Translations under genes and position numbers: made by a program
Sequence record: MW388002.1
DNA length: 64,000 bases
From: Acinetobacter phage Mokit
Reading direction: 5' to 3' (one strand)
The notes under the pieces: generated by a model
The model's input: only the letters and a program-made list of their open reading frames with translations
Told to the model about the DNA's origin: nothing
Databases searched by the model: none
Shown: positions 1 through 64,000 of the stretch, piece by piece
How positions within the stretch are numbered: the first letter of the stretch is position 1
How the letters are laid out: the number at the start of each line of letters is the position of its first letter

Positions 1-95
1 AATTCATACAACCACCATACATAAAGTATGACGATTGCAAGAATTAATGTTATTGCGACTACTGCTGATACCACTATGAATGATACCGGCATCAT
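1..95 (-). CDS. partial CDS (N-terminus only; continues beyond window) immediately downstream of rIIA; hydrophobic N-terminus MMPVSFIVVSAVVAITLILAIV...
   Basis: ATG at 95..93 is 1 nt after the rIIA stop and preceded by AGGAGT; reading frame open to window edge; TM-like sequence, not recognisably rIIB. Confidence 0.4.
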   Translation of the reverse strand, partial: MMPVSFIVVSAVVAITLILAIVILYVWWLYE

Positions 96-96
96 G

Positions 97-2304
97 TTAT
101 ACTCCTAATGTTTTGATGATGTCATCTGCGATATCATTGCCAATGCCATATGAAGTTTTCAAAATATAACTGACCATTGGGTGTTTCTTAACAAGGTCTT
201 CTCTAAATTTCTCAAATAATTTTTTTGCTGCATCCATGTTATTGTGGTATAAGATAAGAGCTTTGATAAATTCACTTTGTGCCAGAGTTTCATAATTAAC
301 ACGAATATTCCGTGCAAGCCGAATAGTATTGTTGAATTCAACGAATTCTGGAGTATATGCACCTCCTATAGACCCATAAATCTTATGTAGCTTTTTGTTA
401 CTAAGTAGGTTATCATGAATCTTGACACCTGTAGAAACATAGCAGTATTCATCTACATTAAAATTATCGACCAATTTTGTGACATTAGCAAAAATAAATT
501 CAATCATGCATCTTAAATTTTTATTTGCCAAGACTCGTTTATAGATTGCAGGGCGAACAATATAATACTCACTTACTGCAAAAGTTTTTGCTAGTGTTTT
601 GATTCGGTGAAGATCCACGCCATCTACAAACTTAAATTCTGCACTCAACGATGTAGGATCGTTGTTATAACTACCTATGCACAGTCCGGATAGTTCAGCA
701 ATTTCAGTAGAGGTCAAGTACAAATCTTCGGTCTTATAGCATTTAGTGGCGTGGTCAAATTTAACAAGTGACGCATTCGGCGAAGCTGGACGTTTTTCTC
801 GTGGCGTCTTAGGTCTGCTGGCTTGAGCCTTTTCTTCTAATTCTTTACGAATAGGCTCAAGTTCAGAAGTAGTCAAGACCTGCACAGTATCGCCTTCATA
901 GATGTCTTTAAATACATCGATAAGCTCTATTTCGCCTGGAATATCCTTACGAACTACAATAATTTCAGTGGATGTTTTAGGATATTTTGCATTAGACGAC
1001 ATTGCAATGGCTCTAATAGTATCCTTAAGTTTCTTAATGGTAAGCCCTTCATCTACTAGAAAAGTTATTTCTGGGCGGGAATATTCGACCAATTCAGAAA
1101 GACGGACTTCTGATACTTTGAAACGACGCCAAACAGAAATATTGTCAACGACTTTTTTAATTTTTGGCGTATATGGGTCTATTGTGTATACTCGTGCACG
1201 GCTTAACATGTTTGTTAATTTTAATGAATTTACCACTTTTACTGAAGAGTAAAGTTTATCGGTGTCCATACCATCTAAAAATTCAATTTTGTCACGTTCA
1301 ATCGCCTGGAACTTTGCTGCTGGTAGCTTATTTAATGCGCGGAGTAATGGGCGGACGTATTGAATTTTTCGTAAATCATTTAGGTCTTTTTCCATTAAAT
1401 CGCTATTAAGCTTATTAACTTTTGCACAAATATTTTTGACAGTGAACTCATCCATCTGCAATTGTTCACGTGAAGGTTGTGGCATCAATTCATTAATGTC
1501 AAAATGTACATAAACAACAGATGCAGTAGCGCGAAGCCATGAGCATTTCATGCCAGGCGTGCCGTCTAGTGGATAAACGATATTGCCACAAATCGCATAT
1601 ACACCTGGCGGATTTGTGTATTGATTTGATGAAGTCAGAAACATTTCAGGGTATTGTGTATATGTTTCATAGTCACACAAATGTTTAATATCTAATGAAG
1701 TGCCTCGAATTTCAAATGTCACTGGATCAAATGGCGTCAATATGTATCGAAGTTCAATCTGCCAAATGCCAATATCGTCTAATTTAACTGGAACCGTGAC
1801 TTCAATACCATTTCGATCGCCATCTTCAAATGGGCCTTCGAAAACTTTCATTAGTTGAGGCTCGCCATTCGATAGGGCCGCCGTATAAATTCGAACTATT
1901 CCTTCATGATATGATGTTACATTAAATGTGTCTGTATAGGAGAATGGAGACTTAGCACCTAAACCGAACCCGCCAATCTGATTACCATCTTCAGTTTTGA
2001 GAGACTTAAAGTATTGGGTATAAATTGTAATCATGTCATCATGACTTAGCCCAGGACCAAAATCTCGTACCACAAATCTTGGATCAAGTTCAGTTGGAGC
2101 TTTAATGATGAATTTTTCAGACGAATTGATTAAGCGATGCGCATCTAATGCGTTGCAAATTACTTCACGAACTACTGCACGAATTTTATTTTTATAAATG
2201 CCACTTGACAAAATTTGAAAGGCTTTTGCCGATGTGCTAATAGTAAATGTGTGTGCATCAGAGCTATTACCAAGAATTGTTTCACGTTGTTCATTGAATT
2301 TCAT
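97..2304 (-). CDS. rIIA: rIIA membrane-associated protein (GHKL/HATPase-like N-terminal domain)
   Basis: 735 aa; N-terminus (KETILGN..., IRAVVRE, DFGPG, GGFGLG(A/S)KSPFSYTDTF) aligns with T4 rIIA; ATG start verified. Confidence 0.85.
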   Translation of the reverse strand: MKFNEQRETILGNSSDAHTFTISTSAKAFQILSSGIYKNKIRAVVREVICNALDAHRLINSSEKFIIKAPTELDPRFVVRDFGPGLSHDDMITIYTQYFKSLKTEDGNQIGGFGLGAKSPFSYTDTFNVTSYHEGIVRIYTAALSNGEPQLMKVFEGPFEDGDRNGIEVTVPVKLDDIGIWQIELRYILTPFDPVTFEIRGTSLDIKHLCDYETYTQYPEMFLTSSNQYTNPPGVYAICGNIVYPLDGTPGMKCSWLRATASVVYVHFDINELMPQPSREQLQMDEFTVKNICAKVNKLNSDLMEKDLNDLRKIQYVRPLLRALNKLPAAKFQAIERDKIEFLDGMDTDKLYSSVKVVNSLKLTNMLSRARVYTIDPYTPKIKKVVDNISVWRRFKVSEVRLSELVEYSRPEITFLVDEGLTIKKLKDTIRAIAMSSNAKYPKTSTEIIVVRKDIPGEIELIDVFKDIYEGDTVQVLTTSELEPIRKELEEKAQASRPKTPREKRPASPNASLVKFDHATKCYKTEDLYLTSTEIAELSGLCIGSYNNDPTSLSAEFKFVDGVDLHRIKTLAKTFAVSEYYIVRPAIYKRVLANKNLRCMIEFIFANVTKLVDNFNVDEYCYVSTGVKIHDNLLSNKKLHKIYGSIGGAYTPEFVEFNNTIRLARNIRVNYETLAQSEFIKALILYHNNMDAAKKLFEKFREDLVKKHPMVSYILKTSYGIGNDIADDIIKTLGV

Positions 2305-2323
2305 TTCAGTTTTCGCCTATAAA

Positions 2324-2524
2324 TTAAAGTACATGTTCATATTGTTTCAATAATTCGACTGAACGACGAATATCTTCATCCGTGTGAACTTCTGCATCAA
2401 TGCGTGCAGCCATTTCTAAATTTAAATTGCGATCAATTGCAGCTTGATGCTCATCAAAGAATCGTTCTTGCGCATGATGATGATGATCAATTGCAGTACG
2501 TAATTTAATAATATCGATTTTCAT
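2324..2524 (-). CDS. small hypothetical protein (position of rIIA.1)
   Basis: 66 aa ORF directly upstream of rIIA; PeSL-type early promoter at ~2548-2591. Confidence 0.55.
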   Translation of the reverse strand: MKIDIIKLRTAIDHHHHAQERFFDEHQAAIDRNLNLEMAARIDAEVHTDEDIRRSVELLKQYEHVL

Positions 2525-2547
2525 TTCAATTTCCTCATGATATTTGA

Positions 2548-2591
2548 TTTGATATGACTATTATACCAACAAATTATAGCAAAGTAAACAG
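2548..2591 (-). promoter_or_regulatory. T4-type early promoter (-35 GTTTAC, -10 TATAAT) in an imperfect stem-loop (PeSL-like)
   Basis: minus strand cTGTTTACtttgctataatttgttggTATAATagtcatatcaaa upstream of 2324..2524. Confidence 0.5.
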
Positions 2592-2615
2592 TTTATTCAA
2601 AAAGTTTAGATAAAA

Positions 2616-2741
2616 TTAAAGGACCCGTAGGTCCTTTTTAAATTTATCTTTTCTATCATACTTAGTGCGATCTTTAACAACTTGCATTTTAAATGCAGGT
2701 GTTCTAACAGCTTTAGCTATTGGATTTCGTTTGCTTTTCAT
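2616..2741 (-). CDS. possible small basic protein (41 aa, MKSKRNPIAKAVRTPAFKMQ...) not in ORF track
   Basis: ATG at 2741 preceded by AGAAGAGGTCAAAA; ends inside the GC hairpin at ~2621-2642; overlaps 3' end of the neighbouring gene. Confidence 0.3.
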   Translation of the reverse strand: MKSKRNPIAKAVRTPAFKMQVVKDRTKYDRKDKFKKDLRVL

Positions 2742-3090
2742 TTTTGACCTCTTCTAAAGTAGTTCTTGCTAGTTTTAACCATATATCGCGAGAGATAATG
2801 TCGCCAATTGCATCGGTGAAAAGGCGAATGACCTTCCAAGTTCGGCCAACATAATTTGTTTCTGCTCCACCGCAAAATAATTTCCAGATTTCATCAGATT
2901 TCTTTATGCCAAATAATTTTCTAATAGTCGCAGATTCATTTATATCGCCCCAGGTATCTTTAGACCATCCTACAGTTTTGCCAATCACACATGTTTTGTA
3001 TAAATCCATACGGAACACGGTATCTTGTGGCATCACTTCCACTTGTGCGATCATATTTTCTAGTCCAGTTACAAGATTAAATTTACTCAT
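2713..3090 (-). CDS. hypothetical protein (125 aa from internal ATG)
   Basis: Track start at 3156 lies inside the promoter/terminator hairpin gggactgtatgtaaacagtccc; first ATG downstream of the predicted transcription start site is at 3090 (M23). Confidence 0.45.
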   Translation of the reverse strand: MSKFNLVTGLENMIAQVEVMPQDTVFRMDLYKTCVIGKTVGWSKDTWGDINESATIRKLFGIKKSDEIWKLFCGGAETNYVGRTWKVIRLFTDAIGDIISRDIWLKLARTTLEEVKNEKQTKSNS

Positions 3091-3162
3091 TTCAATGTAC
3101 TCATTAGTTGATAAAACTATAATATACCAAATGGGACTGTATGTAAACAGTCCCATTTTATT

Positions 3163-3990
3163 TTATTTACGTCTTGCTGTAATACCACCTTGGTTTACGC
3201 TAATTTTGAGATCATCAATTTCATAATAAGACGTACTAGTATTACCTCGAACAAAATGGCCGCCTGCATCTTCGATTTCTGCCTTGAGGCGATTTCGTAA
3301 CATAAAGTCATTACTATCATATCGTAATGATGCTATGTCACCTACACTAGATACAGTGCCTTTACCACCAGAACTTTTGAGAATATTATTTAAGAAATAT
3401 TCTAATTCATTCTTTTGCGATTTAGACTGCTTAGGTGCCTTAGGTGTCGGCACATCTGCCTTTTTAGCTTCCTTTGCGGCAGCAGTTTCCTTTTCTAGAC
3501 GAGCACGAATTTTATCAGACAAGATTTGTTTAGACGATTCATGTGTATAGTTCCACTCATCAATAAACTCCTGGGTTTTAACAGCATCTTTAACAAGTTT
3601 AATCACTAATTTTTCTAAAGCGACCCACGCTGCTTCAGTTTCTTCTGCCTTTGCAACATCTTTGTCAAAAACCGGATACTGATGTTCATCTTTGCATATC
3701 CAAAGTTTAGCACGTTTTAAAGCTGCCTCTGGATTAATTTTATGCGAAGTACCAAAGGATCCGCCAGATAGTTTAATTGCTAATGTATCAGGACGTCTTA
3801 ATTTGTCGTTTTTTGAATTTTTTTCTCCGCCTGGCCAAAAAGTGGCCTTTAATGTTTCGCCGTTGATAATTACATAGGCGCCAATAGATCCAATTGGTGA
3901 TTTATCTTTAATTGGGCCGCCTTCTTTAACTGTAGCACGTGTCTTAAATTTAGGTTTGGCAACAGCTTCGTATAATGTACTAAATTTCAT
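3163..3990 (-). CDS. hypothetical protein, 275 aa, Lys/Ala-rich C-terminal half
   Basis: ORF with GGAGAATATT RBS and ATG; no recognisable family. Confidence 0.55.
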   Translation of the reverse strand: MKFSTLYEAVAKPKFKTRATVKEGGPIKDKSPIGSIGAYVIINGETLKATFWPGGEKNSKNDKLRRPDTLAIKLSGGSFGTSHKINPEAALKRAKLWICKDEHQYPVFDKDVAKAEETEAAWVALEKLVIKLVKDAVKTQEFIDEWNYTHESSKQILSDKIRARLEKETAAAKEAKKADVPTPKAPKQSKSQKNELEYFLNNILKSSGGKGTVSSVGDIASLRYDSNDFMLRNRLKAEIEDAGGHFVRGNTSTSYYEIDDLKISVNQGGITARRK

Positions 3991-3994
3991 AATA

Positions 3995-4055
3995 TTCTCC
4001 AGATGATTATGTATTTATACCAAAATGCCCAGATAATGTAAACTATCTGGGCTAA
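3995..4055 (-). promoter_or_regulatory. hairpin (4027-4052, -35 GTTTACA in loop) acting as Rnl2 3' stem-loop plus promoter for the downstream gene
   Basis: gcccagatag-tttacat-tatctgggc then TATAAATA-like -10 and GGAGAATATT RBS. Confidence 0.45.
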
Positions 4056-4060
4056 TTGTT

Positions 4061-5083
4061 TTATTCTACATTTACAACCGGAAAGTCATATGATGTCCAG
4101 AACTCTCGAACATCAACTTGAACAATTTTCTGCAATTCATTTTTAACTTTAGCTGGCGCTTCGGCAGATTTAGGGCTAATGCCTTCACGTTCGGCTTCAG
4201 TCAATAAATCATGCATTGTCATACCTAAAAGTTTACCAAACATTTTAGGAGTCAGTTCACCGATATGAGATGCTACATTTGAAATCCGAGCAATAGTCGA
4301 GAACTCTGATAATTTGTTTAATAACTCTTTATCGGCATCACTCAATGGCACAGGAATTTTAGGAGCTTTGCCTTTACCTTTTTCTTTAAATTTATCTGTC
4401 TTATATTTAATCGCAAGACGAGAACCATTAGGCAAGAACATAGGGCTATTAGGCTTAATTACTAGTCCTTCTGCAACATTATCTTTAGGAGCAGGTTGTG
4501 CATGGACACTATACATATTTTCCCAAGTCAACGATGGGACAATAGAATCAAATTCTACTGGCAATTTAAGCAGTTGCTCAAGTGTTCCACGGGCAACTAG
4601 GGGAGCGATTTTTAAACCTCGATAATCACAAAATGCTTGAACACTATCATCTGACCACCAACCATAAGAGAATCCAGAATCTGGAGCATCCATGAAGATG
4701 TCAAATACATAAAATGATTTAGGACCATAATCAACTTCTTTCTGGATTCCACTACCTGCATATTCACCAAAAATTTGAATTGATTTAAATGAAGGCACAT
4801 TTTTAACAAGATCTTGTTGAATTTCTTTAAAGATGTCATCCAACTCAGCCATTAGGTCTTCATATCCAAAGAATTTTTCAGTAATTGCAATAGGACCTGA
4901 ACGTTTTGCAGCTTGAATCGAATCAGGTGTGATAATTACTGAGAAGTTTGTGCCATGAATTTTTTCTCGAGCAACAAATTCCGTGTTGACGGTTCCTTCG
5001 CCATTTGCTACAGCTTCAAAACATTTCTGAATGAACTTATCGTTGGTGTGATTTTCAAGGCTAGAATATTTAATGAATGACAT
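4061..5083 (-). CDS. rnlB: RNA ligase 2 (Rnl2 family, T4 gp24.1-like)
   Basis: MSFIKYSSLENH...VAREKIHGTNFS (KxHG(T)N adenylylation motif), GEYAGSGIQK, YVFDI match T4 Rnl2. ORF-track M1 is a TTG; the ATG at 5083 has a GGAGAAATAT RBS. Confidence 0.8.
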   Translation of the reverse strand: MSFIKYSSLENHTNDKFIQKCFEAVANGEGTVNTEFVAREKIHGTNFSVIITPDSIQAAKRSGPIAITEKFFGYEDLMAELDDIFKEIQQDLVKNVPSFKSIQIFGEYAGSGIQKEVDYGPKSFYVFDIFMDAPDSGFSYGWWSDDSVQAFCDYRGLKIAPLVARGTLEQLLKLPVEFDSIVPSLTWENMYSVHAQPAPKDNVAEGLVIKPNSPMFLPNGSRLAIKYKTDKFKEKGKGKAPKIPVPLSDADKELLNKLSEFSTIARISNVASHIGELTPKMFGKLLGMTMHDLLTEAEREGISPKSAEAPAKVKNELQKIVQVDVREFWTSYDFPVVNVE

Positions 5084-5107
5084 ATATTTCTCCAATTAAT
5101 TTTGGGA

Positions 5108-5302
5108 TTAAAGAATTGTGATGGTGCGAGTAATTAAAATAGGGCCTACCTTTTTCGGGCAAAGGAGCTCTGAATTTGTTAACTTGTCAATGTAGAATGA
5201 TTTAATTTGTTCTGACTCAATTTCAATATCGACCGTTTCTTGGTGTACTGCAATGTGTCCTGATTCCATGTTTGTTGCTACAACTTCAACCAAGATTTTC
5301 AT
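5108..5302 (-). CDS. small hypothetical protein (64 aa)
   Basis: ORF between Rnl2 and the upstream gene, stop/start overlap typical of operon packing. Confidence 0.4.
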   Translation of the reverse strand: MKILVEVVATNMESGHIAVHQETVDIEIESEQIKSFYIDKLTNSELLCPKKVGPILITRTITIL

Positions 5303-5658
5303 TCTACCACTCCATAAATTGCAGATGTTGCACCATCAGTGTATGTATATAAAATAACTCGAATACCTCGAAGGAGGTTATTTTCAAGAGTGCTAAGATT
5401 TGCATCAGAGATATATGCATGTTTAAAGATGCCTTCATCTGATGCTTGATCGATTTCGCAAACTTTAAGAGGATTTTTTGCATACTTCTTAATAGATTGC
5501 TCATCATAATCTAAATCAAGATTTAGCAACTCGTTATATGTAGGGAAGCGTTTACGTGCTTCGATGATTAGTTTACGTTCATTAGGTGTCTTAGACAAAT
5601 TTGCGGCATCGTTAAAGACTTTGACTAAATTGTTGTAAATCGTTGCAGTGAGTTTCAT
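5299..5658 (-). CDS. hypothetical protein (119 aa from internal ATG)
   Basis: Track ORF overlaps gene 39 by 56 nt; internal ATG at 5658 follows GGAGAAAGAA RBS just after the gp39 stop. Confidence 0.5.
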   Translation of the reverse strand: MKLTATIYNNLVKVFNDAANLSKTPNERKLIIEARKRFPTYNELLNLDLDYDEQSIKKYAKNPLKVCEIDQASDEGIFKHAYISDANLSTLENNLLRGIRVILYTYTDGATSAIYGVVE

Positions 5659-5680
5659 TTCTTTCTCCAAAGGAGTCAGC

Positions 5681-7501
5681 TTACGCTGACATCCAGTTTT
5701 TACGAAGTTGTGCATCGTTACCCATGAGCATTTCAAATTGTTCTTTCCAATTTTCAGGAAGTTTCACTACATCAAAATGAGGATCATTGATTACACGTTC
5801 ATACTCATCCATTTCTAGAGAGCCTAATCCTTTGATGTATCGGAAGCCATAGCCTTTAAGGTTCGGCTTATCTGCTTCATACTCATCAATTGTATAGTAC
5901 CATTTTTGGTCTTTGCCTTTCTGACAAATTGCAACTGGAGTTTTGACAAACTTGATTCGTCCTTGTTCAAAAAGTTCAGGCCAATTACTAAAGAATGCTA
6001 ATAACGACGGATAGATCGAGCCGGTACCATCGACATCGGCATCTGTCATAATTGCAATATTTCGATAATTTAGATTTTCTGCAGGTTCACCAATAGTTAA
6101 TCCAGTGATTGCACAAATATCGAAAATTTCTTTGTTCTTGAGCATTTCTGCAGGTGTCATACCCCATGTATTCATTACTTTACCACGTAATGGATAACCA
6201 CCATGAAGTTCACGATCACGTGTAGAAATTAAGTAACCGATCGCAGAATCACCTTCTGTTAAAAACAAAGTTGTTTCTTTTTGCTCGTTACCGTAGGCGT
6301 TAGCCTTGATGTGTTTTGCAACTTTTGCACGAGCAGCCTTTTTATTAGCTCGAGTATTAGCAGCTTTTTCTGCAGCTAATAGCTTTGCAAGAACAGCCTC
6401 AATGATAGGCATTAAAACAACTTCGTTTGCAATAAACATTCGAGCTAATTTTTTGATATCGATATCGATATGTGCTTTAACTTCGCCCCATGGAGATGTT
6501 AATCGTTCTTTAGTTTGAGAATCAAAACGCATATTAGACATGTTCTTAATGAATAATAACATAGTCAAGCATTCTTTGATTCGTGCTTTATTAACTTCAA
6601 CCTTATGACGTCGTTTAATTTGTGGAATCAATTCATTTGATAACTCATCAATAACATAATCAATATGAGATCCACCGACCTTTGTATGAATTGCATTTAC
6701 AAATGACAAGTGTCTAAAGCCATCATCTGATCGTCCAATAGCCAATTGGACATTATCAGTTTCCATGATAATTGCACTTTCATCATACATTTTTGCATAT
6801 TTTTTGAAGTTACCAATAACTCGTGCACTATTAAATTTGAACTGAATTTCAGGATAAATAACGGCTAAAATTTGTAATCGATCTTCAACAATATTGTTGA
6901 TAGTTTCATCAATACCATCACAATCAAGTAAACTGAAATCAGGCACAAATGTTACTGCAGTGCCTTGTTTACCGCCACGTTTTACTTTCCAATCAATGCT
7001 TTCCATGTTGTCTTTACATGAAACTTTGATTGTATTTGTGCCATCGCATGTTTCACCAACAAATTCCTTTGAGAAAATATTTGTAAGTGAAGACCCAACA
7101 CCATTCATGCCTGCAGTTTTACGTTCAGCATCTTCGCCAAAGTTACCACCGGCTTTAGTTCTTGTCCAACATGCTACCGGGCCAGGCAATTCTGTTCCTT
7201 CTGGAGTAATGACCATGCCTTGTGGAATACCACGACCATTATCTTTGACTGAAATTGTATTGCCATCAATATTGACTTCGATTTTATTTGCAAATTCAAA
7301 ATTAGTTCTAATAGCTTCATCCAATGAGTTATCAATAATCTCATCAATAATTTTAACAAGACCTGGCACATATTTTACTGTTTGAAACTTACCAAACAGA
7401 AATCGTTCATGTGGTTCATTTGTAACTGAACCAACGTACATGCCAGGACGCTTTAATACATGTTCACGGTCAGATAACATTTTAATTTCAGTGTTGCTCA
7501 T
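5681..7501 (-). CDS. 39: DNA topoisomerase II large subunit (gp39; contiguous 39+60-type, 606 aa)
   Basis: MSNTEIKMLSDREHVLKRPGMYVGS..., GHKL ATPase motifs; 606 aa length suggests an unsplit 39 (as in T2-type phages) rather than T4 39 + 60. Confidence 0.85.
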   Translation of the reverse strand: MSNTEIKMLSDREHVLKRPGMYVGSVTNEPHERFLFGKFQTVKYVPGLVKIIDEIIDNSLDEAIRTNFEFANKIEVNIDGNTISVKDNGRGIPQGMVITPEGTELPGPVACWTRTKAGGNFGEDAERKTAGMNGVGSSLTNIFSKEFVGETCDGTNTIKVSCKDNMESIDWKVKRGGKQGTAVTFVPDFSLLDCDGIDETINNIVEDRLQILAVIYPEIQFKFNSARVIGNFKKYAKMYDESAIIMETDNVQLAIGRSDDGFRHLSFVNAIHTKVGGSHIDYVIDELSNELIPQIKRRHKVEVNKARIKECLTMLLFIKNMSNMRFDSQTKERLTSPWGEVKAHIDIDIKKLARMFIANEVVLMPIIEAVLAKLLAAEKAANTRANKKAARAKVAKHIKANAYGNEQKETTLFLTEGDSAIGYLISTRDRELHGGYPLRGKVMNTWGMTPAEMLKNKEIFDICAITGLTIGEPAENLNYRNIAIMTDADVDGTGSIYPSLLAFFSNWPELFEQGRIKFVKTPVAICQKGKDQKWYYTIDEYEADKPNLKGYGFRYIKGLGSLEMDEYERVINDPHFDVVKLPENWKEQFEMLMGNDAQLRKNWMSA

Positions 7502-7555
7502 TACTACTCCAAATAATTAGGATATGAGAAATTATAAAACAATTCTCAAAAAGCA

Positions 7556-7590
7556 AAAGGAGCCATGGCTCCTTTTAATTATTGTTCAAA
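7556..7590 (-). terminator. intrinsic terminator after the lysozyme gene
   Basis: minus strand AAAGGAGCC-AT-GGCTCCTTT followed by TGCTTTTTGAG. Confidence 0.55.
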
Positions 7591-8142
7591 ATACGCTTTC
7601 TCTTTCTTGCGGCGATTAGTGAGCCCAGGAATAACTTCCAATTTACCTTTGACTCGTCCTTTGTTCCACACTAAAAACTGTGCAGCAGTGCCAGCATAAT
7701 CTTTAGAATTCAATTTCTTCAATAATGTAGAGCCGGCAAATGCACCTTCGCCAATATTGTATACTAATGATACAAGTGCATCAAACTGAGTTTGTTTGAG
7801 TGGTACAGTTACAAGTTTATTGACCGCCTTAACAAATTTTTGAAGATCATGTTTCATATATGACTTTGCCTGTTCTTCTGTGCAAACATCTCCAGCCTTA
7901 ACTGCAACACCATTAGGGTATCTAATTGTGCCATAGCCAATAGTCCAGATGCCTACACTATCTTGATAAGCTCTAGTTCTCAAGCCTTCAAATTGGCGAA
8001 TCAAATCTACACCAAGATCAGAAATATCTACATCATCTGGTACTAGGCGATTAACAACTTTGTTTAATTCATCAACTTGTGCTTGGGTGAGTCTGCCGCC
8101 CGCAAGTTCACGAGCAGCATCAAAAAATGGTTTAACGTCCAT
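7579..8142 (-). CDS. lysozyme, glycoside hydrolase family 24 (T4 e-like catalytic core with ~45-aa N-terminal extension)
   Basis: LIRQFEGLRTRAYQDSVGIWTIGYGT matches the T4 lysozyme [21 protein letters not shown] catalytic region; ATG start, RBS AAGAGAAAG. Confidence 0.75.
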   Translation of the reverse strand: MDVKPFFDAARELAGGRLTQAQVDELNKVVNRLVPDDVDISDLGVDLIRQFEGLRTRAYQDSVGIWTIGYGTIRYPNGVAVKAGDVCTEEQAKSYMKHDLQKFVKAVNKLVTVPLKQTQFDALVSLVYNIGEGAFAGSTLLKKLNSKDYAGTAAQFLVWNKGRVKGKLEVIPGLTNRRKKEKAYFEQ

Positions 8143-8175
8143 AATACTTTCTCTTTAAAGAAAGTATTTATAGCT

Positions 8176-8667
8176 TTATGCACAGATACGTGGATGCATT
8201 CCTATGGTGGCACTATAAGTTGGCAGTGGCAGATTATAATCATGTGGTTGAGTGGCCTTTATCGCATGATTCTTTTCATTTGTTATATGTGGACGCAGAT
8301 GATCCCATGATGTAGGTGGATCACCAATCATGAGCGTGCCTTTACGTGGAAACTGAATAATATTATCTACAACTTCTGTCTTTGCAGGTTTAACAGGCGG
8401 AATAATTGCAGATTCAACAGCTACAGGTTCTAATGGCACAAAGTATTTCAAGCAAGATGAATGAATATAGTACGGCTCGGTGGTCTGTCCAACTCGAATA
8501 GTTAGTGCATTACCTGTCTCTGAAACATCTAAGACTTTCATTACACCGCCTTCATCGTTAATCCAATTTGCCAATGGTTCATAATGCAAAGTTGAATCAA
8601 TGTCTTCCATACGAAGACCTGCTGCATTAATTAAACGATAATACACGTTCTTTTCGAAACCTTTCAT
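8176..8667 (-). CDS. hypothetical protein (163 aa)
   Basis: ORF in the minus-strand gene series; no family recognised. Confidence 0.5.
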   Translation of the reverse strand: MKGFEKNVYYRLINAAGLRMEDIDSTLHYEPLANWINDEGGVMKVLDVSETGNALTIRVGQTTEPYYIHSSCLKYFVPLEPVAVESAIIPPVKPAKTEVVDNIIQFPRKGTLMIGDPPTSWDHLRPHITNEKNHAIKATQPHDYNLPLPTYSATIGMHPRICA

Positions 8668-8671
8668 TTTT

Positions 8672-8914
8672 TTATACCTCTTTGTAAATTCGAGTACCTT
8701 CAGAAGTAACTTCCATTACCGCAACATAATCGATTTCATTGTCTTTGATAACGAAAAGAACCACATTAGTTTCAATATGATTGTGAAAATGCTTTTCAAC
8801 TACAGTCAATTCAGGATTTGTGAGGATTGCGTCAAACTCTGCACGAGAGATTGCAGTTGTGTTTGTAGGTTTAGGCATTTTGTTGATTTTTGCGATAAGA
8901 GCTTTGTTTGACAT
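8672..8914 (-). CDS. hypothetical protein (80 aa)
   Basis: ATG start; shares an identical 51-bp promoter/leader/ATG cassette with the next gene. Confidence 0.5.
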   Translation of the reverse strand: MSNKALIAKINKMPKPTNTTAISRAEFDAILTNPELTVVEKHFHNHIETNVVLFVIKDNEIDYVAVMEVTSEGTRIYKEV

Positions 8915-8962
8915 GATAATTTCCTCAATTTGATTAATGATTTGATATGACTATTATAACAA
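8912..8962 (-). repeat. 51-bp direct repeat copy A (promoter -10 / leader / RBS / ATG cassette)
   Basis: catgataatttcctcaatttgattaatgatttgatatgactattataacaa identical to 9289-9339. Confidence 0.7.
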
Positions 8963-8987
8963 AACTATTTAGCAATGTAAATAGTTT
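8941..8987 (-). promoter_or_regulatory. PeSL-type early promoter
   Basis: tttgatatgactattataacaaaactatttagcaatgtaaatag; minus strand gives GTTTAC -35 and TATAAT -10. Confidence 0.5.
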
Positions 8988-8994
8988 TTGAAAA

Positions 8995-9291
8995 TTATTT
9001 TGCTTTACGCGTACGACGTTTGCGTTCAGGTTTAGGAGCTTCTAAAATATCATGTGATAGAGCAAGCCAAGTACTAACAGTTTTTGTAATATCTTGTTGA
9101 TAGATATCGCCATCCATATCACGAGTGAAGATTACCATTTCAGATTCGGTATTGATAGTAACCGATACTTTGGCATTGCGTTGAGCTTCAGGTAAGCAAA
9201 GTACTTTGCAATCTAATTCTTGGAAGAAGTTTGCAACATTTTGAGCTTTTTCTGCAGTATCGATTAAGCTTGCAATTTTAGCGAATTCCAT
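8995..9291 (-). CDS. hypothetical protein (98 aa)
   Basis: ATG start; identical 51-bp leader cassette as 8672..8914. Confidence 0.5.
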   Translation of the reverse strand: MEFAKIASLIDTAEKAQNVANFFQELDCKVLCLPEAQRNAKVSVTINTESEMVIFTRDMDGDIYQQDITKTVSTWLALSHDILEAPKPERKRRTRKAK

Positions 9292-9339
9292 GATAATTTC
9301 CTCAATTTGATTAATGATTTGATATGACTATTATAACAA
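9289..9339 (-). repeat. 51-bp direct repeat copy B
   Basis: identical to 8912-8962; flanks diverge immediately on both sides. Confidence 0.7.
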
Positions 9340-9368
9340 CAAATGGCCTAGATGTAAACATCTAGGCC
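9318..9368 (-). promoter_or_regulatory. early promoter with -35 inside hairpin ggcctagatgtaaacatctaggcc
   Basis: palindrome around GTTTACA plus TATAAT 17 nt downstream on the minus strand. Confidence 0.5.
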
Positions 9369-9376
9369 AAAAAAAA

Positions 9377-10036
9377 TTAAGTTGTTTGTGGATCTACATC
9401 GTCCTTTTCTGGCATATCTTCTAATTGGAGGGCATAACGCTGCGCAGTCTTAAGCATAATTACATCCTTTGCGCAATCATGGATTGAGTCATGGTGCACG
9501 AATCCATCAAGAACTCCTTTGCGAAGAGGAGTCTTAGTCATTCCACGAACAAGAGAATATGCCTCAATTGCGGTTCGAATATCACGTTGACAATGAAACT
9601 TGATTGGTTCGAGTTTATCAGTGTCATTAGTTTTAAATGCTTGGCGAATCATATCAACAAAAATTGGGAAGTCAAATGACATTCCACGACACCAGCCTTG
9701 AGATTTCCATTGATTGATGTTACTCTTTTTAAGAAAATCTAAAACTTGTGTAATTGCTTCTTCTACTGTTAAATCTTCAGGTGAAGCTAATAAGTTTTTC
9801 TTAGCCTCAGGAGATTGTTCAGACCACCACTTAACAGTTGAAGGAGTAGTACTTCTGATCCCCTTTTGAGATTGAAGGTTTAATTTAAACCGGCGCCCAT
9901 TTGCAATAAGTTCGCCTAATGATTGTACCGCAGTAGGATCTGGGTCGAAAACCAAGACTGATAAATCTACAACAATACAATCGGGTTTGTTGCCTAAAGT
10001 TTCCAAGTCAATAATAAAGTCATTATACTTCGCCAT
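9377..10036 (-). CDS. dexA: exonuclease A (DexA, DEDDh 3'-5' exonuclease)
   Basis: MAKYNDFIIDLETLGNKP... N-terminus and 219-aa length match T4 DexA; located upstream of dda as in T4. Confidence 0.8.
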   Translation of the reverse strand: MAKYNDFIIDLETLGNKPDCIVVDLSVLVFDPDPTAVQSLGELIANGRRFKLNLQSQKGIRSTTPSTVKWWSEQSPEAKKNLLASPEDLTVEEAITQVLDFLKKSNINQWKSQGWCRGMSFDFPIFVDMIRQAFKTNDTDKLEPIKFHCQRDIRTAIEAYSLVRGMTKTPLRKGVLDGFVHHDSIHDCAKDVIMLKTAQRYALQLEDMPEKDDVDPQTT

Positions 10037-10373
10037 TGATAGTTCTCCAATCTTCTAAAAGTTGTTTAGTAAGCCTTAATGTGTATAAATCGATTTTGAT
10101 CACCGATATTGCAGCATCACTAATATATTCACATAAATCGTTTAGCCAAGAGACTGTTGATAAGCCTTCATTATCAAATGTGTTGCAAATATTTTTGATC
10201 GTAAAGGATAACGACGGTTGAGTAAGAACTTCCATATACCGCCCAGTCAAAGCGGCTCTTTCTTCCTTTGTCATACGATTGTATACAGACACAAACGAAT
10301 CGACATTAATTTGTTTAAGCAAATCTGTTAAAATTTTGGCTTGTTCTACTGGAATATTAATGGTTTTAGACAT
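10023..10373 (-). CDS. hypothetical protein (dexA.x position)
   Basis: 116 aa ORF overlapping neighbours by start/stop. Confidence 0.45.
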   Translation of the reverse strand: MSKTINIPVEQAKILTDLLKQINVDSFVSVYNRMTKEERAALTGRYMEVLTQPSLSFTIKNICNTFDNEGLSTVSWLNDLCEYISDAAISVIKIDLYTLRLTKQLLEDWRTINGEV

Positions 10374-10686
10374 TTGTTAGTTTCTCCACTATAATTGCAC
10401 GCCGTTTAATAAGATCAGCCAATTCATGGAGCTGACGAGTTGTAATTACAACATCTATTGGTTCACTAATAAGAACATTAATTACACTAATGTCTGAAAC
10501 ACGTTCTGTAATTGATTGTTTGAAACGTTCAATCCAATCATGAACGCGAATTCCCATGCTAATATACATGCTGCTTTGATACTTCTTTATACCAAATTGC
10601 CCAATGAAAAACTGTTCTAATTCATCAGCGATGTCATGTAATTGCATCGCGATGCTCGGCTTAATATAAACTACATCAATTGTCAT
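10366..10686 (-). CDS. hypothetical protein
   Basis: 106 aa ORF, operon-packed. Confidence 0.45.
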   Translation of the reverse strand: MTIDVVYIKPSIAMQLHDIADELEQFFIGQFGIKKYQSSMYISMGIRVHDWIERFKQSITERVSDISVINVLISEPIDVVITTRQLHELADLIKRRAIIVEKLTNV

Positions 10687-10924
10687 TGTATGTTTCCCAT
10701 GCTAATGAATGCGCGAGAACTACTGAGTTAATATCCATCGCTAGCGCAAATGGAATTGTTACAGTAGCTTGGTCCTCACAAAATGCTAGCGTCGCGCCAA
10801 GATTATAAAACGGCTGATATGCATAAAATACATTTCGTGTAAAATCGTTTTGATCACGTCCATTATCGATTACCCATCGAATAAGATCCATTATTCTGAC
10901 TAATGCTTCATATGGTAGGTTCAT
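10676..10924 (-). CDS. hypothetical protein
   Basis: 82 aa ORF downstream of PeSL promoter at ~10938-10980. Confidence 0.45.
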   Translation of the reverse strand: MNLPYEALVRIMDLIRWVIDNGRDQNDFTRNVFYAYQPFYNLGATLAFCEDQATVTIPFALAMDINSVVLAHSLAWETYNDN

Positions 10925-10937
10925 TTCATAACTCCTG

Positions 10938-10980
10938 TTTGATAGGCCTATTATAACATAAGCCTATCCTAAAGTAAACC
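10938..10980 (-). promoter_or_regulatory. PeSL-type early promoter (stem gataggcc/ggcctatc around the -10)
   Basis: tttgataggcctattataacataagcctatcctaaagtaaacc. Confidence 0.5.
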
Positions 10981-10981
10981 A

Positions 10982-12343
10982 TTAAACAAAATACACATTG
11001 TTTTTAGCACGTGTTGCTCCAACATATAATAATTGCTGAGCTAACGCAGGATCAGCACGATGAATACATGGCGTAAATAAAAATACGTTATCTAAAGTAG
11101 AACCTTGAGATTTGTGAATAGTGCCACATGGTAATGGTTTGACTTTATGGAACTGACTACGTAAATCCCACCACCCTTTCCAGTTTGGACGACGATCACG
11201 TGCATTTTTAAATTCGCCTGCAGATTTCGACATAAAGTATTGGAATTTATTCATTTCTTGTTCGTCATGGATAACACGTATCACATCACTTGCAACAGAA
11301 TCTACACCACGTATTTCAAGTTCCCATACATTAATAGAATCAGAACCTTTAAAGCCTTTAATAAACAAGTTGACATCTTTACGTCGACAATTAACAATTC
11401 TGACTAATTCGCCGTTGTTGAAAATGATTTCAGAAAAAGTCTTGCCTTCGAATGTGTGACTTCGAATTAGTGGCTCTTGCATAACAAGAACTTCATTAAC
11501 GATATATGGCTCAGTGGTTTGATATAATTTTTTACGAATGATGTTATTCAAATCATTTACTGATTTGTTTGTAAACGCTAACATTCGATTATCGAATAGG
11601 TCATCAGGATCTTTGACGATTTCAAAGTACTTTGTTAAAAACGCAGCTACTGATCCGCCGCCTTGTCTAACCATTGAATGAACACCATTGCCGTCTCGGA
11701 TATTTTCACGAATCCAACCACCTTGACGAATTTCAGTTGCTACTTCAATGATCGGTGCATTAGAACGCATAACTTCAGTCAATGAAACTTGTTGAAACTT
11801 GTCATTGAAGAAGAACGCTGACAATTCAGGCACATTGCTATTTGGAGCTACTGGGCGAATCTGAGCAATATCGCCTAATCCAATGACAGTGCACCATGGT
11901 GGAATAGATGCCATCAAAATTCTAAATAATTCTCGATCATACATTGAGACTTCATCGCAAATTAACACTTGACACTCTGATAAGTCTGGCGTATCTGACT
12001 GCTGGAAGACTGTAGAATCTTCATATGTAGTAGGGTTAATTTTTAACAATGAGTGAATAGTTGAAGCATCCATGCCTGAAAGGTTTGATAGTACTTTCTT
12101 TGCTTGGTGAGTAGGAGCTGCAAGCATTACGCCTTTTTCACCTTTTGCAATTAAATGACTAATAAGGAACTTAGTTAATGTGGTTTTACCTGTACCAGCA
12201 GGGCCATTGATTGTGATGTGCGGTAAAGGACCGTCATCATGTGAAGATGTCGCCATCATAGATTTGGATGAAATGACATTCATGACCGCATCAAATGCAG
12301 CACGTTGGCCTTCATTTAAATCTTCCAATTTCAAATCATTCAT
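10982..12343 (-). CDS. dda: Dda DNA helicase (SF1B)
   Basis: HITINGPAGTGKTTLTKF, LAAPTHQAKKVL, VLICDEVSMYD, QLLYVGATR align along the full length of T4 Dda. Confidence 0.9.
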   Translation of the reverse strand: MNDLKLEDLNEGQRAAFDAVMNVISSKSMMATSSHDDGPLPHITINGPAGTGKTTLTKFLISHLIAKGEKGVMLAAPTHQAKKVLSNLSGMDASTIHSLLKINPTTYEDSTVFQQSDTPDLSECQVLICDEVSMYDRELFRILMASIPPWCTVIGLGDIAQIRPVAPNSNVPELSAFFFNDKFQQVSLTEVMRSNAPIIEVATEIRQGGWIRENIRDGNGVHSMVRQGGGSVAAFLTKYFEIVKDPDDLFDNRMLAFTNKSVNDLNNIIRKKLYQTTEPYIVNEVLVMQEPLIRSHTFEGKTFSEIIFNNGELVRIVNCRRKDVNLFIKGFKGSDSINVWELEIRGVDSVASDVIRVIHDEQEMNKFQYFMSKSAGEFKNARDRRPNWKGWWDLRSQFHKVKPLPCGTIHKSQGSTLDNVFLFTPCIHRADPALAQQLLYVGATRAKNNVYFV

Positions 12344-12394
12344 AATATTTGACCTAAAAACTTTTAAAAATTATATTACATTAACTTGAAAGCA

Positions 12395-12694
12395 TTAAGC
12401 TACTTTCACTTGTTTTACAAACATAGTTTTCAATTGTCGAGTCAATTCATCACGTGCGTATTCAGGCAATTTTGGTGCTTCAACTTCTTCCACTACTTTG
12501 ATTCCTAAAAATGACGTTCGTTTTGCCTTAAATGTTTTAATAGGATGTAGAATATTTGTAATGCTGTCTGCAAGTTCTTGCATCGCAGTTTTCGCGGTTC
12601 GTTCATTAGGATAGATTTTGAAAACACCTAATTCAGTTAAAGGCAATTCAAATCCATCTTTGTCTTTGTAAAAAATAGTATATCCTGCAATCAC
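12395..12694 (-). CDS. hypothetical protein (99 aa)
   Basis: ORF, dda.1 position. Confidence 0.45.
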   Translation of the reverse strand: MIAGYTIFYKDKDGFELPLTELGVFKIYPNERTAKTAMQELADSITNILHPIKTFKAKRTSFLGIKVVEEVEAPKLPEYARDELTRQLKTMFVKQVKVA

Positions 12695-13056
12695 TTCATT
12701 TTCTCCAACATATCATTGACTTTGATGAATAACTGCGCAGTTTTGCCTTGGTGCTTATCTGGGTGCACAGAAAAACGAATACGCTGTAATTCAGATTTTG
12801 TAAAATTGTGTGTAATTTCTGTATTGGGCTGTTGAGGTTTAGAACTCTTCAGGCGCAAGTATTCTGCCTTGATGAGCTTAAGTTCTTTTGCAACAAGTTG
12901 ATGTTCTTTAGATATCGCCTGATTTACATGGATTAATGCATCATACTCTGCCCACAAATTATTAAATTTTGCTTTATTTACCTGGGATTCATTGACGTAG
13001 TGAAGCAATGTAATACCTACGCCTACCAGAAGAAATATTAAAAACATGATTTCCAT
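12691..13056 (-). CDS. membrane-anchored protein with C-terminal J-domain-like segment (HPD motif)
   Basis: N-terminal TM helix MEIMFLIFLLVGVGITLL; C-terminus ELQRIRFSVHPDKHQGKTAQLFIKVNDML fits J-domain helix II-HPD-helix III. Confidence 0.5.
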   Translation of the reverse strand: MEIMFLIFLLVGVGITLLHYVNESQVNKAKFNNLWAEYDALIHVNQAISKEHQLVAKELKLIKAEYLRLKSSKPQQPNTEITHNFTKSELQRIRFSVHPDKHQGKTAQLFIKVNDMLEKMK

Positions 13057-13066
13057 AGCAGGTTCC

Positions 13067-14035
13067 TCAAATCTTGTAAATAAGACAATTATAACCTACT
13101 TTATGTTTTAGCAAAGCGTAGGTTGTAGTGTTGATAGGTAATCCTAAGCGAATGCGTTCTTTATTTGCATCAGATAAATCTCTGAATTTAATTAACGCTG
13201 GACCAATGATTGTTTTTAAATTTAGAATTGCAGTAGAATGTTCTTTAATTTCTCGACGTAGAAGTTCGATCTGAGCTTCATGAAATGAGATGTTAGATGG
13301 CCTTTCAACTACTATCTTTGGGAGTTGAATATTCAACGGTTGCCCATCACTAGTCTTGCAACAATTTTTATAAAACTTTTCTAATGCCTTTTCTGCTCCA
13401 TCGATAGCAAGTTTTAACGCATCAGCCTTAGTAGTATGAGTATTTAGCAATTTGCGCAAATTCTTTAATTTATTTTTGCCCGGCGGTGTACCTTTCTTGC
13501 CTATAATTAATAGTTCAGTTTCAGCAATTAATGCCATACGTGATTCTAGCGCACGTTGTGTGTTTGCTAAAGTATCTACATACTTTTTCCAACGCGGCAA
13601 ATGCTTAATGTTGAGCTTAGGCTTGTTAAATACTTTAGGTGAACTAGATGTAATCTCTTTCAGACCAGCTAATGTAAATTCTGATGCCATAGCTGTTTGA
13701 TGGTGCACAATTTTAGCTTCTTTAGAAATTACAATTGAATTCAACTGTTCAATACGAGCGTGTATAGTATCAAGAGTAAGATTACCACGTAATGTGTTGA
13801 ATTCACGGCGCACCGGAATTACATTGCCATCAATATAGCCAATAGAATTATCAATACGTTCTAAAGAAAGAGAGCCATTTAGCGAATCATCAAAAGGTAG
13901 CCCAGAATATGCACAAACTTCTTGGCATTTGATATTCGCAAAAGCAATTAATGACATGTCAAATTTAATACTACGAGCCTTTGCATTTTTTGCTTTATTT
14001 ACATAACATTCAGCAATTTTAAGTGATGAAATCAT
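13067..14035 (-). CDS. hypothetical protein with HNH-like (possibly degenerate) nuclease motif
   Basis: CQEVCAYSG...LERIDNSIGYIDGNVIPV...RGN resembles a CxxC...DHIdp..GG...N HNH core with R in place of the first His. Confidence 0.4.
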   Translation of the reverse strand: MISSLKIAECYVNKAKNAKARSIKFDMSLIAFANIKCQEVCAYSGLPFDDSLNGSLSLERIDNSIGYIDGNVIPVRREFNTLRGNLTLDTIHARIEQLNSIVISKEAKIVHHQTAMASEFTLAGLKEITSSSPKVFNKPKLNIKHLPRWKKYVDTLANTQRALESRMALIAETELLIIGKKGTPPGKNKLKNLRKLLNTHTTKADALKLAIDGAEKALEKFYKNCCKTSDGQPLNIQLPKIVVERPSNISFHEAQIELLRREIKEHSTAILNLKTIIGPALIKFRDLSDANKERIRLGLPINTTTYALLKHKVGYNCLIYKI

Positions 14036-14147
14036 TTAAAGGCTCCAGATTTATTTTTAACTCGATAATTAATGAATCGATATGCTAAAATAATAAAAAG
14101 TACTAAAATGACAAAGAGTACGTAAATCATAACAATTTGCTCATTTA

Positions 14148-14190
14148 TTTGATAGAACTATAGTATCAAATGTTGTTGCCAAAGTAAACA
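14148..14190 (-). promoter_or_regulatory. PeSL-type early promoter
   Basis: tttgatagaactatagtatcaaatgttgttgccaaagtaaaca. Confidence 0.45.
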
Positions 14191-14277
14191 TCTATGAGAT
14201 TAAAAAATGATCATATAAATAGATTAATTTTGCATAATCCACTTGCTTTATGAAATTTGTATGTTATAATGGTTCTA

Positions 14278-14407
14278 CCGGTTCACCGCTCTAAATTTAT
14301 CTATTTGGTCGGAGAAGTATAGCTGCTGCGCAGCCGGCGCTTCGCGCCGAAATTAGATGTGTTTGATGTATCTTGAGAGAAAAATAAAGGAGCCATTTGG
14401 CTCCTTT
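14278..14407 (+). ncRNA. candidate small structured RNA (GC-rich repeat element copy 1) transcribed on the plus strand from a MotA-box-like promoter to a bidirectional terminator hairpin
   Basis: TGCTTTA (14244-14250) + 14 nt + TATAAT (14265-14270); GC-rich hairpins; hairpin aaaggagcc-attt-ggctccttt (14386-14407) followed by TTTTATTAT; no ORF. Confidence 0.3.
14386..14407. terminator. bidirectional terminator hairpin (after macro-domain gene on minus; after GC-element RNA on plus)
   Basis: AAAGGAGCC-AUUU-GGCUCCUUU with U-rich tracts on both strands. Confidence 0.5.
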
Positions 14408-14409
14408 TA

Positions 14410-14853
14410 TTATATGTATAATACATAAATTTTGACATCTGGCGTCACGTCATTGATGATCTCGGCAATTTCTTGCCAGTTTCCACCTGCAATACCTGCT
14501 CCGATTTTAGGAATTCCTAAAGATTTGCCGGCATATTTGCTGTTAATCACTGTAAATGCATCACGTATATTTTCATACAATTGATGTGTTGGACATTTAC
14601 CAGGGCGATATTGTGTATACGCATTAATAATGTCACCATTTACAGTTGTGGCGATGCTCACATCGCCGAGCTTGCTCCAGTCGCCATATTCAGTTTTCTT
14701 ATCTGCTTCGACAGCTACAGGAAATCTTTTTGCAATAGCACCAGCAATACCTGCACCCATCGTATGAAAACAGTTGCAGCCATGTACTATTGCATCAAAG
14801 TCATTATGCTCAAATGCATCGAGCAAATCGTAATTTACATATTGTTTAATCAT
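14410..14853 (-). CDS. macro domain (ADP-ribose-binding/processing) protein
   Basis: IVHGCNCFHTMGAGIAGAI and IPKIGAGIAGGNW match macro-domain Gly-rich motifs; ATG with GAGGTAATC RBS. Confidence 0.7.
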   Translation of the reverse strand: MIKQYVNYDLLDAFEHNDFDAIVHGCNCFHTMGAGIAGAIAKRFPVAVEADKKTEYGDWSKLGDVSIATTVNGDIINAYTQYRPGKCPTHQLYENIRDAFTVINSKYAGKSLGIPKIGAGIAGGNWQEIAEIINDVTPDVKIYVLYI

Positions 14854-14872
14854 GATTACCTCGGGTTATGTG

Positions 14873-15058
14873 TTAAACACCTAGCATCAACGCATTAAGT
14901 AATTTAGTTACTAATGTCATCGCTTGTTCTGGTTCAACGGATCCAGTCAAAACGCCAACTACTGCAGCTACGCCTGCTAAAGCAATCGCAGCAAAACTTA
15001 ATGTTGCTTTAGGATTTTTCTTGAAGTTGTCGGTAATTTTACCTTTTTGTTTAGTCAT
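14873..15058 (-). CDS. small membrane protein (61 aa from internal ATG)
   Basis: Track ORF overlaps the upstream gene by ~120 nt; ATG at 15058 follows AAGGAACAATACA; TM segment LSFAAIALAGVAAVVGVL. Confidence 0.45.
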   Translation of the reverse strand: MTKQKGKITDNFKKNPKATLSFAAIALAGVAAVVGVLTGSVEPEQAMTLVTKLLNALMLGV

Positions 15059-15242
15059 TGTATTGTTCCTTATAGACTTCTTTAGCCTCTTGAACTGAAA
15101 AGCCATCAAGAATATTGTTTGCGACACCGAGCGCATGATACTCTTCTGAGTCATACGCATGTACTGCATCCATCAAACTTCTTGCATTTCCGATACTAAT
15201 TGCTAAGAAATCTACTTGCTCTTGGGTTAATGTTAGTGACAT
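15051..15242 (-). CDS. small hypothetical protein (63 aa)
   Basis: ATG preceded by GGAGACGATT. Confidence 0.45.
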   Translation of the reverse strand: MSLTLTQEQVDFLAISIGNARSLMDAVHAYDSEEYHALGVANNILDGFSVQEAKEVYKEQYND

Positions 15243-15339
15243 AATCGTCTCCGTAAATATTTATTAATAGATCAATTACTAATCTGTGCTTTACAACAAA
15301 GGATATAAATAAAATTAAAAAAGCTTTAAAAAATGCTTG

Positions 15340-15558
15340 TTAAACATCACCTTTATAATCTTCAAAAATACGTGTAACAATCCAACTAAGTACAAAGGCG
15401 CTTATGCAGTAAATTGCGAATGCAGCATCTGCAGGAAATTGAGCGCCTATTGTGGTGTAAATTTTATGAGCAATTGATAAAACACCAAATGCGCCAAATA
15501 GTGAAATTAGTGCTGCAATTATTGCAAATATAATTCGTTCAACCTTAAATGCTTTCAT
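15340..15558 (-). CDS. small membrane protein (72 aa, 2 predicted TM)
   Basis: hydrophobic ORF. Confidence 0.45.
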   Translation of the reverse strand: MKAFKVERIIFAIIAALISLFGAFGVLSIAHKIYTTIGAQFPADAAFAIYCISAFVLSWIVTRIFEDYKGDV

Positions 15559-15564
15559 TTTGGC

Positions 15565-16008
15565 TTACCTGATGACTAAGTATGTTTGATATGTGCCGCA
15601 AGGCTTCCAACCAAAATTGAAACGACTTCGTGAAATAGTTCGTCCGCGTCTACGTTTCATTTTAACAAATCCTTCTTTAAGCAAGATTCGCAAAGCATCA
15701 GATTTTTGTAAATTAATCAAATACTGATTGTTGATAGGCAATTCAACAGGAACCCCGTAAATCGTTTGTTTAAAGAATTTGCGATAGAACTCTAGCTCTT
15801 CAGCCGTACTTTTTTGTTTACGCAAAACTTGGCATATCTGTCTTCGAATAATCATTTTTGCCGCAGATTCTACACGTTCTGAAATAGGCTCCCCATTTTC
15901 ATCTAGAAGCCAGAGAGGATCGCTTTCAATTGCACGCTGTTCAAGATTGCCAAATTGTTCAGCCTTTTCTTGTTCAAGCTCTTGCTTAATTTCAGCTAAA
16001 GTTTGCAT
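15565..16008 (-). CDS. hypothetical protein (147 aa)
   Basis: ORF. Confidence 0.45.
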   Translation of the reverse strand: MQTLAEIKQELEQEKAEQFGNLEQRAIESDPLWLLDENGEPISERVESAAKMIIRRQICQVLRKQKSTAEELEFYRKFFKQTIYGVPVELPINNQYLINLQKSDALRILLKEGFVKMKRRRGRTISRSRFNFGWKPCGTYQTYLVIR

Positions 16009-16189
16009 TTAGTTTATCCTTAAATTGATTAGCAATATAAACAATATGCTTAAGATAATATTGTTCTCCATACATAAGAGGTGTCTGTAATTTAGCTTGA
16101 ATTGCTTTGAGGCCACCTAATTTTGCAATAAGCTTAACATGTGTATGGTATTGATATTGGATGCCGTTGTGAGTAAGTACAAACATCAT
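15992..16189 (-). CDS. small hypothetical protein
   Basis: 65 aa ORF, overlapping junctions. Confidence 0.4.
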   Translation of the reverse strand: MMFVLTHNGIQYQYHTHVKLIAKLGGLKAIQAKLQTPLMYGEQYYLKHIVYIANQFKDKLNANFS

Positions 16190-16452
16190 TCTACCTCATA
16201 TTCAATAATTGCAATATTAACTTCATTTACGTTCTTTTTGCCATCTAATTGAACTACTTTAGGCTGAGCGCCTTTAGGAATTAAATTAGAATCAAAAATC
16301 CACCCAGTGTAGTGTTCTTCAGTCGAAAATTGTACATTTTTGAATGCGTTATATGCACTATCTAAAGCTTCATCATATGACTTGTGAATACCTAATGGTG
16401 TAAGACTTGTATAATAATCATGAATTCGTGCTACAACTAAATATGCTTTCAT
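16186..16452 (-). CDS. hypothetical protein (88 aa)
   Basis: ORF. Confidence 0.45.
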   Translation of the reverse strand: MKAYLVVARIHDYYTSLTPLGIHKSYDEALDSAYNAFKNVQFSTEEHYTGWIFDSNLIPKGAQPKVVQLDGKKNVNEVNIAIIEYEVE

Positions 16453-16778
16453 TGATATGTCTCCAATAATGCTTGTTCATTTTTACATTTTGAGCATGTA
16501 GTACATTTAGATGCAATGCCATGCTTGGGTAATTGAATACCTTTAGCTTCCATTTCTTCAACAGCTGCAGCAATTGCAAGATATTGGACTTTTACCGGAA
16601 ACCTATGTGAAGATAACACCTCAGAACAAGTAAATTTACCTCTAAATAGAATTTGATCTAGAACACCTGATGATTGATCAATGTCTCTGATGAAGCCTTT
16701 TACAAGGAGAGTTGCGTGCAGCTCATCATAATTGGTACCAAGGAATTTACGAAGTGCTATAAAATTTGGTAATGGCAT
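16449..16778 (-). CDS. hypothetical Cys-rich protein (109 aa)
   Basis: ORF downstream of PeSL promoter ~16804-16840. Confidence 0.45.
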   Translation of the reverse strand: MPLPNFIALRKFLGTNYDELHATLLVKGFIRDIDQSSGVLDQILFRGKFTCSEVLSSHRFPVKVQYLAIAAAVEEMEAKGIQLPKHGIASKCTTCSKCKNEQALLETYQ

Positions 16779-16844
16779 GATATTTTACTCATTAATTTCT
16801 GTTAGTGCCATTATACTACATAATGGCACCTATGTAAATAGTTT

Positions 16845-17318
16845 TTATTTCATAAAGAATGGAATACCACGACCAGTCCATTTTGCCATGTGTGCTTTTT
16901 CATTTTTATAAAGTGATCGGTACTCGTTAATTACATTAGTATGAAGAATACGACCTGGCATTACTGCGACGAATGGTGTAAGTTTATTTGCACCTAACGG
17001 AATTTTTGAAATATTGTCAATTAATGCAGGGATAACTCGTGAACTAGCATGGACTTTGCCATAGCGGTATGTATATTCACCAAATAACTCGATAACTAGA
17101 TCAAGGAGGAACTCGTAGTTTTGGCGAGATTGCATAGCCCATACAACACATGGGTGATTTTTATGAGTTGCTTTATAAAGAATTTCCTGATCACAGCCGT
17201 TTAAACGAGAAACAGTAGAAAGAATTTGACAATATTCGACACACATTTTAACAACATGTTTGTCACAATGATATTGTGCAGATTTAGCTGGATTTGTGTC
17301 AAAATGAAAAATATTCAT
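16845..17318 (-). CDS. conserved hypothetical protein (157 aa; Cys/His-rich N-terminus MNIFHFDTNP...HCDKHVVKM)
   Basis: ORF with His/Cys cluster; no confident family assignment. Confidence 0.5.
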   Translation of the reverse strand: MNIFHFDTNPAKSAQYHCDKHVVKMCVEYCQILSTVSRLNGCDQEILYKATHKNHPCVVWAMQSRQNYEFLLDLVIELFGEYTYRYGKVHASSRVIPALIDNISKIPLGANKLTPFVAVMPGRILHTNVINEYRSLYKNEKAHMAKWTGRGIPFFMK

Positions 17319-17435
17319 AATGTTTTGCTCAATTGGTTTAACGTTTTGATAGAATTATTATACTACAATAAAAGGCAGAAGTAAATAATTTTTGCTTTTT
17401 ATTTTTGCCACAAAAGGAGCTTTAAGCTCCTTTGT

Positions 17436-17642
17436 TTATTTTATTTCAACCTTTGAGATGTCAAGATAAGAGTATTCCCAGCATCCTCCATTTTCATCAG
17501 TGCACCATACCATTGAACACGGTGCTTGATGTCCTTCAGGTGTAACGATTTCGCCTTCAATCGGTTTATAGAAGTAAAATTCGCCGTTAAGTTGTGAAAC
17601 AACAGTAGTGCCTTCAGGGATTTTAGTAATTGATGCTTTCAT
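17436..17642 (-). CDS. small hypothetical protein (68 aa from ATG)
   Basis: Track M1 (17657) is a TTG; ATG at 17642 follows GAGGAAATTAAAA RBS within a conserved leader cassette. Confidence 0.45.
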   Translation of the reverse strand: MKASITKIPEGTTVVSQLNGEFYFYKPIEGEIVTPEGHQAPCSMVWCTDENGGCWEYSYLDISKVEIK

Positions 17643-17676
17643 TTTTAATTTCCTCAAATTTCAAATCTGCTATTAG

Positions 17677-17720
17677 ATTTGATAGAACTATTATACTATA
17701 GTCCTATCAAGATGTAAACA
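17677..17720 (-). promoter_or_regulatory. PeSL-type early promoter (stem gatagaac.../...gtcctatc)
   Basis: tttgatagaactattatactatagtcctatcaagatgtaaacag. Confidence 0.5.
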
Positions 17721-17731
17721 GTTTAGTTTAA

Positions 17732-18067
17732 TTAAATTCCTTCGATACCGAGTTCTAATGCAAAACGATATATTGCATAATCTTCAAACGATGTAATAAC
17801 TTCAAGATCAATCGTTTCATCTTCGACTTCTTCTTCGTATTCGCCAAGAGTTATTTTTTCAGAATACCCATTGAACAATTCAGATTCATCTTGGTCATCA
17901 TTTTCACGTTTGTTTACTGAAGTTACAGTGTACTCTTCTTCTAAGGCGTCAAATGTCATAATAAGGAAATGGTCTGGAAATTCCATGATTTGGACCAATT
18001 CGATAACGCTAAGGTGATTCTTAACAAAATTTGGAACAGTGTTTTTGAAATTGTTTAATGAACGCAT
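17732..18067 (-). CDS. acidic hypothetical protein (111 aa)
   Basis: ORF behind PeSL promoter ~18094-18135. Confidence 0.45.
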   Translation of the reverse strand: MRSLNNFKNTVPNFVKNHLSVIELVQIMEFPDHFLIMTFDALEEEYTVTSVNKRENDDQDESELFNGYSEKITLGEYEEEVEDETIDLEVITSFEDYAIYRFALELGIEGI

Positions 18068-18093
18068 ATTAATTTACTCAATGTGTTGTTTGA

Positions 18094-18135
18094 TTTGATA
18101 AGACTATTATATCATAACAGCTCTATCATGTAAAC
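18094..18135 (-). promoter_or_regulatory. PeSL-type early promoter
   Basis: tttgataagactattatatcataacagctctatcatgtaaac. Confidence 0.5.
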
Positions 18136-18138
18136 TAA

Positions 18139-18492
18139 TTAGTGAATTTTATATGCATTTGCTTCATAATTTAATGCACGTAATGCTTGCTCTAATGAAT
18201 CAAATGATTGATCGAAAAATGGTTCATCATCAATTGTAATATCCATTGTACTTGTGTCAACAGAAGAGCCCCAAATTACATATTGGATTGCATCAATATC
18301 TGCATCAAAAACTGAATAAACAGTTAGCATACGTAATTCCCAGCCATCATTAAAGCCATTAGCAATTAATCGGTTAGGAGTTGCAGATGTTACAAAGGAT
18401 GATTTGTAATTGAAGTTGCCATCGGTGATATTGAAATCGATGTGAAATTGATCTACGATTTGTTCATCTGAAGGTATTTGGATGTTTAACAT
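18139..18492 (-). CDS. hypothetical protein (117 aa)
   Basis: ORF behind PeSL promoter ~18530-18573. Confidence 0.45.
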   Translation of the reverse strand: MLNIQIPSDEQIVDQFHIDFNITDGNFNYKSSFVTSATPNRLIANGFNDGWELRMLTVYSVFDADIDAIQYVIWGSSVDTSTMDITIDDEPFFDQSFDSLEQALRALNYEANAYKIH

Positions 18493-18555
18493 ATTGATTT
18501 ACTCACTTGACTTCAAATCCATTATTAGATTTGATATGACTATTATACCATACTT

Positions 18556-18915
18556 TTATAGCGAAGTAAACAGATTTTCTACAATTGTATGAATATTTTT
18601 CTTTGAGTTGCCACGTCTAATTTCGCGAATTCGACAAATAGTATCACCATAATCTCTTATATGGCGTCGTAACATGCATGCAGTTGCTTCAAGTGCTTCT
18701 TTAGCTTGTTGAACTTCCTTTTCACGAGTTTTATCTGCTAAGCCGACAGGGCGATTATTGCGAATTCGCCATCTGCGTTCTTTATACATATCGCTGCGAA
18801 TCTTATCGATGCGAACATCAACTCGTTTAAGTTCTGCTTTTGCATCATTTTGCATAGCTTTTATTGCATCTATTACAAGCAAATGGACTTTCACATTATT
18901 CTCCGCGAATATCAA
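18556..18915 (-). CDS. hypothetical protein (119 aa, basic)
   Basis: ORF. Confidence 0.45.
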   Translation of the reverse strand: MIFAENNVKVHLLVIDAIKAMQNDAKAELKRVDVRIDKIRSDMYKERRWRIRNNRPVGLADKTREKEVQQAKEALEATACMLRRHIRDYGDTICRIREIRRGNSKKNIHTIVENLFTSL

Positions 18916-19120
18916 AAATAACTTTAACTTCTAAATCATTTTCAGCTAACGATTCGATTGAATCTTCGGGGCTCCAGCCATGGTTAGATTCCCATTGTTC
19001 ATCGTCTTGTGTCCAGATATTACCTGCATCATCAAAGTATGAATACATTTCTTCAGATTCTACAACGGCGATTACAACAGTACCTTCAGGACGAGTTGCG
19101 ATAATGTTGGCTAAATCCAT
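18896..19120 (-). CDS. acidic small protein (74 aa)
   Basis: ORF behind PeSL promoter ~19147-19190. Confidence 0.4.
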   Translation of the reverse strand: MDLANIIATRPEGTVVIAVVESEEMYSYFDDAGNIWTQDDEQWESNHGWSPEDSIESLAENDLEVKVIFDIRGE

Positions 19121-19146
19121 GACGAAATCCTCATTTTGAATAATTG

Positions 19147-19190
19147 ATTTGATAGAACCATTATATCATAACAGTTCTATCATGTAAATA
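19147..19190 (-). promoter_or_regulatory. PeSL-type early promoter (stem gatagaac/gttctatc)
   Basis: tttgatagaaccattatatcataacagttctatcatgtaaatag. Confidence 0.5.
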
Positions 19191-19194
19191 GTTT

Positions 19195-20022
19195 TTATTT
19201 AGAAACATTACCTAAACTTTGAAAATTGTGCGGTACGATGATTGTAGACACATTACCTTTAGAGGCAGCGATTTTTAGCGCTTCTGCTTCTGTAACTCGA
19301 GCTTGTGCATTTAGCAAGTTTACATATTGAGAATCAGCTTGCTGAGCCAAGACTTTCATCTTTTCTTGTTCAACTTTTGCTACTTCGAGTTCGTTTTTGC
19401 GTGTTTTTAGATCTTGTTCGGATTTCAAGATTGCAGCAGAAGATTCAGTAATTTGAGATGGCGGCTGAATGTCAATTACTGAAATTTCATTTACTCGAAC
19501 AAACTTCGATTTACCTGAAGCATCAAGCTTTTTGTTGATTGCATCGCGAATTTCAGTTTCAATTTTAGAACGATTGTCATTGACTTCTAGTGCTCGATAC
19601 TGTGAAACAACATCATTAATTGCTGCTTTTGCAAGATATTCAACGTAATACCCAAGAAGATATACATCGCCATCCTTGGTAGTCATGTTTTGAGCTTTTT
19701 CAGTTTTATATGCAATTGCAGCATTTTCTGGAACAATGCCATAGTTTACTTTCATTTGAAAGCTTTTCATTGCAATTTTTTCTTGAACAATAGGAGTTGC
19801 AACGATTGTTGGCAAAACAAGATTTCGCTTTGACATGGGAATAATTTTCTGTGTTGCAAATTGATGAAGACCTTGAGTTAATACCTTATCACTGATTCCA
19901 CCAGTGAAACGATTTTCAGAAATAGCCACTTCGCTATCCATTACTTTTGAACAACCAATCATAGTTGAGGCAGCTAAAGCGATTACTAATGCAGTTTTTA
20001 AAGATTTCATATTTTGTCTCAC
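19195..20022 (-). CDS. SPFH/band-7 (prohibitin/HflK-like) domain lipoprotein
   Basis: Signal peptide + lipobox LAASTMIGC; SPFH-like core followed by coiled-coil region. Confidence 0.55.
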   Translation of the reverse strand: MRQNMKSLKTALVIALAASTMIGCSKVMDSEVAISENRFTGGISDKVLTQGLHQFATQKIIPMSKRNLVLPTIVATPIVQEKIAMKSFQMKVNYGIVPENAAIAYKTEKAQNMTTKDGDVYLLGYYVEYLAKAAINDVVSQYRALEVNDNRSKIETEIRDAINKKLDASGKSKFVRVNEISVIDIQPPSQITESSAAILKSEQDLKTRKNELEVAKVEQEKMKVLAQQADSQYVNLLNAQARVTEAEALKIAASKGNVSTIIVPHNFQSLGNVSK

Positions 20023-20291
20023 TTATGTTTACGTTTGTTGATAAGGTTAATTATACCACGGGAAATTCGAGTTGTAAACTTATTTAGTAAATAAATTACA
20101 AGAGCAACTATTGCAATAGGACCGGCAACCATCCATGCAAATGATGCAACTATAAGCACACCCCAATAAACCTTTTTGTCGACGCTATCAAAATGGTCGA
20201 AGCCATTTTCATATTTAATGTGAACTATTACATTTCCTGCTACAGAAAATATCATAAATGCTATTGCTACAGATAGTGCGTACATTACCAT
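20019..20291 (-). CDS. small membrane protein (90 aa)
   Basis: two hydrophobic helices; stop/start overlap with neighbours. Confidence 0.45.
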   Translation of the reverse strand: MVMYALSVAIAFMIFSVAGNVIVHIKYENGFDHFDSVDKKVYWGVLIVASFAWMVAGPIAIVALVIYLLNKFTTRISRGIINLINKRKHK

Positions 20292-20458
20292 TTTACTGAA
20301 TCCGATTTATCTAAAATTATATTTACAGCCACAAATGCTGATAAGCATATTAATGTAGCGAATAAAGTGGTTTTGATGTCCGGCATAATAACTAAGATCA
20401 TTATGATCATCGATGTCAAAACCAATGAAATGAATTGTCTTACCATTAGAAACTCCAT
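20285..20458 (-). CDS. small membrane protein (57 aa from internal ATG)
   Basis: Track ORF overlaps the upstream gene by 46 nt; ATG 20458 lies just downstream of PeSL promoter ~20463-20512. Confidence 0.35.
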   Translation of the reverse strand: MEFLMVRQFISLVLTSMIIMILVIMPDIKTTLFATLICLSAFVAVNIILDKSDSVKW

Positions 20459-20507
20459 GGTAGTTGATAGAGCAATTATACCATACTTCTGGTGTAAAGT
20501 AAACCAT

Positions 20508-21005
20508 TTATACAATATAATTATAAAGTTCTTCAATAACTTTATCTGGGCCACGCTTGGCGCCTAAATTGAAAACTGGGATGTCGTAATCAATTGCAAT
20601 TCGAAGTGCCATCCCAGTGCCACCTTCGATTTTTGCATCTGGCGTCCAACAAACGATAAAATCTGCCGGCTCATCAAGATTATCACCAAGCGCAATTTGA
20701 GCATTTCTGCCATGCATTTTGCGAGCAGAGAATTTACAAGCTTTCCAGTTTGGATGATATTTAGACGCAAAATCAACATGTCTCTGGCGTAATTCTGGTG
20801 TATTAGAGTAATATCCATTGTAACCTTGCCAAGGCAACCAAAGTACAGTTGTTTCAGGAGCACCGTCAATAAATGCTTTGTCCGCGCCTAAAGCTCCGCC
20901 TGTATGACAAACGTGACCTGCAAGTTCTAAATGTTTTGCAACTTCTCTGAGTTTGGCTAGAACATCCATAGGCGTTCTACGAGATCCAATGCCTGCATAT
21001 TTCAT
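20508..21005 (-). CDS. DprA/Smf-like (SLOG superfamily) Rossmann-fold protein
   Basis: GIGSRRTP ... HTGGALGADKAF ... EGGTGMALRIA resemble DprA/LOG-type nucleotide-binding motifs. Confidence 0.5.
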   Translation of the reverse strand: MKYAGIGSRRTPMDVLAKLREVAKHLELAGHVCHTGGALGADKAFIDGAPETTVLWLPWQGYNGYYSNTPELRQRHVDFASKYHPNWKACKFSARKMHGRNAQIALGDNLDEPADFIVCWTPDAKIEGGTGMALRIAIDYDIPVFNLGAKRGPDKVIEELYNYIV

Positions 21006-21057
21006 GTAATTACCTCACGCGTAAAGGAGCCATATGGCTCCTTTACTAGTTTTAAAT

Positions 21058-21195
21058 TTATTCAGATTTACCGGCTAAACGTTTAGAACGAATTTGTCCG
21101 AGCTTTAATGCAAGCTTCATTAAACCTTGTGGATCACGAAGTTTGCCAGTTTTAGAAGTTTGGATTTCAACTTGTGCAGTTTTTTGCTTAGCCAT
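21058..21195 (-). CDS. small basic protein (45 aa, MAKQKTAQVEIQTSKTGKLRDPQG...) not in ORF track
   Basis: ATG preceded by AAGGAAGCTGCTAATT; followed by hairpin aaaggagcc-atat-ggctccttt. Confidence 0.35.
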   Translation of the reverse strand: MAKQKTAQVEIQTSKTGKLRDPQGLMKLALKLGQIRSKRLAGKSE

Positions 21196-21209
21196 AATTA
21201 GCAGCTTCC

Positions 21210-21488
21210 TTAGATAGATTCAAATGAATGACGTGTTTTAATAAATGATTTGATTACTTGATTTACGAGTTCTTCAAGACCGGATTCATTTTCGACCTTT
21301 ACAAACTCATTGTTTTGATACAATGCAAATGAATTATCTTCAGGCATTACAAGAATGCTGATGCCATTAGCTTCATTGACTAAATGATTACCATTTAAAA
21401 CAAATTGCGAAGCATCAAAGTGTGATAAAAAATATTTGCATTGTAATTTCCTCAATTTCAAATCCGTTATTAGATTTGATAAGACCAT
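21210..21488 (-). CDS. hypothetical protein; probable frameshifted gene (homopolymer indel)
   Basis: Long ORF's ATG overlaps the promoter -10. A strong RBS+ATG at ~21441 opens an 8-codon ORF that rejoins this frame if one T is removed from a T6 run (~21427-21432). Confidence 0.35.
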   Translation of the reverse strand: MVLSNLITDLKLRKLQCKYFLSHFDASQFVLNGNHLVNEANGISILVMPEDNSFALYQNNEFVKVENESGLEELVNQVIKSFIKTRHSFESI

Positions 21489-21520
21489 TATATCAATTGT
21501 TTTTGTTGAAGTAAACTGCT

Positions 21521-21862
21521 TTATTCACATTTTTTCATTGGCATCAAATATGATTTGTGAATACCAAAATTAGGCAGCCAGCCATATGCTTTGTCTGGTT
21601 CACCTTCTGTAATAATCAGATCGCCACATACAGTTTCAACTTTACGTACATCACCAGCTTTGATGCCAACTGCATCACGATTTACTAAAAACTTTACATA
21701 CATCCCAGGTTCAATATCTGGCAAATTGCAATTGCATTTAGGAACCCTTGGAAGATCTAATGAATTTTCTTCAAAAGGGACTTTATCTGCTACACGAACA
21801 ACACGATACGTTTTACCAAATAGTTTAAATTGCATCATTTGACTCCATTGCAATAATTGCAT
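21521..21862 (-). CDS. hypothetical protein (113 aa)
   Basis: ORF. Confidence 0.45.
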   Translation of the reverse strand: MQLLQWSQMMQFKLFGKTYRVVRVADKVPFEENSLDLPRVPKCNCNLPDIEPGMYVKFLVNRDAVGIKAGDVRKVETVCGDLIITEGEPDKAYGWLPNFGIHKSYLMPMKKCE

Positions 21863-22307
21863 TATGCCACTTTTTGTAAACTAAGCCTTTGCTTACCTTT
21901 GTTAAACGCGTAATTCGCCAACCTGCAGTAATATGACTCTTCATTTCAGATTTTGGTACAATTTTTTCAATGTATGTATGATCTTGTCCTGAAGTCATTT
22001 CAACATATTCGCCTTTAGGCACCCAGTGCTTTGGAGGCAACGGAGGGATAGGAACGTGACAAACTAAACGTTTTAATAGATGAATATCTGGAGGTTCAGG
22101 TGCATCATCAATACAAAGAGTAATTGGCTTTTGTCCAAATGCCTTTTCAAATGCATCCGAGTTAATTGGTTGTGTATCTACGATCTTTTGGATGACTTCT
22201 GCATTAATTTCTGATTGGACAACTGTATCAAAAATTGTTCTACCTTCTTCGCTAGAAAGTACTTGTGCTAATGCGTCAGATTCTGCCATGGTTTTGATCT
22301 TGCTCAT
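21825..22307 (-). CDS. hypothetical protein (161 aa from internal ATG)
   Basis: ATG 22307 preceded by GGGAGAATTAAA and placed 1 nt after the stop of the upstream gene; track start overlaps by 130 nt. Confidence 0.45.
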   Translation of the reverse strand: MSKIKTMAESDALAQVLSSEEGRTIFDTVVQSEINAEVIQKIVDTQPINSDAFEKAFGQKPITLCIDDAPEPPDIHLLKRLVCHVPIPPLPPKHWVPKGEYVEMTSGQDHTYIEKIVPKSEMKSHITAGWRITRLTKVSKGLVYKKWHNAIIAMESNDAI

Positions 22308-22308
22308 T

Positions 22309-22728
22309 TTAATTCTCCCACTCATAATCAAATTCAACATGTACTTCATGGTACTCTGGAGACACCTCATTAAGATAGCCACAACGTTCTGTTGCAGCTT
22401 TAACCGAATCATGTGTTTCAACAACTGAGCAGCCATCATAATCTCGAGTAACTACTTGATACTTGATATTAGAAACCTGTTTCTTGCCTGGGTCTTCGCA
22501 TTCAACAAATAATTCTAAATCTTTATGACATAACTGTAATTGCAGCATTTGGTGATATGAAAAACGGTCTCGCCAAATTGGCTGCCCATGTATAGAAAAC
22601 ACATTGAGCTCATCATCTGTTTTTACATATTCTGCTTTGAAAATAGGGCTTGAACGATGTACATCTGCTAATGAATTTCCTATTCGTTTGCCATAAATTT
22701 CACGTCTATTTACTTTATAGAATTTCAT
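22309..22728 (-). CDS. hypothetical protein (139 aa)
   Basis: ORF. Confidence 0.45.
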   Translation of the reverse strand: MKFYKVNRREIYGKRIGNSLADVHRSSPIFKAEYVKTDDELNVFSIHGQPIWRDRFSYHQMLQLQLCHKDLELFVECEDPGKKQVSNIKYQVVTRDYDGCSVVETHDSVKAATERCGYLNEVSPEYHEVHVEFDYEWEN

Positions 22729-22829
22729 AATGATTTATTCATTGGATGATAGGTTTAATTATACTACAATATACATGTGTTGTAAACAACAAAAGGTGCT
22801 CATTGAGCACCTTTTTGCATTAAAAACTA

Positions 22830-23348
22830 TTAATAGCCATTGTTTTGACGATCAAAGTTTTCTTTATTTTTCAAGTAATACAACTCAAACATTTCTTCAG
22901 CTCGAATACCAAGAGCATTTGCCATGTTGAGAACGAAATGAATAATGTCGATGAATTCAAATTTAATTTCAAGTTGATCTTCGGGACTTAAATCAGAAAT
23001 CAAAGTATTACGCATTTCTAAGTTTTTAGAACGCCATGCTTTCCATACTGATGAAGCTGCATTTTCACCATTTGACATACCACCGAGAGATGTGAGCAAT
23101 TCACGAAACTCATCGTCAATTGAATCCTTTTGAGCACGCATCCAATCAACTACTTTGCCAGCAGTGTCTAAATTGCGAGGATCTTGATTCATTTCAGGTT
23201 TATCTTGAGCTAAACGAATCTGCAGACTATTTTGCATATCAAGCATTGTATCGAGGTACTGTTCGCCATTAAAACGTAAATCTTCTGCAACTTGACGAGC
23301 TGCATCGATACCATCAACTAACTGGGAGCATTGATTAAAGTGTGCCAT
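22830..23348 (-). CDS. 56: dCTP pyrophosphatase (gp56, MazG-like)
   Basis: MAHFNQCSQL...LDMQNSLQIRLA...DEFRELLTSLGGMSNGEN matches T4 gp56 N-terminus and length (172 aa). Confidence 0.75.
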   Translation of the reverse strand: MAHFNQCSQLVDGIDAARQVAEDLRFNGEQYLDTMLDMQNSLQIRLAQDKPEMNQDPRNLDTAGKVVDWMRAQKDSIDDEFRELLTSLGGMSNGENAASSVWKAWRSKNLEMRNTLISDLSPEDQLEIKFEFIDIIHFVLNMANALGIRAEEMFELYYLKNKENFDRQNNGY

Positions 23349-23632
23349 GTGTATTTCTCCAAAAGATTGGGTAGTAAATTTGATAAGGTAATTATAACAA
23401 ACAAATTTTAAAGCTTGTGTAACTCAAATCAGAATTTGATAATTTCTAGAACATTTAAATTTAATAAGTTTTCTAACCGTTTGATAAATTCTGACGCTAA
23501 GTTTTCATCGTCATGTACCAAAGATAGAGCCATTCGCCGTTTATGTGCCGAACACAAAATGCTTCATCATGCATATTTGTGTATGACACATTAAACAATT
23601 TGCACCATTGTATTAGTACAGTATCGAGTTGA

Positions 23633-24289
23633 TTAGGTGTTAATAGCATCAGATTTATCTCGCATAAGGTCTAAATAACGATCAAATGCATCAGAGTTCC
23701 AAGGTTGTTCAGGATTGCTGTCACGAATAGCTTTCATTGCTTCTGCAGATTTGATCAATTCTTCTGGAGTAAAGTAGTAGAACAACTGAGACCATTTGCT
23801 TTGGAACTCATTTTCAATTTGGCGATCAATCTGTTCTTTAAATCGATCTTCAAAGAGTTTCAAGATTTGTTCTTTAGTGCCACGCCAAAATAACTCTTCT
23901 GGAATTAGGCTTATGTTCCAAGTTTCAGGATCGCCTCTGCAGTCATCCCAAGAGTCTTGTACTTCAACTAATTGTAAATTTACGACCTTGTCAGATTTCT
24001 GGATTTGCGAGAAGCCTGCTTGTTTTTCAATATTTTCTGGACGACGGTAGAATTCACTAGTTTGGTTTGGCACATAGTTGGGATTGTCTACCCAATATGT
24101 ATTTTCAAATGGAATTACATCAAGATGAAAACCACGGTATGACTGCACAAAATGAGGCACTGGGTACTCATCAAGTTCAGCATGTTTTGTTAATTCAGCA
24201 ATAGCTTCAATTGCCAAATCAATAAATGTGCGAGCACGAGCTTGAATCTCTTTATTTGCTTGTTCTTTAACTTCAAATGGAGTCATCAT
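23633..24289 (-). CDS. hypothetical protein (218 aa)
   Basis: ORF. Confidence 0.5.
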   Translation of the reverse strand: MMTPFEVKEQANKEIQARARTFIDLAIEAIAELTKHAELDEYPVPHFVQSYRGFHLDVIPFENTYWVDNPNYVPNQTSEFYRRPENIEKQAGFSQIQKSDKVVNLQLVEVQDSWDDCRGDPETWNISLIPEELFWRGTKEQILKLFEDRFKEQIDRQIENEFQSKWSQLFYYFTPEELIKSAEAMKAIRDSNPEQPWNSDAFDRYLDLMRDKSDAINT

Positions 24290-24621
24290 GCAGCACCTTT
24301 AAGTGAAATGTAAACATATGTCTTTGATATACTCGTTGAGGATGACAAGATTTCAGGATATTCGAATTCGAATTCCACATTATTGATGTCATCGATTAAT
24401 ATTACTTTAGAAAATCCATCAAAATGCGGCCAATAGCCTATATCTAAAATACGATCTTGATGATCAGCTAGTTCCAAGATTGGCACACGAAATGAGAATT
24501 CAGAGAATTCATAGTATGCACCATTGTCTGAATAACACTTATTTAGAGCTTTGACATCCAGGTCTACCGGTGTAAATGTTATCGTACTTCCATCTGATGC
24601 AAATTCAATTAATATTTTCAT
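24286..24621 (-). CDS. hypothetical protein (111 aa)
   Basis: ORF, stop/start overlap. Confidence 0.45.
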   Translation of the reverse strand: MKILIEFASDGSTITFTPVDLDVKALNKCYSDNGAYYEFSEFSFRVPILELADHQDRILDIGYWPHFDGFSKVILIDDINNVEFEFEYPEILSSSTSISKTYVYISLKGAA

Positions 24622-24973
24622 AAGTTTTCACCAAAAAGAATACAACCAGCTGTGAAGAAACTGCCATGATTGCAGCAGCAATAGTTTGCTCAATTACCGT
24701 CATAGACACCATAGTGACAACAAATGAGCAAGCGCCGTATACCATAGGTTGCATTACCGATTTACGATAATGGTTTATCCAAGTAAATGAAATAACTGCC
24801 AGTAGGCCATAAAATAACACCATTTCATATAAATGCAATTCAGCTAATGCAGCAGTTAAGGCAAACGATATCCATGCAAAAGCTGCACAGATATCATATT
24901 TACGATTTAAAAATTTTTTCATATTACCAGCCTTGGTTAAATGTGTAATGTCGAAAACGATAAGGAATTTCAA
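24605..24973 (-). CDS. membrane protein (122 aa, 3 TM)
   Basis: hydrophobic ORF. Confidence 0.45.
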   Translation of the reverse strand: MKFLIVFDITHLTKAGNMKKFLNRKYDICAAFAWISFALTAALAELHLYEMVLFYGLLAVISFTWINHYRKSVMQPMVYGACSFVVTMVSMTVIEQTIAAAIMAVSSQLVVFFLVKTYENIN

Positions 24974-25340
24974 CAGTTAATTGCTCGAGAGCGGCTGAAA
25001 GAACTTGAGACCATTTTTCAGCAAAAACCTTAGATGACCCATATTGCCCATTGAATGTTGTAACTCGTTGAATGACTAACCCAAAATTGATTTGCTCGCG
25101 AGCCAAATGATAATCTATTTTATCTAAAGATTGGATCTGTTTTTGGATTTTAATACGTTTGCGATCCAAAATTTTTGCTGCAGAATAATCACGTTCAGCC
25201 ATACGCCCATAGTGCATATTAGTAACAAATTCGAGCAAGCTTTGGCGTTCTCTGATTTGTGCTTTTACTTGTAGGCGTGCTACACGAATAGTTCGAGCTT
25301 TGATACGCAGTTTTTCTTCAAGTAGACGTGAATTTAACAT
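24924..25340 (-). CDS. hypothetical protein (138 aa)
   Basis: ORF. Confidence 0.45.
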   Translation of the reverse strand: MLNSRLLEEKLRIKARTIRVARLQVKAQIRERQSLLEFVTNMHYGRMAERDYSAAKILDRKRIKIQKQIQSLDKIDYHLAREQINFGLVIQRVTTFNGQYGSSKVFAEKWSQVLSAALEQLTVEIPYRFRHYTFNQGW

Positions 25341-25401
25341 TTCATTTTCCTCAAAATTGCTAAGTGTACAAGACTTTCAAATGCAATAAATGGTAGAAGC
25401 C

Positions 25402-25719
25402 TTATAAGACTTCTACCATTAATACTCGTTTAATATCACTACGTTGCGTTTCGATGATTAGTGGCCCAGATAAATTACCAAAGGCTTTAGCAGCAGCATC
25501 GATATTATTGATCGATTCGACTACTGAAATATCACAAAACTCTATTCCCCAGAGAATTGCGCGATTAACTTCACCGTATAATGCAGTAGATTCAGATACA
25601 AATGTATTATCAAAACAAAGAACTTCAACAATATCTGCAGAACGCCATGGCAAAACTTTATCAAGAATAGATGGAGCTTTGATTGTGTATTGACGTTGTG
25701 TGATTTTAAGTTTTGCCAT
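25402..25719 (-). CDS. hypothetical protein (105 aa)
   Basis: ORF behind PeSL promoter ~25741-25782. Confidence 0.45.
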   Translation of the reverse strand: MAKLKITQRQYTIKAPSILDKVLPWRSADIVEVLCFDNTFVSESTALYGEVNRAILWGIEFCDISVVESINNIDAAAKAFGNLSGPLIIETQRSDIKRVLMVEVL

Positions 25720-25740
25720 GATGTTTTACTCATTAGGTTA

Positions 25741-25782
25741 TTTGATAAGACCATTATATCAATAGTCTTATCAAAAGTAAAC
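25741..25782 (-). promoter_or_regulatory. PeSL-type early promoter (stem gataagac/gtcttatc)
   Basis: tttgataagaccattatatcaatagtcttatcaaaagtaaac. Confidence 0.5.
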
Positions 25783-26259
25783 TTATTTTGATGAATATTT
25801 TTGTTGAATTAATTGCGACATTAGCTTTGCACAAGACTCTGCTATGTCTTTGTCTGATTTGCCTAACTTAGAAAGGCGTTCATAACTTGATATAATTATG
25901 TGGACTAGAGCATGGTCGCTTTCTGGAAATTCCTTTAAAAACTTGAGCGCCTTCGCGGTATTTGCGCCTTCGATAATGGCTAATGAAGCCTTGTGCCATA
26001 ATTCGATTACACTTTCATCACATGCAAGTATAGTACTTCTAGGAGCTTCAAATGATACTTCTGGATATAATGCGCTGTGCTCATAGATCTCAATAAGCAC
26101 TAAGTTTTTGTCAAGTTGATGCTCTTGGATTTCAAGATATGCCAGCTTTGAACGAGAAATGATTCCATACAAATCATTTTCTTCAAACATGCTGAATAGC
26201 TTTTTAGAAATCTGCTCAATAGCTGCTTTTGAATGTGTAAATGAACTTAGAATATCCAT
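25783..26259 (-). CDS. hypothetical protein (158 aa)
   Basis: ORF. Confidence 0.45.
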   Translation of the reverse strand: MDILSSFTHSKAAIEQISKKLFSMFEENDLYGIISRSKLAYLEIQEHQLDKNLVLIEIYEHSALYPEVSFEAPRSTILACDESVIELWHKASLAIIEGANTAKALKFLKEFPESDHALVHIIISSYERLSKLGKSDKDIAESCAKLMSQLIQQKYSSK

Positions 26260-26266
26260 AATTACC

Positions 26267-27295
26267 TCATATTTTGCTGAATTGTGTCATACGAATCTGT
26301 GCCATGAGCCTAGATTCAGAGTTTTCAAGAATGTATTGCTGGATCTGCTCAGGCAGTGCACCATCTTTTGCGACCATGTCATTGACATCTTTAGATTGCC
26401 AAGGAGCTTGATCCCAAAAACAAACGCGTTCGCCTGCTTCAATAAGTTTGTTCATACGTTTAATGGTATCGGGATGGCGGCATTCATTGTCGAGGACCCA
26501 AATACGTTTTTCTGGGTATGGCACTTGATCTAAATTCAATGAACCACCAGTAATTGCAAGAGCGTTTTCCAGAAATAAGCTATCGATAGGCCCTTCCATT
26601 ACAAATACAAAATCTTTAGATTCATCGATTGTATCTTGACCATACACTTTGGATGCATGTTCATGCGCTTTGATTGTCATGTATTTGATATTAGATGCCT
26701 TTAATGCACGTCCTTGGAATGATTCGATTTCACCTTTCTTATTGAAAATCGGTATCACTAGACGGAATTCCTGTTTTGGGTTCTCGAATGTACCTGGCTT
26801 AATGGAGTTACAAAGCTCTTGCCATTTATCAGTAAACCATAATCTGTGCCATTTTTCTTTAGGAATACGACGTGTAGATACGTACTTGATAATAGGGTGA
26901 TTTTCAGGCAACATGTCAATTCTTGTAGAATAATTTAATTTTTCGATTACATTAAATGTAGTTGTAAGTTTGTCCGAAACCTCAACCTGTTTAGGACGTT
27001 CTACTGTGTTGCCGTTCTCTTTAAATTTTTCCATCATGTATTCACGATACACTTCTTCATCTTTTTCTTGCAAAAAGCGATCAAATCTAGAACTGTAATC
27101 GCAGTTAAAGCAATGTACAAATGTAGTATTTTGATGATGGTAATACCAGAAACGAGCTTTGAGGCGATCTTTTTGAGAGTCACCACAAATCGGACACGAA
27201 CAATTTATACGTATAGGCATACCATGAATTAACTTATAATTTCGCTCATATGATAATACTCTTATGGCGTATTCATTATCGATCCAAGAACTCAT
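26267..27295 (-). CDS. 61: DNA primase (gp61; zinc-binding domain + TOPRIM)
   Basis: MSSWIDNEYAIRVL, CPICGDS...CFNC zinc ribbon, EGPIDSLF and VLDNE TOPRIM motifs align with T4 gp61; track M1 is TTG, the ATG at 27295 matches the T4 N-terminus. Confidence 0.85.
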   Translation of the reverse strand: MSSWIDNEYAIRVLSYERNYKLIHGMPIRINCSCPICGDSQKDRLKARFWYYHHQNTTFVHCFNCDYSSRFDRFLQEKDEEVYREYMMEKFKENGNTVERPKQVEVSDKLTTTFNVIEKLNYSTRIDMLPENHPIIKYVSTRRIPKEKWHRLWFTDKWQELCNSIKPGTFENPKQEFRLVIPIFNKKGEIESFQGRALKASNIKYMTIKAHEHASKVYGQDTIDESKDFVFVMEGPIDSLFLENALAITGGSLNLDQVPYPEKRIWVLDNECRHPDTIKRMNKLIEAGERVCFWDQAPWQSKDVNDMVAKDGALPEQIQQYILENSESRLMAQIRMTQFSKI

Positions 27296-27341
27296 ACTTT
27301 CCTCACATAAAACAAATGGAACCAATTGGTTCCATTATATA

Positions 27342-27818
27342 CTATTTGTCGTAGTAAACTTCTGCTAAACTCTTTTTCTTTTTGCCGATTGTTTGAGGAC
27401 CTGCATTTACTACGGCACCGGTAGTAGTACCAGCAGCAATGTTTGTAGGATTACCTCCAGCATCGCCTGTGACCATATCTTCAAACAAAGGCTGAAGTTC
27501 AGATTCAATCAACTGTATCTCTGATTCGGATAATCCAAACCGGGATCCAATTGCTGCTAATGAACTTGTCAATGTAGTCCAAGTAGTTGCGCCTGGAACT
27601 CTTGACAAATTGCGTTTAAGAGCTCGTACTGCACCATGAAATGGTGTATATGAACTCTTTTCTTCATCGGTTTGTGGACGTTTAATTACGTTACCTTTTT
27701 CGTCGATAACACCTGTTTCAAAAGCTTTCCATTCTTTAAAATCCTTCTGGATCAGACGGATGAAACGTAGTGCGTAAGCACTATCGACAACTGTTTTTGC
27801 TGCACCTGCTATACTCAT
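27342..27818 (-). CDS. hypothetical protein (61.1 position)
   Basis: 158 aa ORF. Confidence 0.45.
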   Translation of the reverse strand: MSIAGAAKTVVDSAYALRFIRLIQKDFKEWKAFETGVIDEKGNVIKRPQTDEEKSSYTPFHGAVRALKRNLSRVPGATTWTTLTSSLAAIGSRFGLSESEIQLIESELQPLFEDMVTGDAGGNPTNIAAGTTTGAVVNAGPQTIGKKKKSLAEVYYDK

Positions 27819-28108
27819 AATAGTCTCCTTATATCACTATTTATGAGTTGTATATTGTATGATGTATAATATTCCGAATCTTCATACTGTTTATACGAGT
27901 GGCTCACATCACCATTTGCTTCTAATGTTTCTATGAGTTTATCACGCTCAGCTGTAGTGTGAGTATGAAAAGCTAAAAGCTCACTAATTTGGGCTATGTC
28001 CATCATAAAGAGCTTTACATCATTTACAACAGTAGTGCAGTCCCAGCCATCACGACCATTAAATTCAATGTGACGCTCTTCTTTTTCGGTGACCAGATAA
28101 ATACTCAT
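27815..28108 (-). CDS. hypothetical protein
   Basis: 97 aa ORF. Confidence 0.45.
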   Translation of the reverse strand: MSIYLVTEKEERHIEFNGRDGWDCTTVVNDVKLFMMDIAQISELLAFHTHTTAERDKLIETLEANGDVSHSYKQYEDSEYYTSYNIQLINSDIRRLL

Positions 28109-28431
28109 AATAGTCTCCAGAACTTACGTGAGTTTTTAACTAGTTCTAATTCCTCTTCTGGGAATCCACTGAGAACTAAATCATCTACAGTATGTCCAAA
28201 AAATGATAGCAATTGTTTAGCACTAAATACTGCACGATCAATGCAATCTTCTGTGCTCATGACGTGTCCGTTATATGCAGTCTGAGAACAATGGTATTCT
28301 AAATTGTTACCGAATATAGTACCATCATTGTCATCAGTTCGAGTAGCACGGACCCAATATTGCACATTCCCTGAACTTTCAGTTGCGCGTACGATTTTAA
28401 CTACAACATTTTCGATTTTAGGTGTTTTCAT
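28105..28431 (-). CDS. hypothetical protein
   Basis: 108 aa ORF. Confidence 0.45.
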   Translation of the reverse strand: MKTPKIENVVVKIVRATESSGNVQYWVRATRTDDNDGTIFGNNLEYHCSQTAYNGHVMSTEDCIDRAVFSAKQLLSFFGHTVDDLVLSGFPEEELELVKNSRKFWRLL

Positions 28432-28831
28432 AGTATTTGTTAATCCAATTGGTTACATATTCATAGTCTTCATCGTTTGATGCAAGGTATTGAGCCCATA
28501 AGAATACATCTTTACGCCATAATTCCATATACAATTCAGGATCTTCTCGATACTCTACTACAGGCATCGTGGCGTCTTCATAGACAATAGGTTCATTGCC
28601 AAATACACGAAACAGTAATTCTTGGTCAATACAACGATTCTTTTCATTGTAAATTTGGTGCCCAATTGCATTTGCTCGTTCAATGTGCCCTTGTTTGATT
28701 AGCCAATCTTTCCAATCTTCCCAATCCACACAATCGTGCAAATAGTAATCCATAAAGCATTCTTGTGCAAAAGATTCCCATTCGATGATTTTAAATGCAA
28801 GTTCATTAACTTTGTTAGACATTTTGTTCAC
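28418..28831 (-). CDS. hypothetical protein (Trp-rich, 137 aa)
   Basis: ORF. Confidence 0.45.
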   Translation of the reverse strand: MNKMSNKVNELAFKIIEWESFAQECFMDYYLHDCVDWEDWKDWLIKQGHIERANAIGHQIYNEKNRCIDQELLFRVFGNEPIVYEDATMPVVEYREDPELYMELWRKDVFLWAQYLASNDEDYEYVTNWINKYYENT

Positions 28832-29192
28832 CTCGGATTTCTAGTTTTGATTGAGTTTCGATTTCACTTAATTGCTCAATCATATAGTTAATAAATTCTA
28901 ATCGTCGTGGATTGCTCCAGACTAATCGATAATTGAGGTTATATTCTTCCGGACCACCAATAGGATATGCAGTGAGGTTGCCATTGAGAGCTGGCCATCT
29001 TCTGATGATTGAGTTAACGTCAACTCCGCAGTAGAATTTGAGAGTATCTAACTTTGCGGTAGCACATACACCTGCAATCGCTATAGTATGTGTCAATTTA
29101 TCTAATAATGCATCTATATTACCAAAATTATCCCGAGCAATTTTAAGTAAACGTAGAGTCTCTTGTAAAACAGTCAATTGACTAGGTGTCAT
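28815..29192 (-). CDS. hypothetical protein (125 aa); intact member of a tandem paralog pair
   Basis: C-terminal region YPIGGPEEY...WSNPRRLEFINYMIEQL is paralogous to the translated region upstream (29195-29470). Confidence 0.5.
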   Translation of the reverse strand: MTPSQLTVLQETLRLLKIARDNFGNIDALLDKLTHTIAIAGVCATAKLDTLKFYCGVDVNSIIRRWPALNGNLTAYPIGGPEEYNLNYRLVWSNPRRLEFINYMIEQLSEIETQSKLEIRGEQNV

Positions 29193-29194
29193 TT

Positions 29195-29721
29195 CAATTG
29201 CTCCAAAACATTTGTTTCGAGAAGTTGTTCTAATTCGTCTTTAACGAATTTAAGAAATTCCCAACGACGTTCGTTTAACCAGAATGTTGGAGTTTTACGA
29301 TCAGAATCATAACGCCAACTCGATGCTAGCTCATGGTCAAATTCACGTTCACCGCCTACGGGATATGATGCAGCCTCTTCTAATCTGACACCGTATTCGG
29401 TTTTCTTTGCAAACTTAATGCATAGATATTTTGCCAGAGTAGGTAAACAATAATATACAGAGACAGTATCACTTACAGAAAAACGTCATGATCAAGTTCA
29501 ACTTGACGAAGATCTAAGAAAAAATTATTACAAACTGCAACGGTCGATCGAAATGATACATTGTTGCCTAATTCCATGAAGAAAACTTCATCACGTCTAA
29601 CGTGATATTGGATTTCGTCTTTCTTCAACAAAATCTGTTGAATAGCACTAATCAAATGTTGCAATTTTTCTCGAGTAAAATGTTGCAATTTTTCTCGAGT
29701 AAATACACGTGGGTATACCAT
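29195..29721 (-). pseudogene. frameshifted paralog of 28815..29192 (82-aa N-terminal ORF with its own RBS, then C-terminal homology continues in another frame without a start codon)
   Basis: 29473..29721 ORF (GAGGAAG RBS) ends at TAA; downstream frame encodes ...YPVGGEREF...WLNERRWEFLKFVKDELEQL, homologous to the neighbouring gene; contains a 2 x 24-bp tandem duplication. Confidence 0.4.
29656..29703 (-). repeat. 2 x 24-bp perfect tandem duplication inside the N-terminal ORF of the frameshifted paralog
   Basis: atgttgcaatttttctcgagtaaa repeated twice; encodes FTREKLQH FTREKLQH. Confidence 0.7.
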
Positions 29722-29782
29722 TATAACTTCCTCATATCTGTGTTATAGAACTATTATATCATTAACATTTGCTAAAGTAAAC

Positions 29783-29953
29783 TCAAAAATTAGAGTATTT
29801 GCACGTTTTGCAATATCGGTGATGCGCATGACCAGGCGCAGAATGGTCTGCGCATTTATCTAACGTGTTCTGGCAAACTGGGCAAATTTTATTAGGTGCA
29901 GAAAATTTGCTTTTGGCATTACGTTTAGCCTTACGACCATCTCGATTGCTCAT
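29783..29953 (-). CDS. small Cys/His-rich zinc-ribbon-like protein (56 aa)
   Basis: ATG 29953 preceded by GAGGATAG; CPVCQ...C...H..HHRYCKTC pattern; track ORF start overlaps the upstream gene. Confidence 0.4.
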   Translation of the reverse strand: MSNRDGRKAKRNAKSKFSAPNKICPVCQNTLDKCADHSAPGHAHHRYCKTCKYSNF

Positions 29954-29954
29954 A

Positions 29955-30980
29955 CTATCCTCGTTCAAATTTGCCAATACTACGTAAATAATTTTCGACT
30001 TCATAGTCCTCAAAGTCCGATTTCATTTTTGCTATATTCAAAAATGCTGTATAACTATCAAAGCATTTAATAGGAGCGATGTAGCCAACTTCATATGATT
30101 GCATCGCATCAGCAATACGTTTATGCATTGCAAATACATGATCCATATGTTCTGATAATTCTTTGAATCGCTCAGATATTTCCTTTGCTTTAGTCGCAAT
30201 AAACGCTTCAGGCCATTCAGATTCAGGCGATTCGACTTCTACCCATGTTTCATCACGAACGCCAATTTCGTTTAATTTATTATTTGCATCACGATAAAAA
30301 GATTCTGTGTTAAACACTAAACGAGTAGTTATGTTATCAACGTTTATTGTGCCATCATCATTGAGTGTGTGAATTGTCATTGAACGTGGATAACATGTAA
30401 CAATGATGTTATCCTTTTTCCAATGCTTACCAAACTCAAATCTATATGATTCATATCGACCTACAGGAGTAGGTGTCAAGACGATTTTGCCATCATGTAT
30501 CAATTGTTCAATGAATACAATAGCTTCTGCAACAGACGAAATGTGTCTAATGCCGTCAACATCTGCATGATCAGATTTATTTCCGGGCTTACGTTTGATG
30601 CTTGCACTGACTACTGCGCGATGTTCACCGTTTGTAGGTTTACCTAATAGATCCAAGGTGAGTGTTAAATTAAATTTCGAACCAGTTTCATCTTGTAGGC
30701 TAAATAATTCAATTTGTGATATCGGCGAACATACAAAGACTTCAACACGTGTGTCACGTCCAAAAACCCTGTCTTTCCACTCATATGTTGAATTTTCAAA
30801 TCGAGCAAATAGTTTGTTGAAGCGCAAAGCCACAAGGTCATCAGTGTGCTCTACTATGTGTTCAAATTTGACCCAAGTATTCAAAGGAAACTTGTCGTCT
30901 ACCGGATCCGTCATAGATTTAGCAGACTCTACCGTTTCACGTATATTTTTGCCAAATAAAAAATCACTAAACCAACTCAT
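29955..30980 (-). CDS. hypothetical protein (341 aa)
   Basis: long ORF, no family recognised. Confidence 0.55.
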   Translation of the reverse strand: MSWFSDFLFGKNIRETVESAKSMTDPVDDKFPLNTWVKFEHIVEHTDDLVALRFNKLFARFENSTYEWKDRVFGRDTRVEVFVCSPISQIELFSLQDETGSKFNLTLTLDLLGKPTNGEHRAVVSASIKRKPGNKSDHADVDGIRHISSVAEAIVFIEQLIHDGKIVLTPTPVGRYESYRFEFGKHWKKDNIIVTCYPRSMTIHTLNDDGTINVDNITTRLVFNTESFYRDANNKLNEIGVRDETWVEVESPESEWPEAFIATKAKEISERFKELSEHMDHVFAMHKRIADAMQSYEVGYIAPIKCFDSYTAFLNIAKMKSDFEDYEVENYLRSIGKFERG

Positions 30981-31102
30981 TTAATTTACTCACTTTAATA
31001 ATATGATTAAAAATGGAATCATCGAGAACGCGACAATTGTTACAACCCAGCGGAACCACTCAGGACCAATGTTGCCATACTCATCACGTTTGAAAAATTC
31101 TT

Positions 31103-31420
31103 TCATTGTATTTGCTCTACAAATGCCCAAGCTGCATGATAAACTGAAGCTCCTTTAGTGTCATTCATACAAACAACGTCAACCGGTGCAATTACTCGGA
31201 ATAAAACAGGTTCTCCGCCTATTGAATTCGCAGCTCTACCTGCGTAAACCTTTGCGAGTCCAAGATCTTCAGTAAAGAAAACTCGATCTAGATTTTTATT
31301 GCGTCCTTTTTCTGACAATGTTCCTGAAGCTTCAGGTGGAAGTAACATTGATTTGATTCCTGCAGCAGTACAACTACCATGGTAAAATACCTTTTGCGGT
31401 TCAGGAAACAAATTAACCAT
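31103..31420 (-). CDS. hypothetical protein (105 aa)
   Basis: ORF behind PeSL promoter ~31442-31483. Confidence 0.45.
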   Translation of the reverse strand: MVNLFPEPQKVFYHGSCTAAGIKSMLLPPEASGTLSEKGRNKNLDRVFFTEDLGLAKVYAGRAANSIGGEPVLFRVIAPVDVVCMNDTKGASVYHAAWAFVEQIQ

Positions 31421-31491
31421 TTTGATACTTCCAATAAATTATTTGATAGTGCTATTATAAAACAAATAATAGCACATGTAAACTTAAATTG

Positions 31492-31815
31492 TCAAATACG
31501 TTCAAATTGAGGTGTTTGTAAAAATTCCATGAGATATTCTACAACCTTATTGTTTTCATCAAAGTTTTCATTTAGGCGAGTGTTGCCTTTGAGCAACATT
31601 GAAAATTCACCGTCGAGATCAAAGTAATATTTGAATTCTCCTAAAATAAAAATAATACAATTGTATTGGCGTTCAACTTCCAAATTAGTAGCCACATTAC
31701 ACATAGCAATGAGATATTTACCTGGCTCAATGTCTAAAAGTTTTTCATGGAGTGTGCGTCCAAATTTAATTGTAGTTAATCTGTATTTGCCATTTTTAAG
31801 GATATATTTTTGCAT
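31492..31815 (-). CDS. hypothetical protein (107 aa)
   Basis: ORF. Confidence 0.45.
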   Translation of the reverse strand: MQKYILKNGKYRLTTIKFGRTLHEKLLDIEPGKYLIAMCNVATNLEVERQYNCIIFILGEFKYYFDLDGEFSMLLKGNTRLNENFDENNKVVEYLMEFLQTPQFERI

Positions 31816-31892
31816 AATAATTTACTCAATTGATTTTGGTAGAATAATTATACCACAAAAGGAAATCAGAGTAAACTGATTTCCTTTTATTT

Positions 31893-32081
31893 TTATAACA
31901 AATTAAAGTGGCGAACAAAATGTTCAATTGCAATGTACCATGATATGGGCGGCAATACGATTGCACCGAAAGTCCACCAGAAGCCTTTTGCAAGGACAAT
32001 ACCTGTGATGTAAATTGCAAAAGCAAGTAAACTAGCTAATGTTCTCATGTGTTTCTCCAATGTTAGGTGAGTATGGCTCAA
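31893..32081 (-). CDS. small membrane protein (62 aa)
   Basis: hydrophobic ORF overlapping the next gene by 50 nt; true start uncertain. Confidence 0.3.
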   Translation of the reverse strand: MSHTHLTLEKHMRTLASLLAFAIYITGIVLAKGFWWTFGAIVLPPISWYIAIEHFVRHFNLL

Positions 32082-33015
32082 TTTTGCCGATTCTTAATGC
32101 ATATTTAAATTTATCTACATATGCTACATCATACATACGTACAATTATTTCATAGTTCTCCCATGCAAAGTCTCTGAACCAACCACTAGTAATAGATGTA
32201 CAAACCTTTTCTAATGCCATCAAGAAGCTTTTATATGGATCAACCTTAAAATCATTAGGAATTTGAGAACGTTCTAAAGCCAAAACATATGTCTCTTCTA
32301 AAACTCCGAGTAAACGAATATATTGTTCACATGCAAAGAATTTTTCTCTAGAACACTCAACTTCTGCATCAGTTGCCATATAATATGTGTATGCAGGTTT
32401 TTCCATTAACTTGACTGCTTCATGAATAGAGTCATGGTCATATACATAATTGAAATTTGAATTAAAGAATTCATTTTTCTTGACATTTAATTTGACATGG
32501 TCGTAATTATATGTTTCCGCTATTCGACGTTCAATCCATCCAGTATCCCATGGGTTTGCTCCTACTGCAGGCGAACGAAGATTACGAATGGTACGCATAG
32601 TCTTCAAAAAGTGAGGGCTATCTTTAAGAAATCGGTGGGACCACTTCAATGAATACAACATATCGATAGATGCAACTTTAAAATTGATACCATTGACAAC
32701 AATAGTTGGCAGTATATCACCAGCTGCGTAAAATGCAAGTTCATACGTTGTACAATCGACTGTTTCTGCATGAGTAATTTCAAAAATGACGCCATCGCAT
32801 TTGTATGCTCGAGTATACGTTTTGAACTTTGGTGAAGCAGCATTGAATACTAGCTTACACTCGGATGAGTCCTCTTTGAGGTATCGAATAACATCATCTG
32901 CATCTTTCTTAGTCGCACAAATAACGTCGATATCTTTAGGGTTAAGGTTATGTGGAATATTAAGCCAATCGAGCTGCTTAGCTAAAGCATATGAGCCAAT
33001 AATTAAAGGAATCAT
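32032..33015 (-). CDS. putative nucleotidyltransferase-fold (Pol-beta superfamily) protein, 327 aa
   Basis: N-terminal GSYALAKQLDWLNIPHNLNPKDIDVI fits the minimal NTase GS...D.D motif. Confidence 0.45.
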   Translation of the reverse strand: MIPLIIGSYALAKQLDWLNIPHNLNPKDIDVICATKKDADDVIRYLKEDSSECKLVFNAASPKFKTYTRAYKCDGVIFEITHAETVDCTTYELAFYAAGDILPTIVVNGINFKVASIDMLYSLKWSHRFLKDSPHFLKTMRTIRNLRSPAVGANPWDTGWIERRIAETYNYDHVKLNVKKNEFFNSNFNYVYDHDSIHEAVKLMEKPAYTYYMATDAEVECSREKFFACEQYIRLLGVLEETYVLALERSQIPNDFKVDPYKSFLMALEKVCTSITSGWFRDFAWENYEIIVRMYDVAYVDKFKYALRIGKIEPYSPNIGETHENIS

Positions 33016-33188
33016 TGTGGTTTACCTAAACTGTTCATAAGTTGTTTGATGCGAAGTTGCATTTGATTAAGTTCAAACGAGATTTGAACATCAGTCTTAC
33101 TAGCATTCAAATCATCTCGAATAGAAGCAACAACTCGTTTTATTGATTTTCTTGCTTCAATAACTGATTCGATGTCTTTAGCTTTCAT
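33012..33188 (-). CDS. small protein (58 aa, MKAKDIESVIEARKSIKRVV...) not in ORF track
   Basis: ATG preceded by AAGAGGAAATTGTT; stop overlaps the start of the downstream gene (ATGA). Confidence 0.45.
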   Translation of the reverse strand: MKAKDIESVIEARKSIKRVVASIRDDLNASKTDVQISFELNQMQLRIKQLMNSLGKPQ

Positions 33189-33208
33189 AACAATTTCCTC
33201 TTAAAGCT

Positions 33209-33247
33209 TATAGGGCCATTATATCAAAACAATAGCCCTATGTAAAC
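33209..33247 (-). promoter_or_regulatory. PeSL-type early promoter (stem tagggcc/ggcccta)
   Basis: tatagggccattatatcaaaacaatagccctatgtaaac. Confidence 0.5.
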
Positions 33248-33248
33248 A

Positions 33249-33626
33249 TCAAGAATAATATTTTTTACATGCAGTGTAAATTCGTTCTAACCACTTTTCT
33301 TCAGTCATTTCACCTTCATCAAACATTGTTTCATCATAGCCGTGCTCAAGATAATTGACCCAAGACATCATAGGGATTTCTTGATCAATAACTTCATAGA
33401 TGTTACGACAATATTGTTCAAAATTGGCTGCCATTGCTTTGGCTTCAAGCTGAAATGCTACACTTTTGAAGTTGCCGTTATATTTTTGATAAATGAATTT
33501 AAATACACTATTTGCAAATATTGCACGATCATCACTAGGTGTGTCATAAAAATCATAATACATGTTAAGCCTCTGAATTAGACCAATTTGAGTTGTGCCA
33601 AACTTGTTCAATAACTCCAAAGCCAT
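33249..33626 (-). CDS. hypothetical protein (125 aa)
   Basis: ORF. Confidence 0.45.
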   Translation of the reverse strand: MALELLNKFGTTQIGLIQRLNMYYDFYDTPSDDRAIFANSVFKFIYQKYNGNFKSVAFQLEAKAMAANFEQYCRNIYEVIDQEIPMMSWVNYLEHGYDETMFDEGEMTEEKWLERIYTACKKYYS

Positions 33627-33756
33627 TTGGAGACTGGATTGAAAAATCTAGTCGTTCTTCAATTGAAAGACGTTCAGCCTCTTCAACAAGCTCTTGGATG
33701 CTTGATACCAAGTCGTTTAAGTAGCGTTGAGCGCGTACATTATCCGTTATCGCCAT
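33565..33756 (-). CDS. small protein (63 aa from internal ATG); tandem paralog of 33767..33949
   Basis: ATG 33756 preceded by AAGGAGAATACC; shares ...EE.ERLS.EERLDFSIQ.P.G.G... with neighbour. Confidence 0.4.
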   Translation of the reverse strand: MAITDNVRAQRYLNDLVSSIQELVEEAERLSIEERLDFSIQSPNGFGVIEQVWHNSNWSNSEA

Positions 33757-33766
33757 GGTATTCTCC

Positions 33767-33949
33767 TTAACAATCCTGCGAACTTGGGTGCCATTCGCCA
33801 GTTTCACCGTCATATGTACCACCCATACCATATGCGGGTTGAATGTAAAAATCTAATTCATGTTTATCTGCAAAAGCTTCGGCTTCATGGATTGCGTCAC
33901 GAATATTTTGGACTAGCTCACGCAATTTTTTATCTTCATTATTGCTCAT
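33767..33949 (-). CDS. small protein (60 aa); tandem paralog
   Basis: ATG preceded by GGAGAAATGAA; ELVQNIRDAIHEAEAFADKHELDFYIQPAYGMGG similar to neighbour. Confidence 0.4.
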   Translation of the reverse strand: MSNNEDKKLRELVQNIRDAIHEAEAFADKHELDFYIQPAYGMGGTYDGETGEWHPSSQDC

Positions 33950-34005
33950 TTCATTTCTCCATAATAGGTAGAACCATTATAACATAGTTCTACCATAAAG
34001 TAAAA

Positions 34006-35502
34006 TTAAAAGGTTAGTTTTGCTGCAAGATCATCTAATTCCGCTCGAGATGCACTTGAAATACGATGTACTTTATTCATCTCTTCAATATTTGACAATT
34101 GAATAGATTCTTCAGTAACCGGAATAGTTTCTTTAGCAGCAACACACGCTTTGATAATTATCTCGTCGGTCATTTGAGATTCTGGAATAACTGGTGCACT
34201 AGGACCATCTTCTTCATACCAGCGTTGATTACCTTTCTTGACACACAAATTAAATTTATTGAATATTGACTTATCCCCATAACGTGATTTAATTTGTTTC
34301 ATTAACTGGACGCCTTGGGTAGCTAAATCTTCGGTTTCGATCGCAGCCAAGATAAAGTCGGCAGTATGACTTAGGCCGGCAGATTCTGCGATATCACTCA
34401 TAGTGATATCAGAGTTATCCCAGCCACCACGAGTGGTCTGAGCTGCGGTCCAAATAGGTACTCGTTCTTCAACAGCTAGTGCTCGAAGTTCTTCTGCAAT
34501 AGCTTTAACAAGTGTGTATGAGTTTTCACTAAACACTTTAATTCGAGATGATGCACAGATGCCAAGATAATCTACAACAATAATATCAGGCTTGAAGGCT
34601 TTCTTCAACTTCAATTCGTTTAATAACGCCTTGAATGTTAATGCATGAGCACCTCCAATAGGATATTGTTTGATGTACAACTCTCCAAGAACATTTGCCT
34701 TTCTCCAACGTTCCATCTTAGATTTGTATTCAGGGTAACTGATTTTACCATCGTCAATGTCATCCATTGTGACATCAAGCAAGTTTGCATCAATACGTTT
34801 TGCTACAACTTCTTCTGCCATCTCCATTGAGATGTACAAAACATTTTTACCAGATTGTAAATAGTCTGCAGTAAGCGAACACAATCCTAAAGATTTACCA
34901 ACGTTTACACCAGCTAAAATAATATTCAATGTGCCAATTTCTACACCACCCTTTGTAATTTTATTTAGCATATTGAGCTTAAACGGGATTTTACGTGTTT
35001 TATTTTGGTAAGACAACCATCGAGCTTCATAGTCTTCCATCCATGAATGCCCGATAGAAGAATCGAAACAAACTGATAATGCATCTCGCATGATATCCGG
35101 AATAGCACCGACATCAGGCAAACGCTTGTCTCGTTGATTTAATGGTTTATCTGCATTCGTCTGAATTTGTACAATTTTTACAGTTGCATTGTACATTGCA
35201 CGTCGTTGCACGTATTTTTCAGTTTCTGGGACAAGCCAATCTACAGATTCAGGTTCAGTTTTAAGATTTCCTAGAAGTGTTGACACACCTTTAAAATCAA
35301 CTTCATTTAAATTTGAGTTGTTTACAACTAAATCTAATGCGACCTTTGACGGGATCCCATTGTATGCGTCAACATGAGACTTAATTGAATTATAAAGAAT
35401 TCGTGCAGGACCTTTCTCAAAATAGTCTTCTTTGAGGTATGGCCATACTCTGCCAAAATATTCTTGATTAGAAATCAATTGGCCTAAAATAACGTCTATC
35501 AT
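34006..35502 (-). CDS. 41: replicative DNA helicase (gp41, DnaB-like)
   Basis: MIDVILGQLISNQEYFGRVWPY..., GVNVGKS Walker A, VVDYLG; aligns along T4 gp41; track M1 is TTG, ATG 35502 follows AAGGGTGA. Confidence 0.85.
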   Translation of the reverse strand: MIDVILGQLISNQEYFGRVWPYLKEDYFEKGPARILYNSIKSHVDAYNGIPSKVALDLVVNNSNLNEVDFKGVSTLLGNLKTEPESVDWLVPETEKYVQRRAMYNATVKIVQIQTNADKPLNQRDKRLPDVGAIPDIMRDALSVCFDSSIGHSWMEDYEARWLSYQNKTRKIPFKLNMLNKITKGGVEIGTLNIILAGVNVGKSLGLCSLTADYLQSGKNVLYISMEMAEEVVAKRIDANLLDVTMDDIDDGKISYPEYKSKMERWRKANVLGELYIKQYPIGGAHALTFKALLNELKLKKAFKPDIIVVDYLGICASSRIKVFSENSYTLVKAIAEELRALAVEERVPIWTAAQTTRGGWDNSDITMSDIAESAGLSHTADFILAAIETEDLATQGVQLMKQIKSRYGDKSIFNKFNLCVKKGNQRWYEEDGPSAPVIPESQMTDEIIIKACVAAKETIPVTEESIQLSNIEEMNKVHRISSASRAELDDLAAKLTF

Positions 35503-35536
35503 ATAGTCACCCTTATTCAATTAGAATAATTATATA

Positions 35537-35560
35537 CCAAGATGGTCCCGAAGGACCATT
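35537..35560 (-). promoter_or_regulatory. inter-cistronic RNA hairpin with UUCG tetraloop upstream of gene 41
   Basis: minus strand GGTCC-UUCG-GGACC. Confidence 0.45.
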
Positions 35561-35562
35561 GC

Positions 35563-35901
35563 TTAATATGTAAACATTTTCTTTTTACTTTTAATGTCAG
35601 CCATTTGCAATTGAATGATATACTCTACATGCTTTGTTAATTCATCCTTTCTGTCTTCGCTTGGCGTAGAAAAATCATATGAAACACTATTAGCATTTAT
35701 TGTAATATCATGGATATACACAATATGGTCTGATCCGTCTTCAAGCTTAATCAAGATTTCTTGTTTGACATCTTTCATTGCCTCTCTAATGATACCTAAA
35801 GACTTTTCGTATAGTGCTCCGGATGGGCCTCTGCTGTCATTAGCTGTATTAAGATCTTCATCGTTAGTGGACATATTTACTCCAGAAGTGCCTTTTCCCA
35901 T
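35563..35901 (-). CDS. hypothetical protein (112 aa; gene-40 position)
   Basis: ORF. Confidence 0.4.
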   Translation of the reverse strand: MGKGTSGVNMSTNDEDLNTANDSRGPSGALYEKSLGIIREAMKDVKQEILIKLEDGSDHIVYIHDITINANSVSYDFSTPSEDRKDELTKHVEYIIQLQMADIKSKKKMFTY

Positions 35902-36995
35902 AGTGCAAATACACGTTCAGGGCGGTATTGTTCGTATAATGCATTCGCACGATTTACTCGTTGTTCAAATGTATCGGTGAAATTATTTAACGCATCAGAA
36001 TAAGCTGCAATAATTTCCTCGGATGTCATACCGTCATCAATCCATACAACTTGTGTAGTTGGATCGTGTTCTAACGTGGCATGACTATAGCCTCGTTGAA
36101 TAAGTTGTAATACTGGAACACCCTTTTCAATCGCTTCCATTGAGCCATGTTCAATAGTACCGGTATCATGACAAGTATTTACAAGAACTAGTGCTTCTTT
36201 AATTGTATCTTGGATTGCTTTACGAGGTATATCCATATGCACAAAAGGCTCTTTAAGATATTTCTTTGGAGGTGCCCACTGTCTTGGCAAGAATGCAATA
36301 ATTTTATGTGGACAATGTTTCATTGCTTCTAATGCTACATTTGTCTTTCTAAATTTTAAGTCATACCGTTGAGCTTGTACTACATATCCCTTTGATGGCA
36401 AAACTTCTGGCGGATTCTCGATTAACGTAGCTGGAAAGAAATTATCAGAGATGATGTCATTCTTAGCCCAATAATCAAAATCAATGGCACCTACCGCTAA
36501 ACGTCTGTTCATTTTTGAATAAACTTTAGATGTCAAATCTTTAAAGGTTTGAGTAGGAACTAAATTTTTACCGCCATTCTGGTGAATGAATACCGCAGTG
36601 CGCCAAATAGAAACAAGTGTGCGAATTGTAGGGTCAAGTGGAGTGGCCAATAAATTTCGAATCTTTGGTCCAAGCCCTAGTTTAATTAAACCATTGATAA
36701 CACCTTTTGCTGCCTCTACAGTTACGATAGCATCGTATTGGGAGCAATCAAGTTCTGCAATTTTTTCAATGATCTTTTTACCATGTTTTACCGTATATTT
36801 GTCAACAATCGGATAGTCAATAGAGATTGGGTTTACTTTGTAAGGTCCAAATGTTTCATCGCCAAATGCAATATAATCAATTTGATGCTTCTTGCTCATC
36901 GTTTTGATAAAGTTCAATTGGACCGATTCAAGGCCACCTGAAATATAGTTGGCATTAAAAGTAATAAATCGACATGGAATGTATAAGATTTTCAT
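35877..36995 (-). CDS. glycosyltransferase, GT-B fold (GT4-like C-terminal motif); candidate hmC-DNA glycosyltransferase, paralog 1
   Basis: ...NTCHDTGTIEHGSMEAIEKGVPVLQL resembles the GT-B E(x7)E donor-binding motif; ~45% identical to the adjacent paralog; sits in the beta-gt position next to gene 42. Confidence 0.55.
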   Translation of the reverse strand: MKILYIPCRFITFNANYISGGLESVQLNFIKTMSKKHQIDYIAFGDETFGPYKVNPISIDYPIVDKYTVKHGKKIIEKIAELDCSQYDAIVTVEAAKGVINGLIKLGLGPKIRNLLATPLDPTIRTLVSIWRTAVFIHQNGGKNLVPTQTFKDLTSKVYSKMNRRLAVGAIDFDYWAKNDIISDNFFPATLIENPPEVLPSKGYVVQAQRYDLKFRKTNVALEAMKHCPHKIIAFLPRQWAPPKKYLKEPFVHMDIPRKAIQDTIKEALVLVNTCHDTGTIEHGSMEAIEKGVPVLQLIQRGYSHATLEHDPTTQVVWIDDGMTSEEIIAAYSDALNNFTDTFEQRVNRANALYEQYRPERVFALWEKALLE

Positions 36996-37025
36996 GTTTC
37001 ATCTCAAAGAAAGTGTAGTAGTATT

Positions 37026-37046
37026 TATGGAGCCCGAAGGCTCCAT
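37026..37046 (-). promoter_or_regulatory. GC hairpin between the two glycosyltransferase paralogs
   Basis: GGAGCC-CGAA-GGCTCC (minus strand GGAGCC-UUCG-GGCUCC). Confidence 0.4.
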
Positions 37047-37054
37047 TTTCAGAA

Positions 37055-38176
37055 TTATTTTAAAACAGCTTCCCAGAGCTTAAAGTACGCTTCTTCATTA
37101 AATTTCTTATAAAGATATTCTGCTCTTGCAACTCGTTGCTCATATGTATCTTCAAAATCATTTAATGCCTTGGCATATAACTCGATTAGTTCTTGAGTGC
37201 TTGCGCCTTCTTCAAATTCAACTCGAACAGTATTAGGGTCGTACTCAAATGTAGCATGGTTGTATCCTTTTTGAATTAGTTGAAGTACTGGCGTACCTTG
37301 TGAGATTGCCTCAAGTGAGCCATTCTCTACTGTGCCAGTGTTGTGGCAAGTATTAACAAGAAGTTTTGCTGTCGAAATTTCGGTTTGAACTGCTTGTCGT
37401 TTTGCATCAATAATTACCCAATGGTCTTGTTTGAGCCATTTCTTACCCGGAGCCCATTTAGAAGGACAAAAGGCAATCTTAGGACCATTGTATAATTCCA
37501 TTGCGCCGAATGCAACGCTTGATTTTCTAAACGTATTATCAAATCGTTGGGCTTGAACAATGTGTCCTTCAGATTCAAGAACTGTTGGGCGTTCGCTAAT
37601 AAGAATAGGTGGATAAAATTCATCCGCAATAATATCATTAGCTTGCCAGTAATCAAAATCAATAACTTCTGCAGCAATTCGTTCATTCATTTTTGAATAA
37701 ACATTTGCAGCTAAGTCTTTAAAGGTTTGAGTTGGGACAATATTTTTTCCACCTAGTTTATGAACCATCACTGCATTATTCCAACATTGAACAATACCTC
37801 GAACTGATGGATCAAGAGGTGTCGCAAGAATATTCCGAACTTTTGAAATTTGTCCAAGCTCGGCGAGCGTATTGAGGACCATTTTGCTACCTTCAATAAT
37901 TACAATAGCATCATATTGATCCCAGTCTGTAATTTCTTGAAGTTTGTATTTGATTTTATATGCATGGGCAGTTGTAAACTTGGCTCCAATCGGTTTGTCA
38001 ATAGATAATGTATTGACCTTTACGTCACCAAATTCTTCATCGCCAAATGCAACATAATCGATATCATGGACCTTAGACAAATTCACAATAAAATTATATT
38101 GAACTGCTTCAAGGCCGCCATCAACACGTTTAATGTTAAAAGGCACAGAACGACAAGGTAAGTATAAAATTTTCAT
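37055..38176 (-). CDS. glycosyltransferase, GT-B fold; paralog 2
   Basis: MKILYLPCRS... aligns from M9 of the track ORF with the paralog N-terminus (track M1 is TTG); TGTVENGSLEAISQGTPVLQL motif. Confidence 0.55.
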   Translation of the reverse strand: MKILYLPCRSVPFNIKRVDGGLEAVQYNFIVNLSKVHDIDYVAFGDEEFGDVKVNTLSIDKPIGAKFTTAHAYKIKYKLQEITDWDQYDAIVIIEGSKMVLNTLAELGQISKVRNILATPLDPSVRGIVQCWNNAVMVHKLGGKNIVPTQTFKDLAANVYSKMNERIAAEVIDFDYWQANDIIADEFYPPILISERPTVLESEGHIVQAQRFDNTFRKSSVAFGAMELYNGPKIAFCPSKWAPGKKWLKQDHWVIIDAKRQAVQTEISTAKLLVNTCHNTGTVENGSLEAISQGTPVLQLIQKGYNHATFEYDPNTVRVEFEEGASTQELIELYAKALNDFEDTYEQRVARAEYLYKKFNEEAYFKLWEAVLK

Positions 38177-38177
38177 A

Positions 38178-38720
38178 TTAAGGTCCAATAAATTCTTCAA
38201 TTTTTAAGTCTTCCATTACTTTTTCAAATGGAACGATATCGTTAATATTGTTGTACACATCATGGTCAAGAATTTGATATGGAGTTATTCCAAATTCATT
38301 GTACACGTCTTCAAATTTGTCAACAATTGCATTAAATTGTTCTTCACTAATCGAAATCAAATCATCTGCAAAGCTGTCATTAAGTTTATTACGTGTAAGA
38401 CCGACCACTAAGACATCATTTTGTTTGATGAATCTTTTGAAATCATCTTTGAAAATTTGGGTCGGTTTGCCACGAAGAACACTTTCATATACAATGTTAC
38501 TTAAACCGCCACGATCAAGAATATATGTTGTGTCACTATCAACAAATCTCAACATTGTTTCAAATATCGCAACTTCATTTCGAGATACACAAGTGAAACG
38601 ACCTTCACTTGTGCGTTTAGGAAATGGCATCAACACTGCAGGAGTGAATCGTTCTAGATTTGATATGAACGTAGTTTTGCCTGCATTGTCAGGACCTTCA
38701 ACTAAGATTAGTTTTGCCAT
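38178..38720 (-). CDS. P-loop nucleotide/nucleoside-monophosphate kinase-like protein
   Basis: Walker A ILVEGPDNAGKTT at the N-terminus; thymidylate-kinase-like size (180 aa). Confidence 0.5.
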   Translation of the reverse strand: MAKLILVEGPDNAGKTTFISNLERFTPAVLMPFPKRTSEGRFTCVSRNEVAIFETMLRFVDSDTTYILDRGGLSNIVYESVLRGKPTQIFKDDFKRFIKQNDVLVVGLTRNKLNDSFADDLISISEEQFNAIVDKFEDVYNEFGITPYQILDHDVYNNINDIVPFEKVMEDLKIEEFIGP

Positions 38721-39652
38721 ACATCACCTGTAATTAGAATATCATCAATCGTTGGTATATTATAATCACTAATAATGTTAGCATCGAAATAAATCAATTC
38801 ACCTAGTCCAGGATGAAACACATTATCTGGATTTTCATTGTAGATAATTGTGGGGTGCTGCGAAAGTACAATATAATATGAAACTTTATCTAGTTTGCAC
38901 TCCATGATCTCTAAGTCAGGGTACAATTCATCAAGCGTCGGTTTTTTATCAACAAATGTGTCATTAGGATCAGTAATGAGCAATATGTTCCCAGTTTCAG
39001 CACAAGTCTTGGCAACACTCATGAAATCATAACATGGATCAGATATTCTAAATGGAAAGAAAACCATGTTTGAATTGAGAGGCTGAATTTCAGAATAGTC
39101 AATACGATTAGTATAACGTTCAATTACACTTGGGTTAACCACTTTCTGGGAAACAGTGATTTTTTCCGCAGAAATGCCACTTGCAACAAATTCATCCTTT
39201 TGGTTTTGATTAAGTACAAATACTTTTATTGCAGATTGAGCACTTTCGAGATCTTTTTCCCACCACTTATCGATATACAATCGCGTCAATCCAGAAACTT
39301 TAGAAATATTAGCATTGAAAATAAATTCATGTGTACCGTTATATCCAGTGATGTCAGTAATCAATGTATCAAGATTGTATACTTTCATAATCTCATCAAC
39401 ATTTTCTTGATTCCATGTCCAGAACCAATGACGTGTTTCATCTGCATTGAAGCCATAATGAAATTGAACAAATTTGAAATCCGGGAACAAGTATGTCAAA
39501 TCGCCCATGTCAGAAATGTCAAAAGGCACTGCAATCAAATCACCTGGTTGTGCACGATGTAAATGCAATTGAAAGTTACCGTCCTTGAGGACGGAATACT
39601 TTCTTGTGCTATACGATCGCATCGAAAAAATTGGTACAATCATTCTAGCCAT
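38708..39652 (-). CDS. hypothetical protein (314 aa) within the DNA-modification cluster
   Basis: ORF between kinase and hydroxymethylase; no motif recognised. Confidence 0.45.
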   Translation of the reverse strand: MARMIVPIFSMRSYSTRKYSVLKDGNFQLHLHRAQPGDLIAVPFDISDMGDLTYLFPDFKFVQFHYGFNADETRHWFWTWNQENVDEIMKVYNLDTLITDITGYNGTHEFIFNANISKVSGLTRLYIDKWWEKDLESAQSAIKVFVLNQNQKDEFVASGISAEKITVSQKVVNPSVIERYTNRIDYSEIQPLNSNMVFFPFRISDPCYDFMSVAKTCAETGNILLITDPNDTFVDKKPTLDELYPDLEIMECKLDKVSYYIVLSQHPTIIYNENPDNVFHPGLGELIYFDANIISDYNIPTIDDILITGDVWQN

Positions 39653-39657
39653 ATCGT

Positions 39658-40362
39658 TTATCCTAAAAAGTTTTTAACGTAATCTAAATCACGTTCAAAT
39701 ACATGAGCAGAAACAATAGAATGTGCATAAGTGCCTAATTCAACATTGCATTCTTTTGAGATATATTCCATGAATCGATGCATCAAATAAAAATCAAGCT
39801 GCATAACTACTGCACAGTTTTGACTTCTCATATGTGTATGCATGTACAAACGTCCTTCACGAATATAAAAGGTAACAGAATCTGTACAAGGATATTCTAG
39901 TGATTCATCTGCATCTAAAAGCACTTGATCTTGCTCTTGCAGAATTTGAAAAACTACACGCCGTGAGTTCGGTTTTTCTTTAAGCTCTTTGATAAGGGCC
40001 GGTAACTGTGAAACAATTCGTGGGCCATAGAAGGTATTGAAATTTGCAGGTAAAGCATCCGTTTTCGGTTTCGCAATAAATTTCGCGACATTTGGATAGT
40101 CCTTAAACGCTTGTTCCGCATCTGTGCCACCTTGAATCATGAATTCCCAGAATTTTTCCGCATAACCATAATCAATACGATTAATATTTTTATCTTTGAA
40201 AACCGCACCGGTATCTGGAAGTGCTACTTCTAAAAGAATTGATCCGATTTCACGACATTTGCCAATACGAGAATCCGTGACAAATTCAGGTTCAGTAATC
40301 ACTAGATAATTGAGTCGCTTGAATGCTTCTTCAAATGTGCTAGCTAAAATATACTTTGGCAT
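39658..40362 (-). CDS. 42: dCMP hydroxymethylase (thymidylate-synthase-family pyrimidine hydroxymethylase, gp42-like)
   Basis: NSRRVVFQI, catalytic-Cys context YPCTDSVTFY and MHTHMRSQN correspond to T4 dCH motifs. Confidence 0.7.
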   Translation of the reverse strand: MPKYILASTFEEAFKRLNYLVITEPEFVTDSRIGKCREIGSILLEVALPDTGAVFKDKNINRIDYGYAEKFWEFMIQGGTDAEQAFKDYPNVAKFIAKPKTDALPANFNTFYGPRIVSQLPALIKELKEKPNSRRVVFQILQEQDQVLLDADESLEYPCTDSVTFYIREGRLYMHTHMRSQNCAVVMQLDFYLMHRFMEYISKECNVELGTYAHSIVSAHVFERDLDYVKNFLG

Positions 40363-40364
40363 TA

Positions 40365-40742
40365 TTACACCTCCGGTACGTATGGATGTTTAGATAATAA
40401 TTCATTATTACGAAAAGCGTCTTTGAATTCCTTAGGATTTAATGCTTTATCGTCAATGATCCAGTCATACACAGGTTTGTGTGTGAGTAATTGATGATAT
40501 TTCAGTTTAATTTTTTCAAGATTTTTAACTAATGCGGGCACAATAGCTCGGCTTATTGCATCTGAACCTACTGATGTCATGCCACGTGCAGTGAACAGTG
40601 TTATATGATGCCCTTGATCATATAACTCATTGATCATTGATACCATTTCAAGATCAGGTTTGAAATTTTCATAGTCACGACTATCATCCCAAAGAGTGAT
40701 AGTGTTATCTATGTCAAAACAAAATTGTTTTGGTCGAATCAT
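40365..40742 (-). CDS. HAD-superfamily phosphatase (DxDxT)
   Basis: FCFDIDNTIT motif I near the N-terminus; small cap-less HAD size. Confidence 0.55.
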   Translation of the reverse strand: MIRPKQFCFDIDNTITLWDDSRDYENFKPDLEMVSMINELYDQGHHITLFTARGMTSVGSDAISRAIVPALVKNLEKIKLKYHQLLTHKPVYDWIIDDKALNPKEFKDAFRNNELLSKHPYVPEV

Positions 40743-42412
40743 TGAATTTTCTCCCAGTGCATATCACCGATAAATTTCGAAGGGCGATATTTTTCACCTG
40801 TTTCAAGATCAGTTAATAGCCATTTGTCTGTATTTTTTGTAGATAGTACTGCATGAACTAATCCTGAATCATGAGCCACTGATCCATCTTTCAAACGACG
40901 TCCCATTTTATCAAGAGCAGTCGTTAACAAATACATACCGTAGTAGAATGCACTAACGGATTTCAATGGATTATTTTTGAAATATCCTGCAAGAGCAATC
41001 CAAATCACTGCAACCCAGAGATGATGGTATTCGTTAAAATATTTACTATGAAGAGATGTTACGCTTAATGGCTCGATATTGATCGTTGCAGCATTACCGT
41101 TGATGGCTAATCCACCCCACATATGATCTGAATTAAATTTATCATAACCTGATAATGCATAAAGCACTTTAGCTTCATCATAAATTCGCGGCCCATAGAT
41201 TTTTGTTTTGCCAAAATAGCCACGTGGATCAATTAGTCGAACTTCACCATTTTGATCAAGCATCAAATTACTAAAGTTTGGATCACCGTGAATAACGTAA
41301 TAGTCTTTGTCACTAGCCTCATATGTTAAATGCGCAAAGGCTTGATTTAACATTGTTTCTAAACGTCCAATTTTGACATTGTTTACATATTCGATGTCGC
41401 CAAATGATTTAATGACTCCTTTAATTTCATCACAACGGCTCATGACTTTGACAATGACCTCATATTGATAATCATTGATGATCTGTTCACGAGATGTAAA
41501 TTCTGGCATTTTATCAAATTTGAGAGTCTCGAGAATTTTCGGCAATAATTCTGGCGTATACACTTCAAACATCGGTTTGCCGATGATACGTTCCATTTTG
41601 AATGACATCATTTTGTCAGTTTCACGATGATCAAGAATTTTTGGCAATGCAGGGCTATCAACCTTTGCATACCATGCAAGTTCTTCTTTTTGCAATTGAC
41701 GTCCTTTTTCATTGATCGCCGCTTTATAAACGACACCTGAGGCCATAGTCACTTGGTTGAATTCACGATTAAGTTCACGATTACGATGTGCAATTTCAAG
41801 CTTAGGCTTGTCCCCTAAGTCAACTAAATTAAGCAAATAATCTTGATAAAACGCTTCATTTGTCGTGTCAATTAATTCAACAAAATCACGCCCTTTGAAG
41901 AACTCATTAGCTTCATCTTTATCTTTGATACGCGAAATAAAGAAATCACGATATTGATATACGCCTACAACGTTACCGCCTGTACCAACAATGTGTTCTT
42001 TCAAAGTTTTACCATTGTAGCTATATCGACATTCATCGCCAAAGGTATAGATTGCATTTGCATCCCATCGAAATGCATCAAAATCCGGGATGACATCACA
42101 CCAGTTAAAAACAACGTTGTGACCGTTGACATGATCTGCTAATCTAGAAATTGCATAAGCCGAACCATACGCTTCATCGACAGTTTCGACAACAATGTCA
42201 AGCCCGAACAACTTTGCATATTCTTTAACTTGTGAAGCAAACTTGCTATGAACAGCCACAATAATTTGTTCAGCACCAAGTCTAGTGTACAATGAATATA
42301 AATGATGCAAAATTGTGTGTTGCTTATAATTCACTAAGACTTTAGGAATATGATGGGTGATTGGATATAGGCGAGTTGCAAGTCCTGCACCTAAAATTAC
42401 GACTTTTTTCAT
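40739..42412 (-). CDS. bifunctional sugar-1-phosphate nucleotidylyltransferase (N-terminal) / APH-ChoK-family sugar kinase (C-terminal)
   Basis: MKKVVILGAGLATRL (G-x-G-x-R NTP-transferase motif); C-terminal VIHGDPNFSNLMLD...LIDPRG resembles aminoglycoside/choline-kinase catalytic loop. Confidence 0.6.
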   Translation of the reverse strand: MKKVVILGAGLATRLYPITHHIPKVLVNYKQHTILHHLYSLYTRLGAEQIIVAVHSKFASQVKEYAKLFGLDIVVETVDEAYGSAYAISRLADHVNGHNVVFNWCDVIPDFDAFRWDANAIYTFGDECRYSYNGKTLKEHIVGTGGNVVGVYQYRDFFISRIKDKDEANEFFKGRDFVELIDTTNEAFYQDYLLNLVDLGDKPKLEIAHRNRELNREFNQVTMASGVVYKAAINEKGRQLQKEELAWYAKVDSPALPKILDHRETDKMMSFKMERIIGKPMFEVYTPELLPKILETLKFDKMPEFTSREQIINDYQYEVIVKVMSRCDEIKGVIKSFGDIEYVNNVKIGRLETMLNQAFAHLTYEASDKDYYVIHGDPNFSNLMLDQNGEVRLIDPRGYFGKTKIYGPRIYDEAKVLYALSGYDKFNSDHMWGGLAINGNAATINIEPLSVTSLHSKYFNEYHHLWVAVIWIALAGYFKNNPLKSVSAFYYGMYLLTTALDKMGRRLKDGSVAHDSGLVHAVLSTKNTDKWLLTDLETGEKYRPSKFIGDMHWEKIQ

Positions 42413-42471
42413 ATTGTTTATTCCTAAGAAAGAACTATGACAATTATATCATAGTTCTTATGTAAAGTAAA

Positions 42472-43104
42472 TTATTTTGATTCAGATTTGAGCATTGCTC
42501 CAAGTGAACCACCTGGATGGTATGAATAAAAATCTTCACGAGTGAATCTAAGGTGTTTAGACAAAATTACACCAATAGTATCCAACAAAACCAATAGCAC
42601 TGTTGTACTTGTTGTGGGTGCAAGATGATTATCATCGCATTCGACAATGCCTGGAATACCAAATTCGATGTCAAATGGCGCCTTTTGTTCTTCAGTTAAC
42701 TGGCTATTGCAGTGCAACAAGATTTGAAGAACATTAGGACGAATAGTCTTCAAATGGCGCGCCATATATTGCATTTCTTCTGTTTTACCAGAACGCGAAA
42801 CATGAATAACTATGTCATCATGTCCGATAAATCCTGCATCGCCATGAGAATAATGGCACGTGTTCAAATACATAGACGGGATGCCAAGGCTTGCAAATGT
42901 TTCAGACGCCTTAGTTGCAAGATTTGAATTTTTACCTACGCCAGTAATCACGATGCGTTGACGATAGTTTGATGCTGCAACTACCTTTAGAATATCAATC
43001 ATGTTTGAATATTTGTCGCCATTTACCGCGATAGCAGTATGAAGATAATCTAATGCATCATTTTGATCTTCAACTACTTTTAATGCTAAATCGATGTTAT
43101 CCAT
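42472..43104 (-). CDS. SIS-domain sugar-phosphate isomerase (GmhA/KdsD-like)
   Basis: IVITGVGKNSNLATKASETFASLGIPS ... IVIHVSRSGKTEE typical of SIS phosphosugar isomerases. Confidence 0.6.
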   Translation of the reverse strand: MDNIDLALKVVEDQNDALDYLHTAIAVNGDKYSNMIDILKVVAASNYRQRIVITGVGKNSNLATKASETFASLGIPSMYLNTCHYSHGDAGFIGHDDIVIHVSRSGKTEEMQYMARHLKTIRPNVLQILLHCNSQLTEEQKAPFDIEFGIPGIVECDDNHLAPTTSTTVLLVLLDTIGVILSKHLRFTREDFYSYHPGGSLGAMLKSESK

Positions 43105-43144
43105 AATTACCTCATTGATCGTTGATGGACTTATTATATCACTA

Positions 43145-43468
43145 TTATTGTGTTAGCATAGATCTGCTAACAGTAAAAGTTATTTTAGCCTGGAACCAAT
43201 CACGTCCGATTTCTTGTTCAGGTTCAAATCCAACTTGCATTTGGGTGCGTCCCATCGCAACGTATTCCCTAGAAATGAATTCATACATTTCCTTGAGTGT
43301 GGATTCCGTCATTGAAGTAGCGCTATGTGTTCGTTGCCAGGAATCTGAGTCCGGACGTTCCGTGATATCTCGTGCCAAGAGAGTTTCCATTGCTTCAATA
43401 ATAGGTGCTACTTCTTCAACATTAGTGAAACGAGGTGTCTTTTTCAGCAGTTCTTTGAAATCAATCAT
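43145..43468 (-). CDS. hypothetical protein
   Basis: 107 aa ORF. Confidence 0.45.
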   Translation of the reverse strand: MIDFKELLKKTPRFTNVEEVAPIIEAMETLLARDITERPDSDSWQRTHSATSMTESTLKEMYEFISREYVAMGRTQMQVGFEPEQEIGRDWFQAKITFTVSRSMLTQ

Positions 43469-43781
43469 TTAAAAGACCTTCTAATGCAAAAATACATTTA
43501 TCAAATTTGGACATCACTATGCTTACAGTTTCTGAATCTACAGGCCCGTCTCGAGTGATGTCAGACCACAAGAAGCTAAATATTAAATCAGGGTCATTGT
43601 CTTGTGCCCATCCACTAGTATAAACTCTAACATCAGCCCAATCTACATGAGGTGAATATGAATAGAATGCATCAATGCCCTTTTTACTCAATGATATGCA
43701 TAGTGAAAGGATTTTATGATGTTTATCATTGATTTGCTCATTGATAAAATCAACGTCAACATAATCTTCATCGATTTCCAT
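43461..43781 (-). CDS. hypothetical protein
   Basis: 106 aa ORF. Confidence 0.45.
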   Translation of the reverse strand: MEIDEDYVDVDFINEQINDKHHKILSLCISLSKKGIDAFYSYSPHVDWADVRVYTSGWAQDNDPDLIFSFLWSDITRDGPVDSETVSIVMSKFDKCIFALEGLLND

Positions 43782-44233
43782 TAGTACAAGTTCTCCGAAT
43801 AAAGAGTTCCGCCTTTAGATGTATCACCACCTACACGACAAACAATTTGCTGTTGCTCTGCTGCAATTTTCCAAGCTTCTTGGCGATTAACAAATCGATG
43901 TTTATTTGTTAAGAATCCTTGTACTTCTGTTTCACGATATAGAATTGTTTCACCACTATTGTGTCCAACAAATGACGAATACATCACATCACATGCATGG
44001 CGAACACCTGCAATTACAACTTTGTTTCCATTGTGATCTGTGTACTGGTTTGCAGCACAAACAATACGTTCAGGTACAATATGCATTCGGCCTTCAGGCA
44101 ATTTGTTAATATCATATTTAGGCAAATCAGTCAATTCTTCACATTTCCGTTGCCATGCCATGTTTGCATGTGCCAAATGATTAACTTCAAATTCATGTAC
44201 CTGTTTTAATTTTGAAACTTCTGCTTCAGTCAT
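43781..44233 (-). CDS. hypothetical protein (150 aa)
   Basis: ORF. Confidence 0.45.
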   Translation of the reverse strand: MTEAEVSKLKQVHEFEVNHLAHANMAWQRKCEELTDLPKYDINKLPEGRMHIVPERIVCAANQYTDHNGNKVVIAGVRHACDVMYSSFVGHNSGETILYRETEVQGFLTNKHRFVNRQEAWKIAAEQQQIVCRVGGDTSKGGTLYSENLY

Positions 44234-44234
44234 T

Positions 44235-44588
44235 TTATTTGACTCCCATGCATGTATCTAATAATGTACGATAGTGTTTTGAATTAAGATAGCCAAACCG
44301 GAAAACAGTCTCATCGATTGCCATTTGGCGACAAATCTGAACTGCGATAACTTCTGGTGAAATTTGCGGTTTGTTTCGTAGTTGTTCCATCACAGGGCGT
44401 TCAGATTCAACAGCCACATCAATATGTTGTTGCATAAGGCGTCGATGATTACGAATGTCTTCATCTAGAGCCTGTTGCCGAGCGTATTCTTTTTCAATGC
44501 ATTTAGTATCCCATTTGTAGCATCCAGGTACAGCAGCATTAACGGATGATAAAAATGATATGCCTAAAATTAAAAATAAATTCTTCAT
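44235..44588 (-). CDS. secreted/periplasmic hypothetical protein (signal peptide)
   Basis: N-terminal MKNLFLILGISFLSSVNAA signal sequence. Confidence 0.45.
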   Translation of the reverse strand: MKNLFLILGISFLSSVNAAVPGCYKWDTKCIEKEYARQQALDEDIRNHRRLMQQHIDVAVESERPVMEQLRNKPQISPEVIAVQICRQMAIDETVFRFGYLNSKHYRTLLDTCMGVK

Positions 44589-44881
44589 TAGATTGCTCCA
44601 ACAATATTTGCAATGAGCGCAAGATCTGCAACTCCAGCAACTGCTACTATTGCAAGTAAGAATAACGCAAATGCAATAGATTTAATAGTGTTCATTACAC
44701 CAATAGAGATTGCTGCAACAATGAATGCAATAAAGGTTGTTACTCCCATTGTAAAGAATCCTAATAAATTTAGAATTACTACTGCTACCATAATTGCAGT
44801 AGAGCTCTTATAATATGCTGCCATCACAATAGGGAACAATGATAAAAATATCGCTATAATACTTCCAAGGAGTAAGCTCAT
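44588..44881 (-). CDS. small polytopic membrane protein (97 aa; imm-region position)
   Basis: almost entirely hydrophobic; located between 42 and 43 where T4 carries imm. Confidence 0.45.
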   Translation of the reverse strand: MSLLLGSIIAIFLSLFPIVMAAYYKSSTAIMVAVVILNLLGFFTMGVTTFIAFIVAAISIGVMNTIKSIAFALFLLAIVAVAGVADLALIANIVGAI

Positions 44882-45186
44882 GATTCTTCTCCCACTAGTA
44901 AAATTAATTCAGTTTTAGTATTAAGTGATTGGTCAATAGGATGACAAGTGTTTTCCCAATTTCGTACAACGTCTTGGACTTCTGCAACAATTTCATATGT
45001 TGAGCCGAGCAGGCTATCCCAGTCTTCGCTGCAACGATTTGGATATTCATCAAAAACACTAATTACACCATTACGATCAACAGCTACACATGTTGCCCAT
45101 GATGGAATAGCTACTGAAGCCGATTCACGTTCTTCGCCTTTAATGAGAGTAATTTCTAAAGCATGCGGTCGATAATTAATTTTCAT
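44878..45186 (-). CDS. hypothetical protein
   Basis: 102 aa ORF. Confidence 0.45.
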   Translation of the reverse strand: MKINYRPHALEITLIKGEERESASVAIPSWATCVAVDRNGVISVFDEYPNRCSEDWDSLLGSTYEIVAEVQDVVRNWENTCHPIDQSLNTKTELILLVGEES

Positions 45187-45278
45187 TCGATTTCCTCATT
45201 AAGGATAATTTATTTGATAGTGCTATTATAACACCACAAAAGGCTAAAGTAAAACAAAACTTTAGCCTTTTGTGGTAA

Positions 45279-45578
45279 TTATCCGAAACGTTTTACAAAA
45301 TGTTCGACCATATTATCTGCAATTGCTGAAACAGATGATGTAATACCTGTTTGGCCGCTGATAATCGTACTATTTGGTAGATACGCTAGTGCGCATGCCT
45401 TCCAAAATTCTTTCTTTTCTAGCTCTGTTATAGGGCTCATAGGTGTACTAAACGCTTTATATTCATTAGCGTCATCAATTGTAGCAGTAGCTCTACATTT
45501 TCGACAACGAACTTTAGGAGGAGCACTTAATAACTGTGCGCTAAAATCAAAGTCATGGTTACACAATAATGAGTTCAT
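45279..45578 (-). CDS. hypothetical Cys-containing protein
   Basis: 99 aa ORF. Confidence 0.45.
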   Translation of the reverse strand: MNSLLCNHDFDFSAQLLSAPPKVRCRKCRATATIDDANEYKAFSTPMSPITELEKKEFWKACALAYLPNSTIISGQTGITSSVSAIADNMVEHFVKRFG

Positions 45579-45796
45579 TGTAAATAGTCCTTGAATGTGG
45601 TTGAGTATTCTTTAACGAGTTCTGTTGCCAGGCTTGCAAGATATTTTGCATTTTCTTCAGGAGAAGATCCAAATAATTTGCCGTTAGAAGTACCAGCAAC
45701 AACAATTGATTTCCATAACTCTTGTGCATCAGGAAGAAGCATTACCTTTGATTCAGGTGGGTTAAGCCAATCTAAAATAGCCATATCATACTCCAA
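45575..45796 (-). CDS. small hypothetical protein
   Basis: 73 aa ORF; GGAG RBS after a UUCG hairpin. Confidence 0.4.
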   Translation of the reverse strand: MEYDMAILDWLNPPESKVMLLPDAQELWKSIVVAGTSNGKLFGSSPEENAKYLASLATELVKEYSTTFKDYLQ

Positions 45797-45812
45797 GGCC
45801 CGAAGGCCCTAT
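45795..45812 (-). promoter_or_regulatory. UUCG-loop hairpin between 43B stop and next RBS
   Basis: minus strand GGCC-UUCG-GGCC then TTGGAGTATGAT-ATG. Confidence 0.45.
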
Positions 45813-45814
45813 AA

Positions 45815-47044
45815 TTAAAAATCGAACATATCCATCAACGATGAACGTTTTTCTGCTTGCATACCTGCAGATTCACACATACCTTCAAGAGGCTTTTTGT
45901 ATGTTTTACCAAATAAGTCCATGACATCCATATGCTTTAGAACATCTGCACGAATTTCTTTAGGCAATTCATTACCTGATGGCCATGCAATACACTTGTC
46001 ACCAAATGGATTTCCAGGTTTAAGAGGCAAGATCATTACCTTTTCGCCTTCTGAAATATCTGGCAAGTTATCGTATTTCTTAATTGCACGTCGGTATGTA
46101 AGAACACCACGAACATGACTTGGACATTTAAGACCCGGGAATCCATTCACATCATATTTTGCAATATTATTTGCAGAACGAACACCAGCAATTACTTTAT
46201 AATCAAGATTTCTGAATTCGTTTTCAAATTTCTTGAAATACTCTTGTAATGGTTTTTCACCTTCTTGGAGCATAATACGAATACTTTCTAACAATGCATC
46301 TTTGACCGCTTTAGGCGTTGATGATTGTTGAGTTTCCATGCCCATGATTTTTAAGTATGGCTCTTTGAAACGTGTACCTTCCATGTCATAGACATTAAGT
46401 GCATATCGTTTCTTGGCACGCCAGAATCCGCCGATGCCGTTAGAACCAAGTGGTGGGCATGCAATAGCTTCACGATCCATAAACATCAATTGTTCATAGT
46501 TGTTGAGATATTCACACATCTCTTTAAACCCATCATTAATAACTGGTTCGATTTTCTTCGAAGCTACTGCATCTAAAAAGTCAACAAGCTTTTCAGTCGA
46601 TGAGAATTTATCGATGCCAACTTTTTCGATTAATGGGCTTAGTTCGATATACAATGAGTCAGTATCGCCATAAATAACATAAGGGTGATCTGTAGTTCCA
46701 CATAGTTCGTTTAAGTATGCATTAATCTTTCGTTCAGTCCATTGAAGAACCATTTGCCCAAAGATTGTAATAGCTTCAGCATTTCTAAGATCGTAAAATC
46801 TAAAATAGATGTTACCGAGTGCGCCATATAAACTGTTAATTAATAGCTTTCGGTTAATTTGATTTGTATCACATAAAGTGATGTAATTTTCACATTGTGT
46901 TTCAAGTGCATTGAGTTCTTCTTGTGAAAGAGATTTGAGATATTCAATTTCACTTTCGGTGAAGTCTCGACTAAAATCAAGATTCATATAATCTCCAAAG
47001 ATAGGGTTTATTGACTCAAATGGGATATGATAACATTTTATCAT
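45815..47044 (-). CDS. 43: DNA polymerase gp43, C-terminal part (43B: palm motifs B/C, thumb)
   Basis: KLLINSLYGALGN (motif B), YGDTDSLYI (motif C), C-terminus ...MDMFDF align with T4 gp43 residues ~480-898; an alternative ATG at 46987 has a stronger RBS (TGGAGATTAT). Confidence 0.85.
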   Translation of the reverse strand: MIKCYHIPFESINPIFGDYMNLDFSRDFTESEIEYLKSLSQEELNALETQCENYITLCDTNQINRKLLINSLYGALGNIYFRFYDLRNAEAITIFGQMVLQWTERKINAYLNELCGTTDHPYVIYGDTDSLYIELSPLIEKVGIDKFSSTEKLVDFLDAVASKKIEPVINDGFKEMCEYLNNYEQLMFMDREAIACPPLGSNGIGGFWRAKKRYALNVYDMEGTRFKEPYLKIMGMETQQSSTPKAVKDALLESIRIMLQEGEKPLQEYFKKFENEFRNLDYKVIAGVRSANNIAKYDVNGFPGLKCPSHVRGVLTYRRAIKKYDNLPDISEGEKVMILPLKPGNPFGDKCIAWPSGNELPKEIRADVLKHMDVMDLFGKTYKKPLEGMCESAGMQAEKRSSLMDMFDF

Positions 47045-47086
47045 ATCCCTGATATAAGCTTAGCGGTAACTAAGTTGTAACACTAA

Positions 47087-47284
47087 TTAGAACATTGCGT
47101 TGACAAGCTCAGAACCTGCAGCTAAAGGATTCTTGAACATCAATGCACCAGTAACGAACCCAACAATGAACAACAATGGGATGCATATACCTACACCTAC
47201 AACAACCCGATACCATAATGCGGCAGTTTCAGAAAAATTTTCTGCATTCTCATTAGCAATACGAATTTGACTAAAAATATTCAT
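47087..47284 (-). CDS. small membrane protein in the 43A/43B intervening segment
   Basis: 65 aa hydrophobic ORF. Confidence 0.35.
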   Translation of the reverse strand: MNIFSQIRIANENAENFSETAALWYRVVVGVGICIPLLFIVGFVTGALMFKNPLAAGSELVNAMF

Positions 47285-47598
47285 AGGCCTATCTCCCTAA
47301 AACATTGAAATAATAAACGATTTATTTCCAATTCTTTGCGAACAGATTCATTCATTAACTGTATGACTGTATTAATATCTGATTGGCTGGAGCAGCGTGC
47401 ATTGAGCACAGTTTCTGCATTTTTACGACACATGTCAAATGTATTAAAATATCCTGAATAGCGAGGCAATGTGATGGCTTCAAGGACATTAGGCATCCAT
47501 GAAAGGTGGAACTTTTCATCAATTTCGCCTATAGTAAATAGTGTTGTTTGACAACCTTGAATTTCATCAAACTCTTCAATGGATTTATATACTCTCAT
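47281..47598 (-). CDS. hypothetical protein in the intervening segment
   Basis: 105 aa ORF. Confidence 0.4.
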   Translation of the reverse strand: MRVYKSIEEFDEIQGCQTTLFTIGEIDEKFHLSWMPNVLEAITLPRYSGYFNTFDMCRKNAETVLNARCSSQSDINTVIQLMNESVRKELEINRLLFQCFREIGL

Positions 47599-47909
47599 TT
47601 ATTTAACACCAGTCTAAATTCAGGAAATCTAGCTTCACACTCACGAGAAGCCATTTCAAAAATATTCATAATATCATATATAGTTGAAGGAGTATTTGGC
47701 AAGCCAATAATACTATTCAATCCATTAGTAACAAAATCATTTATAAATGAAATTATATCTTCACCATCTTTAAATTTCAATGCTTTATGAATAAATTCAG
47801 CGGATAGTTCAGCATTACAAGTACCATTATAATGAATTGCACTTAATGGCCACACATTAATAAATGTTTCTCCTTCAGGAGTGATTATTACATCTCTTTC
47901 AATATTCAT
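47595..47909 (-). CDS. hypothetical protein whose 5' leader is GC-element copy 2
   Basis: 104 aa ORF; ATG 47909 lies ~20 nt downstream of the conserved element. Confidence 0.45.
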   Translation of the reverse strand: MNIERDVIITPEGETFINVWPLSAIHYNGTCNAELSAEFIHKALKFKDGEDIISFINDFVTNGLNSIIGLPNTPSTIYDIMNIFEMASRECEARFPEFRLVLNK

Positions 47910-48041
47910 ATCATACTCGACAATATTCAGATTTCGGCGCGAAGCGCCGGCTGCGCAGCAGCTATTCTAGTCCAACGGAACGGCTAAATTTAGAGCGGTG
48001 AACCGGTAGAACCATTATAACACAAAAAATTCGTAAAGCAT
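47910..48041 (-). promoter_or_regulatory. MotA-box-like promoter plus structured GC-rich 5' leader (repeat element copy 2)
   Basis: minus strand: aTGCTTTAcgaattttttgtgtTATAATggttctacc then blocks A/B of the element (47931-48013), 20-nt divergent core 47965-47984. Confidence 0.4.
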
Positions 48042-48078
48042 GTGTGTGCTTTACGAATGTAGATTAATTAATAGACAC

Positions 48079-48303
48079 TTAATTTTTATCGTATAGTTCC
48101 TTTATACACATTGATTTATATTCTAAAACTTCGGTGGCAGTCATAAACGCCATATCCTTTTCACTCTGCGTGTTCCGAGATTTAATTTGAACCAATGTAT
48201 TATGATCTATATTTACTCTAGGTACACAATCTCTGCGAACACCTGGTGTTATGATTTCACAAGGAAATTTTTCTACTATTTCTTTAATCATTTCATATGT
48301 CAT
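48079..48303 (-). CDS. small hypothetical protein in the intervening segment
   Basis: 74 aa ORF. Confidence 0.4.
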   Translation of the reverse strand: MTYEMIKEIVEKFPCEIITPGVRRDCVPRVNIDHNTLVQIKSRNTQSEKDMAFMTATEVLEYKSMCIKELYDKN

Positions 48304-48382
48304 AATGAATTCCTCTGATTTATAAGAATGATTATATCATAATCAAAAAGCAAAGTAAACAAATTTTAGAGAAAAAGAAAGG

Positions 48383-48402
48383 GACCGAAGTCCCTTATGA
48401 AA
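48383..48402 (-). promoter_or_regulatory. UUCG-loop hairpin
   Basis: minus strand GGGAC-UUCG-GUCCC. Confidence 0.4.
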
Positions 48403-48414
48403 GATATATAAGTT

Positions 48415-48705
48415 TTAAACGATACTATACATTGTTACTGCGATCGGAAGAATTTCATTTGTCAGAGCTTTAAGATTTTCTTCAGTGATTTTAGTATCTT
48501 GGAAACGATGAACAATACGTTCAATTTCAACTACCTTTTGTTTATTTGTTTCACGATCACGTGGATCAATTACTAATTTAATATTGCTGCCTTTAAATTC
48601 TAGAGCAAGAATGCCTAATGTAATTTTTGCATCCATTGAACGAGTAGAACGAGTGTCAATTACTGGAGCTGCTGTGTTAAATGCTAATTTAGATTGAGTG
48701 ATCAT
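48415..48705 (-). CDS. hypothetical protein (96 aa from internal ATG) in the intervening segment
   Basis: ATG 48705 just downstream of PeSL promoter ~48720-48775; track start lies inside the promoter. Confidence 0.4.
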   Translation of the reverse strand: MITQSKLAFNTAAPVIDTRSTRSMDAKITLGILALEFKGSNIKLVIDPRDRETNKQKVVEIERIVHRFQDTKITEENLKALTNEILPIAVTMYSIV

Positions 48706-48719
48706 AATATACTTCTCTG

Positions 48720-48775
48720 TAGTTGATAGGACTATTATAACAATAGTCCTATCAAAAGTAAACATTTATTTGATT
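48720..48775 (-). promoter_or_regulatory. PeSL-type early promoter (stem gataggac/gtcctatc) upstream of the 43A/43B-intervening ORFs
   Basis: gttgataggactattataacaatagtcctatcaaaagtaaacattt. Confidence 0.5.
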
Positions 48776-50274
48776 AATTTTTTAATCAATTCTGCATTAC
48801 GTTTTGCAGCCATCATTTTGTTCTTCCATTCTTTACGTTGAAAGAACACTTTAGTAATTTCTTGTGGAATAATGCCTTGTTTAGTTTTCAAATACATCAT
48901 ACCACTAGGTGAACATGAGAATTCTTCTGATGGACTAGGCGCAATTTTGTTAATAAAATCAGATAACTTTGGAGGCGCAAATTGTCCGGCAATAGTTTCT
49001 GGGCTGATATTAACTTGACGAATAATAGATGGATATAACGATGTTACATCAAATGATACAACATATTTGTATGCGCCAGGTTTAGGTTCTTTAACATATG
49101 CTCCTGAATACGATTGGCGAATATTTGGTTTACTTTCGGGTAAAACTAAATGATCAGCTTTTAAAGAGTTGAACAAAATTGCATCCCAGGTTTTTACTGG
49201 GCTCATTACTGTTGCAATGTTCATTCGTGCATAATAACCCATTGAAATTGATAGATTAATAAATCCACGTTTTGCATCAATTGCTTGAACACAGTACACG
49301 TCAATAATGTTATATGAAATGTAACGTTGATGATTTGATCCACGTAGTTTATCGATTGGGCCGTCATATTCTAATTTGTTGATCCCGGCTTCATACTCTG
49401 CAATATAATCAAGCTTATATGATGGCTGAGACGTGAAAGCAAACTTTTTATACAAATCTAGATAATCGAGAATCATTACTCCAGAAATGTTGAAAATTTC
49501 TTTATCACCGTACATGTTTGTAATAACTTTTGATGTAATCTTACCAAATGGACTTAAACGGGACATGCCTGAAACGCCTAAAACGTTTTTGATTCGATTG
49601 ACAATGTATGGAATATCAAAACCTTCTACGTTCCATCCAGTGAAAATAACAGGTGTGTGTTTTTCCCAGAACTCAACGTACGCCAACAGCATTTCACGTT
49701 CAGATTCATACGATTGATACACCACTTTATCCAAAATATGTTGTGGCACTTCATCACCACCTTCTTCAATTGATTTTGCTGCAAGTTCTTTAGACCATTT
49801 AGTAACACGTCCTCGAGCAGAATTTAGCAAATCAAATACAAAATACTTGTCTTCAATTGAGTCATAATGTGTAATAGCATCAATTTCATACTTTGCAAAA
49901 GTTGGATCTGGGAATTCACCTGCAGTTACCTCAATGTCACAGTTAGCAACACGAATAGCATCGCGACTGTAAGTAATTTCCTTTTTGCCATAAATATCTG
50001 AAATGTATGCAAGTCTAAAGTCATCCATGCCAAGGATTTCTACAATACCACGAGTTTTTTGCATCCAGTCTTTTGCTTCACGAATAGATCCAAATCGTTT
50101 TGGCATACATGGCTTACCATAGATGTCTTTATATTTTGTGTTTGTGCCATCTTTAGCATGAATAAAAAGAGTAGGTTCATATGGAATTTCACGAATTTTT
50201 TCAATGCCATCTTCAACATAACGTTCTTGAATGCGATCACCTGACTGTTCAACAACTAAATAAAAATTAGACAT
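48766..50274 (-). CDS. 43: DNA polymerase gp43, N-terminal part (43A: 3'-5' exonuclease domain and motif A)
   Basis: ...RVANCDIEVTAGEFPDP, AITHYDSIEDKYFVFDLLNS, DVTSLYPSIIRQVNISPETI align with T4 gp43 residues 1-~480; ends ...ELIKKLIK where T4 continues. Confidence 0.85.
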   Translation of the reverse strand: MSNFYLVVEQSGDRIQERYVEDGIEKIREIPYEPTLFIHAKDGTNTKYKDIYGKPCMPKRFGSIREAKDWMQKTRGIVEILGMDDFRLAYISDIYGKKEITYSRDAIRVANCDIEVTAGEFPDPTFAKYEIDAITHYDSIEDKYFVFDLLNSARGRVTKWSKELAAKSIEEGGDEVPQHILDKVVYQSYESEREMLLAYVEFWEKHTPVIFTGWNVEGFDIPYIVNRIKNVLGVSGMSRLSPFGKITSKVITNMYGDKEIFNISGVMILDYLDLYKKFAFTSQPSYKLDYIAEYEAGINKLEYDGPIDKLRGSNHQRYISYNIIDVYCVQAIDAKRGFINLSISMGYYARMNIATVMSPVKTWDAILFNSLKADHLVLPESKPNIRQSYSGAYVKEPKPGAYKYVVSFDVTSLYPSIIRQVNISPETIAGQFAPPKLSDFINKIAPSPSEEFSCSPSGMMYLKTKQGIIPQEITKVFFQRKEWKNKMMAAKRNAELIKKLIK

Positions 50275-50347
50275 GATTTCTCCTAAAGGGAATATTTTGG
50301 AATATTGTATACCACAAAAAGAGGAAGCTGTCTTCCTCTTTGTTTTG

Positions 50348-50599
50348 TTATTTGGATTCTACTACTGCGGATTTGGTCATTTCTTCACGCGGTACCCAAT
50401 TGTCTTTATCGGTTTTGACATAACACCCAGTGATTAGGCTATACTTGACAGTACGTCCAGTGTTTGATTCATAACTTTTGCATGAAATATATTCTGAAGC
50501 CATTGACCATACAGAAGCTATAGCCAAAATAATTACTGCAATTATAATAGTTGCGATAAACTCAGCTTTGTTTGCACTCATGTTATGCTCCGACCACAT
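50348..50599 (-). CDS. small membrane protein (83 aa)
   Basis: single TM; between regA and 43A. Confidence 0.4.
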   Translation of the reverse strand: MWSEHNMSANKAEFIATIIIAVIILAIASVWSMASEYISCKSYESNTGRTVKYSLITGCYVKTDKDNWVPREEMTKSAVVESK

Positions 50600-50966
50600 A
50601 TTTAGATTTAAGTGTCCATTCAGATTTCTGAACAGCTTTGATTACACGGAAGTTGTTAGTAACTTCAATTTCAGGCGGAGCATATTCCACTTCAAGTAAG
50701 CCCCAAGTTTCAAGTGTCTTGGCAATAGATACGGTGCGTTGTACATCTTCATCTGAGATTTGAACTACCTTTCCATCAAGGCGCATCATATCTTTGAAGT
50801 GCACAATATAATATTGTGGCTCGCCTGAAATTGGATCTTGCTTCTTTAAGATGTGGCATGACTGATATAAAATTTTATCACGTTGATTCGCAATACCCAT
50901 GCGTGTTAACGTTTCTTTGATTTTAAGGAAATTTTCATTTTGTACAAGTTTAATAGGGATCATCAT
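50583..50966 (-). CDS. regA: translational repressor RegA
   Basis: FLKIKETLTRMGIANQRDKILYQSCHILKKQ ... NNFRVI match T4 RegA. Confidence 0.8.
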   Translation of the reverse strand: MMIPIKLVQNENFLKIKETLTRMGIANQRDKILYQSCHILKKQDPISGEPQYYIVHFKDMMRLDGKVVQISDEDVQRTVSIAKTLETWGLLEVEYAPPEIEVTNNFRVIKAVQKSEWTLKSKYVVGA

Positions 50967-51532
50967 AGCTGCTTCAACTCTTTAATTTCTTTAGGGTTTT
51001 TGGTGATAGATTTAAGGAATTCATCGGTAGCAAGAAATTTTGCTGTAGATAACACCTCATCTAATTTGCCTTTACGAGTTAATAATACTTTATAATCGTA
51101 TGCAACTTGAGGGTTCACTTTATAGTATGCCGACAATAATTTGATAATGTATTGATCTTTAATACCTTCATCAAGTTTTAACGCCTTTGAAAATCTACGA
51201 CCTCGTGGAATAAGTTGCGTCAAATAGTTATAATGTGCTTGATCAGGAAGCCCAGTCATAAACATATTTGCGTTGTACACTGTCGAGATACATTCGATGT
51301 GCTGACTTAACATGTTGTCAATTGCAAACTTTGAATAACTCTCAATATGGCTAACATCAAGTTCACGTTTATCGACATTAATATTATTCAATACAAGGAA
51401 AAACTCATTTTCTGGCTTTTCTTTATATTCTTCAATTAATTTTTTGACTGCATCCCAGTCACGATTAGACCAAGCTATTTGATGAGGATTTAATATTTCC
51501 TCATCATCACCAAATAAACATAACATACTCAT
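50963..51532 (-). CDS. 62: clamp-loader small subunit (gp62)
   Basis: 189 aa, position between regA and 44, ...HQIAWSNRDWDAV...ENEFF similar to T4 gp62 N-terminus. Confidence 0.7.
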   Translation of the reverse strand: MSMLCLFGDDEEILNPHQIAWSNRDWDAVKKLIEEYKEKPENEFFLVLNNINVDKRELDVSHIESYSKFAIDNMLSQHIECISTVYNANMFMTGLPDQAHYNYLTQLIPRGRRFSKALKLDEGIKDQYIIKLLSAYYKVNPQVAYDYKVLLTRKGKLDEVLSTAKFLATDEFLKSITKNPKEIKELKQL

Positions 51533-51592
51533 TGTAATTTACTCAATATGAATTATCAGTTAATGCTATTCAAATAATAGCCCGAAGTAAAA

Positions 51593-52576
51593 TTATTGGT
51601 TCACCCATTTCATTTCTTTCAGCAGCTGAATGAATAAGTAAACTAAATGGATTTCTGCATTAGCAGCTAGACCATGCATTTGATTATTTTCACCTACGAT
51701 TTCATACATACGAAGAGCAGATACAGGGTCTACACGAGTATATAATTCATCTAATAATTTTTCGATGAAGACTGCATAGTCTGGTGCATATTTTTTTGCA
51801 AGTTTACGAAGATCTGAGAAACTACCTTTGACACCAGTTGCACCTAAAGCGGTGAGGATGTCATCCATTGATCCACGAGTTTCCATAACCATTGACAAGA
51901 TGCCTTGATCAATAATTCCATTTGTAGAATAATGGTCAAGATCACTAATGGTTTTACGAAAATCTGGGAAGTTTTTCTTTACTAATGCTGCAATAACAGT
52001 AGGTGTTTCTATTTTAATATTTTCATTTTTGCAAATTTCAATACATCGTACGACCATTTGACGCATCATATTTGTTGTGTCATCGCCTACAGGTGAACCG
52101 AACTTAACAACCTTTGCACGAGATTTGATTGGTCTAGAGATACCATCAAGATTATTTGCAGTAATAATAACCGAACAGTTTTTAGCATAAGCTTCCATGA
52201 ATGAACGAAGGTAACGTTGTGCTTCAGCGAGTTGCGGTCGATCAAACTCATCCAAAATAATTACCTTAGGCTTGCCTTCAATTGATTTTGAAGATGCAAA
52301 ACGAGTTAATTCATTTTTGACAAAATCGATACCGATACCAGACCCATTGACGAAAATATATTCTGCACCAATGTCATTACATAACGCAATTGCAACAGTT
52401 GTTTTGCCTGTTCCAGGAGAGTTTGATTGCAATACCAAATGTGGAAGTTTACCTTTAGCAACAAGACCTTTAAAAATTTCTTTATCAGCTTGAGGTAAAA
52501 TACACTCGTCAATTGTAGTTGGACGGTATTTTAATTCAAACATGTGTTCACGATTGTTAATTGATAGTGCTGTCAT
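51593..52576 (-). CDS. 44: clamp-loader large subunit (gp44, AAA+)
   Basis: KYRPTTIDECILP, SNSPGTGKTTVA (Walker A), ILDEFDR, SRAKVV align with T4 gp44. Confidence 0.85.
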   Translation of the reverse strand: MTALSINNREHMFELKYRPTTIDECILPQADKEIFKGLVAKGKLPHLVLQSNSPGTGKTTVAIALCNDIGAEYIFVNGSGIGIDFVKNELTRFASSKSIEGKPKVIILDEFDRPQLAEAQRYLRSFMEAYAKNCSVIITANNLDGISRPIKSRAKVVKFGSPVGDDTTNMMRQMVVRCIEICKNENIKIETPTVIAALVKKNFPDFRKTISDLDHYSTNGIIDQGILSMVMETRGSMDDILTALGATGVKGSFSDLRKLAKKYAPDYAVFIEKLLDELYTRVDPVSALRMYEIVGENNQMHGLAANAEIHLVYLFIQLLKEMKWVNQ

Positions 52577-52598
52577 AATATATCTCTCTTAGACAATT

Positions 52599-52620
52599 CA
52601 AATGAGGGCCCGAAGGCCCA
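52599..52620 (-). promoter_or_regulatory. UUCG-loop hairpin between genes 45 and 44
   Basis: minus strand GGGCC-UUCG-GGCCC. Confidence 0.45.
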
Positions 52621-52624
52621 TTTA

Positions 52625-53314
52625 TCAAAAGTTGTGAGTTGAGCCATCTTCTAACGAAATTACATATGACGCTTGTTCACCGACAAACTTTGCAGCATAT
52701 TGTTCACCGACGGCCCATAATTTGACGGTATAGTCAGCCGGAAGAATTTTCATGTTTTCTAAATGAATAATGAATTTAAATTCTTTATCGCCGGTATAAT
52801 CAGCAACTTCAAATGTAGATAATGCTTTAGAGAAATTTGGATCAAGTTCTTTGTTGTATGCAGCAATTACTATTTTGCCATTTTCGTTGCCGATTGATAA
52901 TGTATTAGCACCAAGCCCATGAGAAATTTTCATCAATTGTTTAAAATCTTCACCATTGAGTTCAAATTCTACTGAAGCTGGCGGAAATTTAATTGCGTTT
53001 TTAGGATATACGATTGAATCTAATTCTGCTGCAGGCCAAGTAATTACAGAACGCTTACCTTTAATCGTGATTTCATTACCACTTGATGTGATTTCGGAAT
53101 CTTCACCTGATAGCGATAAGATACTTAAAAACGCATTGAGATCAAAGATTGCGACATTAAATTCAATTTCTTCGCCGGGTGGGAGCATGGTTTCAGCATA
53201 AGTGGCACCAGATGCAGATCGAGTCATTACAAAATCACCGGCTTTAAAATAGATACCAGAGTTAATTGTTGCAAAGTTTTTGAGAATTGATACAAACTGT
53301 TTTGAAAATTTCAT
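52625..53314 (-). CDS. 45: sliding clamp (gp45)
   Basis: MKFSKQFVSILKNFATINSGI...VMTRSASGATYAE...AVGEQYAAKFVGEQASYVISLE..STHNF closely matches T4 gp45. Confidence 0.9.
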   Translation of the reverse strand: MKFSKQFVSILKNFATINSGIYFKAGDFVMTRSASGATYAETMLPPGEEIEFNVAIFDLNAFLSILSLSGEDSEITSSGNEITIKGKRSVITWPAAELDSIVYPKNAIKFPPASVEFELNGEDFKQLMKISHGLGANTLSIGNENGKIVIAAYNKELDPNFSKALSTFEVADYTGDKEFKFIIHLENMKILPADYTVKLWAVGEQYAAKFVGEQASYVISLEDGSTHNF

Positions 53315-53351
53315 AATTACCTCTTAGTTACTTAAAAATTATATCACATCA

Positions 53352-53726
53352 TTATGCAGTTTGTTTAGCTTCACGTTCTGCAAAACGTTCGATGAAAATT
53401 TGTGCAGCTTGAATTAATACTTCGTCTGGATCTACACAATATGCATCTTCTAGACGACGTAATCCATTAACACGAATTTCTTTTGCATTGTTTTTCGCAG
53501 CATTTTCATTGGCTTTGCTAAGCATAGAAGTCCAAATTTCATTAACTTCTTTATCAAATGAGATATATAACTGTCGTTTAACATCACCCGGAAAATTAGC
53601 GAATTTTGCTTTGACTTCGTCCGGCATCTGCAATGACCATGATTTACGAATACGATTATCTGCAGATTCACCACGAGAATGTTTAGGTTGCAAGTCATTA
53701 ACAGTGATTTCTTTAAAATTTAACAT
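53352..53726 (-). CDS. hypothetical protein in the rpbA position (possible RNA-polymerase-binding protein A)
   Basis: 124 aa ORF between 45 and 46 as T4 rpbA; no sequence confirmation possible. Confidence 0.35.
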   Translation of the reverse strand: MLNFKEITVNDLQPKHSRGESADNRIRKSWSLQMPDEVKAKFANFPGDVKRQLYISFDKEVNEIWTSMLSKANENAAKNNAKEIRVNGLRRLEDAYCVDPDEVLIQAAQIFIERFAEREAKQTA

Positions 53727-53762
53727 TATGTAGAGTACCTTATAACATAGGATGAGTATATT

Positions 53763-53999
53763 TTAAATCAAATTATTAAAAGCAGAATTAATTTGAGTTT
53801 GTCTATGCGGATCGTATATATTTTCAATAACAGCCCACGCTGGGCTCCTATTTGACATAATCTTCATGCGCTCGGTTTCATCCGGAAACGCTTGAACTAA
53901 CCGCGCTTCAGTCACAGTTAGTTCTTGGCCTGAATAAAGATTAATCAATGTCCATGTAGGTATTTCCGGATAAGTTATAATATCATTAAATGGCTCCAT
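53763..53999 (-). CDS. small hypothetical protein
   Basis: 78 aa ORF. Confidence 0.4.
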   Translation of the reverse strand: MEPFNDIITYPEIPTWTLINLYSGQELTVTEARLVQAFPDETERMKIMSNRSPAWAVIENIYDPHRQTQINSAFNNLI

Positions 54000-54008
54000 T
54001 GTATACCT

Positions 54009-54209
54009 CTAATTTAAACAAATTACCTTTTCACCTGTCTCATCAAACATCTGCTCAATTGGGTCCCATGTACAAATCGACGCGTGGAAATGAGATTCTC
54101 GTACGCAATTGCCTTCATCATCTGATGCTGTGACAACCTTGCATTTGAGAAGCTCCGGGTGCTTCTCAACTAATTTATTGAGATTGGCTAAGTACTGCTT
54201 GAGATTCAT
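54009..54209 (-). CDS. small Cys-containing hypothetical protein
   Basis: 66 aa ORF, start/stop overlap with gp46. Confidence 0.4.
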   Translation of the reverse strand: MNLKQYLANLNKLVEKHPELLKCKVVTASDDEGNCVRESHFHASICTWDPIEQMFDETGEKVICLN

Positions 54210-55891
54210 TACGACTCCATAATTGTAAAACGTCCGACTTTTTTCATCTGCAAATGCTGGCCATAGTCTTGAGGATTATGATCTCTATGCGAAATGATAA
54301 AAATATTCGAATCTTTCATGTTGTTTAAAATTGTTGTTACCGATTTTGTTGCAGCACTGTCAAAGGCGCCGTCAAAAACTTCATCTAAGAATAGGCAAGA
54401 GATCTTGATACCGGATATTTTTTCTGCAATATCACGCCAAGTAAACATTAACGCCAAATCAATTCGTCCTTTTTCTCCTTGAGAAAAAGATGCATATGAA
54501 AAGTCTTCACGACCGCGAGATTTAATTGTTTCTGAAAATTCTTCATCTAATGTGAATGAATAGTCAGCTTCCATCATCTCTAAATATGAATTAATTTGTT
54601 TGTTGAATATCGGAATATATTTTTTGATAATAGAGCCTTTAATGCCTGAATCTTTCAACATTTCGGTAATTACAGATCGCCTTTGTTTTTCGATAACTAA
54701 ATTGCTCTTTTGTTGAATATCGTTGACCAATGACTCTTTGAGTGCATCAATTTCAGAAGTGTTATCAACAAAATCTTTCTTAGCTTCTTCTAAAGCGCTG
54801 TTAATTGTTTTGACACGTTGAACCTGTTGTAATGCCAATTGCCGATTAGTAGCAATTTTGTTTTCTATTACACGAATTTTTTCTCTTGCTTCTAAGTGTG
54901 CTACCTTTCTTGCATGCACCTCTGCATGAATTTCTTTCAGCTCTTCAAATTTTGCAGTCAATTCATTTTTTGATTGTTCAATTTTATCGACTAATGAATC
55001 ATCAGAAAGTAATTGAAGGCAGGTAGGACAAGAACCACCATTCTCATACAATTTTAATACACGTATAGTAGAATTAAGTTCACTTTCTGCACGGACCACT
55101 GCACTATGTGCATTACGGCTTTCATCTGATGGATCTTCGCCTGCATCAATCTGTACAACTTGAAGATTATACTCTTGGTTTTCGGCCTTTATTCGATCAA
55201 TTTCTTGAATTGCTTGCTCTTTCATTGCTTCAAATCTAGCAATGTTATCACCTGAAAGTTTCTTTTGACGTTCAGCTGCCGCGGTTAAAGTTTGGATTTG
55301 TGTTTGAGTATGAGTAATACTCATTTCGATTTTAGCCAGCTCAGCGTTGATATTTCGAATTTCTTCTTTATTCAACTTATCCATATCTGCTAAAACAGAA
55401 ACTTCTAATAAATCTTCAACTAGTTTCCGACGTGCACCTGCAGATAGGCTCATAAATGGCGTATAACCTGCCGTTCCAAGAACTACCACCTGTTTGTATG
55501 AGTTGTAGTTCATGCCAATCATTGTTTCGAATTCACTTTGAAAATCTTTGACACTTGCCGCAGCGTCTAACACAACACCGTCTTTTTTGACTTCGAAGAT
55601 ATTTGGTTTGATTCCGCGTTTAATGACATAAACACTATTGTTATATTCCATTTCGAGTACAACTAACAGCCCCTTCTTATTGATACTATTAAGAAGTTGG
55701 CCTTTCTTAATATCACGAAATGGCTTGCCAAATAGTGCAAAAGTGATTGCTTCTAATAACGTGGATTTGCCTCCGCCATTAGCTCCTGTGATGAGTGTCT
55801 TATGAGCCTTATTAAGCTGTATGATAATGGGCGCGTCTCCTACCGACATAATATTACGGTACTCAATGCTATTCAGTTTAAAAGTTTTCAT
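54209..55891 (-). CDS. 46: recombination endonuclease subunit gp46 (Rad50/SbcC-like ATPase)
   Basis: N-terminal Walker A LITGANGGGKSTLLEAITFALFGKPFRD, zinc hook CPTCLQ, C-terminal LFLDEVFDG...IISHRD signature; collinear with T4 gp46. Confidence 0.9.
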   Translation of the reverse strand: MKTFKLNSIEYRNIMSVGDAPIIIQLNKAHKTLITGANGGGKSTLLEAITFALFGKPFRDIKKGQLLNSINKKGLLVVLEMEYNNSVYVIKRGIKPNIFEVKKDGVVLDAAASVKDFQSEFETMIGMNYNSYKQVVVLGTAGYTPFMSLSAGARRKLVEDLLEVSVLADMDKLNKEEIRNINAELAKIEMSITHTQTQIQTLTAAAERQKKLSGDNIARFEAMKEQAIQEIDRIKAENQEYNLQVVQIDAGEDPSDESRNAHSAVVRAESELNSTIRVLKLYENGGSCPTCLQLLSDDSLVDKIEQSKNELTAKFEELKEIHAEVHARKVAHLEAREKIRVIENKIATNRQLALQQVQRVKTINSALEEAKKDFVDNTSEIDALKESLVNDIQQKSNLVIEKQRRSVITEMLKDSGIKGSIIKKYIPIFNKQINSYLEMMEADYSFTLDEEFSETIKSRGREDFSYASFSQGEKGRIDLALMFTWRDIAEKISGIKISCLFLDEVFDGAFDSAATKSVTTILNNMKDSNIFIISHRDHNPQDYGQHLQMKKVGRFTIMES

Positions 55892-56478
55892 TTGAGGCCT
55901 ACTGGAATTTCATGTGCGAATGCATGAACATCGAACTTAGGTAATGGAATGAGATGTGTTTTGTATGAAGAGTATACATTTTCATAGAACTTAATTCTGG
56001 CTTTAATTATATCACGTACCTGATAAAGCGCGATTGGTTTAAAGTCTGTCGCTTCTAATGACGTATTGACATAACGACAATCATCAACAGTTGCAAAATG
56101 AACATGTCCATGGATATTAAATTTGCCACGTAATTCAGAAGGATGCATAGGCGCATGAGACAACCAAAACTCTTTATACTTGACTAGCGCCTTGACATCA
56201 TCAAAAACTTCACATAATTGTTTCATTGATAAATTGTCTGTATCATGGTTACCACAAACAAGAATCTTTTTGCCCGGCCATTTTGCTACTTGTTTAGCAC
56301 GTTCTAAAGTGAATACTGCATCGCCAGTAAAATAACATACATCACGTCTTGTTACTGTGTCATGGTAAACCTTTTCAACATGTTCAAAATGATCTTGTTC
56401 ATCACGAAATTGAGTTCTAAATCTTGCAACGTTACCATGTCCAAGATGAGCATCGCCTAAAAATAATACATTTGACAT
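55888..56478 (-). CDS. calcineurin-like metallophosphoesterase (small, YfcE/Vps29-like)
   Basis: LFLGDAHLGHGN ... ILVCGNHDTD ... HGHVHF phosphoesterase motifs; inserted between 47 and 46. Confidence 0.55.
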   Translation of the reverse strand: MSNVLFLGDAHLGHGNVARFRTQFRDEQDHFEHVEKVYHDTVTRRDVCYFTGDAVFTLERAKQVAKWPGKKILVCGNHDTDNLSMKQLCEVFDDVKALVKYKEFWLSHAPMHPSELRGKFNIHGHVHFATVDDCRYVNTSLEATDFKPIALYQVRDIIKARIKFYENVYSSYKTHLIPLPKFDVHAFAHEIPVGLK

Positions 56479-56487
56479 AATAACCTC

Positions 56488-57501
56488 TTATTTGGTAGCC
56501 TCAACATATAATAATTTTGACATATCTTTAATTGCAGTAGCGTCGTCAGTAGAGAGGTCCTCGATAGATTCAACATATTCTACAATGAGTTCTGCGAGAG
56601 ATTTCACGGTTGATACATCTTCATCCACTTCTAAAGAAGAACTCGTATCGACACGGTTTACTACCTTTAACTCATGAACTACATTCTCTAATGCAGTTTC
56701 AAATGCACTCAGCCCTTTATCAACCTTAGTTACATATAGGCGTACAGAAAGATCACGATAATTTTCTGGATTAATTTGAGTTGGATAGTCAATGCGTCTG
56801 TGCCACATAGTATCATTTTGGATAAATGAAGATTCTTCAGTATCAGTGTCAAATACCCAGAATCCACGCGGGTCATTCTCATCACCGGCAGTCAATGACC
56901 AAGGAGTACCGATGTATGTAACATTTTTGTTTTTTGAAATTGTATGAAAATGTCCTGACCACACGCGTTTATATGACTTTAAAAAATCCGGTTCAGATCC
57001 ATGTGATTGCATGCCTTTATAAAAATAGAACCCATTTAACTCAAAGTGCCCCATACAAAATTTTGATTTTGACGCCTTGATGAATGCCATTATGTCTTCA
57101 CGATTTTCATCACAAATCCATGGAATAAAGTCAATATCTACACCTAAATTAATAGTTTGAGGCGTATCAATTACTACAACGTGATCTAAATGTCCTAACA
57201 ACTCGGTACATGCATTAGGATGAATTTTCTCCTTGAAGTGCATATCATGGTTGCCTACAACAATTATGACCTTGATACCAGCCGCTTGAATTTCATCAAA
57301 TAGTTTTCTGGCAAATTCAATAGTCTTATGAGTAATTGCTTTACGAACATCAAATACGTCACCTGCTTGTAACCAAGTGTTGATGCTATTTGCTTTAGAA
57401 TATTCGATCGCTTGGCGTATTCCTAACATCTGAATGTTTTGGATCCATGGATCGTCTTGCTTGACACCCAAATGCCAATCTCCTAATTTTAAAAATTTCA
57501 T
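56488..57501 (-). CDS. 47: recombination nuclease subunit gp47 (Mre11/SbcD-like)
   Basis: MKFLKLGDWHLGVK...AGDVFDVRKAITHKT...VVGNHDMHF...SGHFHT match T4 gp47. Confidence 0.9.
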   Translation of the reverse strand: MKFLKLGDWHLGVKQDDPWIQNIQMLGIRQAIEYSKANSINTWLQAGDVFDVRKAITHKTIEFARKLFDEIQAAGIKVIIVVGNHDMHFKEKIHPNACTELLGHLDHVVVIDTPQTINLGVDIDFIPWICDENREDIMAFIKASKSKFCMGHFELNGFYFYKGMQSHGSEPDFLKSYKRVWSGHFHTISKNKNVTYIGTPWSLTAGDENDPRGFWVFDTDTEESSFIQNDTMWHRRIDYPTQINPENYRDLSVRLYVTKVDKGLSAFETALENVVHELKVVNRVDTSSSLEVDEDVSTVKSLAELIVEYVESIEDLSTDDATAIKDMSKLLYVEATK

Positions 57502-57584
57502 TCTAGGGTCCTATAAGGTAATAAAACTATTATATACCATGTTGGTATGTTAGTAAACAACACAGGGACCAAAGTCCCTGTAAT

Positions 57585-57932
57585 TTATTTTTGTTTTGAC
57601 GCTGCACGAGCAATATCAAACAATGCTTGACGAGAAGATTTCCACATAGATTCTACAAGTTCATCTGTATATGGTTGACGATAAAAATCACGAAGCTTTT
57701 TGATTGCGTAGATATAACCAGTTTTGTTATTCTTTTCTAGACATTCAGCCGCATGGCGTTTAAGGCGATCTAATTCACGTTTGTTTTTCTTAATTAGCTT
57801 TTCAGCCTTTTGGCGAGCTTGGGCTTCAATACGAGATTGAATTGCTTGAGCGTCAAATGATGCATCGATTTCTTCGAGTTCTTCGGTTCTTGATTCACTC
57901 TCGGTAAATAAGTGTTCAATATTTGCTTGCAT
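57585..57932 (-). CDS. hypothetical coiled-coil protein
   Basis: 115 aa ORF. Confidence 0.45.
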   Translation of the reverse strand: MQANIEHLFTESESRTEELEEIDASFDAQAIQSRIEAQARQKAEKLIKKNKRELDRLKRHAAECLEKNNKTGYIYAIKKLRDFYRQPYTDELVESMWKSSRQALFDIARAASKQK

Positions 57933-57936
57933 TGCA

Positions 57937-58086
57937 TTATCCTTGATTGAGTGTTAAGTAAAGACCTGAATCTTGAACATTAAGCGAAAATTCAAGTTCA
58001 GGATCAAATTCAAGTAATTCAGTTTCAGAGGCGAAAAAATCTTTCTCTTCGTTCAATAAATGAGTTAAATCAAATACTTTCTCCAT
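57937..58086 (-). CDS. possible small acidic protein (49 aa)
   Basis: ORF overlapping the 3' end of gene 55 in another frame; internal ATG 58086; weak RBS. Confidence 0.25.
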
Positions 58087-58612
58087 ATAAAAAGTCCAGT
58101 GCATTTGTAGCTTCAACCGTAGGTTTTTCTTTAGGTTGTGCTTTAGTCGAAGCTTCATATTGTGTCATTTTATCATAGATGTCTTGAATAAATGCTTCAT
58201 CTGCAATAGAAGTCATTTCAGGATCTCTAGAATCATACACGTTGTTAATAAAGTAGCTGTACTTTACCGCAGTTTGTTTGCGTTCTTTTTTGATACGCTG
58301 AATAAATGCATTAAAACAAGCCATAGTGATATATGCATGAGGATTATCGTATTTTGTCTCATCAAAATTGATGAGTCCTTTAATTGCAGCCTCTACACCA
58401 TCACCAATCATTTCTTCTTTCCAGGCCGGTGTATAGCCAGAAAAGTTAAAACGTTTTGATAGACCTCTTGAAATAAGAAGTATTGCTCTTCCAATAGTAT
58501 CATTTTGTTTGACAATTGTACCAGCGGCTCTACACTCTTCCTTCCAAGAACATATAGCTTCATACAATTCTTTGTTATTCACATAGTTGTGCTTAACTTG
58601 TGTATTACTCAT
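58070..58612 (-). CDS. 55: late-transcription sigma factor gp55
   Basis: [12 protein letters not shown]...[27 protein letters not shown]...[21 protein letters not shown]...KYSYF..NVYDSRD match T4 gp55 nearly end to end. Confidence 0.9.
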
Positions 58613-58666
58613 TAAAATCTCTCCTAAGTAAGCTCAAATATTTGATGAAGCATACTTTAATATTTA

Positions 58667-59038
58667 TCAACTCGACAAAGTGTCTAATGGCGAAAATTCC
58701 ACAACACGAAATAACAAGTCTTCAAAATATTTGACAACCCGATCATGTTCTTTACCAGATGCATGTATCAATTCATTTGAATCACTATCAAACACATATA
58801 CATCTAAAATTTCATTTTTGTCATGTAAAATAGAACCAATTTGTTCACCATTAACGCCAAATATCAGAGCTCGAACATAGCCATTTGACAAGTCTAGGTC
58901 AACGTATCCTAATGGATACGTTTCTACTTTTACACGTCCAAAAGTCCAAAAACCTCGCTCTACTAGACGAGTTCCATTGGCGGTATACATCCCGCTTATT
59001 TTTGGAAATAAATGAAAAACGTTTTTAAGAACTTTCAT
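58667..59038 (-). CDS. hypothetical protein (123 aa)
   Basis: ORF. Confidence 0.45.
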   Translation of the reverse strand: MKVLKNVFHLFPKISGMYTANGTRLVERGFWTFGRVKVETYPLGYVDLDLSNGYVRALIFGVNGEQIGSILHDKNEILDVYVFDSDSNELIHASGKEHDRVVKYFEDLLFRVVEFSPLDTLSS

Positions 59039-59113
59039 ATCTATGCCTATAAAATTTCATTTAAAATTATTATACTACACCTTGTGATATAGCAAAGGGA
59101 CCCTAAGGGTCCC

Positions 59114-59395
59114 TTAAAATGTATCATAGCCTAATGTCAAAAGATGATCTTTAAGCTCTTTTACTCTAACACGTTCACCATCTATAAAAATATATGGCAG
59201 AAATAATTTTGAAACTGCGATCTTTGTTTTTAACTCTGCATATAACTCATCATCAATTTTTGGGTATCCATCTACCAATTTGACAATTCGTTTAAATGTG
59301 AATGGTAGCCCGGCCTCGTTAAAGGTTTTTCTTGCGCTCTCACAACCTGCGCACTTAAATGTCTCTTCTTCAATACCATAAATTTCAATATTCAT
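59114..59395 (-). CDS. nrdH: glutaredoxin-like protein (NrdH-type)
   Basis: MNIEIYGIEEETFKCAGCESARK - beta-strand then CxxC; track ORF's first 12 hydrophobic codons overlap the upstream gene, internal ATG (M13) used. Confidence 0.55.
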   Translation of the reverse strand: MNIEIYGIEEETFKCAGCESARKTFNEAGLPFTFKRIVKLVDGYPKIDDELYAELKTKIAVSKLFLPYIFIDGERVRVKELKDHLLTLGYDTF

Positions 59396-59639
59396 CTTTG
59401 ATAAATCCACTATAATGAATAAAATTTTCAAGTTCTACAAAATCGATACCAGAGATTTGCAACTCGTTGATTGTTGCTTCGAGTAATCGATTTGAAACTC
59501 TTGCGGTAGTCGGCAATTCAGCAGTTTGTTTATATCCGTTGCTCCATGTTTCAAAGTGAATCATGTCGTCTTGACATACAACATACAATATGTCACCGGT
59601 GCATGTTTCATAACGTATAGATTGAGCTATAACTTTCAT
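59385..59639 (-). CDS. hypothetical protein (84 aa)
   Basis: ORF. Confidence 0.4.
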   Translation of the reverse strand: MKVIAQSIRYETCTGDILYVVCQDDMIHFETWSNGYKQTAELPTTARVSNRLLEATINELQISGIDFVELENFIHYSGFIKDEY

Positions 59640-60118
59640 GATTTATCCTTTAAAAATAATTTTAGAGCCTTTTTGAAGATTGGAACACGTTTAGCCTTTG
59701 TACACTTAGGCGGAAATTCAATACCGAATGTGCTTGCAAGTTCGTCCATTGCGGATAAATCTAAACGAGAAAAGTGCTTTGTCAAATCATTAACATATGC
59801 CGGATGGGTATTATGTTCGGTTAAGTCTACACGGTAGTATTCAGATAATCTCATAAAATATTCTGAGATATCGACGCCTTTGCTTTTTAATCCTGAACTA
59901 TCAAATTTATGCTTTAATTGCCCTTCTAAAGCATTACAATACCCGCACAATAACGCTCTAACTTTGCCAGCATTAGGACCATGCAATGAGTGATCATGGT
60001 CTAGGTGATTAGATTTTATATCAGATGATAATTCTCTTTGACATAAAGGGCAAATTCCATTTTGTAAATGAAACAATCTAATTTTTTCTTCTTCAAATTT
60101 TTTACCGATTAATAACAT
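59636..60118 (-). CDS. 49: endonuclease VII (gp49, Holliday-junction resolvase)
   Basis: MLLIGKKFEEEK...QNGICPLCQREL...HLDHDH.L.GP.AGKVR.LLC..CNA.EGQ.KHKF match T4 gp49. Confidence 0.9.
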   Translation of the reverse strand: MLLIGKKFEEEKIRLFHLQNGICPLCQRELSSDIKSNHLDHDHSLHGPNAGKVRALLCGYCNALEGQLKHKFDSSGLKSKGVDISEYFMRLSEYYRVDLTEHNTHPAYVNDLTKHFSRLDLSAMDELASTFGIEFPPKCTKAKRVPIFKKALKLFLKDKS

Positions 60119-60151
60119 ACTATCACCTCTGTAGATGATAGTATTTATTGC

Positions 60152-60427
60152 TTACGGTATTACACGATATGAATCATTTGCATCTAAAATACACCAATAG
60201 TCTGCTAGTTTTGGCTCAGCTGCAATATCAATGATTTCGCCTGTTTCAGGATTTTTTAACTTATCAATACCCCAAATGTCATTAATTAATATTGTGACAT
60301 TTTCTATAAGGTACGGAGTAGCAGGCTTTAATTCAGGAAAATACTGTGTAATGAACGCGTTATCATCAAAAAACTTCTTATTGATGATAACAGTATTCCC
60401 GACACTAGGTTTTATTCGTATTGGCAT
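60152..60427 (-). CDS. hypothetical protein (91 aa)
   Basis: ORF. Confidence 0.45.
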   Translation of the reverse strand: MPIRIKPSVGNTVIINKKFFDDNAFITQYFPELKPATPYLIENVTILINDIWGIDKLKNPETGEIIDIAAEPKLADYWCILDANDSYRVIP

Positions 60428-60704
60428 TTATCACCTCATATTCTGACGGATTTGATGATGAAAGAAAGGCCCACCATTTTGCTTTAGGTTGTTCGCCTTC
60501 TGGCAAATGATATACTTCGTTGACATTGAATTTCTCAGAAGTTTCGACACATACTAATTCGATTGCACCTATCATTTCTTGTAACTCTCTGATTGCGGTA
60601 ATTCTATACGAATTATCCTGAGATAACTCAGGATAATGTAGTAAAAAATCATCAGAAGTGTTAAAGAAACAATCGGTCAATTTAACGATTGTTCCAATTT
60701 GCAT
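60405..60704 (-). CDS. hypothetical protein (99 aa from internal ATG)
   Basis: Track ORF overlaps the upstream gene by ~170 nt; ATG 60704 placed 1 nt past that gene's stop with AAGGTGTAAT RBS. Confidence 0.4.
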   Translation of the reverse strand: MQIGTIVKLTDCFFNTSDDFLLHYPELSQDNSYRITAIRELQEMIGAIELVCVETSEKFNVNEVYHLPEGEQPKAKWWAFLSSSNPSEYEVINANTNKT

Positions 60705-60705
60705 A

Positions 60706-61032
60706 TTACACCTTATTGAAAAAATGTGAAGTGAAATTTGTAAAGAAGGCCCAGAATAATTCATCTTCTGGATCAATTTCAAAAACTTTGCCGGTTGATA
60801 CACATTTAAGTGCAGTACATCCTTTAGTTGTCTCGAGAAGCTCAGTAAATTCATCTTCTGCCTGAGTTTCTCGAGCACCTACAATAAAGAATTGTTTTGA
60901 GTTTTTCATTTCTGGAAATAATTTTAGTAGTGGCTTAATGCTACGTAGTCCTTCAGTAGTGAATTCAATAATATCGCCAGTACGGAAGTCAACAGGAGTT
61001 AAGTAAGTAGTATTCATTTCAATTTCCTTCAA
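60706..61032 (-). CDS. hypothetical protein (108 aa)
   Basis: ORF. Confidence 0.45.
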   Translation of the reverse strand: MKEIEMNTTYLTPVDFRTGDIIEFTTEGLRSIKPLLKLFPEMKNSKQFFIVGARETQAEDEFTELLETTKGCTALKCVSTGKVFEIDPEDELFWAFFTNFTSHFFNKV

Positions 61033-61056
61033 TTAAACTCAAAAATATTTTAAAAC

Positions 61057-61335
61057 TTATTTGGATAAAGCAATGTCTTTGCGAAGTTCAGCAAAACCAC
61101 CAATATGTACATCACCTTTAAAGATAACCGGCAACGAGATTCCAACTGGGCTAGTTTTTCCTAGTTTGGCTAACATGCCATGAAATTCTTTAGTCCAAAT
61201 AGGGCCATTTTCATCTGTGCCACTTGCAATGCTAACAAATTCGTATTCTTTGCCTTTAGCTGTGCATAAACGTTTTGCACTATCGCAATTGATACATTTT
61301 TGAACTTCTGGTAGATAGCCATATATTGTGTACAT
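61057..61335 (-). CDS. nrdC: thioredoxin/glutaredoxin (NrdC)
   Basis: MYTIYGY....KCINCDSAKRL...LP.IF..D..HIGGF..LRK matches T4 NrdC (87 aa). Confidence 0.75.
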   Translation of the reverse strand: MYTIYGYLPEVQKCINCDSAKRLCTAKGKEYEFVSIASGTDENGPIWTKEFHGMLAKLGKTSPVGISLPVIFKGDVHIGGFAELRKDIALSK

Positions 61336-61415
61336 CTTAATTCCTCTAATTTAAATATGATCTATCATATTTATATGAGGTTATTGTATACAATAACCTC
61401 ATATGTGTAAATACT

Positions 61416-62423
61416 TTATTTTGAAAGAATTTTAATAGTTTCTTCAAGTGCAGAAACTTTTCGTGCAAATTCTACCTTTGCATCACGAAGTGTTTGAATT
61501 CGTGAAAGTAGTTCAGTGATAGTATCATCAGCCTCGCTATCCTGTTTTTTCAGTGCATCTATATTAGCCTGAACTAGTTCTATTGCAACAGTTGTGCCAA
61601 TCTTTTCTCCTGGATTTGACACCATGAACAGTGGTGACTTGCTCATTACTGTAACTTGTGGTGTCTGTTCACGTAGTGTGACTTTTAATGAATACGCATT
61701 AACACCTTGTTCAATTTTTAAATTAGTGCACTGCGATAATAACTTGTACATCTTTTCCGCAATCGCAAGGGCATTTGAACGTGCATTCGGATGATCAAAT
61801 GTAGGATGAAATCGAATAGTGCACGTAGAATTATTTACACTTGAATCTACACTAATTATGGTATGCTCAAGCTTAACACCTGGAATTGTCGCACCATTCT
61901 GAGTTCGATGCCCGATGTTTGCCAGATTTTGAATACTTCGATTATTAGTTCGTTCTAAACGTAGCATACCAGAAATAATTGATGCCAACTGATCGTCAAC
62001 AAATTTACTTAATGAAAATGAAGTTCGATTTGTGGCCTTCACATTAGAATTATAATCTGTTATGTAAAATTCTTCGCCCGTGTCCTTAACAGTACAAAAA
62101 TTTCGTATGCGATGGGTAATTAATATACGTGAGGCCCAGTTGGTTTTGATTAATTTTGCAATTAAATTTGGTGCTTGAGAAGCACTTAATGCAGAGTAAT
62201 GTGTAAGAATTCGTCTAAGAATCTTTTCGATTTCATCAGATGGTGCGCTGTCAAAAACACGACTCAATTCAAAGTGGATATTTCGTTGTACAGTGTTTGC
62301 TATAACATGTGGCAAACCTTCATTTGATGAGATTTTATGACGACACGCATTAGCATTAATTGTGGCTTCAAACTGACTGCGAACGATGTCACTAATAATA
62401 GATTTAAATGTAGATTTATTCAT
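61416..62423 (-). CDS. hypothetical protein (335 aa)
   Basis: long ORF with C-terminal coiled coil. Confidence 0.5.
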   Translation of the reverse strand: MNKSTFKSIISDIVRSQFEATINANACRHKISSNEGLPHVIANTVQRNIHFELSRVFDSAPSDEIEKILRRILTHYSALSASQAPNLIAKLIKTNWASRILITHRIRNFCTVKDTGEEFYITDYNSNVKATNRTSFSLSKFVDDQLASIISGMLRLERTNNRSIQNLANIGHRTQNGATIPGVKLEHTIISVDSSVNNSTCTIRFHPTFDHPNARSNALAIAEKMYKLLSQCTNLKIEQGVNAYSLKVTLREQTPQVTVMSKSPLFMVSNPGEKIGTTVAIELVQANIDALKKQDSEADDTITELLSRIQTLRDAKVEFARKVSALEETIKILSK

Positions 62424-62429
62424 GCCATA

Positions 62430-62485
62430 TAACCTTTAGGATATTATGAGACTATTATAACAATACTCTCATAATATGTAAACAC
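62430..62485 (-). promoter_or_regulatory. PeSL-type early promoter (stem atgagagt/actctcat)
   Basis: ttatgagactattataacaatactctcataatatgtaaacac. Confidence 0.45.
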
Positions 62486-62487
62486 TT

Positions 62488-63075
62488 TTAAATTAAATTT
62501 ACAGCCTTTGCAATTGCATATGAAATTCGTGGCATGGCAATACCTGTACCGAAATATACAATTTCGCCTTCATGAGTTCGTTTACCGTATGAACCTAGTT
62601 CAACACCTTTGTATTCAATATCGAGTCCTTGTGGAGCATCAACAACTATTGCGTCTTTGAGTCCTTCTTGTCTAAAAAATGCTAAAGCATCAGTCACGAC
62701 TGTTCGTTCAAATGAAATTAACTCAAGTTTCAGAAAAATTTCTAAATGAGAATCATCAATGACACGCTCATTTCGCTGACATGGCGTCAACATCATGAAC
62801 TTACCGTTCGGTGAAATAGGTGTTCCACGTGTTTTGTATCGAGTCATCATATCATAGAATGACTGTTCAGCACTGCCTACATAAAAATTATCTTCGTCAT
62901 GCGCCAAAGGAACAGCACCTTCAGGGATAGTTTTGTTAATTGCTTGTATGCCAACACATTGCGCAGCAGAAATTGGTTTATAACCGAGTTTTTTGTAAAA
63001 TTCAATTGCTCGTAATAATTGAGGCAAATTAATTTCAAACCGTGCGTCTACAATATTTAAATTAGGCTCAAACAT
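62488..63075 (-). CDS. hypothetical protein (195 aa)
   Basis: ORF. Confidence 0.45.
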   Translation of the reverse strand: MFEPNLNIVDARFEINLPQLLRAIEFYKKLGYKPISAAQCVGIQAINKTIPEGAVPLAHDEDNFYVGSAEQSFYDMMTRYKTRGTPISPNGKFMMLTPCQRNERVIDDSHLEIFLKLELISFERTVVTDALAFFRQEGLKDAIVVDAPQGLDIEYKGVELGSYGKRTHEGEIVYFGTGIAMPRISYAIAKAVNLI

Positions 63076-63683
63076 TCTAATGCCTCTTTAAGTTTAGATT
63101 TGTCAGCTAATGGAGATCGAATTTCATGGCGTGTAAATTTCACTAGAGTCCCTTTAGACTCAGCACAATAATGAGTATTATCATTTCTATGAAATACATT
63201 ACCTGCTGAAATGCAAGGTTTACCATGAGGAACATATATCATACCAAAGACCACTTCGCCTACGGTAGTAAAGCCCTTGAGAGTAGATTCAGACTGCATA
63301 GGCAAACTAACTGCATCTCGAGTAAACAACATATAGTATGTATTATAATCGAGCCAAATTTTTAATCCACCATCAAATTCATCGACAGACGTTGCATTAT
63401 CAAGCAAATATTTATGTAGAGAGCTCGGTGTACCGAAGGAAGGGCGCCCATTAGATTTAAATGCATTGGCAGTAGTAGCTGCCATCACATCTAAGTCATC
63501 AATAGTTACACCTAAACGCTGCGCTTGAGACTTGACTGCACCAAACAAATCCGACAATTCAACCTGTGCCATAATTTTATTATTTGACGCAAGTGCATCA
63601 ACAAATTCTAGAGCTTCTTCTACTAGTTTGTTAGGACTCAAGTGAGTAGACTTATCAATTGTAGTTACATGATAACCTGCCAT
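63057..63683 (-). CDS. hypothetical protein (208 aa; N-terminus weakly MazG/NTP-PPase-like)
   Basis: LEEALEFVDALASNN...ELSDLFGAV resembles the MazG EExxE...D motif region; weak. Confidence 0.4.
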   Translation of the reverse strand: MAGYHVTTIDKSTHLSPNKLVEEALEFVDALASNNKIMAQVELSDLFGAVKSQAQRLGVTIDDLDVMAATTANAFKSNGRPSFGTPSSLHKYLLDNATSVDEFDGGLKIWLDYNTYYMLFTRDAVSLPMQSESTLKGFTTVGEVVFGMIYVPHGKPCISAGNVFHRNDNTHYCAESKGTLVKFTRHEIRSPLADKSKLKEALECLSLI

Positions 63684-63997
63684 TATTTGAACTCCTTGAC
63701 AATTTTACCACCATAAAGTGCAAATTGATCTTTGTCTTCGTAGCCATTGGTTTCCCAGGCATGCTTTGTGGTGTTCCATAATTTAAATGGTGAACTAGAA
63801 GTGTCGTAGATTGCTATTTCATCTTTAGATGAATCTTCTTCATTCATGAAATGAACTGCAATCGATGCACGTGTAAGTTCTTTGTTTATCTCTTGTGTTT
63901 TCCAATAGCCTGGATTCGAATATAACACTTCGTCTGCTGTAATAGGACGAAGGCTAATACTTTCAATTGTGTGAATTCCGATCTCACCATAGGGCAA
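63683..63997 (-). CDS. hypothetical protein (104 aa)
   Basis: ORF at the window edge. Confidence 0.4.
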   Translation of the reverse strand: MPYGEIGIHTIESISLRPITADEVLYSNPGYWKTQEINKELTRASIAVHFMNEEDSSKDEIAIYDTSSSPFKLWNTTKHAWETNGYEDKDQFALYGGKIVKEFK

Positions 63998-64000
63998 ATT

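Follow-up and report, generated by a model that had tools for sequence, protein, structure and literature searches.

Five paralogous promoter-plus-transcript units at near-equal intervals in T4-like Acinetobacter phages: possible R-loop replication origins

A short G+C-rich element in the DNA of Acinetobacter phage Mokit (sequence record MW388002.1; the whole 64,000-nucleotide stretch that was analysed is called the window here) is one of five paralogous units that lie at near-equal intervals around the genomes of related phages. Their even spacing and their T4-origin-like positions point to a role as replication origins and away from a trans-acting small RNA. We propose, with a probability of about 0.45, that the five are T4-type (R-loop) replication-origin units and that the element described here is not a free-standing regulatory small RNA. 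The probability is set no higher because strict synteny with T4 origins extends to no more than one or two copies, and because the 14-nt promoter spacing and the conserved G+C-rich starts are unlike T4. If the units are indeed origins, they would be of the T4 type and yet, unlike those of T4, would share recognizable sequence modules.

The window is 99.8% identical to Acinetobacter phage Melin over the 2.5 kb tested, and Melin is a T4-like member of the genus Hadassahvirus (Straboviridae, Twarogvirinae). The genome of AbTZA1, which is 96.7% identical to the window, was assembled from the pieces of its record and all copies of the unit were then located in it; an alignment of 12 copies was drawn from two genera. 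The phage encodes both MotA and AsiA. Features and coordinates are collected in Table 1.

Table 1. Parts of the two copies in the window, and the copies in related genomes
Feature	Position	Strand	Basis or remark
Copy 1, MotA-box-like TGCTTTA	14244..14250	+	Read from sequence; same box with 14-nt spacing in copy 2 and AbTZA1 copy 4
Copy 1, extended -10 TGTTATAAT	14262..14270	+	TG and TATAAT kept in 12/12 aligned copies
Copy 1, arm A (conserved 5' module) GGTTCTACCGGTTCACCGCTCTAAATTTA	14271..14299	+	Exact second copy in the window
Copy 1, core TCTATTTGGTCGGAGAAGTA with motif GGTCGGAGA	14300..14319	+	Same sequence in 4/5 AbTZA1 copies
Copy 1, arm B, GC-rich, two hairpins (14322-14334, 14335-14349)	14320..14353	+	Predicted fold
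Copy 1, A+T-rich tail TAGATGTGTTTGATGTATCTTGAG...	14354..14385	+	Related to TTAGATGTAT.TGAT.TATC motif of other copies
Copy 1, bidirectional intrinsic terminator	14386..14407	both	9-bp hairpin and T-rich tail
Copy 2, upstream terminator hairpin, 12-bp stem then TTTTTT	48029..48058	-	Hairpin search
Copy 2, extended -10 TGTTATAAT	48014..48022	-	Sequence and alignment of copies
Copy 2, arm A (48013-47985), variant core (47984-47965), arm B (47964-47931)	47931..48013	-	
First ORF after copy 2, 104 aa, no family match	47595..47909	-	Starts 21 nt downstream
The five copies in AbTZA1	9, 36220, 65913, 97826, 136093	+, -, +, +, -	
Copy 3			Divergent gp34/rnh gap; reads toward rnh; early-type GTTTACA-17-TATAAT promoter
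Copy 4			Directly after baseplate gene 25, before DUF2685 protein (T4 uvsY.-2 homologue)
Copy 5			Between gp2 and gp3; ORF-free and antisense to late gene 2

Copy 1 sits in the gap between srd and the macro-domain gene and is antisense to every neighbour. A preliminary description of the window had presented it as a GC-rich plus-strand element in an otherwise minus-strand region, and both points hold: positions 14271-14353 are 53% G+C and arm B alone is 68%, compared with 35.7% for the whole window, and the genes annotated in the Melin and AbTZA1 counterparts of this region are all on the opposite strand. The promoter that it had proposed is present as well, with TGCTTTA followed by a 14-nt spacer and TATAAT (14265-14270), and the resemblance to a MotA box is real. 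A simple sigma-70 scan did not call this promoter because it has no consensus -35 element; TTGCTT at 14243-14248 could serve as a weak one. The -10 element, an extended one with TG and TATAAT conserved in all aligned copies, is itself part of the repeat and precedes arm A. The latter contains a direct repeat, GGTTC(T)AC, present twice, and is nearly invariant in the five paralogues and in two genera. Both hairpins suggested for arm B (GCUGC-UGC-GCAGC and CGGCGC-UUC-GCGCCG) occur in the MFE as well as the centroid fold, and the A+T-rich tail beyond them is a candidate unwinding region.

The end of the unit needs a more qualified statement. A hairpin with a T-rich tail does follow the element, as the plus-strand terminator of the preliminary description requires, but it is bidirectional and has its better T-tract on the minus strand, where it also closes the macro-domain gene (14410-14853; Macro domain match); the structure is 91% conserved between genera. 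From promoter to terminator, copy 1 is a plus-strand unit of ~135 nt with no ORF, in keeping with the ~130-nt non-coding transcript predicted for it, and a short non-coding transcript from this copy, with a predicted start near 14277 and a predicted end near 14410, is plausible.

Copy 2 has the opposite orientation to copy 1: it is a minus-strand element, read in the direction of the genes, and is found inside an insertion of ~1.7 kb that splits the DNA polymerase gene gp43. The hairpin and T-run upstream of it end 6 nt before the extended -10, and the TGCTTTA box (48040-48034) is carried by the 3' arm of this hairpin, an arrangement that is PmSL-like. Given the ORF downstream, copy 2 would also be the 5' leader of an mRNA.

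Both arms occur twice exactly in the window (0 matches in 100 shuffles), and the 20-nt cores of the two copies differ at nine positions. What the preliminary description implies, two copies in which constant arms surround a variable core, did not survive comparison with other genomes. There are five copies per genome; in AbTZA1 the only odd core is that of the copy in the polymerase gene, the other four being identical, and the variant core still shares 11 of its 20 positions. Arm B is optional: copies 1 and 2 have all of it, copy 3 has half, and copies 4 and 5 have none. A guide RNA, with two scaffold arms around a 20-nt variable guide for a phage nuclease or recombinase, would account for identical arms and a core with 9/20 differences within the window, but is hardly credible for the family as a whole. 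We rejected it because the core is common to four of five copies. Furthermore, cores are homogenized within genomes, and the variant too has 11/20 positions in common with the others; two copies have no arm B, the core has no match elsewhere in the phage, and the neighbouring ORFs have no match to a nuclease or recombinase family, most of them matching families of unknown function or nothing.

With a 95-nt query, about five places were found in each of 50 Acinetobacter phage records. AbTZA1, Kimel (Lazarusvirus) and ZZ1 have exactly five copies each; those of Kimel have the same gene contexts as those of AbTZA1. In the 12-copy alignment, every copy has TGnTATAAT, then GGTTCTAC(C)GGTTCACCGCTCTAAwTwTAT, and then a segment with GGTCGGAGAAGATAG, and most have the further A+T-rich motif TTAGATGTAT.TGAT.TATC. 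The TGCTTTA box is found in copies 1, 2 and 4, and copy 5 has only TGCTATC. Not all of the shared sequence is peculiar to the family: the GGTTCTA that comes straight after TATAAT is a consensus common to the start regions of the ~30 early promoters of the phage, and the family-specific part therefore begins at about +9. The units are also set apart by composition, as their G+C fraction at +1..25 is 0.48-0.52 and 36 other promoters average 0.30; A+T-rich stretches follow at about +22..+45 and in the TTAGATG... tail. Between genera, identity is 93% in arm A, 91% in arm B and 52% in the core, and 44-46% in the flanks. The stems of arm B are invariant and its loop varies between phages (TTC, TGT or ACA). 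Within genomes the paralogues are homogenized: copies 1 and 2 have the same core in Kimel, and copies 1 and 3 in Hadassahvirus. A tandem duplication is present in AC4.

The copies fall into two kinds by what lies downstream. Copies 1 and 5 are antisense to their neighbours, span ~105-135 nt, are closed by a terminator and have no ORF downstream; copy 5 reads into the GC hairpin at which gene 2 terminates. For these two copies, the lack of an ORF, the antisense orientation and the terminator make a role in gene expression unlikely. Copies 2-4 have no terminator and continue into ORFs. In GenBank the units are either unannotated or overlaid by doubtful small ORFs, and we found no description of them in the literature on these phages and on T4-like promoter cassettes; a literature search by sequence string returned only unrelated SARS-CoV-2 primers. 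The exact 28-mer and a 21-23-mer pattern matched only AbTZA1 and Kimel in IMG/VR and nothing in metagenome and genome collections, and a 14-mer scan gave chance matches only. The records of KARL-1, AbTZA1 and PhaR5 end at element edges. We considered whether these are physical DNA ends and judged them to be assembly breaks at repeat edges.

T4-like phages are known to carry PeSL/PmSL cassettes, in which a stem-loop stands immediately upstream of an early or Mot-type promoter (Arbiol 2010; Comeau 2014, PMC4122927). These cassettes are repeated within a genome and recombination-prone, as are the units described here, and the units could be cassettes of this kind, kept alike by recombination, with the transcribed stretch carried along without a specific function. 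A stem-loop directly upstream with TGCTTTA in its 3' arm, as in copy 2 and the Lazarus-type copies, fits the description of PmSLs (PMC4122927), and the homogenized paralogues, the duplication in AC4 and the location of copy 2 in the plastic gp43 insertion are likewise what such a reading would predict. The Lazarusvirus copies have upstream GTAAAGCAC...GTGCTTTAC hairpins; copy 1 of the window has no upstream hairpin. Overall we consider this reading improbable. PeSLs are numerous, cluster in hyperplastic, variable regions and have no conserved transcribed module, whereas there are exactly five units here, evenly placed in conserved gaps, four of them the same in three genera. In addition, the transcribed module is far better conserved than the flanks, and it is absent from the other ~36 promoters of the phage; two of the copies are at places that need no promoter.

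The units might instead act as RNA. In that case copies 1 and 5 would be small RNAs and copies 2-4 would be 5' leaders, five members of one family whose conserved 5' segment binds a protein or base-pairs with a target; regulation of host or phage mRNA, terminator-resistant RNA polymerase and mRNA stability are examples of what such RNAs might do. Multi-copy families of small RNAs such as Qrr1-5 exist, and copies 1 and 5, in which a promoter, ~105-135 ORF-free nucleotides and an intrinsic terminator follow one another, have the layout of such genes. The conserved part is at the 5' end of every predicted transcript, the stems of arm B are kept while their loops vary, and the predicted fold of copy 1 is stabler than that of shuffled sequence (z = -2.25). 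This last value is owed to arm B and the terminator, and the corresponding value for copy 2 is -0.11. The conserved RNA structure that a covariation search might have revealed did not emerge: RNAalifold, applied to nine distinct 5' modules, gave three invariant pairs and no covariation, and a core hairpin that can be drawn in every variant is not stabler than in shuffled sequences (z from -1.7 to +0.8). Rfam 15 at gathering thresholds had no match in the whole window, and at E<=10 only terminator-like chance matches; neither a tRNA nor a tmRNA was found. A search for antisense complementarity elsewhere in the phage genome, to which it was confined, found none. It is also a difficulty for this reading that the first 7 nt of arm A are probably upstream of the transcription start. 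The constant arm-B stems with changing loops are the sole structural signal; only the arm-B hairpins fold convincingly, and conservation is mainly of primary sequence. On balance, we regard a function as RNA as unlikely, if still a serious competitor.

Several more specific candidates were tried and rejected. For a short peptide, there is an ATG at 14268 that opens a 17-codon frame to a TAG in arm B in both window copies, but this ATG falls within the -10 hexamer, and three AbTZA1 copies have a 1-nt deletion that puts the codons out of frame with no loss of nucleotide conservation. The 5' part recalls preQ1-I aptamers, but a riboswitch had no Rfam match. A CUGAUGA that might have indicated a ribozyme is present in one AbTZA1 copy, is not conserved and has no Rfam match either, and a tRNA-like element gave no match.

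The location of the units suggests a role in replication. The gaps between successive copies in AbTZA1 are 36.2, 29.7, 31.9, 38.3 and 32.1 kb, where a fifth of the genome is 33.6 kb. By the minimum gap, this evenness has p ~2e-4 under a uniform null and p <=1e-5 against random choices among 39 promoter-like positions. Neither even spacing nor conserved map positions would be expected of small-RNA genes or leaders. GC skew was of no help, as its extrema follow gene orientation and do not discriminate between readings.

Bacteriophage T4 has five active origins, which share no sequence motif; oriF and oriG each combine a MotA-dependent middle promoter with an unwinding element downstream of it, and DNA synthesis there is primed from the R-loop of their transcript, ~100 bp being sufficient (PMC3016281). 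In the T4 record, oriA is at 16763; oriE, inside late gene 5 and antisense to it, is at 79355; oriF, for which the uvsY transcript serves as primer, is at 115321, between gene 25 and uvsY; and oriG, in gene 34 and directed toward rnh, is at 152947. We placed oriC at ~59 kb from a figure legend ('rI.-1 near oriC'). The resulting gaps for oriA/C/E/F/G are 42.2, 20.4, 36.0, 37.6 and 32.7 kb. Copy 4 has exactly the position of oriF, in the gap after gene 25, and is the only copy that is exactly syntenic with a T4 origin by gene neighbourhood. Copy 3, in the rnh/34 gap, is ~2 kb from oriG, which is inside gene 34, and both are directed toward rnh. The remaining copies match T4 origin positions only to within 3-10 kb: copy 5 and oriE are ~3 kb apart and of opposite direction, each being antisense to a late gene (gene 2 and gene 5, respectively), and copy 1 is ~5 kb from oriA; judged by gene neighbourhood, copies 5 and 1 are at 3-7 kb from these two origins. 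Taken as a set, the Hadassahvirus positions are as close to the T4 origins as found here with a value of 0.001 for random sets and of only 0.10 under a rotation null.

The more distant relative ZZ1 (Zedzedvirus) provides a further comparison. The element was undetected there by BLAST. When the syntenic gaps were read directly, each of srd/tk.4, gp3/gp2, gp25/uvsY.-2 and rnh/gp34 contained a TATAAT promoter followed by G+C-rich sequence, so that the same four gene gaps are occupied in three genera. The srd/tk.4 unit is ORF-free and terminator-closed. A fifth unit lies near nrdC, and none is present in the split gp43 of ZZ1, which is where the fifth copy is found in the phage of the window. The five ZZ1 units are diverged and put together in mosaic fashion from shared modules, and nothing else in the ZZ1 genome is related to them. 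Two of them align in register with Hadassahvirus units, having in common the promoter and TTCGGTCGG(G)AGA.GATA.AGG, with CCCCTA repeats (2-3x) in place of GGTTCACCGCTC; ZZ1 copy 5 keeps the core motif as TTCGGTCGG(G)AGA..GATA.AG. At the position of the A+T-rich tail, ZZ1 has ATCTAATnTATCTAATATAT. The units are at 17.5, 60.4, 79.3, 117.9 and 149.7 kb, with gaps of 43.0, 18.9, 38.6, 31.7 and 34.5 kb, and their distances to the matched T4 origins add up to 9.7 kb. As small a total was seen in none of 20,000 random sets, and under the rotation null the value was 0.017.

The C-run motif of ZZ1 bears on how the modules might be recognized. It is strongly enriched at the units, as eight of its 45 genome-wide occurrences are within 350 nt of them, and it is on the sense strand in two units and antisense in two others. 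Such independence of orientation suggests recognition as DNA, not RNA, and the presence of both orientations relative to the promoter counts against a family of functional RNAs. It would suit DNA sites for some other regularly spaced process, for which the promoter would be incidental or auxiliary; recombination hot spots, late-transcription clamp-loading, topoisomerase sites and sites for a chromosome-organizing protein are examples. Even spacing and the direct repeats (GGTTC(T)AC twice here, CCCCTA 2-3x in ZZ1) would also be at home in such sites. However, every copy has a strong promoter whose place and orientation with respect to the module are fixed, it is T4 origins in particular that the positions match, and no candidate binding protein was identified; we therefore find this reading distinctly improbable.

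How the units might work as origins can be outlined by analogy with oriF and oriG of T4. At each unit a host-RNA-polymerase promoter, with an extended -10 and usually a MotA-type box, would drive a short transcript, and the nascent RNA would stay annealed to its template as an R-loop. The G+C-rich start might stabilize the RNA-DNA hybrid, and the A+T-rich part would unwind. After trimming, plausibly by the phage RNase H, the RNA would prime leading-strand DNA synthesis, and the displaced strand would let the helicase-primase load. The conserved modules may in addition bind a phage protein. Five roughly equidistant starts could allow the 168-kb genome to be copied quickly early in infection. 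Copies 2-4 would also act as promoters for the genes downstream, and copies 1 and 5 would be units without a gene to express. Two further observations stand against the origin reading. The RNA is not G-rich, unlike that of classical R-loop initiators, and copies 1 and 5, running from promoter to terminator, also resemble ordinary small-RNA genes.

A wider proposition, which we offer tentatively and at somewhat less than even chances, is that the origins of the Twarogvirinae are defined by sequence, as five concertedly evolving promoter-plus-primer-RNA modules at near-equal intervals and at positions equivalent to oriA, C, E, F and G of T4. If this is true, every origin of a T4-like group could for the first time be recognized from sequence, and the shared modules (the G+C-rich start with its direct repeats, GGTCGGAGA and the GC hairpins) would supply the determinants of R-loop formation or initiator binding that have long been looked for. 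In T4 itself a comparative approach is hard, because its origins share no motif. Here, copies with and without GC hairpins and the diverged versions in ZZ1 could serve as natural mutants, the ORF-free copies could be deleted cleanly, and the prediction is a simple one: five replication peaks. Twarogvirinae phages of Acinetobacter have a therapeutic use against Acinetobacter baumannii, and both replication starts and non-coding units matter for the engineering of therapeutic phages. Should the units prove to be RNAs with another role, they would still be an undescribed and strongly conserved non-coding family.

Parts of this arrangement are familiar from other systems. Paralogous short promoter-to-terminator units that share a conserved segment are seen in the small RNAs Qrr1-5 and LhrC1-5. 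In contrast to these families, three of the five units lack a terminator and enter ORFs, and we found neither a conserved fold nor target complementarity in the units; we also know of no small-RNA family that is evenly spaced around a genome. The ColE1 primer, RNA II, is made from a promoter and remains hybridized to its template, where cleavage by RNase H turns it into a primer for DNA synthesis; its hairpins matter to the formation of the hybrid. RNA II differs from the units in its length (~550 nt), in being single-copy and in its control by the antisense RNA I; the units have no antisense partner.

The closest comparison is with T4. Its oriE has an early-type promoter, a primer RNA antisense to a late gene, and iterons (PMC3016281). 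These iterons are 12-nt repeats, unrelated in sequence to the short direct repeats of the units, and oriE is associated with repEA/repEB; when the units were inspected for iterons, we found only the two GGTTC(T)AC repeats here and the CCCCTA (2-3x) of ZZ1, and no initiator protein was identified. The box in oriF and oriG is TGCTTCA with a 13-nt spacing, as opposed to TGCTTTA and 14 nt in the units, and the other MotA-like promoters of the phage have a box spacing of 12-13 nt. T4 origins are A+T-rich directly after the promoter, whereas the units have a conserved and G+C-rich start with optional GC hairpins. Finally, some of the units double as gene promoters, just as the oriF promoter of T4 does for uvsY.

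Three independent GenBank records start or stop exactly at the edge of a copy of the element, the conserved promoter and short transcribed module proposed as a T4-type replication origin (see table). Assembly breaks at the repeat are the likeliest explanation for these coincidences, and a coverage or DNA-end effect may lie behind them instead. In phage AC4, a tandem duplication at copy 1 (170-300 of genome piece L144) takes in the promoter and the initial ~30 nt of the element, which shows that the units are prone to recombination. Furthermore, MT949699 (Maestro) and OZ075066 (AB-Navy-v2) each contain six matching places rather than the usual five, of which the sixth may be a partial duplication like that in AC4.

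The terminator 3' of copy 1 (window 14386-14407) is bidirectional. It has the better T-tract when read on the minus strand and there closes off the macro-domain (Tk.4-like) gene at 14410-14853. A 45-aa reading frame on that strand, which crosses the terminator and arm B (the optional GC-rich hairpin module of the element), is probably not a gene, and a 'hypothetical protein' is annotated over the element in some related records (Maestro, Bhz15 and PhT2-v2). Copy 2 lies, with its own promoter, between the two reading frames of the split gp43 DNA polymerase gene, in a gap of ~1.7 kb that also holds five small reading frames and a terminator. The Melin record labels this gene 'intron interrupted', but no intron match to Rfam was obtained anywhere in the window. 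In the annotation of the more distant relative ZZ1, gp43A and gp43B are separate genes, and that locus contains no element.

Coordinates of features in the window and in related phage genomes
Feature	Sequence	Position	Strand	Remark
Element copy c1	KARL-1, MH713599	1-97		record end
Element copy c2	AbTZA1, MK278860	1-91		record end
Element copy c4	PhaR5, OL763420	164386-164549		record end
gp43 DNA polymerase locus	window	45815-50274	minus	split: 48766-50274 and 45815-47044
45-aa reading frame	window	14301-14438	minus	across arm B and terminator
CTA-anticodon tRNA	AbTZA1, L006	38898-38972		annotation
CTA-anticodon tRNA	ZZ1, L146	26199-26269		annotation
Early promoters (examples)	AbTZA1	22835, 30863, 32552

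In the genome paper on ZZ1 (PMC4177764), GC skew was taken to mark an 'origin' at nt 81009 (L146 ~31009), at a distance of 1.7 kb from unit c5 of that phage; the cumulative GC-skew minimum of AbTZA1 (~132-138 kb) is also at copy 5, in the gp2/gp3 gap. As gene orientation switches at both positions, this coincidence is weak evidence. Both genomes also carry, outside the window, a tRNA annotated with the amber-suppressor-like anticodon CTA within their tRNA clusters. Approximately 30 early promoters of AbTZA1 (pieces L004-L007) have in common GTTTAC(A/T)-N17-TATAAT and, after it, the conserved initially transcribed stretch aGTyCTATCAAAT.

Finally, two of the ZZ1 units (L146 29341-29375 and L147 49600-49640) contain C-rich repeats like those of telomeres (TATCCCCTATCCCCTACCCCCTA), so that their template strand is rich in G-runs, and two other ZZ1 units have G-runs on the sense strand. 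Quadruplexes or i-motifs could possibly form at these units.

Follow-up and report, generated by a model that had tools for sequence, protein, structure and literature searches.

A predicted arabinosyl-5-hydroxycytosine DNA hypermodification cluster in a T4-like Acinetobacter phage

Which sugar may a T4-like Acinetobacter phage attach to which base of its DNA, and with which enzymes? The question is raised by eight minus-strand open reading frames at positions 35877 to 43104 of the window, the whole stretch of 64,000 nucleotides of Acinetobacter phage Mokit (MW388002.1) that was analyzed. Their number and coordinates were verified as originally predicted and match the GenBank coding sequences CPT_Melin_076 to CPT_Melin_083 (Table 1). 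The contrast drawn with T4 also holds, where b-gt adjoins gene 42, followed by imm, imm.1, and gene 43, as was checked. The region is very probably an arabinosyl-5-hydroxycytosine DNA hypermodification cluster. It is real and intact but already known, since the pathway has been published for DLP3, RB69, HY126, and Maestro.

The window was 100% identical to Acinetobacter phage Melin (genus Hadassahvirus), 95.5% identical at the nucleotide level to Maestro, and 78% to DLP3, the latter with complete synteny. All eight cluster proteins have one-to-one orthologs in DLP3 (gp76 to gp83, 71 to 91% amino acid identity) and counterparts in Maestro with 96.8 to 99.2% identity, and six have orthologs in HY126 (48 to 72%). 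The genes form a single co-oriented block of abutting or overlapping frames, bounded by gene 40 and gene 43. Arabinosylated 5-hydroxycytosine was found by experiment in DLP3 virion DNA (Lee et al., NAR 2026, PMC13326640); this paper also cites Mahler et al. 2025 for arabinosylated 5hodC in Maestro DNA and relates the HY126 findings of He et al. The base structure, the hydroxylase activity, the AfhE and AfhF activities, and the gp76- and gp77-dependent third arabinose have been demonstrated in these close relatives (PMC13326640), from which we infer the same chemistry in the phage analyzed here.

Table 1. Genes of the cluster and the dCTP pyrophosphatase gene outside it, with predicted functions; positions refer to the window and percentages to amino acid identity
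Feature	Position	Strand	Ortholog or basis
GT_A, GT-B-fold arabinosyltransferase	35877..36995	-	DLP3 gp76, 83.6%
GT_B, inferred GT-B-fold arabinosyltransferase, 373 aa	37055..38176	-	DLP3 gp77, 91.4%
Thymidylate-kinase (TMK)-like P-loop protein	38178..38720	-	DLP3 gp78, 73%
314-aa GT-B-fold protein	38708..39652	-	DLP3 gp79, 70.7%
dCMP 5-hydroxylase (5hodCMP synthase), thymidylate-synthase superfamily	39658..40362	-	DLP3 gp80, 87.6%
Small HAD-superfamily phosphatase	40365..40742	-	DLP3 gp81, 82%; HY126 AfhF, 60%
Bifunctional nucleotidylyltransferase/APH-type kinase, 557 aa	40739..42412	-	DLP3 gp82, 75%; HY126 AfhE, 55%
Single-domain SIS arabinose-5-phosphate isomerase	42472..43104	-	DLP3 gp83, 79%
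dCTP pyrophosphatase, T4 gp56-type	22854..23372	-	GenBank annotation of Melin_048, homology to T4 NP_049646

Transferases and the first arabinose

GT_A and GT_B (372 and 373 aa) are paralogs with 55.7% identity, as had been predicted, but the count of two GT-B glycosyltransferases was too low: with the 314-aa protein there are three GT-B-fold proteins, all predicted glycosyltransferases. Neither GT_A nor GT_B had a Pfam match. The AF2 model of GT_A (pLDDT 86.8) adopted a GT-B fold, and its top Foldseek matches were 9ir0 and 9iqz, “phage HY126 glycosyltransferase (with UDP),” with TM scores of 0.86 to 0.88 and an identity of about 40%. BshA and other GT4-type enzymes came next; T4 beta-GT was distant and similar at the fold level only (rank 37, TM 0.44). 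Because of its identity to the modeled GT_A, GT_B (PHROG 8302) should take the same fold. The gene of this second transferase was present as predicted, but its start is ATG 38176 and not TTG 38200, which fits both the GenBank entry for Melin_077 and the size of DLP3 gp77.

Acinetobacter phages possess two copies of this family and Mosigviruses one. Copy number follows sugar number, with two copies for the tri-arabinosyl species of DLP3 and one for the di-arabinosyl species of RB69 (sugar data from PMC13326640). Together, DLP3 gp76 and gp77 made the tri-arabinosyl species in vitro, with UDP-arabinofuranose (UDP-Araf) as the donor on DNA (PMC13326640). This supports the prediction of more than one sugar per base, and extrapolation from DLP3 and the gene content suggests three arabinoses per base in this phage. 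GT_A and GT_B would lengthen a first arabinose to the di- and then to the tri-arabinoside. Up to three arabinoses would thus reside on the 5-hydroxycytosine that replaces cytosine in T4-like Acinetobacter phages, and this bulky glycan may shield the DNA from restriction enzymes and DNA-targeting CRISPR nucleases.

The 314-aa protein, originally listed as an unknown, had no sequence match in Pfam, NCBIfam, or PDB, but its AF2 model (pLDDT 95) revealed a GT-B fold. The top Foldseek matches were all UDP-binding GT-B enzymes, UDP-GlcNAc 2-epimerases and MshA (3c4q, TM 0.61). The protein occurred in 349 phage records, co-distributed with the hydroxylase. It is proposed to be the first (alpha) arabinosyltransferase on 5-hydroxycytosine, a role put forward for the DLP3 gp79-type protein (PMC13326640), and would attach the first arabinose to the 5-hydroxyl via an ether link.

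In phage Thanatos, the 300-aa GT-fold protein TH1_063 is reported to act as a UDP-xylose pyrophosphorylase (PMC12838424). Judged by size and fold, the 314-aa protein may be an ortholog of TH1_063; if so, this activity would count against the first-transferase reading.

The predicted P-loop nucleotide kinase was recovered as a TMK-like protein with the P-loop GPDNAGKT (GxxxxGKT) and a DRG motif. It matched PHROG 761, thymidylate kinase, at 2.7e-29, the dTMP-kinase matches in Pfam and NCBIfam were weak, and no close homolog was present among solved structures. It occurred in 345 phage records, with a distribution that parallels those of the hydroxylase and the 314-aa protein; the kinase gene overlaps the gene of the latter by 13 nt. 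The protein is probably a nucleotide kinase for modified dCMP. A separate gp1-type dNMP kinase phosphorylates 5hodCMP in RB69, however (PMC13326640), which would leave the TMK-like kinase without a task.

In an alternative order of events, the 314-aa protein would glycosylate free 5hodCMP and the TMK-like kinase would phosphorylate (arabinosyl-)5hodCMP, so that the polymerase inserts the first sugar and only the second and third are added on DNA. The co-inheritance of hydroxylase, 314-aa protein, and kinase in about 345 phage genomes and the gene overlap agree with such a route, as does the equal order of the triad in another phage family with a different sugar (Rhizobium phage P10VF, with a weak kinase match, E 0.002, P-loop only). 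Purified single GTs were moreover inactive on 5hoC-DNA, and the authors cannot tell mononucleotide from DNA as the substrate of the first arabinosylation (PMC13326640), but this inactivity may just reflect inactive protein. All T-even glycosylations known so far are post-replicative, and co-expression of the hydroxylase with the dNMP kinase led to unglycosylated 5hodC in DNA (PMC13326640), indicating that the polymerase route works for the bare base. Nucleotide-level glycosylation is rather unlikely, and a first arabinose attached by the 314-aa protein to 5-hydroxycytosine is the preferred reading.

The acceptor base

The thymidylate synthase (TS) homolog of the cluster had been named a gene 42 dCMP hydroxymethylase, with hmC as the acceptor base; neither assignment can be kept. 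The protein (Pfam Thymidylat_synt, 1.9e-14) carries the signature C146, L143E, D169N, N177D, and W80A, which is identical in DLP3 gp80 and the HY126 enzyme, both verified by experiment as 5-hydroxy-dCMP synthases (PMC13326640). A D169N-type signature marks FMN-dependent dCMP 5-hydroxylases (PMC13326640), and residue comparison showed that T4 gp42, unlike the TS homolog, retains D169 and W80. The best PDB matches were 9iqc, 9iqu, and 9ir2 (about 1e-110), titled only “Thymidylate synthase”; they should represent the HY126 enzyme, and the 9iqc chain has 238 aa, equal in length to the HY126 TS homolog. Identity was 71.5% to this crystallized HY126-type enzyme and about 20% to T4 gp42. It was about 70% to the enzymes of Mosigviruses, HY126, and Thanatos and 25% or less to the hydroxymethylases of T4-type phages. 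The D169N signature and the high HY126-type but low gp42 identity together indicate a sugar ether-bonded to 5-hydroxycytosine and not placed on hmC. The ether-linked structure has been independently confirmed in a Mosigvirus (PMC13390438).

Production of hmC by a gene 42-type hydroxymethylase, followed by addition of an unusual sugar to give arabinosyl-hmC or a heptose derivative, is accordingly very improbable. The GenBank name “dCMP hydroxymethylase” in Melin and Maestro would suit it, and N177D and L143E are present in T4 gp42-type enzymes too, but D169N and W80A set the TS homolog apart from gp42 and beside the proven 5hodCMP producers (PMC13326640), as do the identity values. Arabinosyl-hmC has been reported for RB69 (Thomas et al. 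2018, PMC6024577), yet this assignment was corrected by MS/NMR (PMC13326640) and is called erroneous in PMC13390438. The suspected link to RB69 itself was confirmed, as the HY126 orthologs show the genes to be those of RB69-type phages.

In the preferred pathway to 5-hydroxycytosine, the dCTPase encoded outside the cluster would clear dCTP and yield dCMP. This enzyme is counted in the DLP3 and RB69 pathway (PMC13326640, Table 1); here it had no Pfam match and was assigned from annotation only. The TS homolog would hydroxylate dCMP at C5 with flavin and O2 to 5-hydroxy-dCMP, kinases would turn this product into a triphosphate, and the phage polymerase would incorporate it instead of dC.

Supply of the activated sugar

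The predicted SIS sugar-phosphate isomerase possesses a Pfam SIS domain and the motifs GVGKN, HGDAG, SRSGKTEE, PTTS, and HPGGSLG. It matched KpsF/GutQ (5.9e-31) and KdsD (2.2e-27) in NCBIfam, the arabinose-5-phosphate isomerase structures 5uqi (3.4e-27), 3etn, and 2xhz in PDB, and PHROG 5670, “arabinose 5-phosphate isomerase.” GmhA was absent from its NCBIfam and PDB match lists. Of the two routes originally considered, these matches favor the arabinose-5-phosphate type and argue against NDP-heptose, and thus also against a heptose on hmC.

Nucleotidylyltransferase and APH-type kinase are fused, as predicted, in one 557-aa protein with an N-terminal NTP_transferase domain (Pfam, 7.3e-9, residues 3 to 100) and a C-terminal APH-like domain (351 to 406). 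Its motifs are GAGLATR, PK, the Brenner motif HGDPNFSN at 375, and IDPR at 394, and its PDB matches were 1jyk and UGPases; the biochemistry of AfhE is described in PMC13326640. The predicted HAD phosphatase scored weakly in Pfam but was nevertheless identified by the DxDxT motif as DIDNT (10 to 14) and the match to PDB 9iqw (1.1e-44). TAR (51) and K...DD (89 to 98) were also present, and further matches were PDB 1xpj and, in NCBIfam, capsule biosynthesis phosphatase/HAD-IIIA. The kinase, nucleotidylyltransferase, HAD, and SIS motifs were all intact.

Host ribulose-5-phosphate would be converted by the isomerase to D-arabinose-5-phosphate, phosphorylated at C1 by the C-terminal kinase to arabinose-1,5-bisphosphate, stripped of the 5-phosphate by the HAD phosphatase to arabinose-1-phosphate, and joined with UTP to UDP-Araf by the N-terminal nucleotidylyltransferase. 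The HY126 orthologs make UDP-arabinose (PMC13326640). The prediction that the phage encodes its own activated-sugar pathway, and that this supplies DNA glycosyltransferases, is supported.

That the sugar genes are instead auxiliary metabolic genes for a non-DNA substrate (capsule or LPS, e.g., Kdo), adjacent by chance, is the least probable alternative and hardly credible: the database names “capsule biosynthesis phosphatase,” “kpsF,” and “capsular polysaccharide biosynthesis protein” and the PHROG category “moron, auxiliary metabolic gene” of isomerase and phosphatase agree with it, but the tight block is kept in 50 of 56 related phage records, the UDP-Araf is spent on DNA by DLP3 gp76 and gp77, and arabinofuranose is present on DNA itself (PMC13326640).

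Comparison with known systems

The cluster shares with DLP3 the eight genes in equal order and orientation, the hydroxylase signature, and the paralogous distal-transferase pair. DLP3 is a Lazarusvirus and the present phage a Hadassahvirus; the 314-aa protein and the TMK-like kinase diverge most (71 to 73%). Maestro belongs to the same genus, with practically no differences at the protein level. The Afh-type cluster of the Mosigviruses HY126 and RB69 contains orthologs of the isomerase, AfhE, AfhF, hydroxylase, 314-aa GT, and TMK-like protein; among the HY126-type structures, 9iqc, 9iqu, 9ir2, and 9iqw match by sequence and 9iqz and 9ir0 match the GT_A model by fold. The Mosigvirus cluster includes an additional gene of 386 aa that is absent here; the single distal transferase of these phages is encoded far off near rIIA, and their products are mono- and di-arabinosides, whereas the distal transferase is tandem-duplicated in Acinetobacter phages and the DLP3 product is a tri-arabinoside.

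In Pootjesviridae (Rhizobium phages RL38J1 and P10VF), a D169N hydroxylase is followed by a 314-aa homolog and a TMK-like P-loop protein, with only 20 to 32% amino acid identity to the present cluster. This hexosyl-5-hydroxycytosine module, with galactose and glucose, is without genes for isomerase, kinase-nucleotidylyltransferase, and phosphatase.

T4, with its alpha- and beta-glucosyltransferases, has the neighborhood (genes 41/40 to 43) in common, as well as modification of dCMP by a TS-superfamily enzyme and glycosylation by GT-B enzymes. In T4 gp42, as in the TS homolog, N177D is present and residue 143 is acidic, but gp42 possesses D169 and W80 and adds CH2OH with methylene-THF; T4 uses host UDP-glucose and has no sugar-activation genes. 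The GmhA/HldE/GmhB pathway to ADP-heptose follows the identical logic, as had been noted: a ketose-phosphate isomerase, an anomeric kinase yielding a bisphosphate, a distal-phosphate phosphatase, and a nucleotidylyltransferase, with kinase and nucleotidylyltransferase fused. The folds differ, however, and the sugar here is a pentose: the SIS protein falls within the KdsD/KpsF branch rather than with GmhA, the kinase is APH/choline-kinase-like instead of ribokinase-like, and the GlmU/RmlA-like nucleotidylyltransferase precedes the kinase in the domain order.

Gene cluster, relatives, and surroundings

The 7.2-kb region at 35877 to 43104 contained eight minus-strand ORFs in one orientation, with abutting or overlapping frames, at the place where the original prediction had located an eight-gene cluster. 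It is flanked by the gene 41 helicase and the gene 40 chaperone on one side and by the DNA polymerase on the other. The region was 100% identical to that of Acinetobacter phage Melin (MW388003.1), and the block was found with 95.5% nucleotide identity in phage Maestro. AbTZA1 and AB-Navy71 followed with about 94% each, and the Lazarusvirus phages, to which DLP3 belongs, with about 78%; in 50 of the 56 matching records it covered at least 80% of the query. At the protein level, the eight products were 96.8 to 99.2% identical to those of Maestro and were one-to-one reciprocal best matches of DLP3 gp76 to gp83 with order and strand kept, so that the order isomerase, kinase-nucleotidylyltransferase (NTase), phosphatase, hydroxylase, first glycosyltransferase (GT), TMK-like kinase, and distal GTs represents the full set.

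Features of the cluster and its surroundings, with amino acid identity to the DLP3 orthologs
Feature	Position	Strand	DLP3 ortholog	Identity (%)	Remarks
dCTPase	22854-23372				by annotation
DUF7277 and DUF7275 domain protein	32032-33015	-			327 aa; domain match 2.3e-70; just upstream of the replication genes
GT_A, distal glycosyltransferase	35877-36995	-	gp76	83.6	
GT_B, distal glycosyltransferase	37055-38176	-	gp77	91.4	373 aa
TMK-like kinase	38178-38720	-	gp78	73.2	
314-aa protein	38708-39652	-	gp79	70.7	
Hydroxylase (TS homolog)	39658-40362	-	gp80	87.6	
HAD phosphatase	40365-40742	-	gp81	82.4	
Kinase-NTase	40739-42412	-	gp82	75.2	557 aa, fused; ortholog of HY126 AfhE
Gap	42413-42471				59 bp
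Sigma-70-like match	42471-42443	-			in the gap
SIS isomerase	42472-43104	-	gp83	79.3	210 aa
Six small flanking ORFs	43145-45186				
DNA polymerase gene	45815-50274	-			two pieces
Polymerase C-terminal ORF	45815-47044	-			409 aa, own ATG
Polymerase N-terminal ORF	48766-50274	-			502 aa, ends in stop codon

In DLP3, dC is wholly replaced by arabinosylated 5-hydroxy-dC (5hodC), as determined by MS/MS, NMR, and GC-MS, with beta-D-Araf-(1-5)-beta-D-Araf-(1-3)-alpha-D-Araf (Araf, arabinofuranose) ether-linked to C5 of the base, and RB69 DNA carries mono- and di-arabinosides of 5-hydroxy-dC (Lee et al., NAR 2026; PMC13326640). The original expectation of several sugars per base and the suspected connection to RB69 were both right. 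Arabinosylated 5hodC has also been reported for Maestro DNA (Mahler et al. 2025, as cited in PMC13326640), and the ether-linked structure was independently confirmed for a Mosigvirus in a study that called the older arabinosyl-hydroxymethylcytosine (hmC) assignment for RB69 erroneous (PMC13390438). Orthology, the active-site signature of the hydroxylase, matches to solved structures, and fold prediction together make it highly probable that the cluster encodes the arabinosyl-5-hydroxycytosine pathway. The cluster is real, intact, correctly located, and already known; since its chemistry and most of its enzymology were published in 2025 and 2026, it opens no new question, and the novelty implied at the outset did not hold.

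According to the proposed pathway, the dCTPase would supply dCMP, which the hydroxylase would turn into 5-hydroxy-dCMP (5hodCMP), and kinases and the polymerase would carry 5hodC into the DNA. The sugar branch would follow the published route from Ru5P to UDP-Araf, the first alpha-arabinose would be placed by the 314-aa GT-B protein, and the chain would be lengthened by GT_A and GT_B. The base structure, the hydroxylase reaction, the AfhE and AfhF steps, and the step of gp76 plus gp77 were shown in relatives and should apply to Melin by analogy, and we infer that the 314-aa protein transfers the first arabinose.

A scan of the cluster yielded 38 promoter-like sites at a shuffled expectation of 36.7, and 2 terminator-like sites at an expectation of 4.5. 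The one site of note, the region's best minus-strand sigma-70-like match (TTTACT-17-TATAAT with a TG extension at the −10 site), in a scan that was overall at chance level, was located in the gap between the isomerase and kinase-NTase genes, and a terminator is annotated in related records at the equivalent position. Because of this promoter-like match and the annotated terminator, the isomerase gene may have a transcript of its own, apart from that of the other seven genes.

A Pfam scan gave no match for the six small flanking ORFs. The DNA polymerase gene, which is labeled “intron interrupted” in GenBank, was in two pieces about 1.7 kb apart, and the interval contained an annotated terminator and five small ORFs that have ribosome-binding sites. 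With permissive settings, an Rfam scan of 46800 to 49200 did not find any intron family, and the arrangement resembles a gene split into two polypeptide-coding parts more than one interrupted by a self-splicing intron.

Glycosyltransferases and the level of the first sugar transfer

A Pfam scan gave no match for GT_A, GT_B, or the 314-aa protein. The AlphaFold model of GT_A (pLDDT 86.8) found its best structural match by Foldseek in 9ir0/9iqz, “phage HY126 glycosyltransferase (with UDP),” with a TM score of 0.86 to 0.88 and about 40% identity, followed by BshA and other GT4-type GT-B enzymes. GT_B should also possess a GT-B fold because it is a paralog with 55.7% identity to GT_A. It starts at the ATG at 38176, on which GenBank and DLP3 gp77 agree, and not at the upstream TTG assumed originally.

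In vitro, RB69 DNA received the third arabinose when DLP3 gp76 and gp77 were combined with UDP-Araf (PMC13326640). Acinetobacter phages each have two copies of this distal-transferase family, and the Mosigviruses have one, which is encoded near rIIA and shares about 41% identity. The copy number tracks glycan length and, because of this, a tri-arabinoside is the probable product in Melin by analogy to DLP3. The single-copy Mosigvirus enzyme was equidistant from the two paralogs (42% versus 43% identity, 20 versus 21 diagnostic columns); the duplication therefore occurred later than the split, and this comparison gave no signal for assigning the second- and third-arabinose roles to GT_A or GT_B. 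Both glutamate residues of the GT4-type E-x7-E motif were kept in GT_A and its orthologs (EHGSMEAIE), and the second was changed to serine (ENGSLEAIS) in GT_B, its orthologs, and the Mosigvirus enzyme; this fixed difference may be related to non-redundant roles. A restriction of the family to Acinetobacter phages, suggested by nine clusters in a word-indexed protein search, was a sensitivity artifact, as indicated by the Mosigvirus homologs found with tblastn and Foldseek.

The 314-aa protein, an “unknown” in the original prediction, is a GT-B-fold protein as judged from its model (pLDDT 95), the neighbors of which were all UDP-binding GT-B enzymes (epimerases, MshA) with TM scores of 0.5 to 0.6. 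Thanatos TH1_063 (300 aa, GT fold), presumably an ortholog, was reported as a UDP-xylose pyrophosphorylase in vitro (PMC12838424), an activity that clashes with the GT-B fold and the proposed first-arabinosyltransferase role of the 314-aa family.

Alternatively, the 314-aa protein may glycosylate free 5-hydroxy-dCMP, the TMK-like kinase may phosphorylate the product, and the polymerase may incorporate the glycosylated dCTP analogue. The TMK-like kinase contains a P-loop (GPDNAGKT) and a DRG motif, and a sequence search of the PDB gave spurious matches only. In RB69, the gp1-type dNMP kinase already phosphorylates 5hodCMP, which leaves the TMK-like kinase without an assigned step; single GTs showed no detectable activity on 5-hydroxycytosine (5hoC) DNA, and the authors cannot tell if the first sugar is attached to the nucleotide or to the DNA (PMC13326640). 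The phage distributions of the hydroxylase (341 records at ≥60% identity), the 314-aa protein (349), and the TMK-like kinase (345) were near-identical. In Rhizobium phage P10VF (Pootjesviridae), a TS homolog with D169N/N177D/L143E, a neighbor 24% identical to the 314-aa protein (E 3e-8), and a TMK-like P-loop protein with a weak match (E 0.002, P-loop only) follow each other at 3950 to 6405 in the same order as in the window. In these two phage families, which are unrelated, the three genes stay together as a fixed unit irrespective of the sugar, and since Pootjesviridae attach hexoses to their DNA, in contrast to the arabinose of the window cluster, the conserved order points to a sugar-independent core module. 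Due to the shared distributions, the order in P10VF, the inactivity of single GTs, and the TH1_063 report, this nucleotide-level transfer is retained as an unlikely reading. Glycosylated DNA would then arise by a pre-replicative route, which to our knowledge has no counterpart among the T-even paradigms. Transfer of the first arabinose by the 314-aa protein as part of the arabinosyl-5-hydroxycytosine pathway remains the preferred reading.

Acceptor base and sugar activation

The hydroxylase is a thymidylate synthase (TS) homolog (Pfam Thymidylat_synt, 1.9e-14) and was aligned with E. coli ThyA, T4 gp42, DLP3 gp80, and the HY126 enzyme, using the numbering of E. coli ThyA. It keeps the catalytic C146, R166, and S167 and, in common with T4 gp42, carries the dCMP-type substitutions N177D and L143E. 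Position 169 is Asn in the enzymes of the window, DLP3, HY126, and P10VF but Asp in ThyA and T4 gp42, and position 80 is Ala in the first three but Trp in T4 gp42 and ThyA. The enzyme was 71.5% identical to that of HY126, about 70% to those of Mosigvirus and Thanatos, and not more than 25% to genuine phage dCMP hydroxymethylases (tblastn), with about 20% to T4 gp42 in the alignment. The best PDB matches were 9iqc/9iqu/9ir2 (about 1e-110). Their entry titles read only “Thymidylate synthase,” and agreement in chain length is the reason for assigning them to the HY126 study.

DLP3 gp80 and RB69 gp48 convert dCMP to 5-hydroxy-dCMP with incorporation of 18O from O2 and bind flavin; FMN binding and O2-dependent 5hodCMP formation were shown for RB69 gp48 and are cited there for the HY126 enzyme, and D169N, proposed as the diagnostic residue change, predicted 5-hydroxy-dCMP activity in nine further homologs (PMC13326640). 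The original assignment of a gene 42 enzyme and an hmC base did not survive this comparison. A T4 gp42-type dCMP hydroxymethylase is recognized by D169, the folate-site Trp80, and closeness to gp42, features from which the window enzyme departs, and this alternative was rejected on the D169N and W80A signature, the homology, and the PDB matches. The acceptor base should be, from the sequence, 5-hydroxycytosine and not hmC.

In the sugar branch, Ru5P is proposed to be converted by the isomerase to Ara5P, by the kinase domain to Ara-1,5-P2, by the HAD phosphatase to Ara-1-P, and by the NTase domain to UDP-Araf (PMC13326640), so that the predicted phage-made activated sugar agrees with the published route of the orthologous DLP3 cluster. 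For HY126, the same publication cites biochemical demonstrations of the kinase/NTase steps with AfhE and of the phosphatase step with AfhF. The fused protein combines a Pfam NTP_transferase N-terminal domain with an APH-type kinase region. Catalytic motifs were intact in the NTase (GAGLATR, PK), the kinase domain (HGDPNFSN, IDPR), the HAD phosphatase (DIDNT, TAR, K..DD), and the SIS protein (GVGKN, HGDAG, SRSGKTEE, and HPGGSLG at residues 55, 87, 103, and 196). The phosphatase gave a weak Pfam signal and matched PDB 9iqw (1e-44), and the NTase showed a weak HddC-like match (6e-7, far under the cutoff) among many sugar-1-P NTases in NCBIfam. The SIS protein, with a Pfam SIS domain, scored with the NCBIfam profiles KpsF/GutQ (5.9e-31), KdsD (2.2e-27), and also GutQ, below the curated full-length cutoffs and with the SIS part alone aligning, and its structural matches were arabinose-5-P isomerases (5uqi, 3etn, and 2xhz). 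Full-length KdsD and GutQ contain tandem CBS domains following SIS, whereas the window protein lacks this pair and, like the proteins of 5uqi and 3etn, is a single-domain enzyme.

Database labels and known systems

In GenBank, the hydroxylase is labeled “dCMP hydroxymethylase” in the Melin and Maestro records and the distal arabinosyltransferases “DNA alpha-glucosyltransferase,” and the HAD phosphatase family appears as “phosphoheptose isomerase” (PHROG 1238, many records) or “polynucleotide kinase.” Like Melin and Maestro, many related therapeutic phages of Acinetobacter are deposited with the hydroxymethylase label and with most neighboring genes as “hypothetical,” “phosphoheptose isomerase,” or “DNA alpha-glucosyltransferase,” labels that the arabinosyl-5-hydroxycytosine reading should replace, and the value of the finding is this correction and not a discovery. 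The anti-restriction purpose originally suggested for the sugar is judged to be right. The DNA is predicted to withstand DNA-targeting CRISPR nucleases as well as the majority of type II restriction enzymes and to cause sequencing and cloning problems, and it may be sensitive to modification-dependent nucleases. These properties are relevant to phage therapy.

The analogy drawn to GmhA/HldE/GmhB was apt, with an isomerase, an anomeric kinase, a distal phosphatase, and an NTase, the kinase and NTase being fused and the folds being different. Of the two sugars considered, arabinose-5-P was supported by the KpsF/GutQ/KdsD type of the SIS protein and heptose was not. The ADP/GDP-heptose pathway uses a GmhA-type SIS protein and a ribokinase-fold kinase, whereas the window encodes a KdsD/KpsF-type SIS protein and an APH-type kinase; with GmhA absent from the NCBIfam and PDB match lists of the SIS protein, an NDP-heptose route was rejected. 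The contrast to T4 also held: the equivalent T4 neighborhood consists of b-gt and gene 42 alone, compared to eight genes in the cluster.

Follow-up and report, generated by a model that had tools for sequence, protein, structure and literature searches.

A predicted terminator/promoter element with a structured leader, repeated at five sites in T4-like Acinetobacter phage genomes

Results

A predicted promoter and GC-rich leader in the polymerase insert

We analysed a 64,000-nucleotide stretch of DNA from Acinetobacter phage Mokit (MW388002.1), hereafter the window, in which the DNA polymerase gene is split into gp43A and gp43B. On the minus strand of the insert between the two halves, a terminator-like hairpin overlaps a promoter, which is followed by a leader and by a run of same-strand open reading frames ending with gp43B (Table 1). 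The preliminary description of this DNA had the element as the 5' leader (~100 nt) of ORF 47595-47909, and we find the same: the ATG lies 98 nt downstream of the putative start site, an A at 48007 that we place from spacing alone. Over the first ~75 nt past the start site, the GC content is 0.53-0.55, against 0.2-0.35 in the surroundings, and in this copy AT-rich DNA begins only past the twin hairpins described below. No ORF in the gp43 insert matches a Pfam family, and the PHROG families found there are of unknown function. A search of the window for tRNA and tmRNA found none; Rfam gave no match in the whole window at gathering thresholds, and only chance-level ones in 47800-48150, with E-values of at least 1.7.

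Table 1. Features of the 48 kb element, of its counterpart at 14.3 kb and of an ordinary early promoter.
Feature	Position	Strand	Remarks
Copy 1 (site s1)	14244..14407	+	TGCTTTA 14244-14250; -10 14265-14270; leader 14271-14354, type I core
Copy 1, hairpin 2	14322-14334	+	
Copy 1, hairpin 3	14335-14349	+	
Copy 1, bidirectional terminator	14386-14407		37 nt past the hairpins
Ordinary early promoter	33967..33994	-	only TATAATGGTTCTACC in common with the element; inverted half GGTAGAAC upstream
gp43B	45815-47044	-	
ORF	47087-47284	-	
ORF	47281-47598	-	
First downstream ORF	47595..47909	-	104 aa; no family match
AU-rich spacer	47910..47934	-	weak Shine-Dalgarno GAG 47918-47916, then ATG at 47909
Hairpin 3 (predicted)	47935..47949	-	CGGCGC-UUC-GCGCCG; abuts hairpin 2; 3' limit of homology to copy 1
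Hairpin 2 (predicted)	47950..47962	-	GCUGC-UGC-GCAGC
Core, type II allele	47965..47984	-	
Core small hairpin (predicted, can form)	47968-47986	-	UAGCC-GUUCCGUU-GG(A)CUA
Arm A	47985..48013	-	GGTTCTACCGGTTCACCGCTCTAAATTTA; discriminator, putative start site, pyrimidine-rich conserved 5' leader segment
Extended -10	48014..48022	-	TGtTATAAT, TATAAT at 48019-48014; with GGTTCT, the promoter core of the phage's generic early promoters
T-rich tail of terminator-like hairpin	48019-48028	-	
MotA-box-like TGCTTTA	48040-48034	-	in the hairpin's descending arm; TGCTTTA-N14-TATAAT
Terminator-like hairpin	48029..48058	-	ATTCGTAAAGCA-CACACA-TGCTTTACGAAT; 12-pair stem, then TTTTTGTGTT; annotated as terminator in MW388003.1

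The element had been described as the reverse complement of one at 14.3 kb, with two perfectly matching arms around a divergent core. The relationship holds: apart from a divergent middle of 20 nt, 47931-48022 repeats 14262-14354 almost exactly, in inverted orientation. On the opposite strand, 14321-14354 agrees with the 34-mer at 47930-47963 at every position but the first base, and 14271-14302 agrees with the 32-mer at 47982-48013 but for two mismatches within the first three bases; the expectation from shuffled sequences is zero in both cases. The arms are longer than had been stated. In a pairwise alignment the identical stretches are 47931-47966 and 47985-48022, the -10 region included, and the divergent ~20 nt are 47965-47984.

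The promoter sequence caTGCTTTA-N14-TATAAT has the form of a T4 middle promoter, that is, a MotA box, (a/t)(a/t)(a/t)TGCTT(t/c)A, about 12-13 nt 5' of a sigma-70 -10; the box is near -30 and there is no -35 element. T4 P_uvsY has the same box with N13 by the same counting, so that the spacing in the element is 1 nt longer. The MotA-box-like promoter reported earlier on the minus strand is borne out, and the layout of TGCTTTA and TATAAT is the same on the plus strand at 14244-14270. A sigma-70 scan did not call the promoter of the 48 kb copy, in which TGCTTTA occupies the -35 position. Homologues of motA and asiA are annotated in Acinetobacter phage Melin, whose genome the window matches.

Generic early promoters of the window have the form TTTACA-N17-TATAAT, with covarying inverted repeats around the -10. 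Strings resembling TATAATGGTTCTACC occur 18 times, where 2.1 are expected, and nearly all of them are on the gene strand. The half of a PeSL promoter that had been noted at arm A is thus the promoter core common to the phage's early promoters. The ordinary promoter listed in Table 1 marks the border between this generic core and the element-specific leader. Other MotA-box promoters do not have the leader either, and so the leader is not a piece of the promoter itself.

Copy 1 has no ORF downstream and is antisense to both neighbouring genes. Judging from its promoter, non-coding body and intrinsic terminator, it would be a stand-alone small RNA gene, and the same description plausibly fits the copy at site s3, discussed below. 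The 48 kb copy reads into an ORF with no terminator in between, and is therefore not a gene of this kind.

Five sites, conserved across genomes

Rather than the two copies first reported, the genome of Melin (~168 kb), in which we surveyed the element, contains five full copies. These are located upstream of srd (s1), in the split gp43 insert (s2, the 48 kb copy of the window), between gp3 and gp2 (s3), between rnh and gp34 (s4), and between gp25 and uvsY.-2 (s5), which is the position of oriF in T4. Three of the five sites, at gp3/gp2, rnh/gp34 and gp25, adjoin core genes. No ORF follows the copies at s1 and s3, which are directed against the neighbouring genes. Those at s4 and s5 comprise only the 5' part of the element, as leaders of rnh and uvsY.-2, and arm B is missing from copies 3 and 5.

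About five places per genome are found in all 50 related records, and the sites are kept across ~50 genomes. The divergent AB1I1/AB2I lineage has a different leader, GGTTCTACCCCCTACCCTTCCAATATT...GCCGGAAAAG, at the same five sites and in the same orientations; one complete genome of this lineage, OQ627712, has 6 places. The first 22 nt of arm A are identical at all five sites of Melin, KARL-1, Stupor, phi1 and Apostate, the one exception being a 1-nt deletion in Melin s5, and they are the same between genera, where the flanks are 76-81% identical. Upstream hairpins of the form GTAAAGCA..TGCTTTAC accompany most of the other copies examined; at a few, Melin s3 for instance, they are weak or missing.

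Segments have been exchanged among the copies: some are mosaics (for example, phi1 s1), and Melin s4 has acquired GCTGCTGCGCAG. It is therefore reasonable to regard the element, as had been proposed, as a module of regulatory RNA that recombination has spread or maintained, but not as one that was recently mobile, since its sites and orientations are fixed in ~50 genomes and in the divergent lineage. Concerted evolution of the copies could stem from T4-type recombination and not from selection.

We also looked for the element more widely. A scan of IMG/VR returned only phage AbTZA1 and one chance match, and a metagenome scan for the leader returned nothing; seven matches to the hairpin 21-mer were rejected as chance, on contigs of 67-74% GC. 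There were no copies in 185,579 bacterial and archaeal genomes, and a host origin is thus not supported.

The preliminary description took conserved arms around a variable 20-nt core for the architecture of guide-type or riboregulatory RNAs; the arms would then be a scaffold and the core programmable. If only the two copies in the window are compared, conserved arms do flank a divergent 20 nt. Among the five sites in phages sampled from the 50 matching genomes, however, there are just two core alleles and one hybrid. One allele, TCTATTTGGTCGGAGAAG, is common to four of the five copies in Melin; the other reads CTGCCGTTCGGTACAGAATAG in the Lazarus group and GCCGTTCCGTTGGACTAGAATAG in Melin. The allele follows the site and the phage group, and the two align as homologues, with indels. 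Within the phage genome (~168 kb) neither the cores nor the arms have a complementary target at ≤4 mismatches, no nuclease or effector gene adjoins any copy, and the absence of arm B from two of the copies is a further difficulty. The guide-RNA reading fails, and we consider it effectively refuted.

Twin hairpins and RNA structure

At s1, s2 and s3 the copies end in two abutting GC hairpins, whose sequence differs by lineage while the architecture is kept. The pair is GCUGC-UGC-GCAGC and CGGCGC-UUC-GCGCCG at s1 and s2 of Melin, and AUUGUGC-UGC-GCACAAU and GAUGC-GCA-GCAUC at s3; the corresponding AB pairs are GCAG-CUUG-CUGC and UCGAG-CUUG-CUCGA at s1 and s2, and GCAG-CUUG-CUGC and UCGAUGC-UGA-GCAUCGA at s3. 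Such twins are rare: there are seven loci in ~168 kb, three of which are s1-s3, with the longest stems, and 17 of 20 shuffles of the 64-kb window were without any such pair. Homology between s1 and s2 stops exactly past the second hairpin in both lineages. Most phages have no twin hairpins at s4 and s5. In hairpin 3 the stems are constant and the loops differ (UUC in Melin, TGT/UGU in KARL-1 and Stupor, ACA in phi1); the flip between TGT and ACA is the kind of event that a DNA palindrome undergoes, and s1 changes in concert with s2 inside a genome.

Stability alone is unremarkable, with a folding z-score of -1.3 for the 90-nt element and of -0.2 to -0.7 when flanks are included; overall, folding energies are only weakly better than those of shuffles (z = -0.7 to -2.8). 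The GC stems are invariant within a lineage, and in a MAFFT alignment they are out of register between lineages, stem and loop lengths being different. The preliminary description had suggested covariation in the arms as a check. In the type I leaders RNAalifold found no compensatory pair, at a consensus energy of -1.3 kcal/mol, and the one change of interest is a C-to-U substitution in AbTZA1 s2 that makes a U.G pair in the core hairpin, on the sense strand. The core allele of the Lazarus group is predicted to form the hairpin CUGCC-GUUC-GG(UA)CAG. By our reading of the sequences, pairing at the apex of Melin's predicted type I hairpin is disrupted in that group.

We also considered whether UCUAA(A/U)U of arm A pairs over a long range with a recurring UUAGAUG, with UCCAAUAU/AUAUUGGA as a possible counterpart in AB1I1. 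Duplex energies of -6 to -11 kcal/mol, with partners that differ by copy, are too weak and too inconsistent for us to claim a closing helix. Clusters of TTAGATG/TTGAT were rejected as iterons, as the cassette regions did not stand out when Melin was scanned for such clusters. Motifs containing GAUG recur 3' of most copies.

Alternative explanations

The five cassettes might be sequence-defined replication origins, at each of which, as at T4 oriF and oriG, the transcript from the MotA-type promoter forms an R-loop and, as a structured primer RNA, starts the leading strand; s5 would then be the direct counterpart of T4 oriF, and leader and hairpins a recognition or processing signal for a phage initiation or processing factor. 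In the T4 record oriF, whose primer RNA is the uvsY transcript, is marked at the position equivalent to s5, and s5, at the junction of gp25 with the uvsY side, keeps the ATGCT(T/G)-type box and the -10 of T4 P_uvsY. Similarly, s4 lies in the rnh/gp34 intergenic region, and T4 oriG, 2.1 kb off inside gene 34, likewise has an anti-gene-34 transcript. The parallel with oriF (ori-uvsY) and oriG (ori-34) extends to a MotA-type promoter whose transcript perhaps matters more than any protein, and the orphan promoters of s1 and s3 recall the primers of oriG and oriE, which are non-coding and antisense. The type I leaders contain a purine-rich tract, GGTCGGAGAAGATAGAG, as does the region downstream of oriF, and five is also the number of active origins in T4 (PMC3016281). 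Nevertheless, true synteny with a T4 origin is confined to s5: the s1 equivalent is separated from oriA by ~5 kb and the s3 equivalent from oriE by ~3 kb, both with the opposite direction, and T4 has no origin in gene 43, so that s2 is without a T4 counterpart. Since promoters stand at the starts of transcription units, a partial overlap in position with T4 origins is to be expected. The first ~20 nt of the RNA are pyrimidine-rich, and pyrimidine-rich RNA is unfavourable for RNA:DNA hybrids. T4 origins have no common sequence motif, and R-loop formation there is independent of sequence and needs an AT-rich unwinding element (PMC3016281). The Acinetobacter-phage copies do have a common sequence, and the downstream region, AT-rich in T4, is GC-rich and hairpin-forming here: the first 90 nt are locally the most GC-rich, and there is no AT-rich unwinding element within ~50 bp. 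A likeness of the s5 leader to the T4 uvsY 5' end (ATGAGATTAGAAGAT, against ATGATATTAGATGGT in Acj61), which would make it a relic of uvsY, was not recovered by MAFFT and is at most a loose suggestion. On balance, we consider the origin explanation unlikely.

PeSLs (promoter-early stem-loops) of T4-type phages are small repeated stem-loop terminators at, or overlapping, strong promoters (Arbiol et al. 2010, PMC2839356; Comeau et al. 2014, PMC4122927). The architecture at 48058-48019 fits this description, being a terminator stem-loop beside a promoter, intergenic in a T4-like genome and with signs of recombination. The element might therefore be a PeSL-type recombination or regulatory cassette and nothing more, in which the transcribed repeat hitch-hikes without a function of its own and is homogenised by gene conversion; the mosaic copies, the tract-like sharing of segments and the concerted loop flip all agree with this. 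However, a genome this prone to recombination is put at risk by dispersed repeats of at least ~100 bp, and orphan promoters at s1 and s3 would be purposeless. Moreover, sites, orientations and twin hairpins persist in a lineage whose sequence has been replaced, and the leader's first 22 nt are conserved between genera beyond their flanks. The element also departs from described PeSLs in having a MotA-type box in place of the TTGACA-like -35 of a sigma-70 early promoter with its AT-rich upstream region, in occupying five fixed sites, core-gene junctions among them, where PeSLs number dozens in hyperplastic regions, flank ORFans and mediate indels and mini-circles, in a repeat of which 50-130 nt are transcribed as a structured leader, and in two copies that oppose gene flow and have no ORF. 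We find it distinctly improbable that the element is such a cassette only.

HK022 put sites yield antiterminator RNAs. The abutting hairpins could in principle be a cis-acting signal of this type, in which the nascent RNA would modify RNA polymerase so as to pass downstream terminators and reach gp43B: as in putL and putR, with which we compare them by description only, two adjacent stem-loops (0-1 nt apart, 45-85 nt past the start site) would form in nascent RNA right after the promoter, and transcription from s2 must run ~2 kb more, through gp43B to 45815. Yet the element's stems, perfect and only 4-7 bp long, are much shorter than and unlike those of put, the same hairpins at s1 meet a strong terminator 37 nt on with nothing to read into, and s4 and s5, which head operons, are without the twin in most phages. 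An operator is a different possibility: the conserved DNA from +1 to +45 would be bound by a co-evolving phage protein acting as repressor or roadblock. The strict conservation of the first 22 nt in sequence and not in structure, the lineage-specific replacement at all five sites together, and the inverted repeats at the -10 of generic promoters, which suggest recognition by a protein or of a hairpin, would suit an operator. Arm A, though, has no dyad symmetry, no candidate protein was identified, and twin hairpins and orphan transcripts are left unexplained. We regard antitermination as very unlikely, and would say the same of the operator.

Discussion

Our best reading is that the element is a PeSL-like terminator/middle-promoter cassette that drives a common structured RNA and is homogenised by gene conversion. 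To the fuller proposition, that the minus strand of 47909-48058 combines a terminator and a promoter in one cassette, joined to a conserved non-coding RNA module that acts at the RNA level, we would give an even chance.

According to this composite-cassette reading, the hairpin at 48058-48029 would stop transcription arriving from the gp43A side, and the overlapping promoter, with its extended -10 and MotA-box-type, middle-mode character, would restart it at ~48007, presumably in dependence on MotA. The transcript would open with a module of ~90 nt, composed of the pyrimidine-rich 5' segment, the core hairpin and the two abutting GC hairpins, and would go on into ORF104, ORF105, ORF65 and gp43B. 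At s1 and s3 the module would be released as stand-alone RNAs of ~125-135 nt, transcribed against the local gene direction, whereas at s2 it would be joined to an operon; s4 and s5 would contribute its 5' part only. Gene conversion would keep the copies alike within a genome, and may also be the source of the two core alleles and their hybrid. We infer that the module is a structured RNA domain in which the twin hairpins confer nuclease resistance, a platform for protein binding, or both, and the conserved 5' segment may be the part that is commonly recognised. Five transcripts, including those of replication and recombination genes, could in this way respond to a single trans-acting factor, and the orphan copies could be the source of the module in free form, as a small RNA. 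Paralogous families of small RNAs and 5' UTR leaders offer a likeness, in that the module which would stand alone as a terminated transcript at s1 and s3 would lead an mRNA at s2, with a 5' segment conserved like the seed of a small RNA. The element differs from them in being phage-encoded, with five copies that evolve in concert, and in that no target, chaperone or processing site has been identified for it.

In the literature searched we found neither a description of the element nor a transcriptome of these phages, and it has no match in Rfam. The annotation 'intron-interrupted DNA polymerase' would be corrected as well, since the gp43B half has a predicted restart promoter of its own.

No large virulent phages have been studied better than the T4-like ones, and a common origin signal, the co-regulation of middle transcripts after initiation and the use of small RNAs are standing questions in their biology. 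If the origin explanation were true, the element would be the first common origin motif in any T4-like phage, and the two cassettes without a gene to express would be explained. If it is a recombination cassette only, the PeSL concept would be widened to middle promoters and core-gene junctions. The conservation of five sites, their concerted evolution and their replacement as a set in the sister lineage point to one common partner, be it a protein or a process. A promoter and RNA module of ~100-130 bp would thus provide a mutable handle on that partner in phages clinically used against Acinetobacter baumannii, the phage family of the Patterson case.

The cassette in the split polymerase locus

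Over this region the window is 100% identical to Acinetobacter phage Melin (MW388003.1; Straboviridae, Twarogvirinae, Hadassahvirus). The DNA polymerase is split into gp43A and gp43B, with five small ORFs and the cassette s2 between them (Table). The 'intron interrupted' join of MW388003.1 is unsupported: an Rfam search of the window detected no intron-like RNA at this locus, and related records carry a split polymerase. The offset between window and record is 40 at ~14 kb and 383 at ~47.5 kb, so that a difference of ~343 bp lies somewhere between, despite 100% identity in the stretches sampled at both places. Outside the window, the 'tRNA-Pyl' annotated in the phage tRNA cluster (Melin record 77062-77136) is probably a suppressor-type tRNA.

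In s2 a terminator-like hairpin is followed by a promoter-like site and a 98-nt leader. GC content is 0.53-0.55, versus 0.2-0.35 in the surroundings, and the folding energy is ordinary for such composition (z = -1.3). The preliminary description recognised two arms shared with an inverted copy near 14.3 kb (s1, plus strand), and both are indeed present: with one mismatch, 47930-47963 recurs on the opposite strand at 14321-14354, and with two, 47982-48013 recurs at 14271-14302, the chance expectation being 0 in each case. In a pairwise alignment, s1 and s2 are identical over 47931-47966 and 47985-48022, with ~20 divergent nt in between. Four same-strand ORFs follow the leader, the last being gp43B, with small gaps and no visible terminator. 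The cassette would stop transcription arriving from gp43A and the two ORFs behind it, and would provide a new start serving gp43B, the distal half of the polymerase.

Features of the cassettes, their sites and the early promoters (window positions)
Feature	Position	Strand or orientation	Remark
gp43A	48766-50274		
gp43B	45815-47044		
s2, 12-pair hairpin + T tail	48058-48019	minus	scores as intrinsic terminator
s2, TGCTTTA	descending arm of that hairpin	minus	
s2, TGtTATAAT	14 nt after TGCTTTA	minus	
s2, GGTTCTACCGGTTCACCGCTCTAAATTTA	directly after TGtTATAAT, before 20-nt core	minus	
s2, hairpin 2	47962-47950	minus	GCUGC-UGC-GCAGC
s2, hairpin 3	47949-47935	minus	CGGCGC-UUC-GCGCCG
s2, short AU-rich spacer, then ATG	after hairpin 3; ATG at 47909	minus	
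Melin s1	14265, upstream of srd-like gene	antisense to both neighbours	bidirectional terminator at end
Melin s2	inside split polymerase locus	strand as genes	
Melin s3	between gp3 and gp2	antisense	terminates in hairpins + U-rich tail
Melin s4	divergent rnh/gp34 intergenic region	toward rnh	
Melin s5	between gp25 and uvsY.-2	strand as genes	
AB s1	upstream of Srd	antisense	ends at GGAGCC terminator
AB s2	in split gp43 insert		
AB s3	between gp3 and gp2	antisense	
AB s4	between rnh and gp34		
AB s5	between gp25 and uvsY.-2		
Twin hairpins, Melin s1/s2			GCUGC-UGC-GCAGC + CGGCGC-UUC-GCGCCG
Twin hairpins, Melin s3			AUUGUGC-UGC-GCACAAU + GAUGC-GCA-GCAUC
Twin hairpins, Apostate s3			AGUGC-GCA-GCACU + GAUGC-GCA-GCAUC (read by eye from sequence)
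Twin hairpins, AB s1/s2			GCAG-CUUG-CUGC + UCGAG-CUUG-CUCGA
Twin hairpins, AB s3			GCAG-CUUG-CUGC + UCGAUGC-UGA-GCAUCGA
Early promoters with flanking repeat	-10 at 19165, 25758, 48739, 33981, 17695, 16815, 25406	minus	
Co-varying repeat halves, early promoters			GATAGAAC / GTTCTATC; GATAAGAC / GTCTTATC; GATAGGAC / GTCCTATC; GGTAGAAC / GTTCTACC

Five sites that change as a set

Where a pair of copies had been proposed, the Melin genome in fact holds five. A query of the -10 plus arm A (the 5' leader segment) retrieved two more perfect copies from the rest of the genome, and BLAST a fifth, which carries a 1-nt deletion. Related phages of the genera Hadassahvirus and Lazarusvirus have about five places per record, in 50 of 50 records, and site-specific queries find each of the five sites filled throughout the related phages. 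The divergent sister lineage AB1I1/AB2I (AB) has the promoter core in common and a different leader, GGTTCTACCCCCTACCCTTCCAATATTATATTTACTGCCGGAAAAGAATAGG, which occurs at six places in the complete genome OQ627712 and is present at all five sites in matching orientations. The leader therefore changes as a set, which points to a common partner, strong homogenisation, or both. In Acj61, which belongs to a different genus, a related leader occupies s5, and at least one more copy is present.

At s5, gp25 is followed directly by uvsY.-2 in these Acinetobacter phages (Melin record ~119.5 kb; compared with T4 114.3-115.9 kb). The uvsY-type promoter is kept there although tblastn with T4 UvsY found no homologue in the Melin sequence examined. 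A late-promoter-like TATAAATA lies within the s5 leader in all sampled lineages.

Promoter class

Strings resembling TATAATGGTTCTAYC number 18 in the window against 2.1 expected, and correspond to ordinary early promoters built as TTTACA-N17-TATAAT. Many have an 8-nt inverted repeat around the -10, which would thus lie in a hairpin loop; the repeat halves co-vary from promoter to promoter, and such compensation suggests that pairing, or a dimeric binding site, is under selection. At 25392-25417 there is a symmetric promoter-like pair on both strands, GGTAGAAG-tct-TATAAG-GCTTCTACC, identical read either way.

The five cassettes have only the downstream half of this core in common with the generic promoters. 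Upstream they carry a hairpin with TGCTTTA in place of the -35, and a simple scan for sigma-70 promoters does not pick them up. Since MotA and AsiA homologues are annotated in Melin, and since the same box stands 13 nt from the -10 in the middle promoter of T4 uvsY, we infer that these are middle-mode promoters. Other Melin MotA-box promoters have no leader, for example TGCTTCA-N12-TACAAT immediately upstream of rnh and downstream of s4 (Melin record ~151.5 kb); the leader is therefore a feature separate from the promoter. Given this promoter of its own, rnh may not need the s4 cassette.

RNA structure

Each of the cassettes s1-s3 closes with two hairpins that abut directly and whose sequences differ by site and lineage. 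Such twins are rare, with seven loci in ~168 kb, the longest stems at s1-s3; when the 64-kb window was shuffled 20 times, 17 of the shuffles gave no pair. In both lineages the homology of s1 and s2 ends exactly behind the second hairpin, and G(CUUG)C, as in the AB twins, is a classic stable RNA tetraloop. Judged from sequence, RNA-level structure is likely for the twin hairpins; for the other parts of the leader it is unproven. The twin stems are invariant within a lineage and could not be aligned in register between lineages, and among type I leaders RNAalifold detected no compensatory pairing. Folding z-scores of the copies are modest. The type II core (see below) could fold into a small hairpin with outer pairs that differ between groups (UAG/CUA versus CUG/CAG) and in which one change in AbTZA1 yields U.G. 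A closing helix proposed for the leader was not upheld when tested.

Downstream of the leader, most copies have GAUG motifs in a U-rich context (UUAGAUG, UUGGAUG, UCAGAUG, UUUGAUG), one to four per copy and spaced by ~9-10 nt; this holds across lineages, Acj61 among them (for example window 14354-14375; also extracts L011 240-275 and L021 235-275). The genome-wide frequency of TTAGATG is only 0.17 per kb per strand.

Exchange between copies

Conserved arms around a variable core had been taken as the architecture of a guide-type RNA. Among six sampled phages (Melin, AbTZA1, KARL-1, Stupor, phi1_092060, Apostate), the core exists as two alleles. Type I, TCTATTTGGTCGGAGAAG, occupies Melin s1, s3, s4 and s5, and s3-s5 in the Lazarus group; type II reads GCCGTTCCGTTGGACTAGAATAG at Melin s2 and CTGCCGTTCGGTACAGAATAG at s1 and s2 alike in the Lazarus group; the phi1 s1 core is a hybrid of both. 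When aligned, the alleles resemble diverged homologues with indels, and the extent of shared sequence varies by phage (GCTGCTGCGCAG is found in Melin s4, not in KARL-1 s4). Hairpin 3 has the loop TTC in Melin, ACA in phi1, and TGT in both KARL-1 and Stupor, yet the loop is identical at s1 and s2 inside each genome. TGT and ACA are reverse complements at the centre of a 15-nt palindrome, CGGCGC-NNN-GCGCCG (Stupor versus phi1_092060), which indicates a palindrome flip and then gene conversion.

These core and loop patterns are marks of gene conversion among dispersed copies rather than of a segment that can be programmed, and the apparent variability amounts to two alleles, and one hybrid, shuffled by recombination. 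The search for complements of either core or of the arms found none elsewhere in the ~168-kb phage genome at up to 4 mismatches, and family searches with the neighbouring ORFs gave no informative match. Because of these three results, we reject the guide-RNA reading.

Function and relation to known systems

We give about an even chance to a shared module with an RNA-level role: a common structured domain would be carried by five transcripts, and would be made alone from two orphan cassettes. The main rival, a T4-type replication origin, is in our view unlikely. The location of s5, with a conserved promoter, at the position of T4 oriF, the proximity of s4 to oriG, the agreement of five copies with five active T4 origins, and the ability of non-coding antisense transcripts to serve as T4 origin primers all speak for it; T4 origins, however, have no common motif and require an AT-rich unwinding element, whereas the cassette leader is GC-rich, and s1-s3 lack synteny with T4 origins. 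A functionless repeat hitch-hiking within a PeSL-like cassette seems more doubtful still, while a put-like antiterminator and a DNA operator are both quite improbable.

The closest described system is the PeSL (promoter-early stem-loop) terminator/promoter cassette of T4-type phages, with which the present element has its composite architecture and recombination signature in common. The two differ in promoter class, copy number and placement, and only the present cassette has orphan antisense copies and a long conserved structured leader. We found no Rfam match to the cassette or leader, no leader in the scanned bacterial genomes, metagenomes and other viral contigs, and no published description in a literature search. 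We did not expect a five-site system that changes as a set; it is open to experiment.
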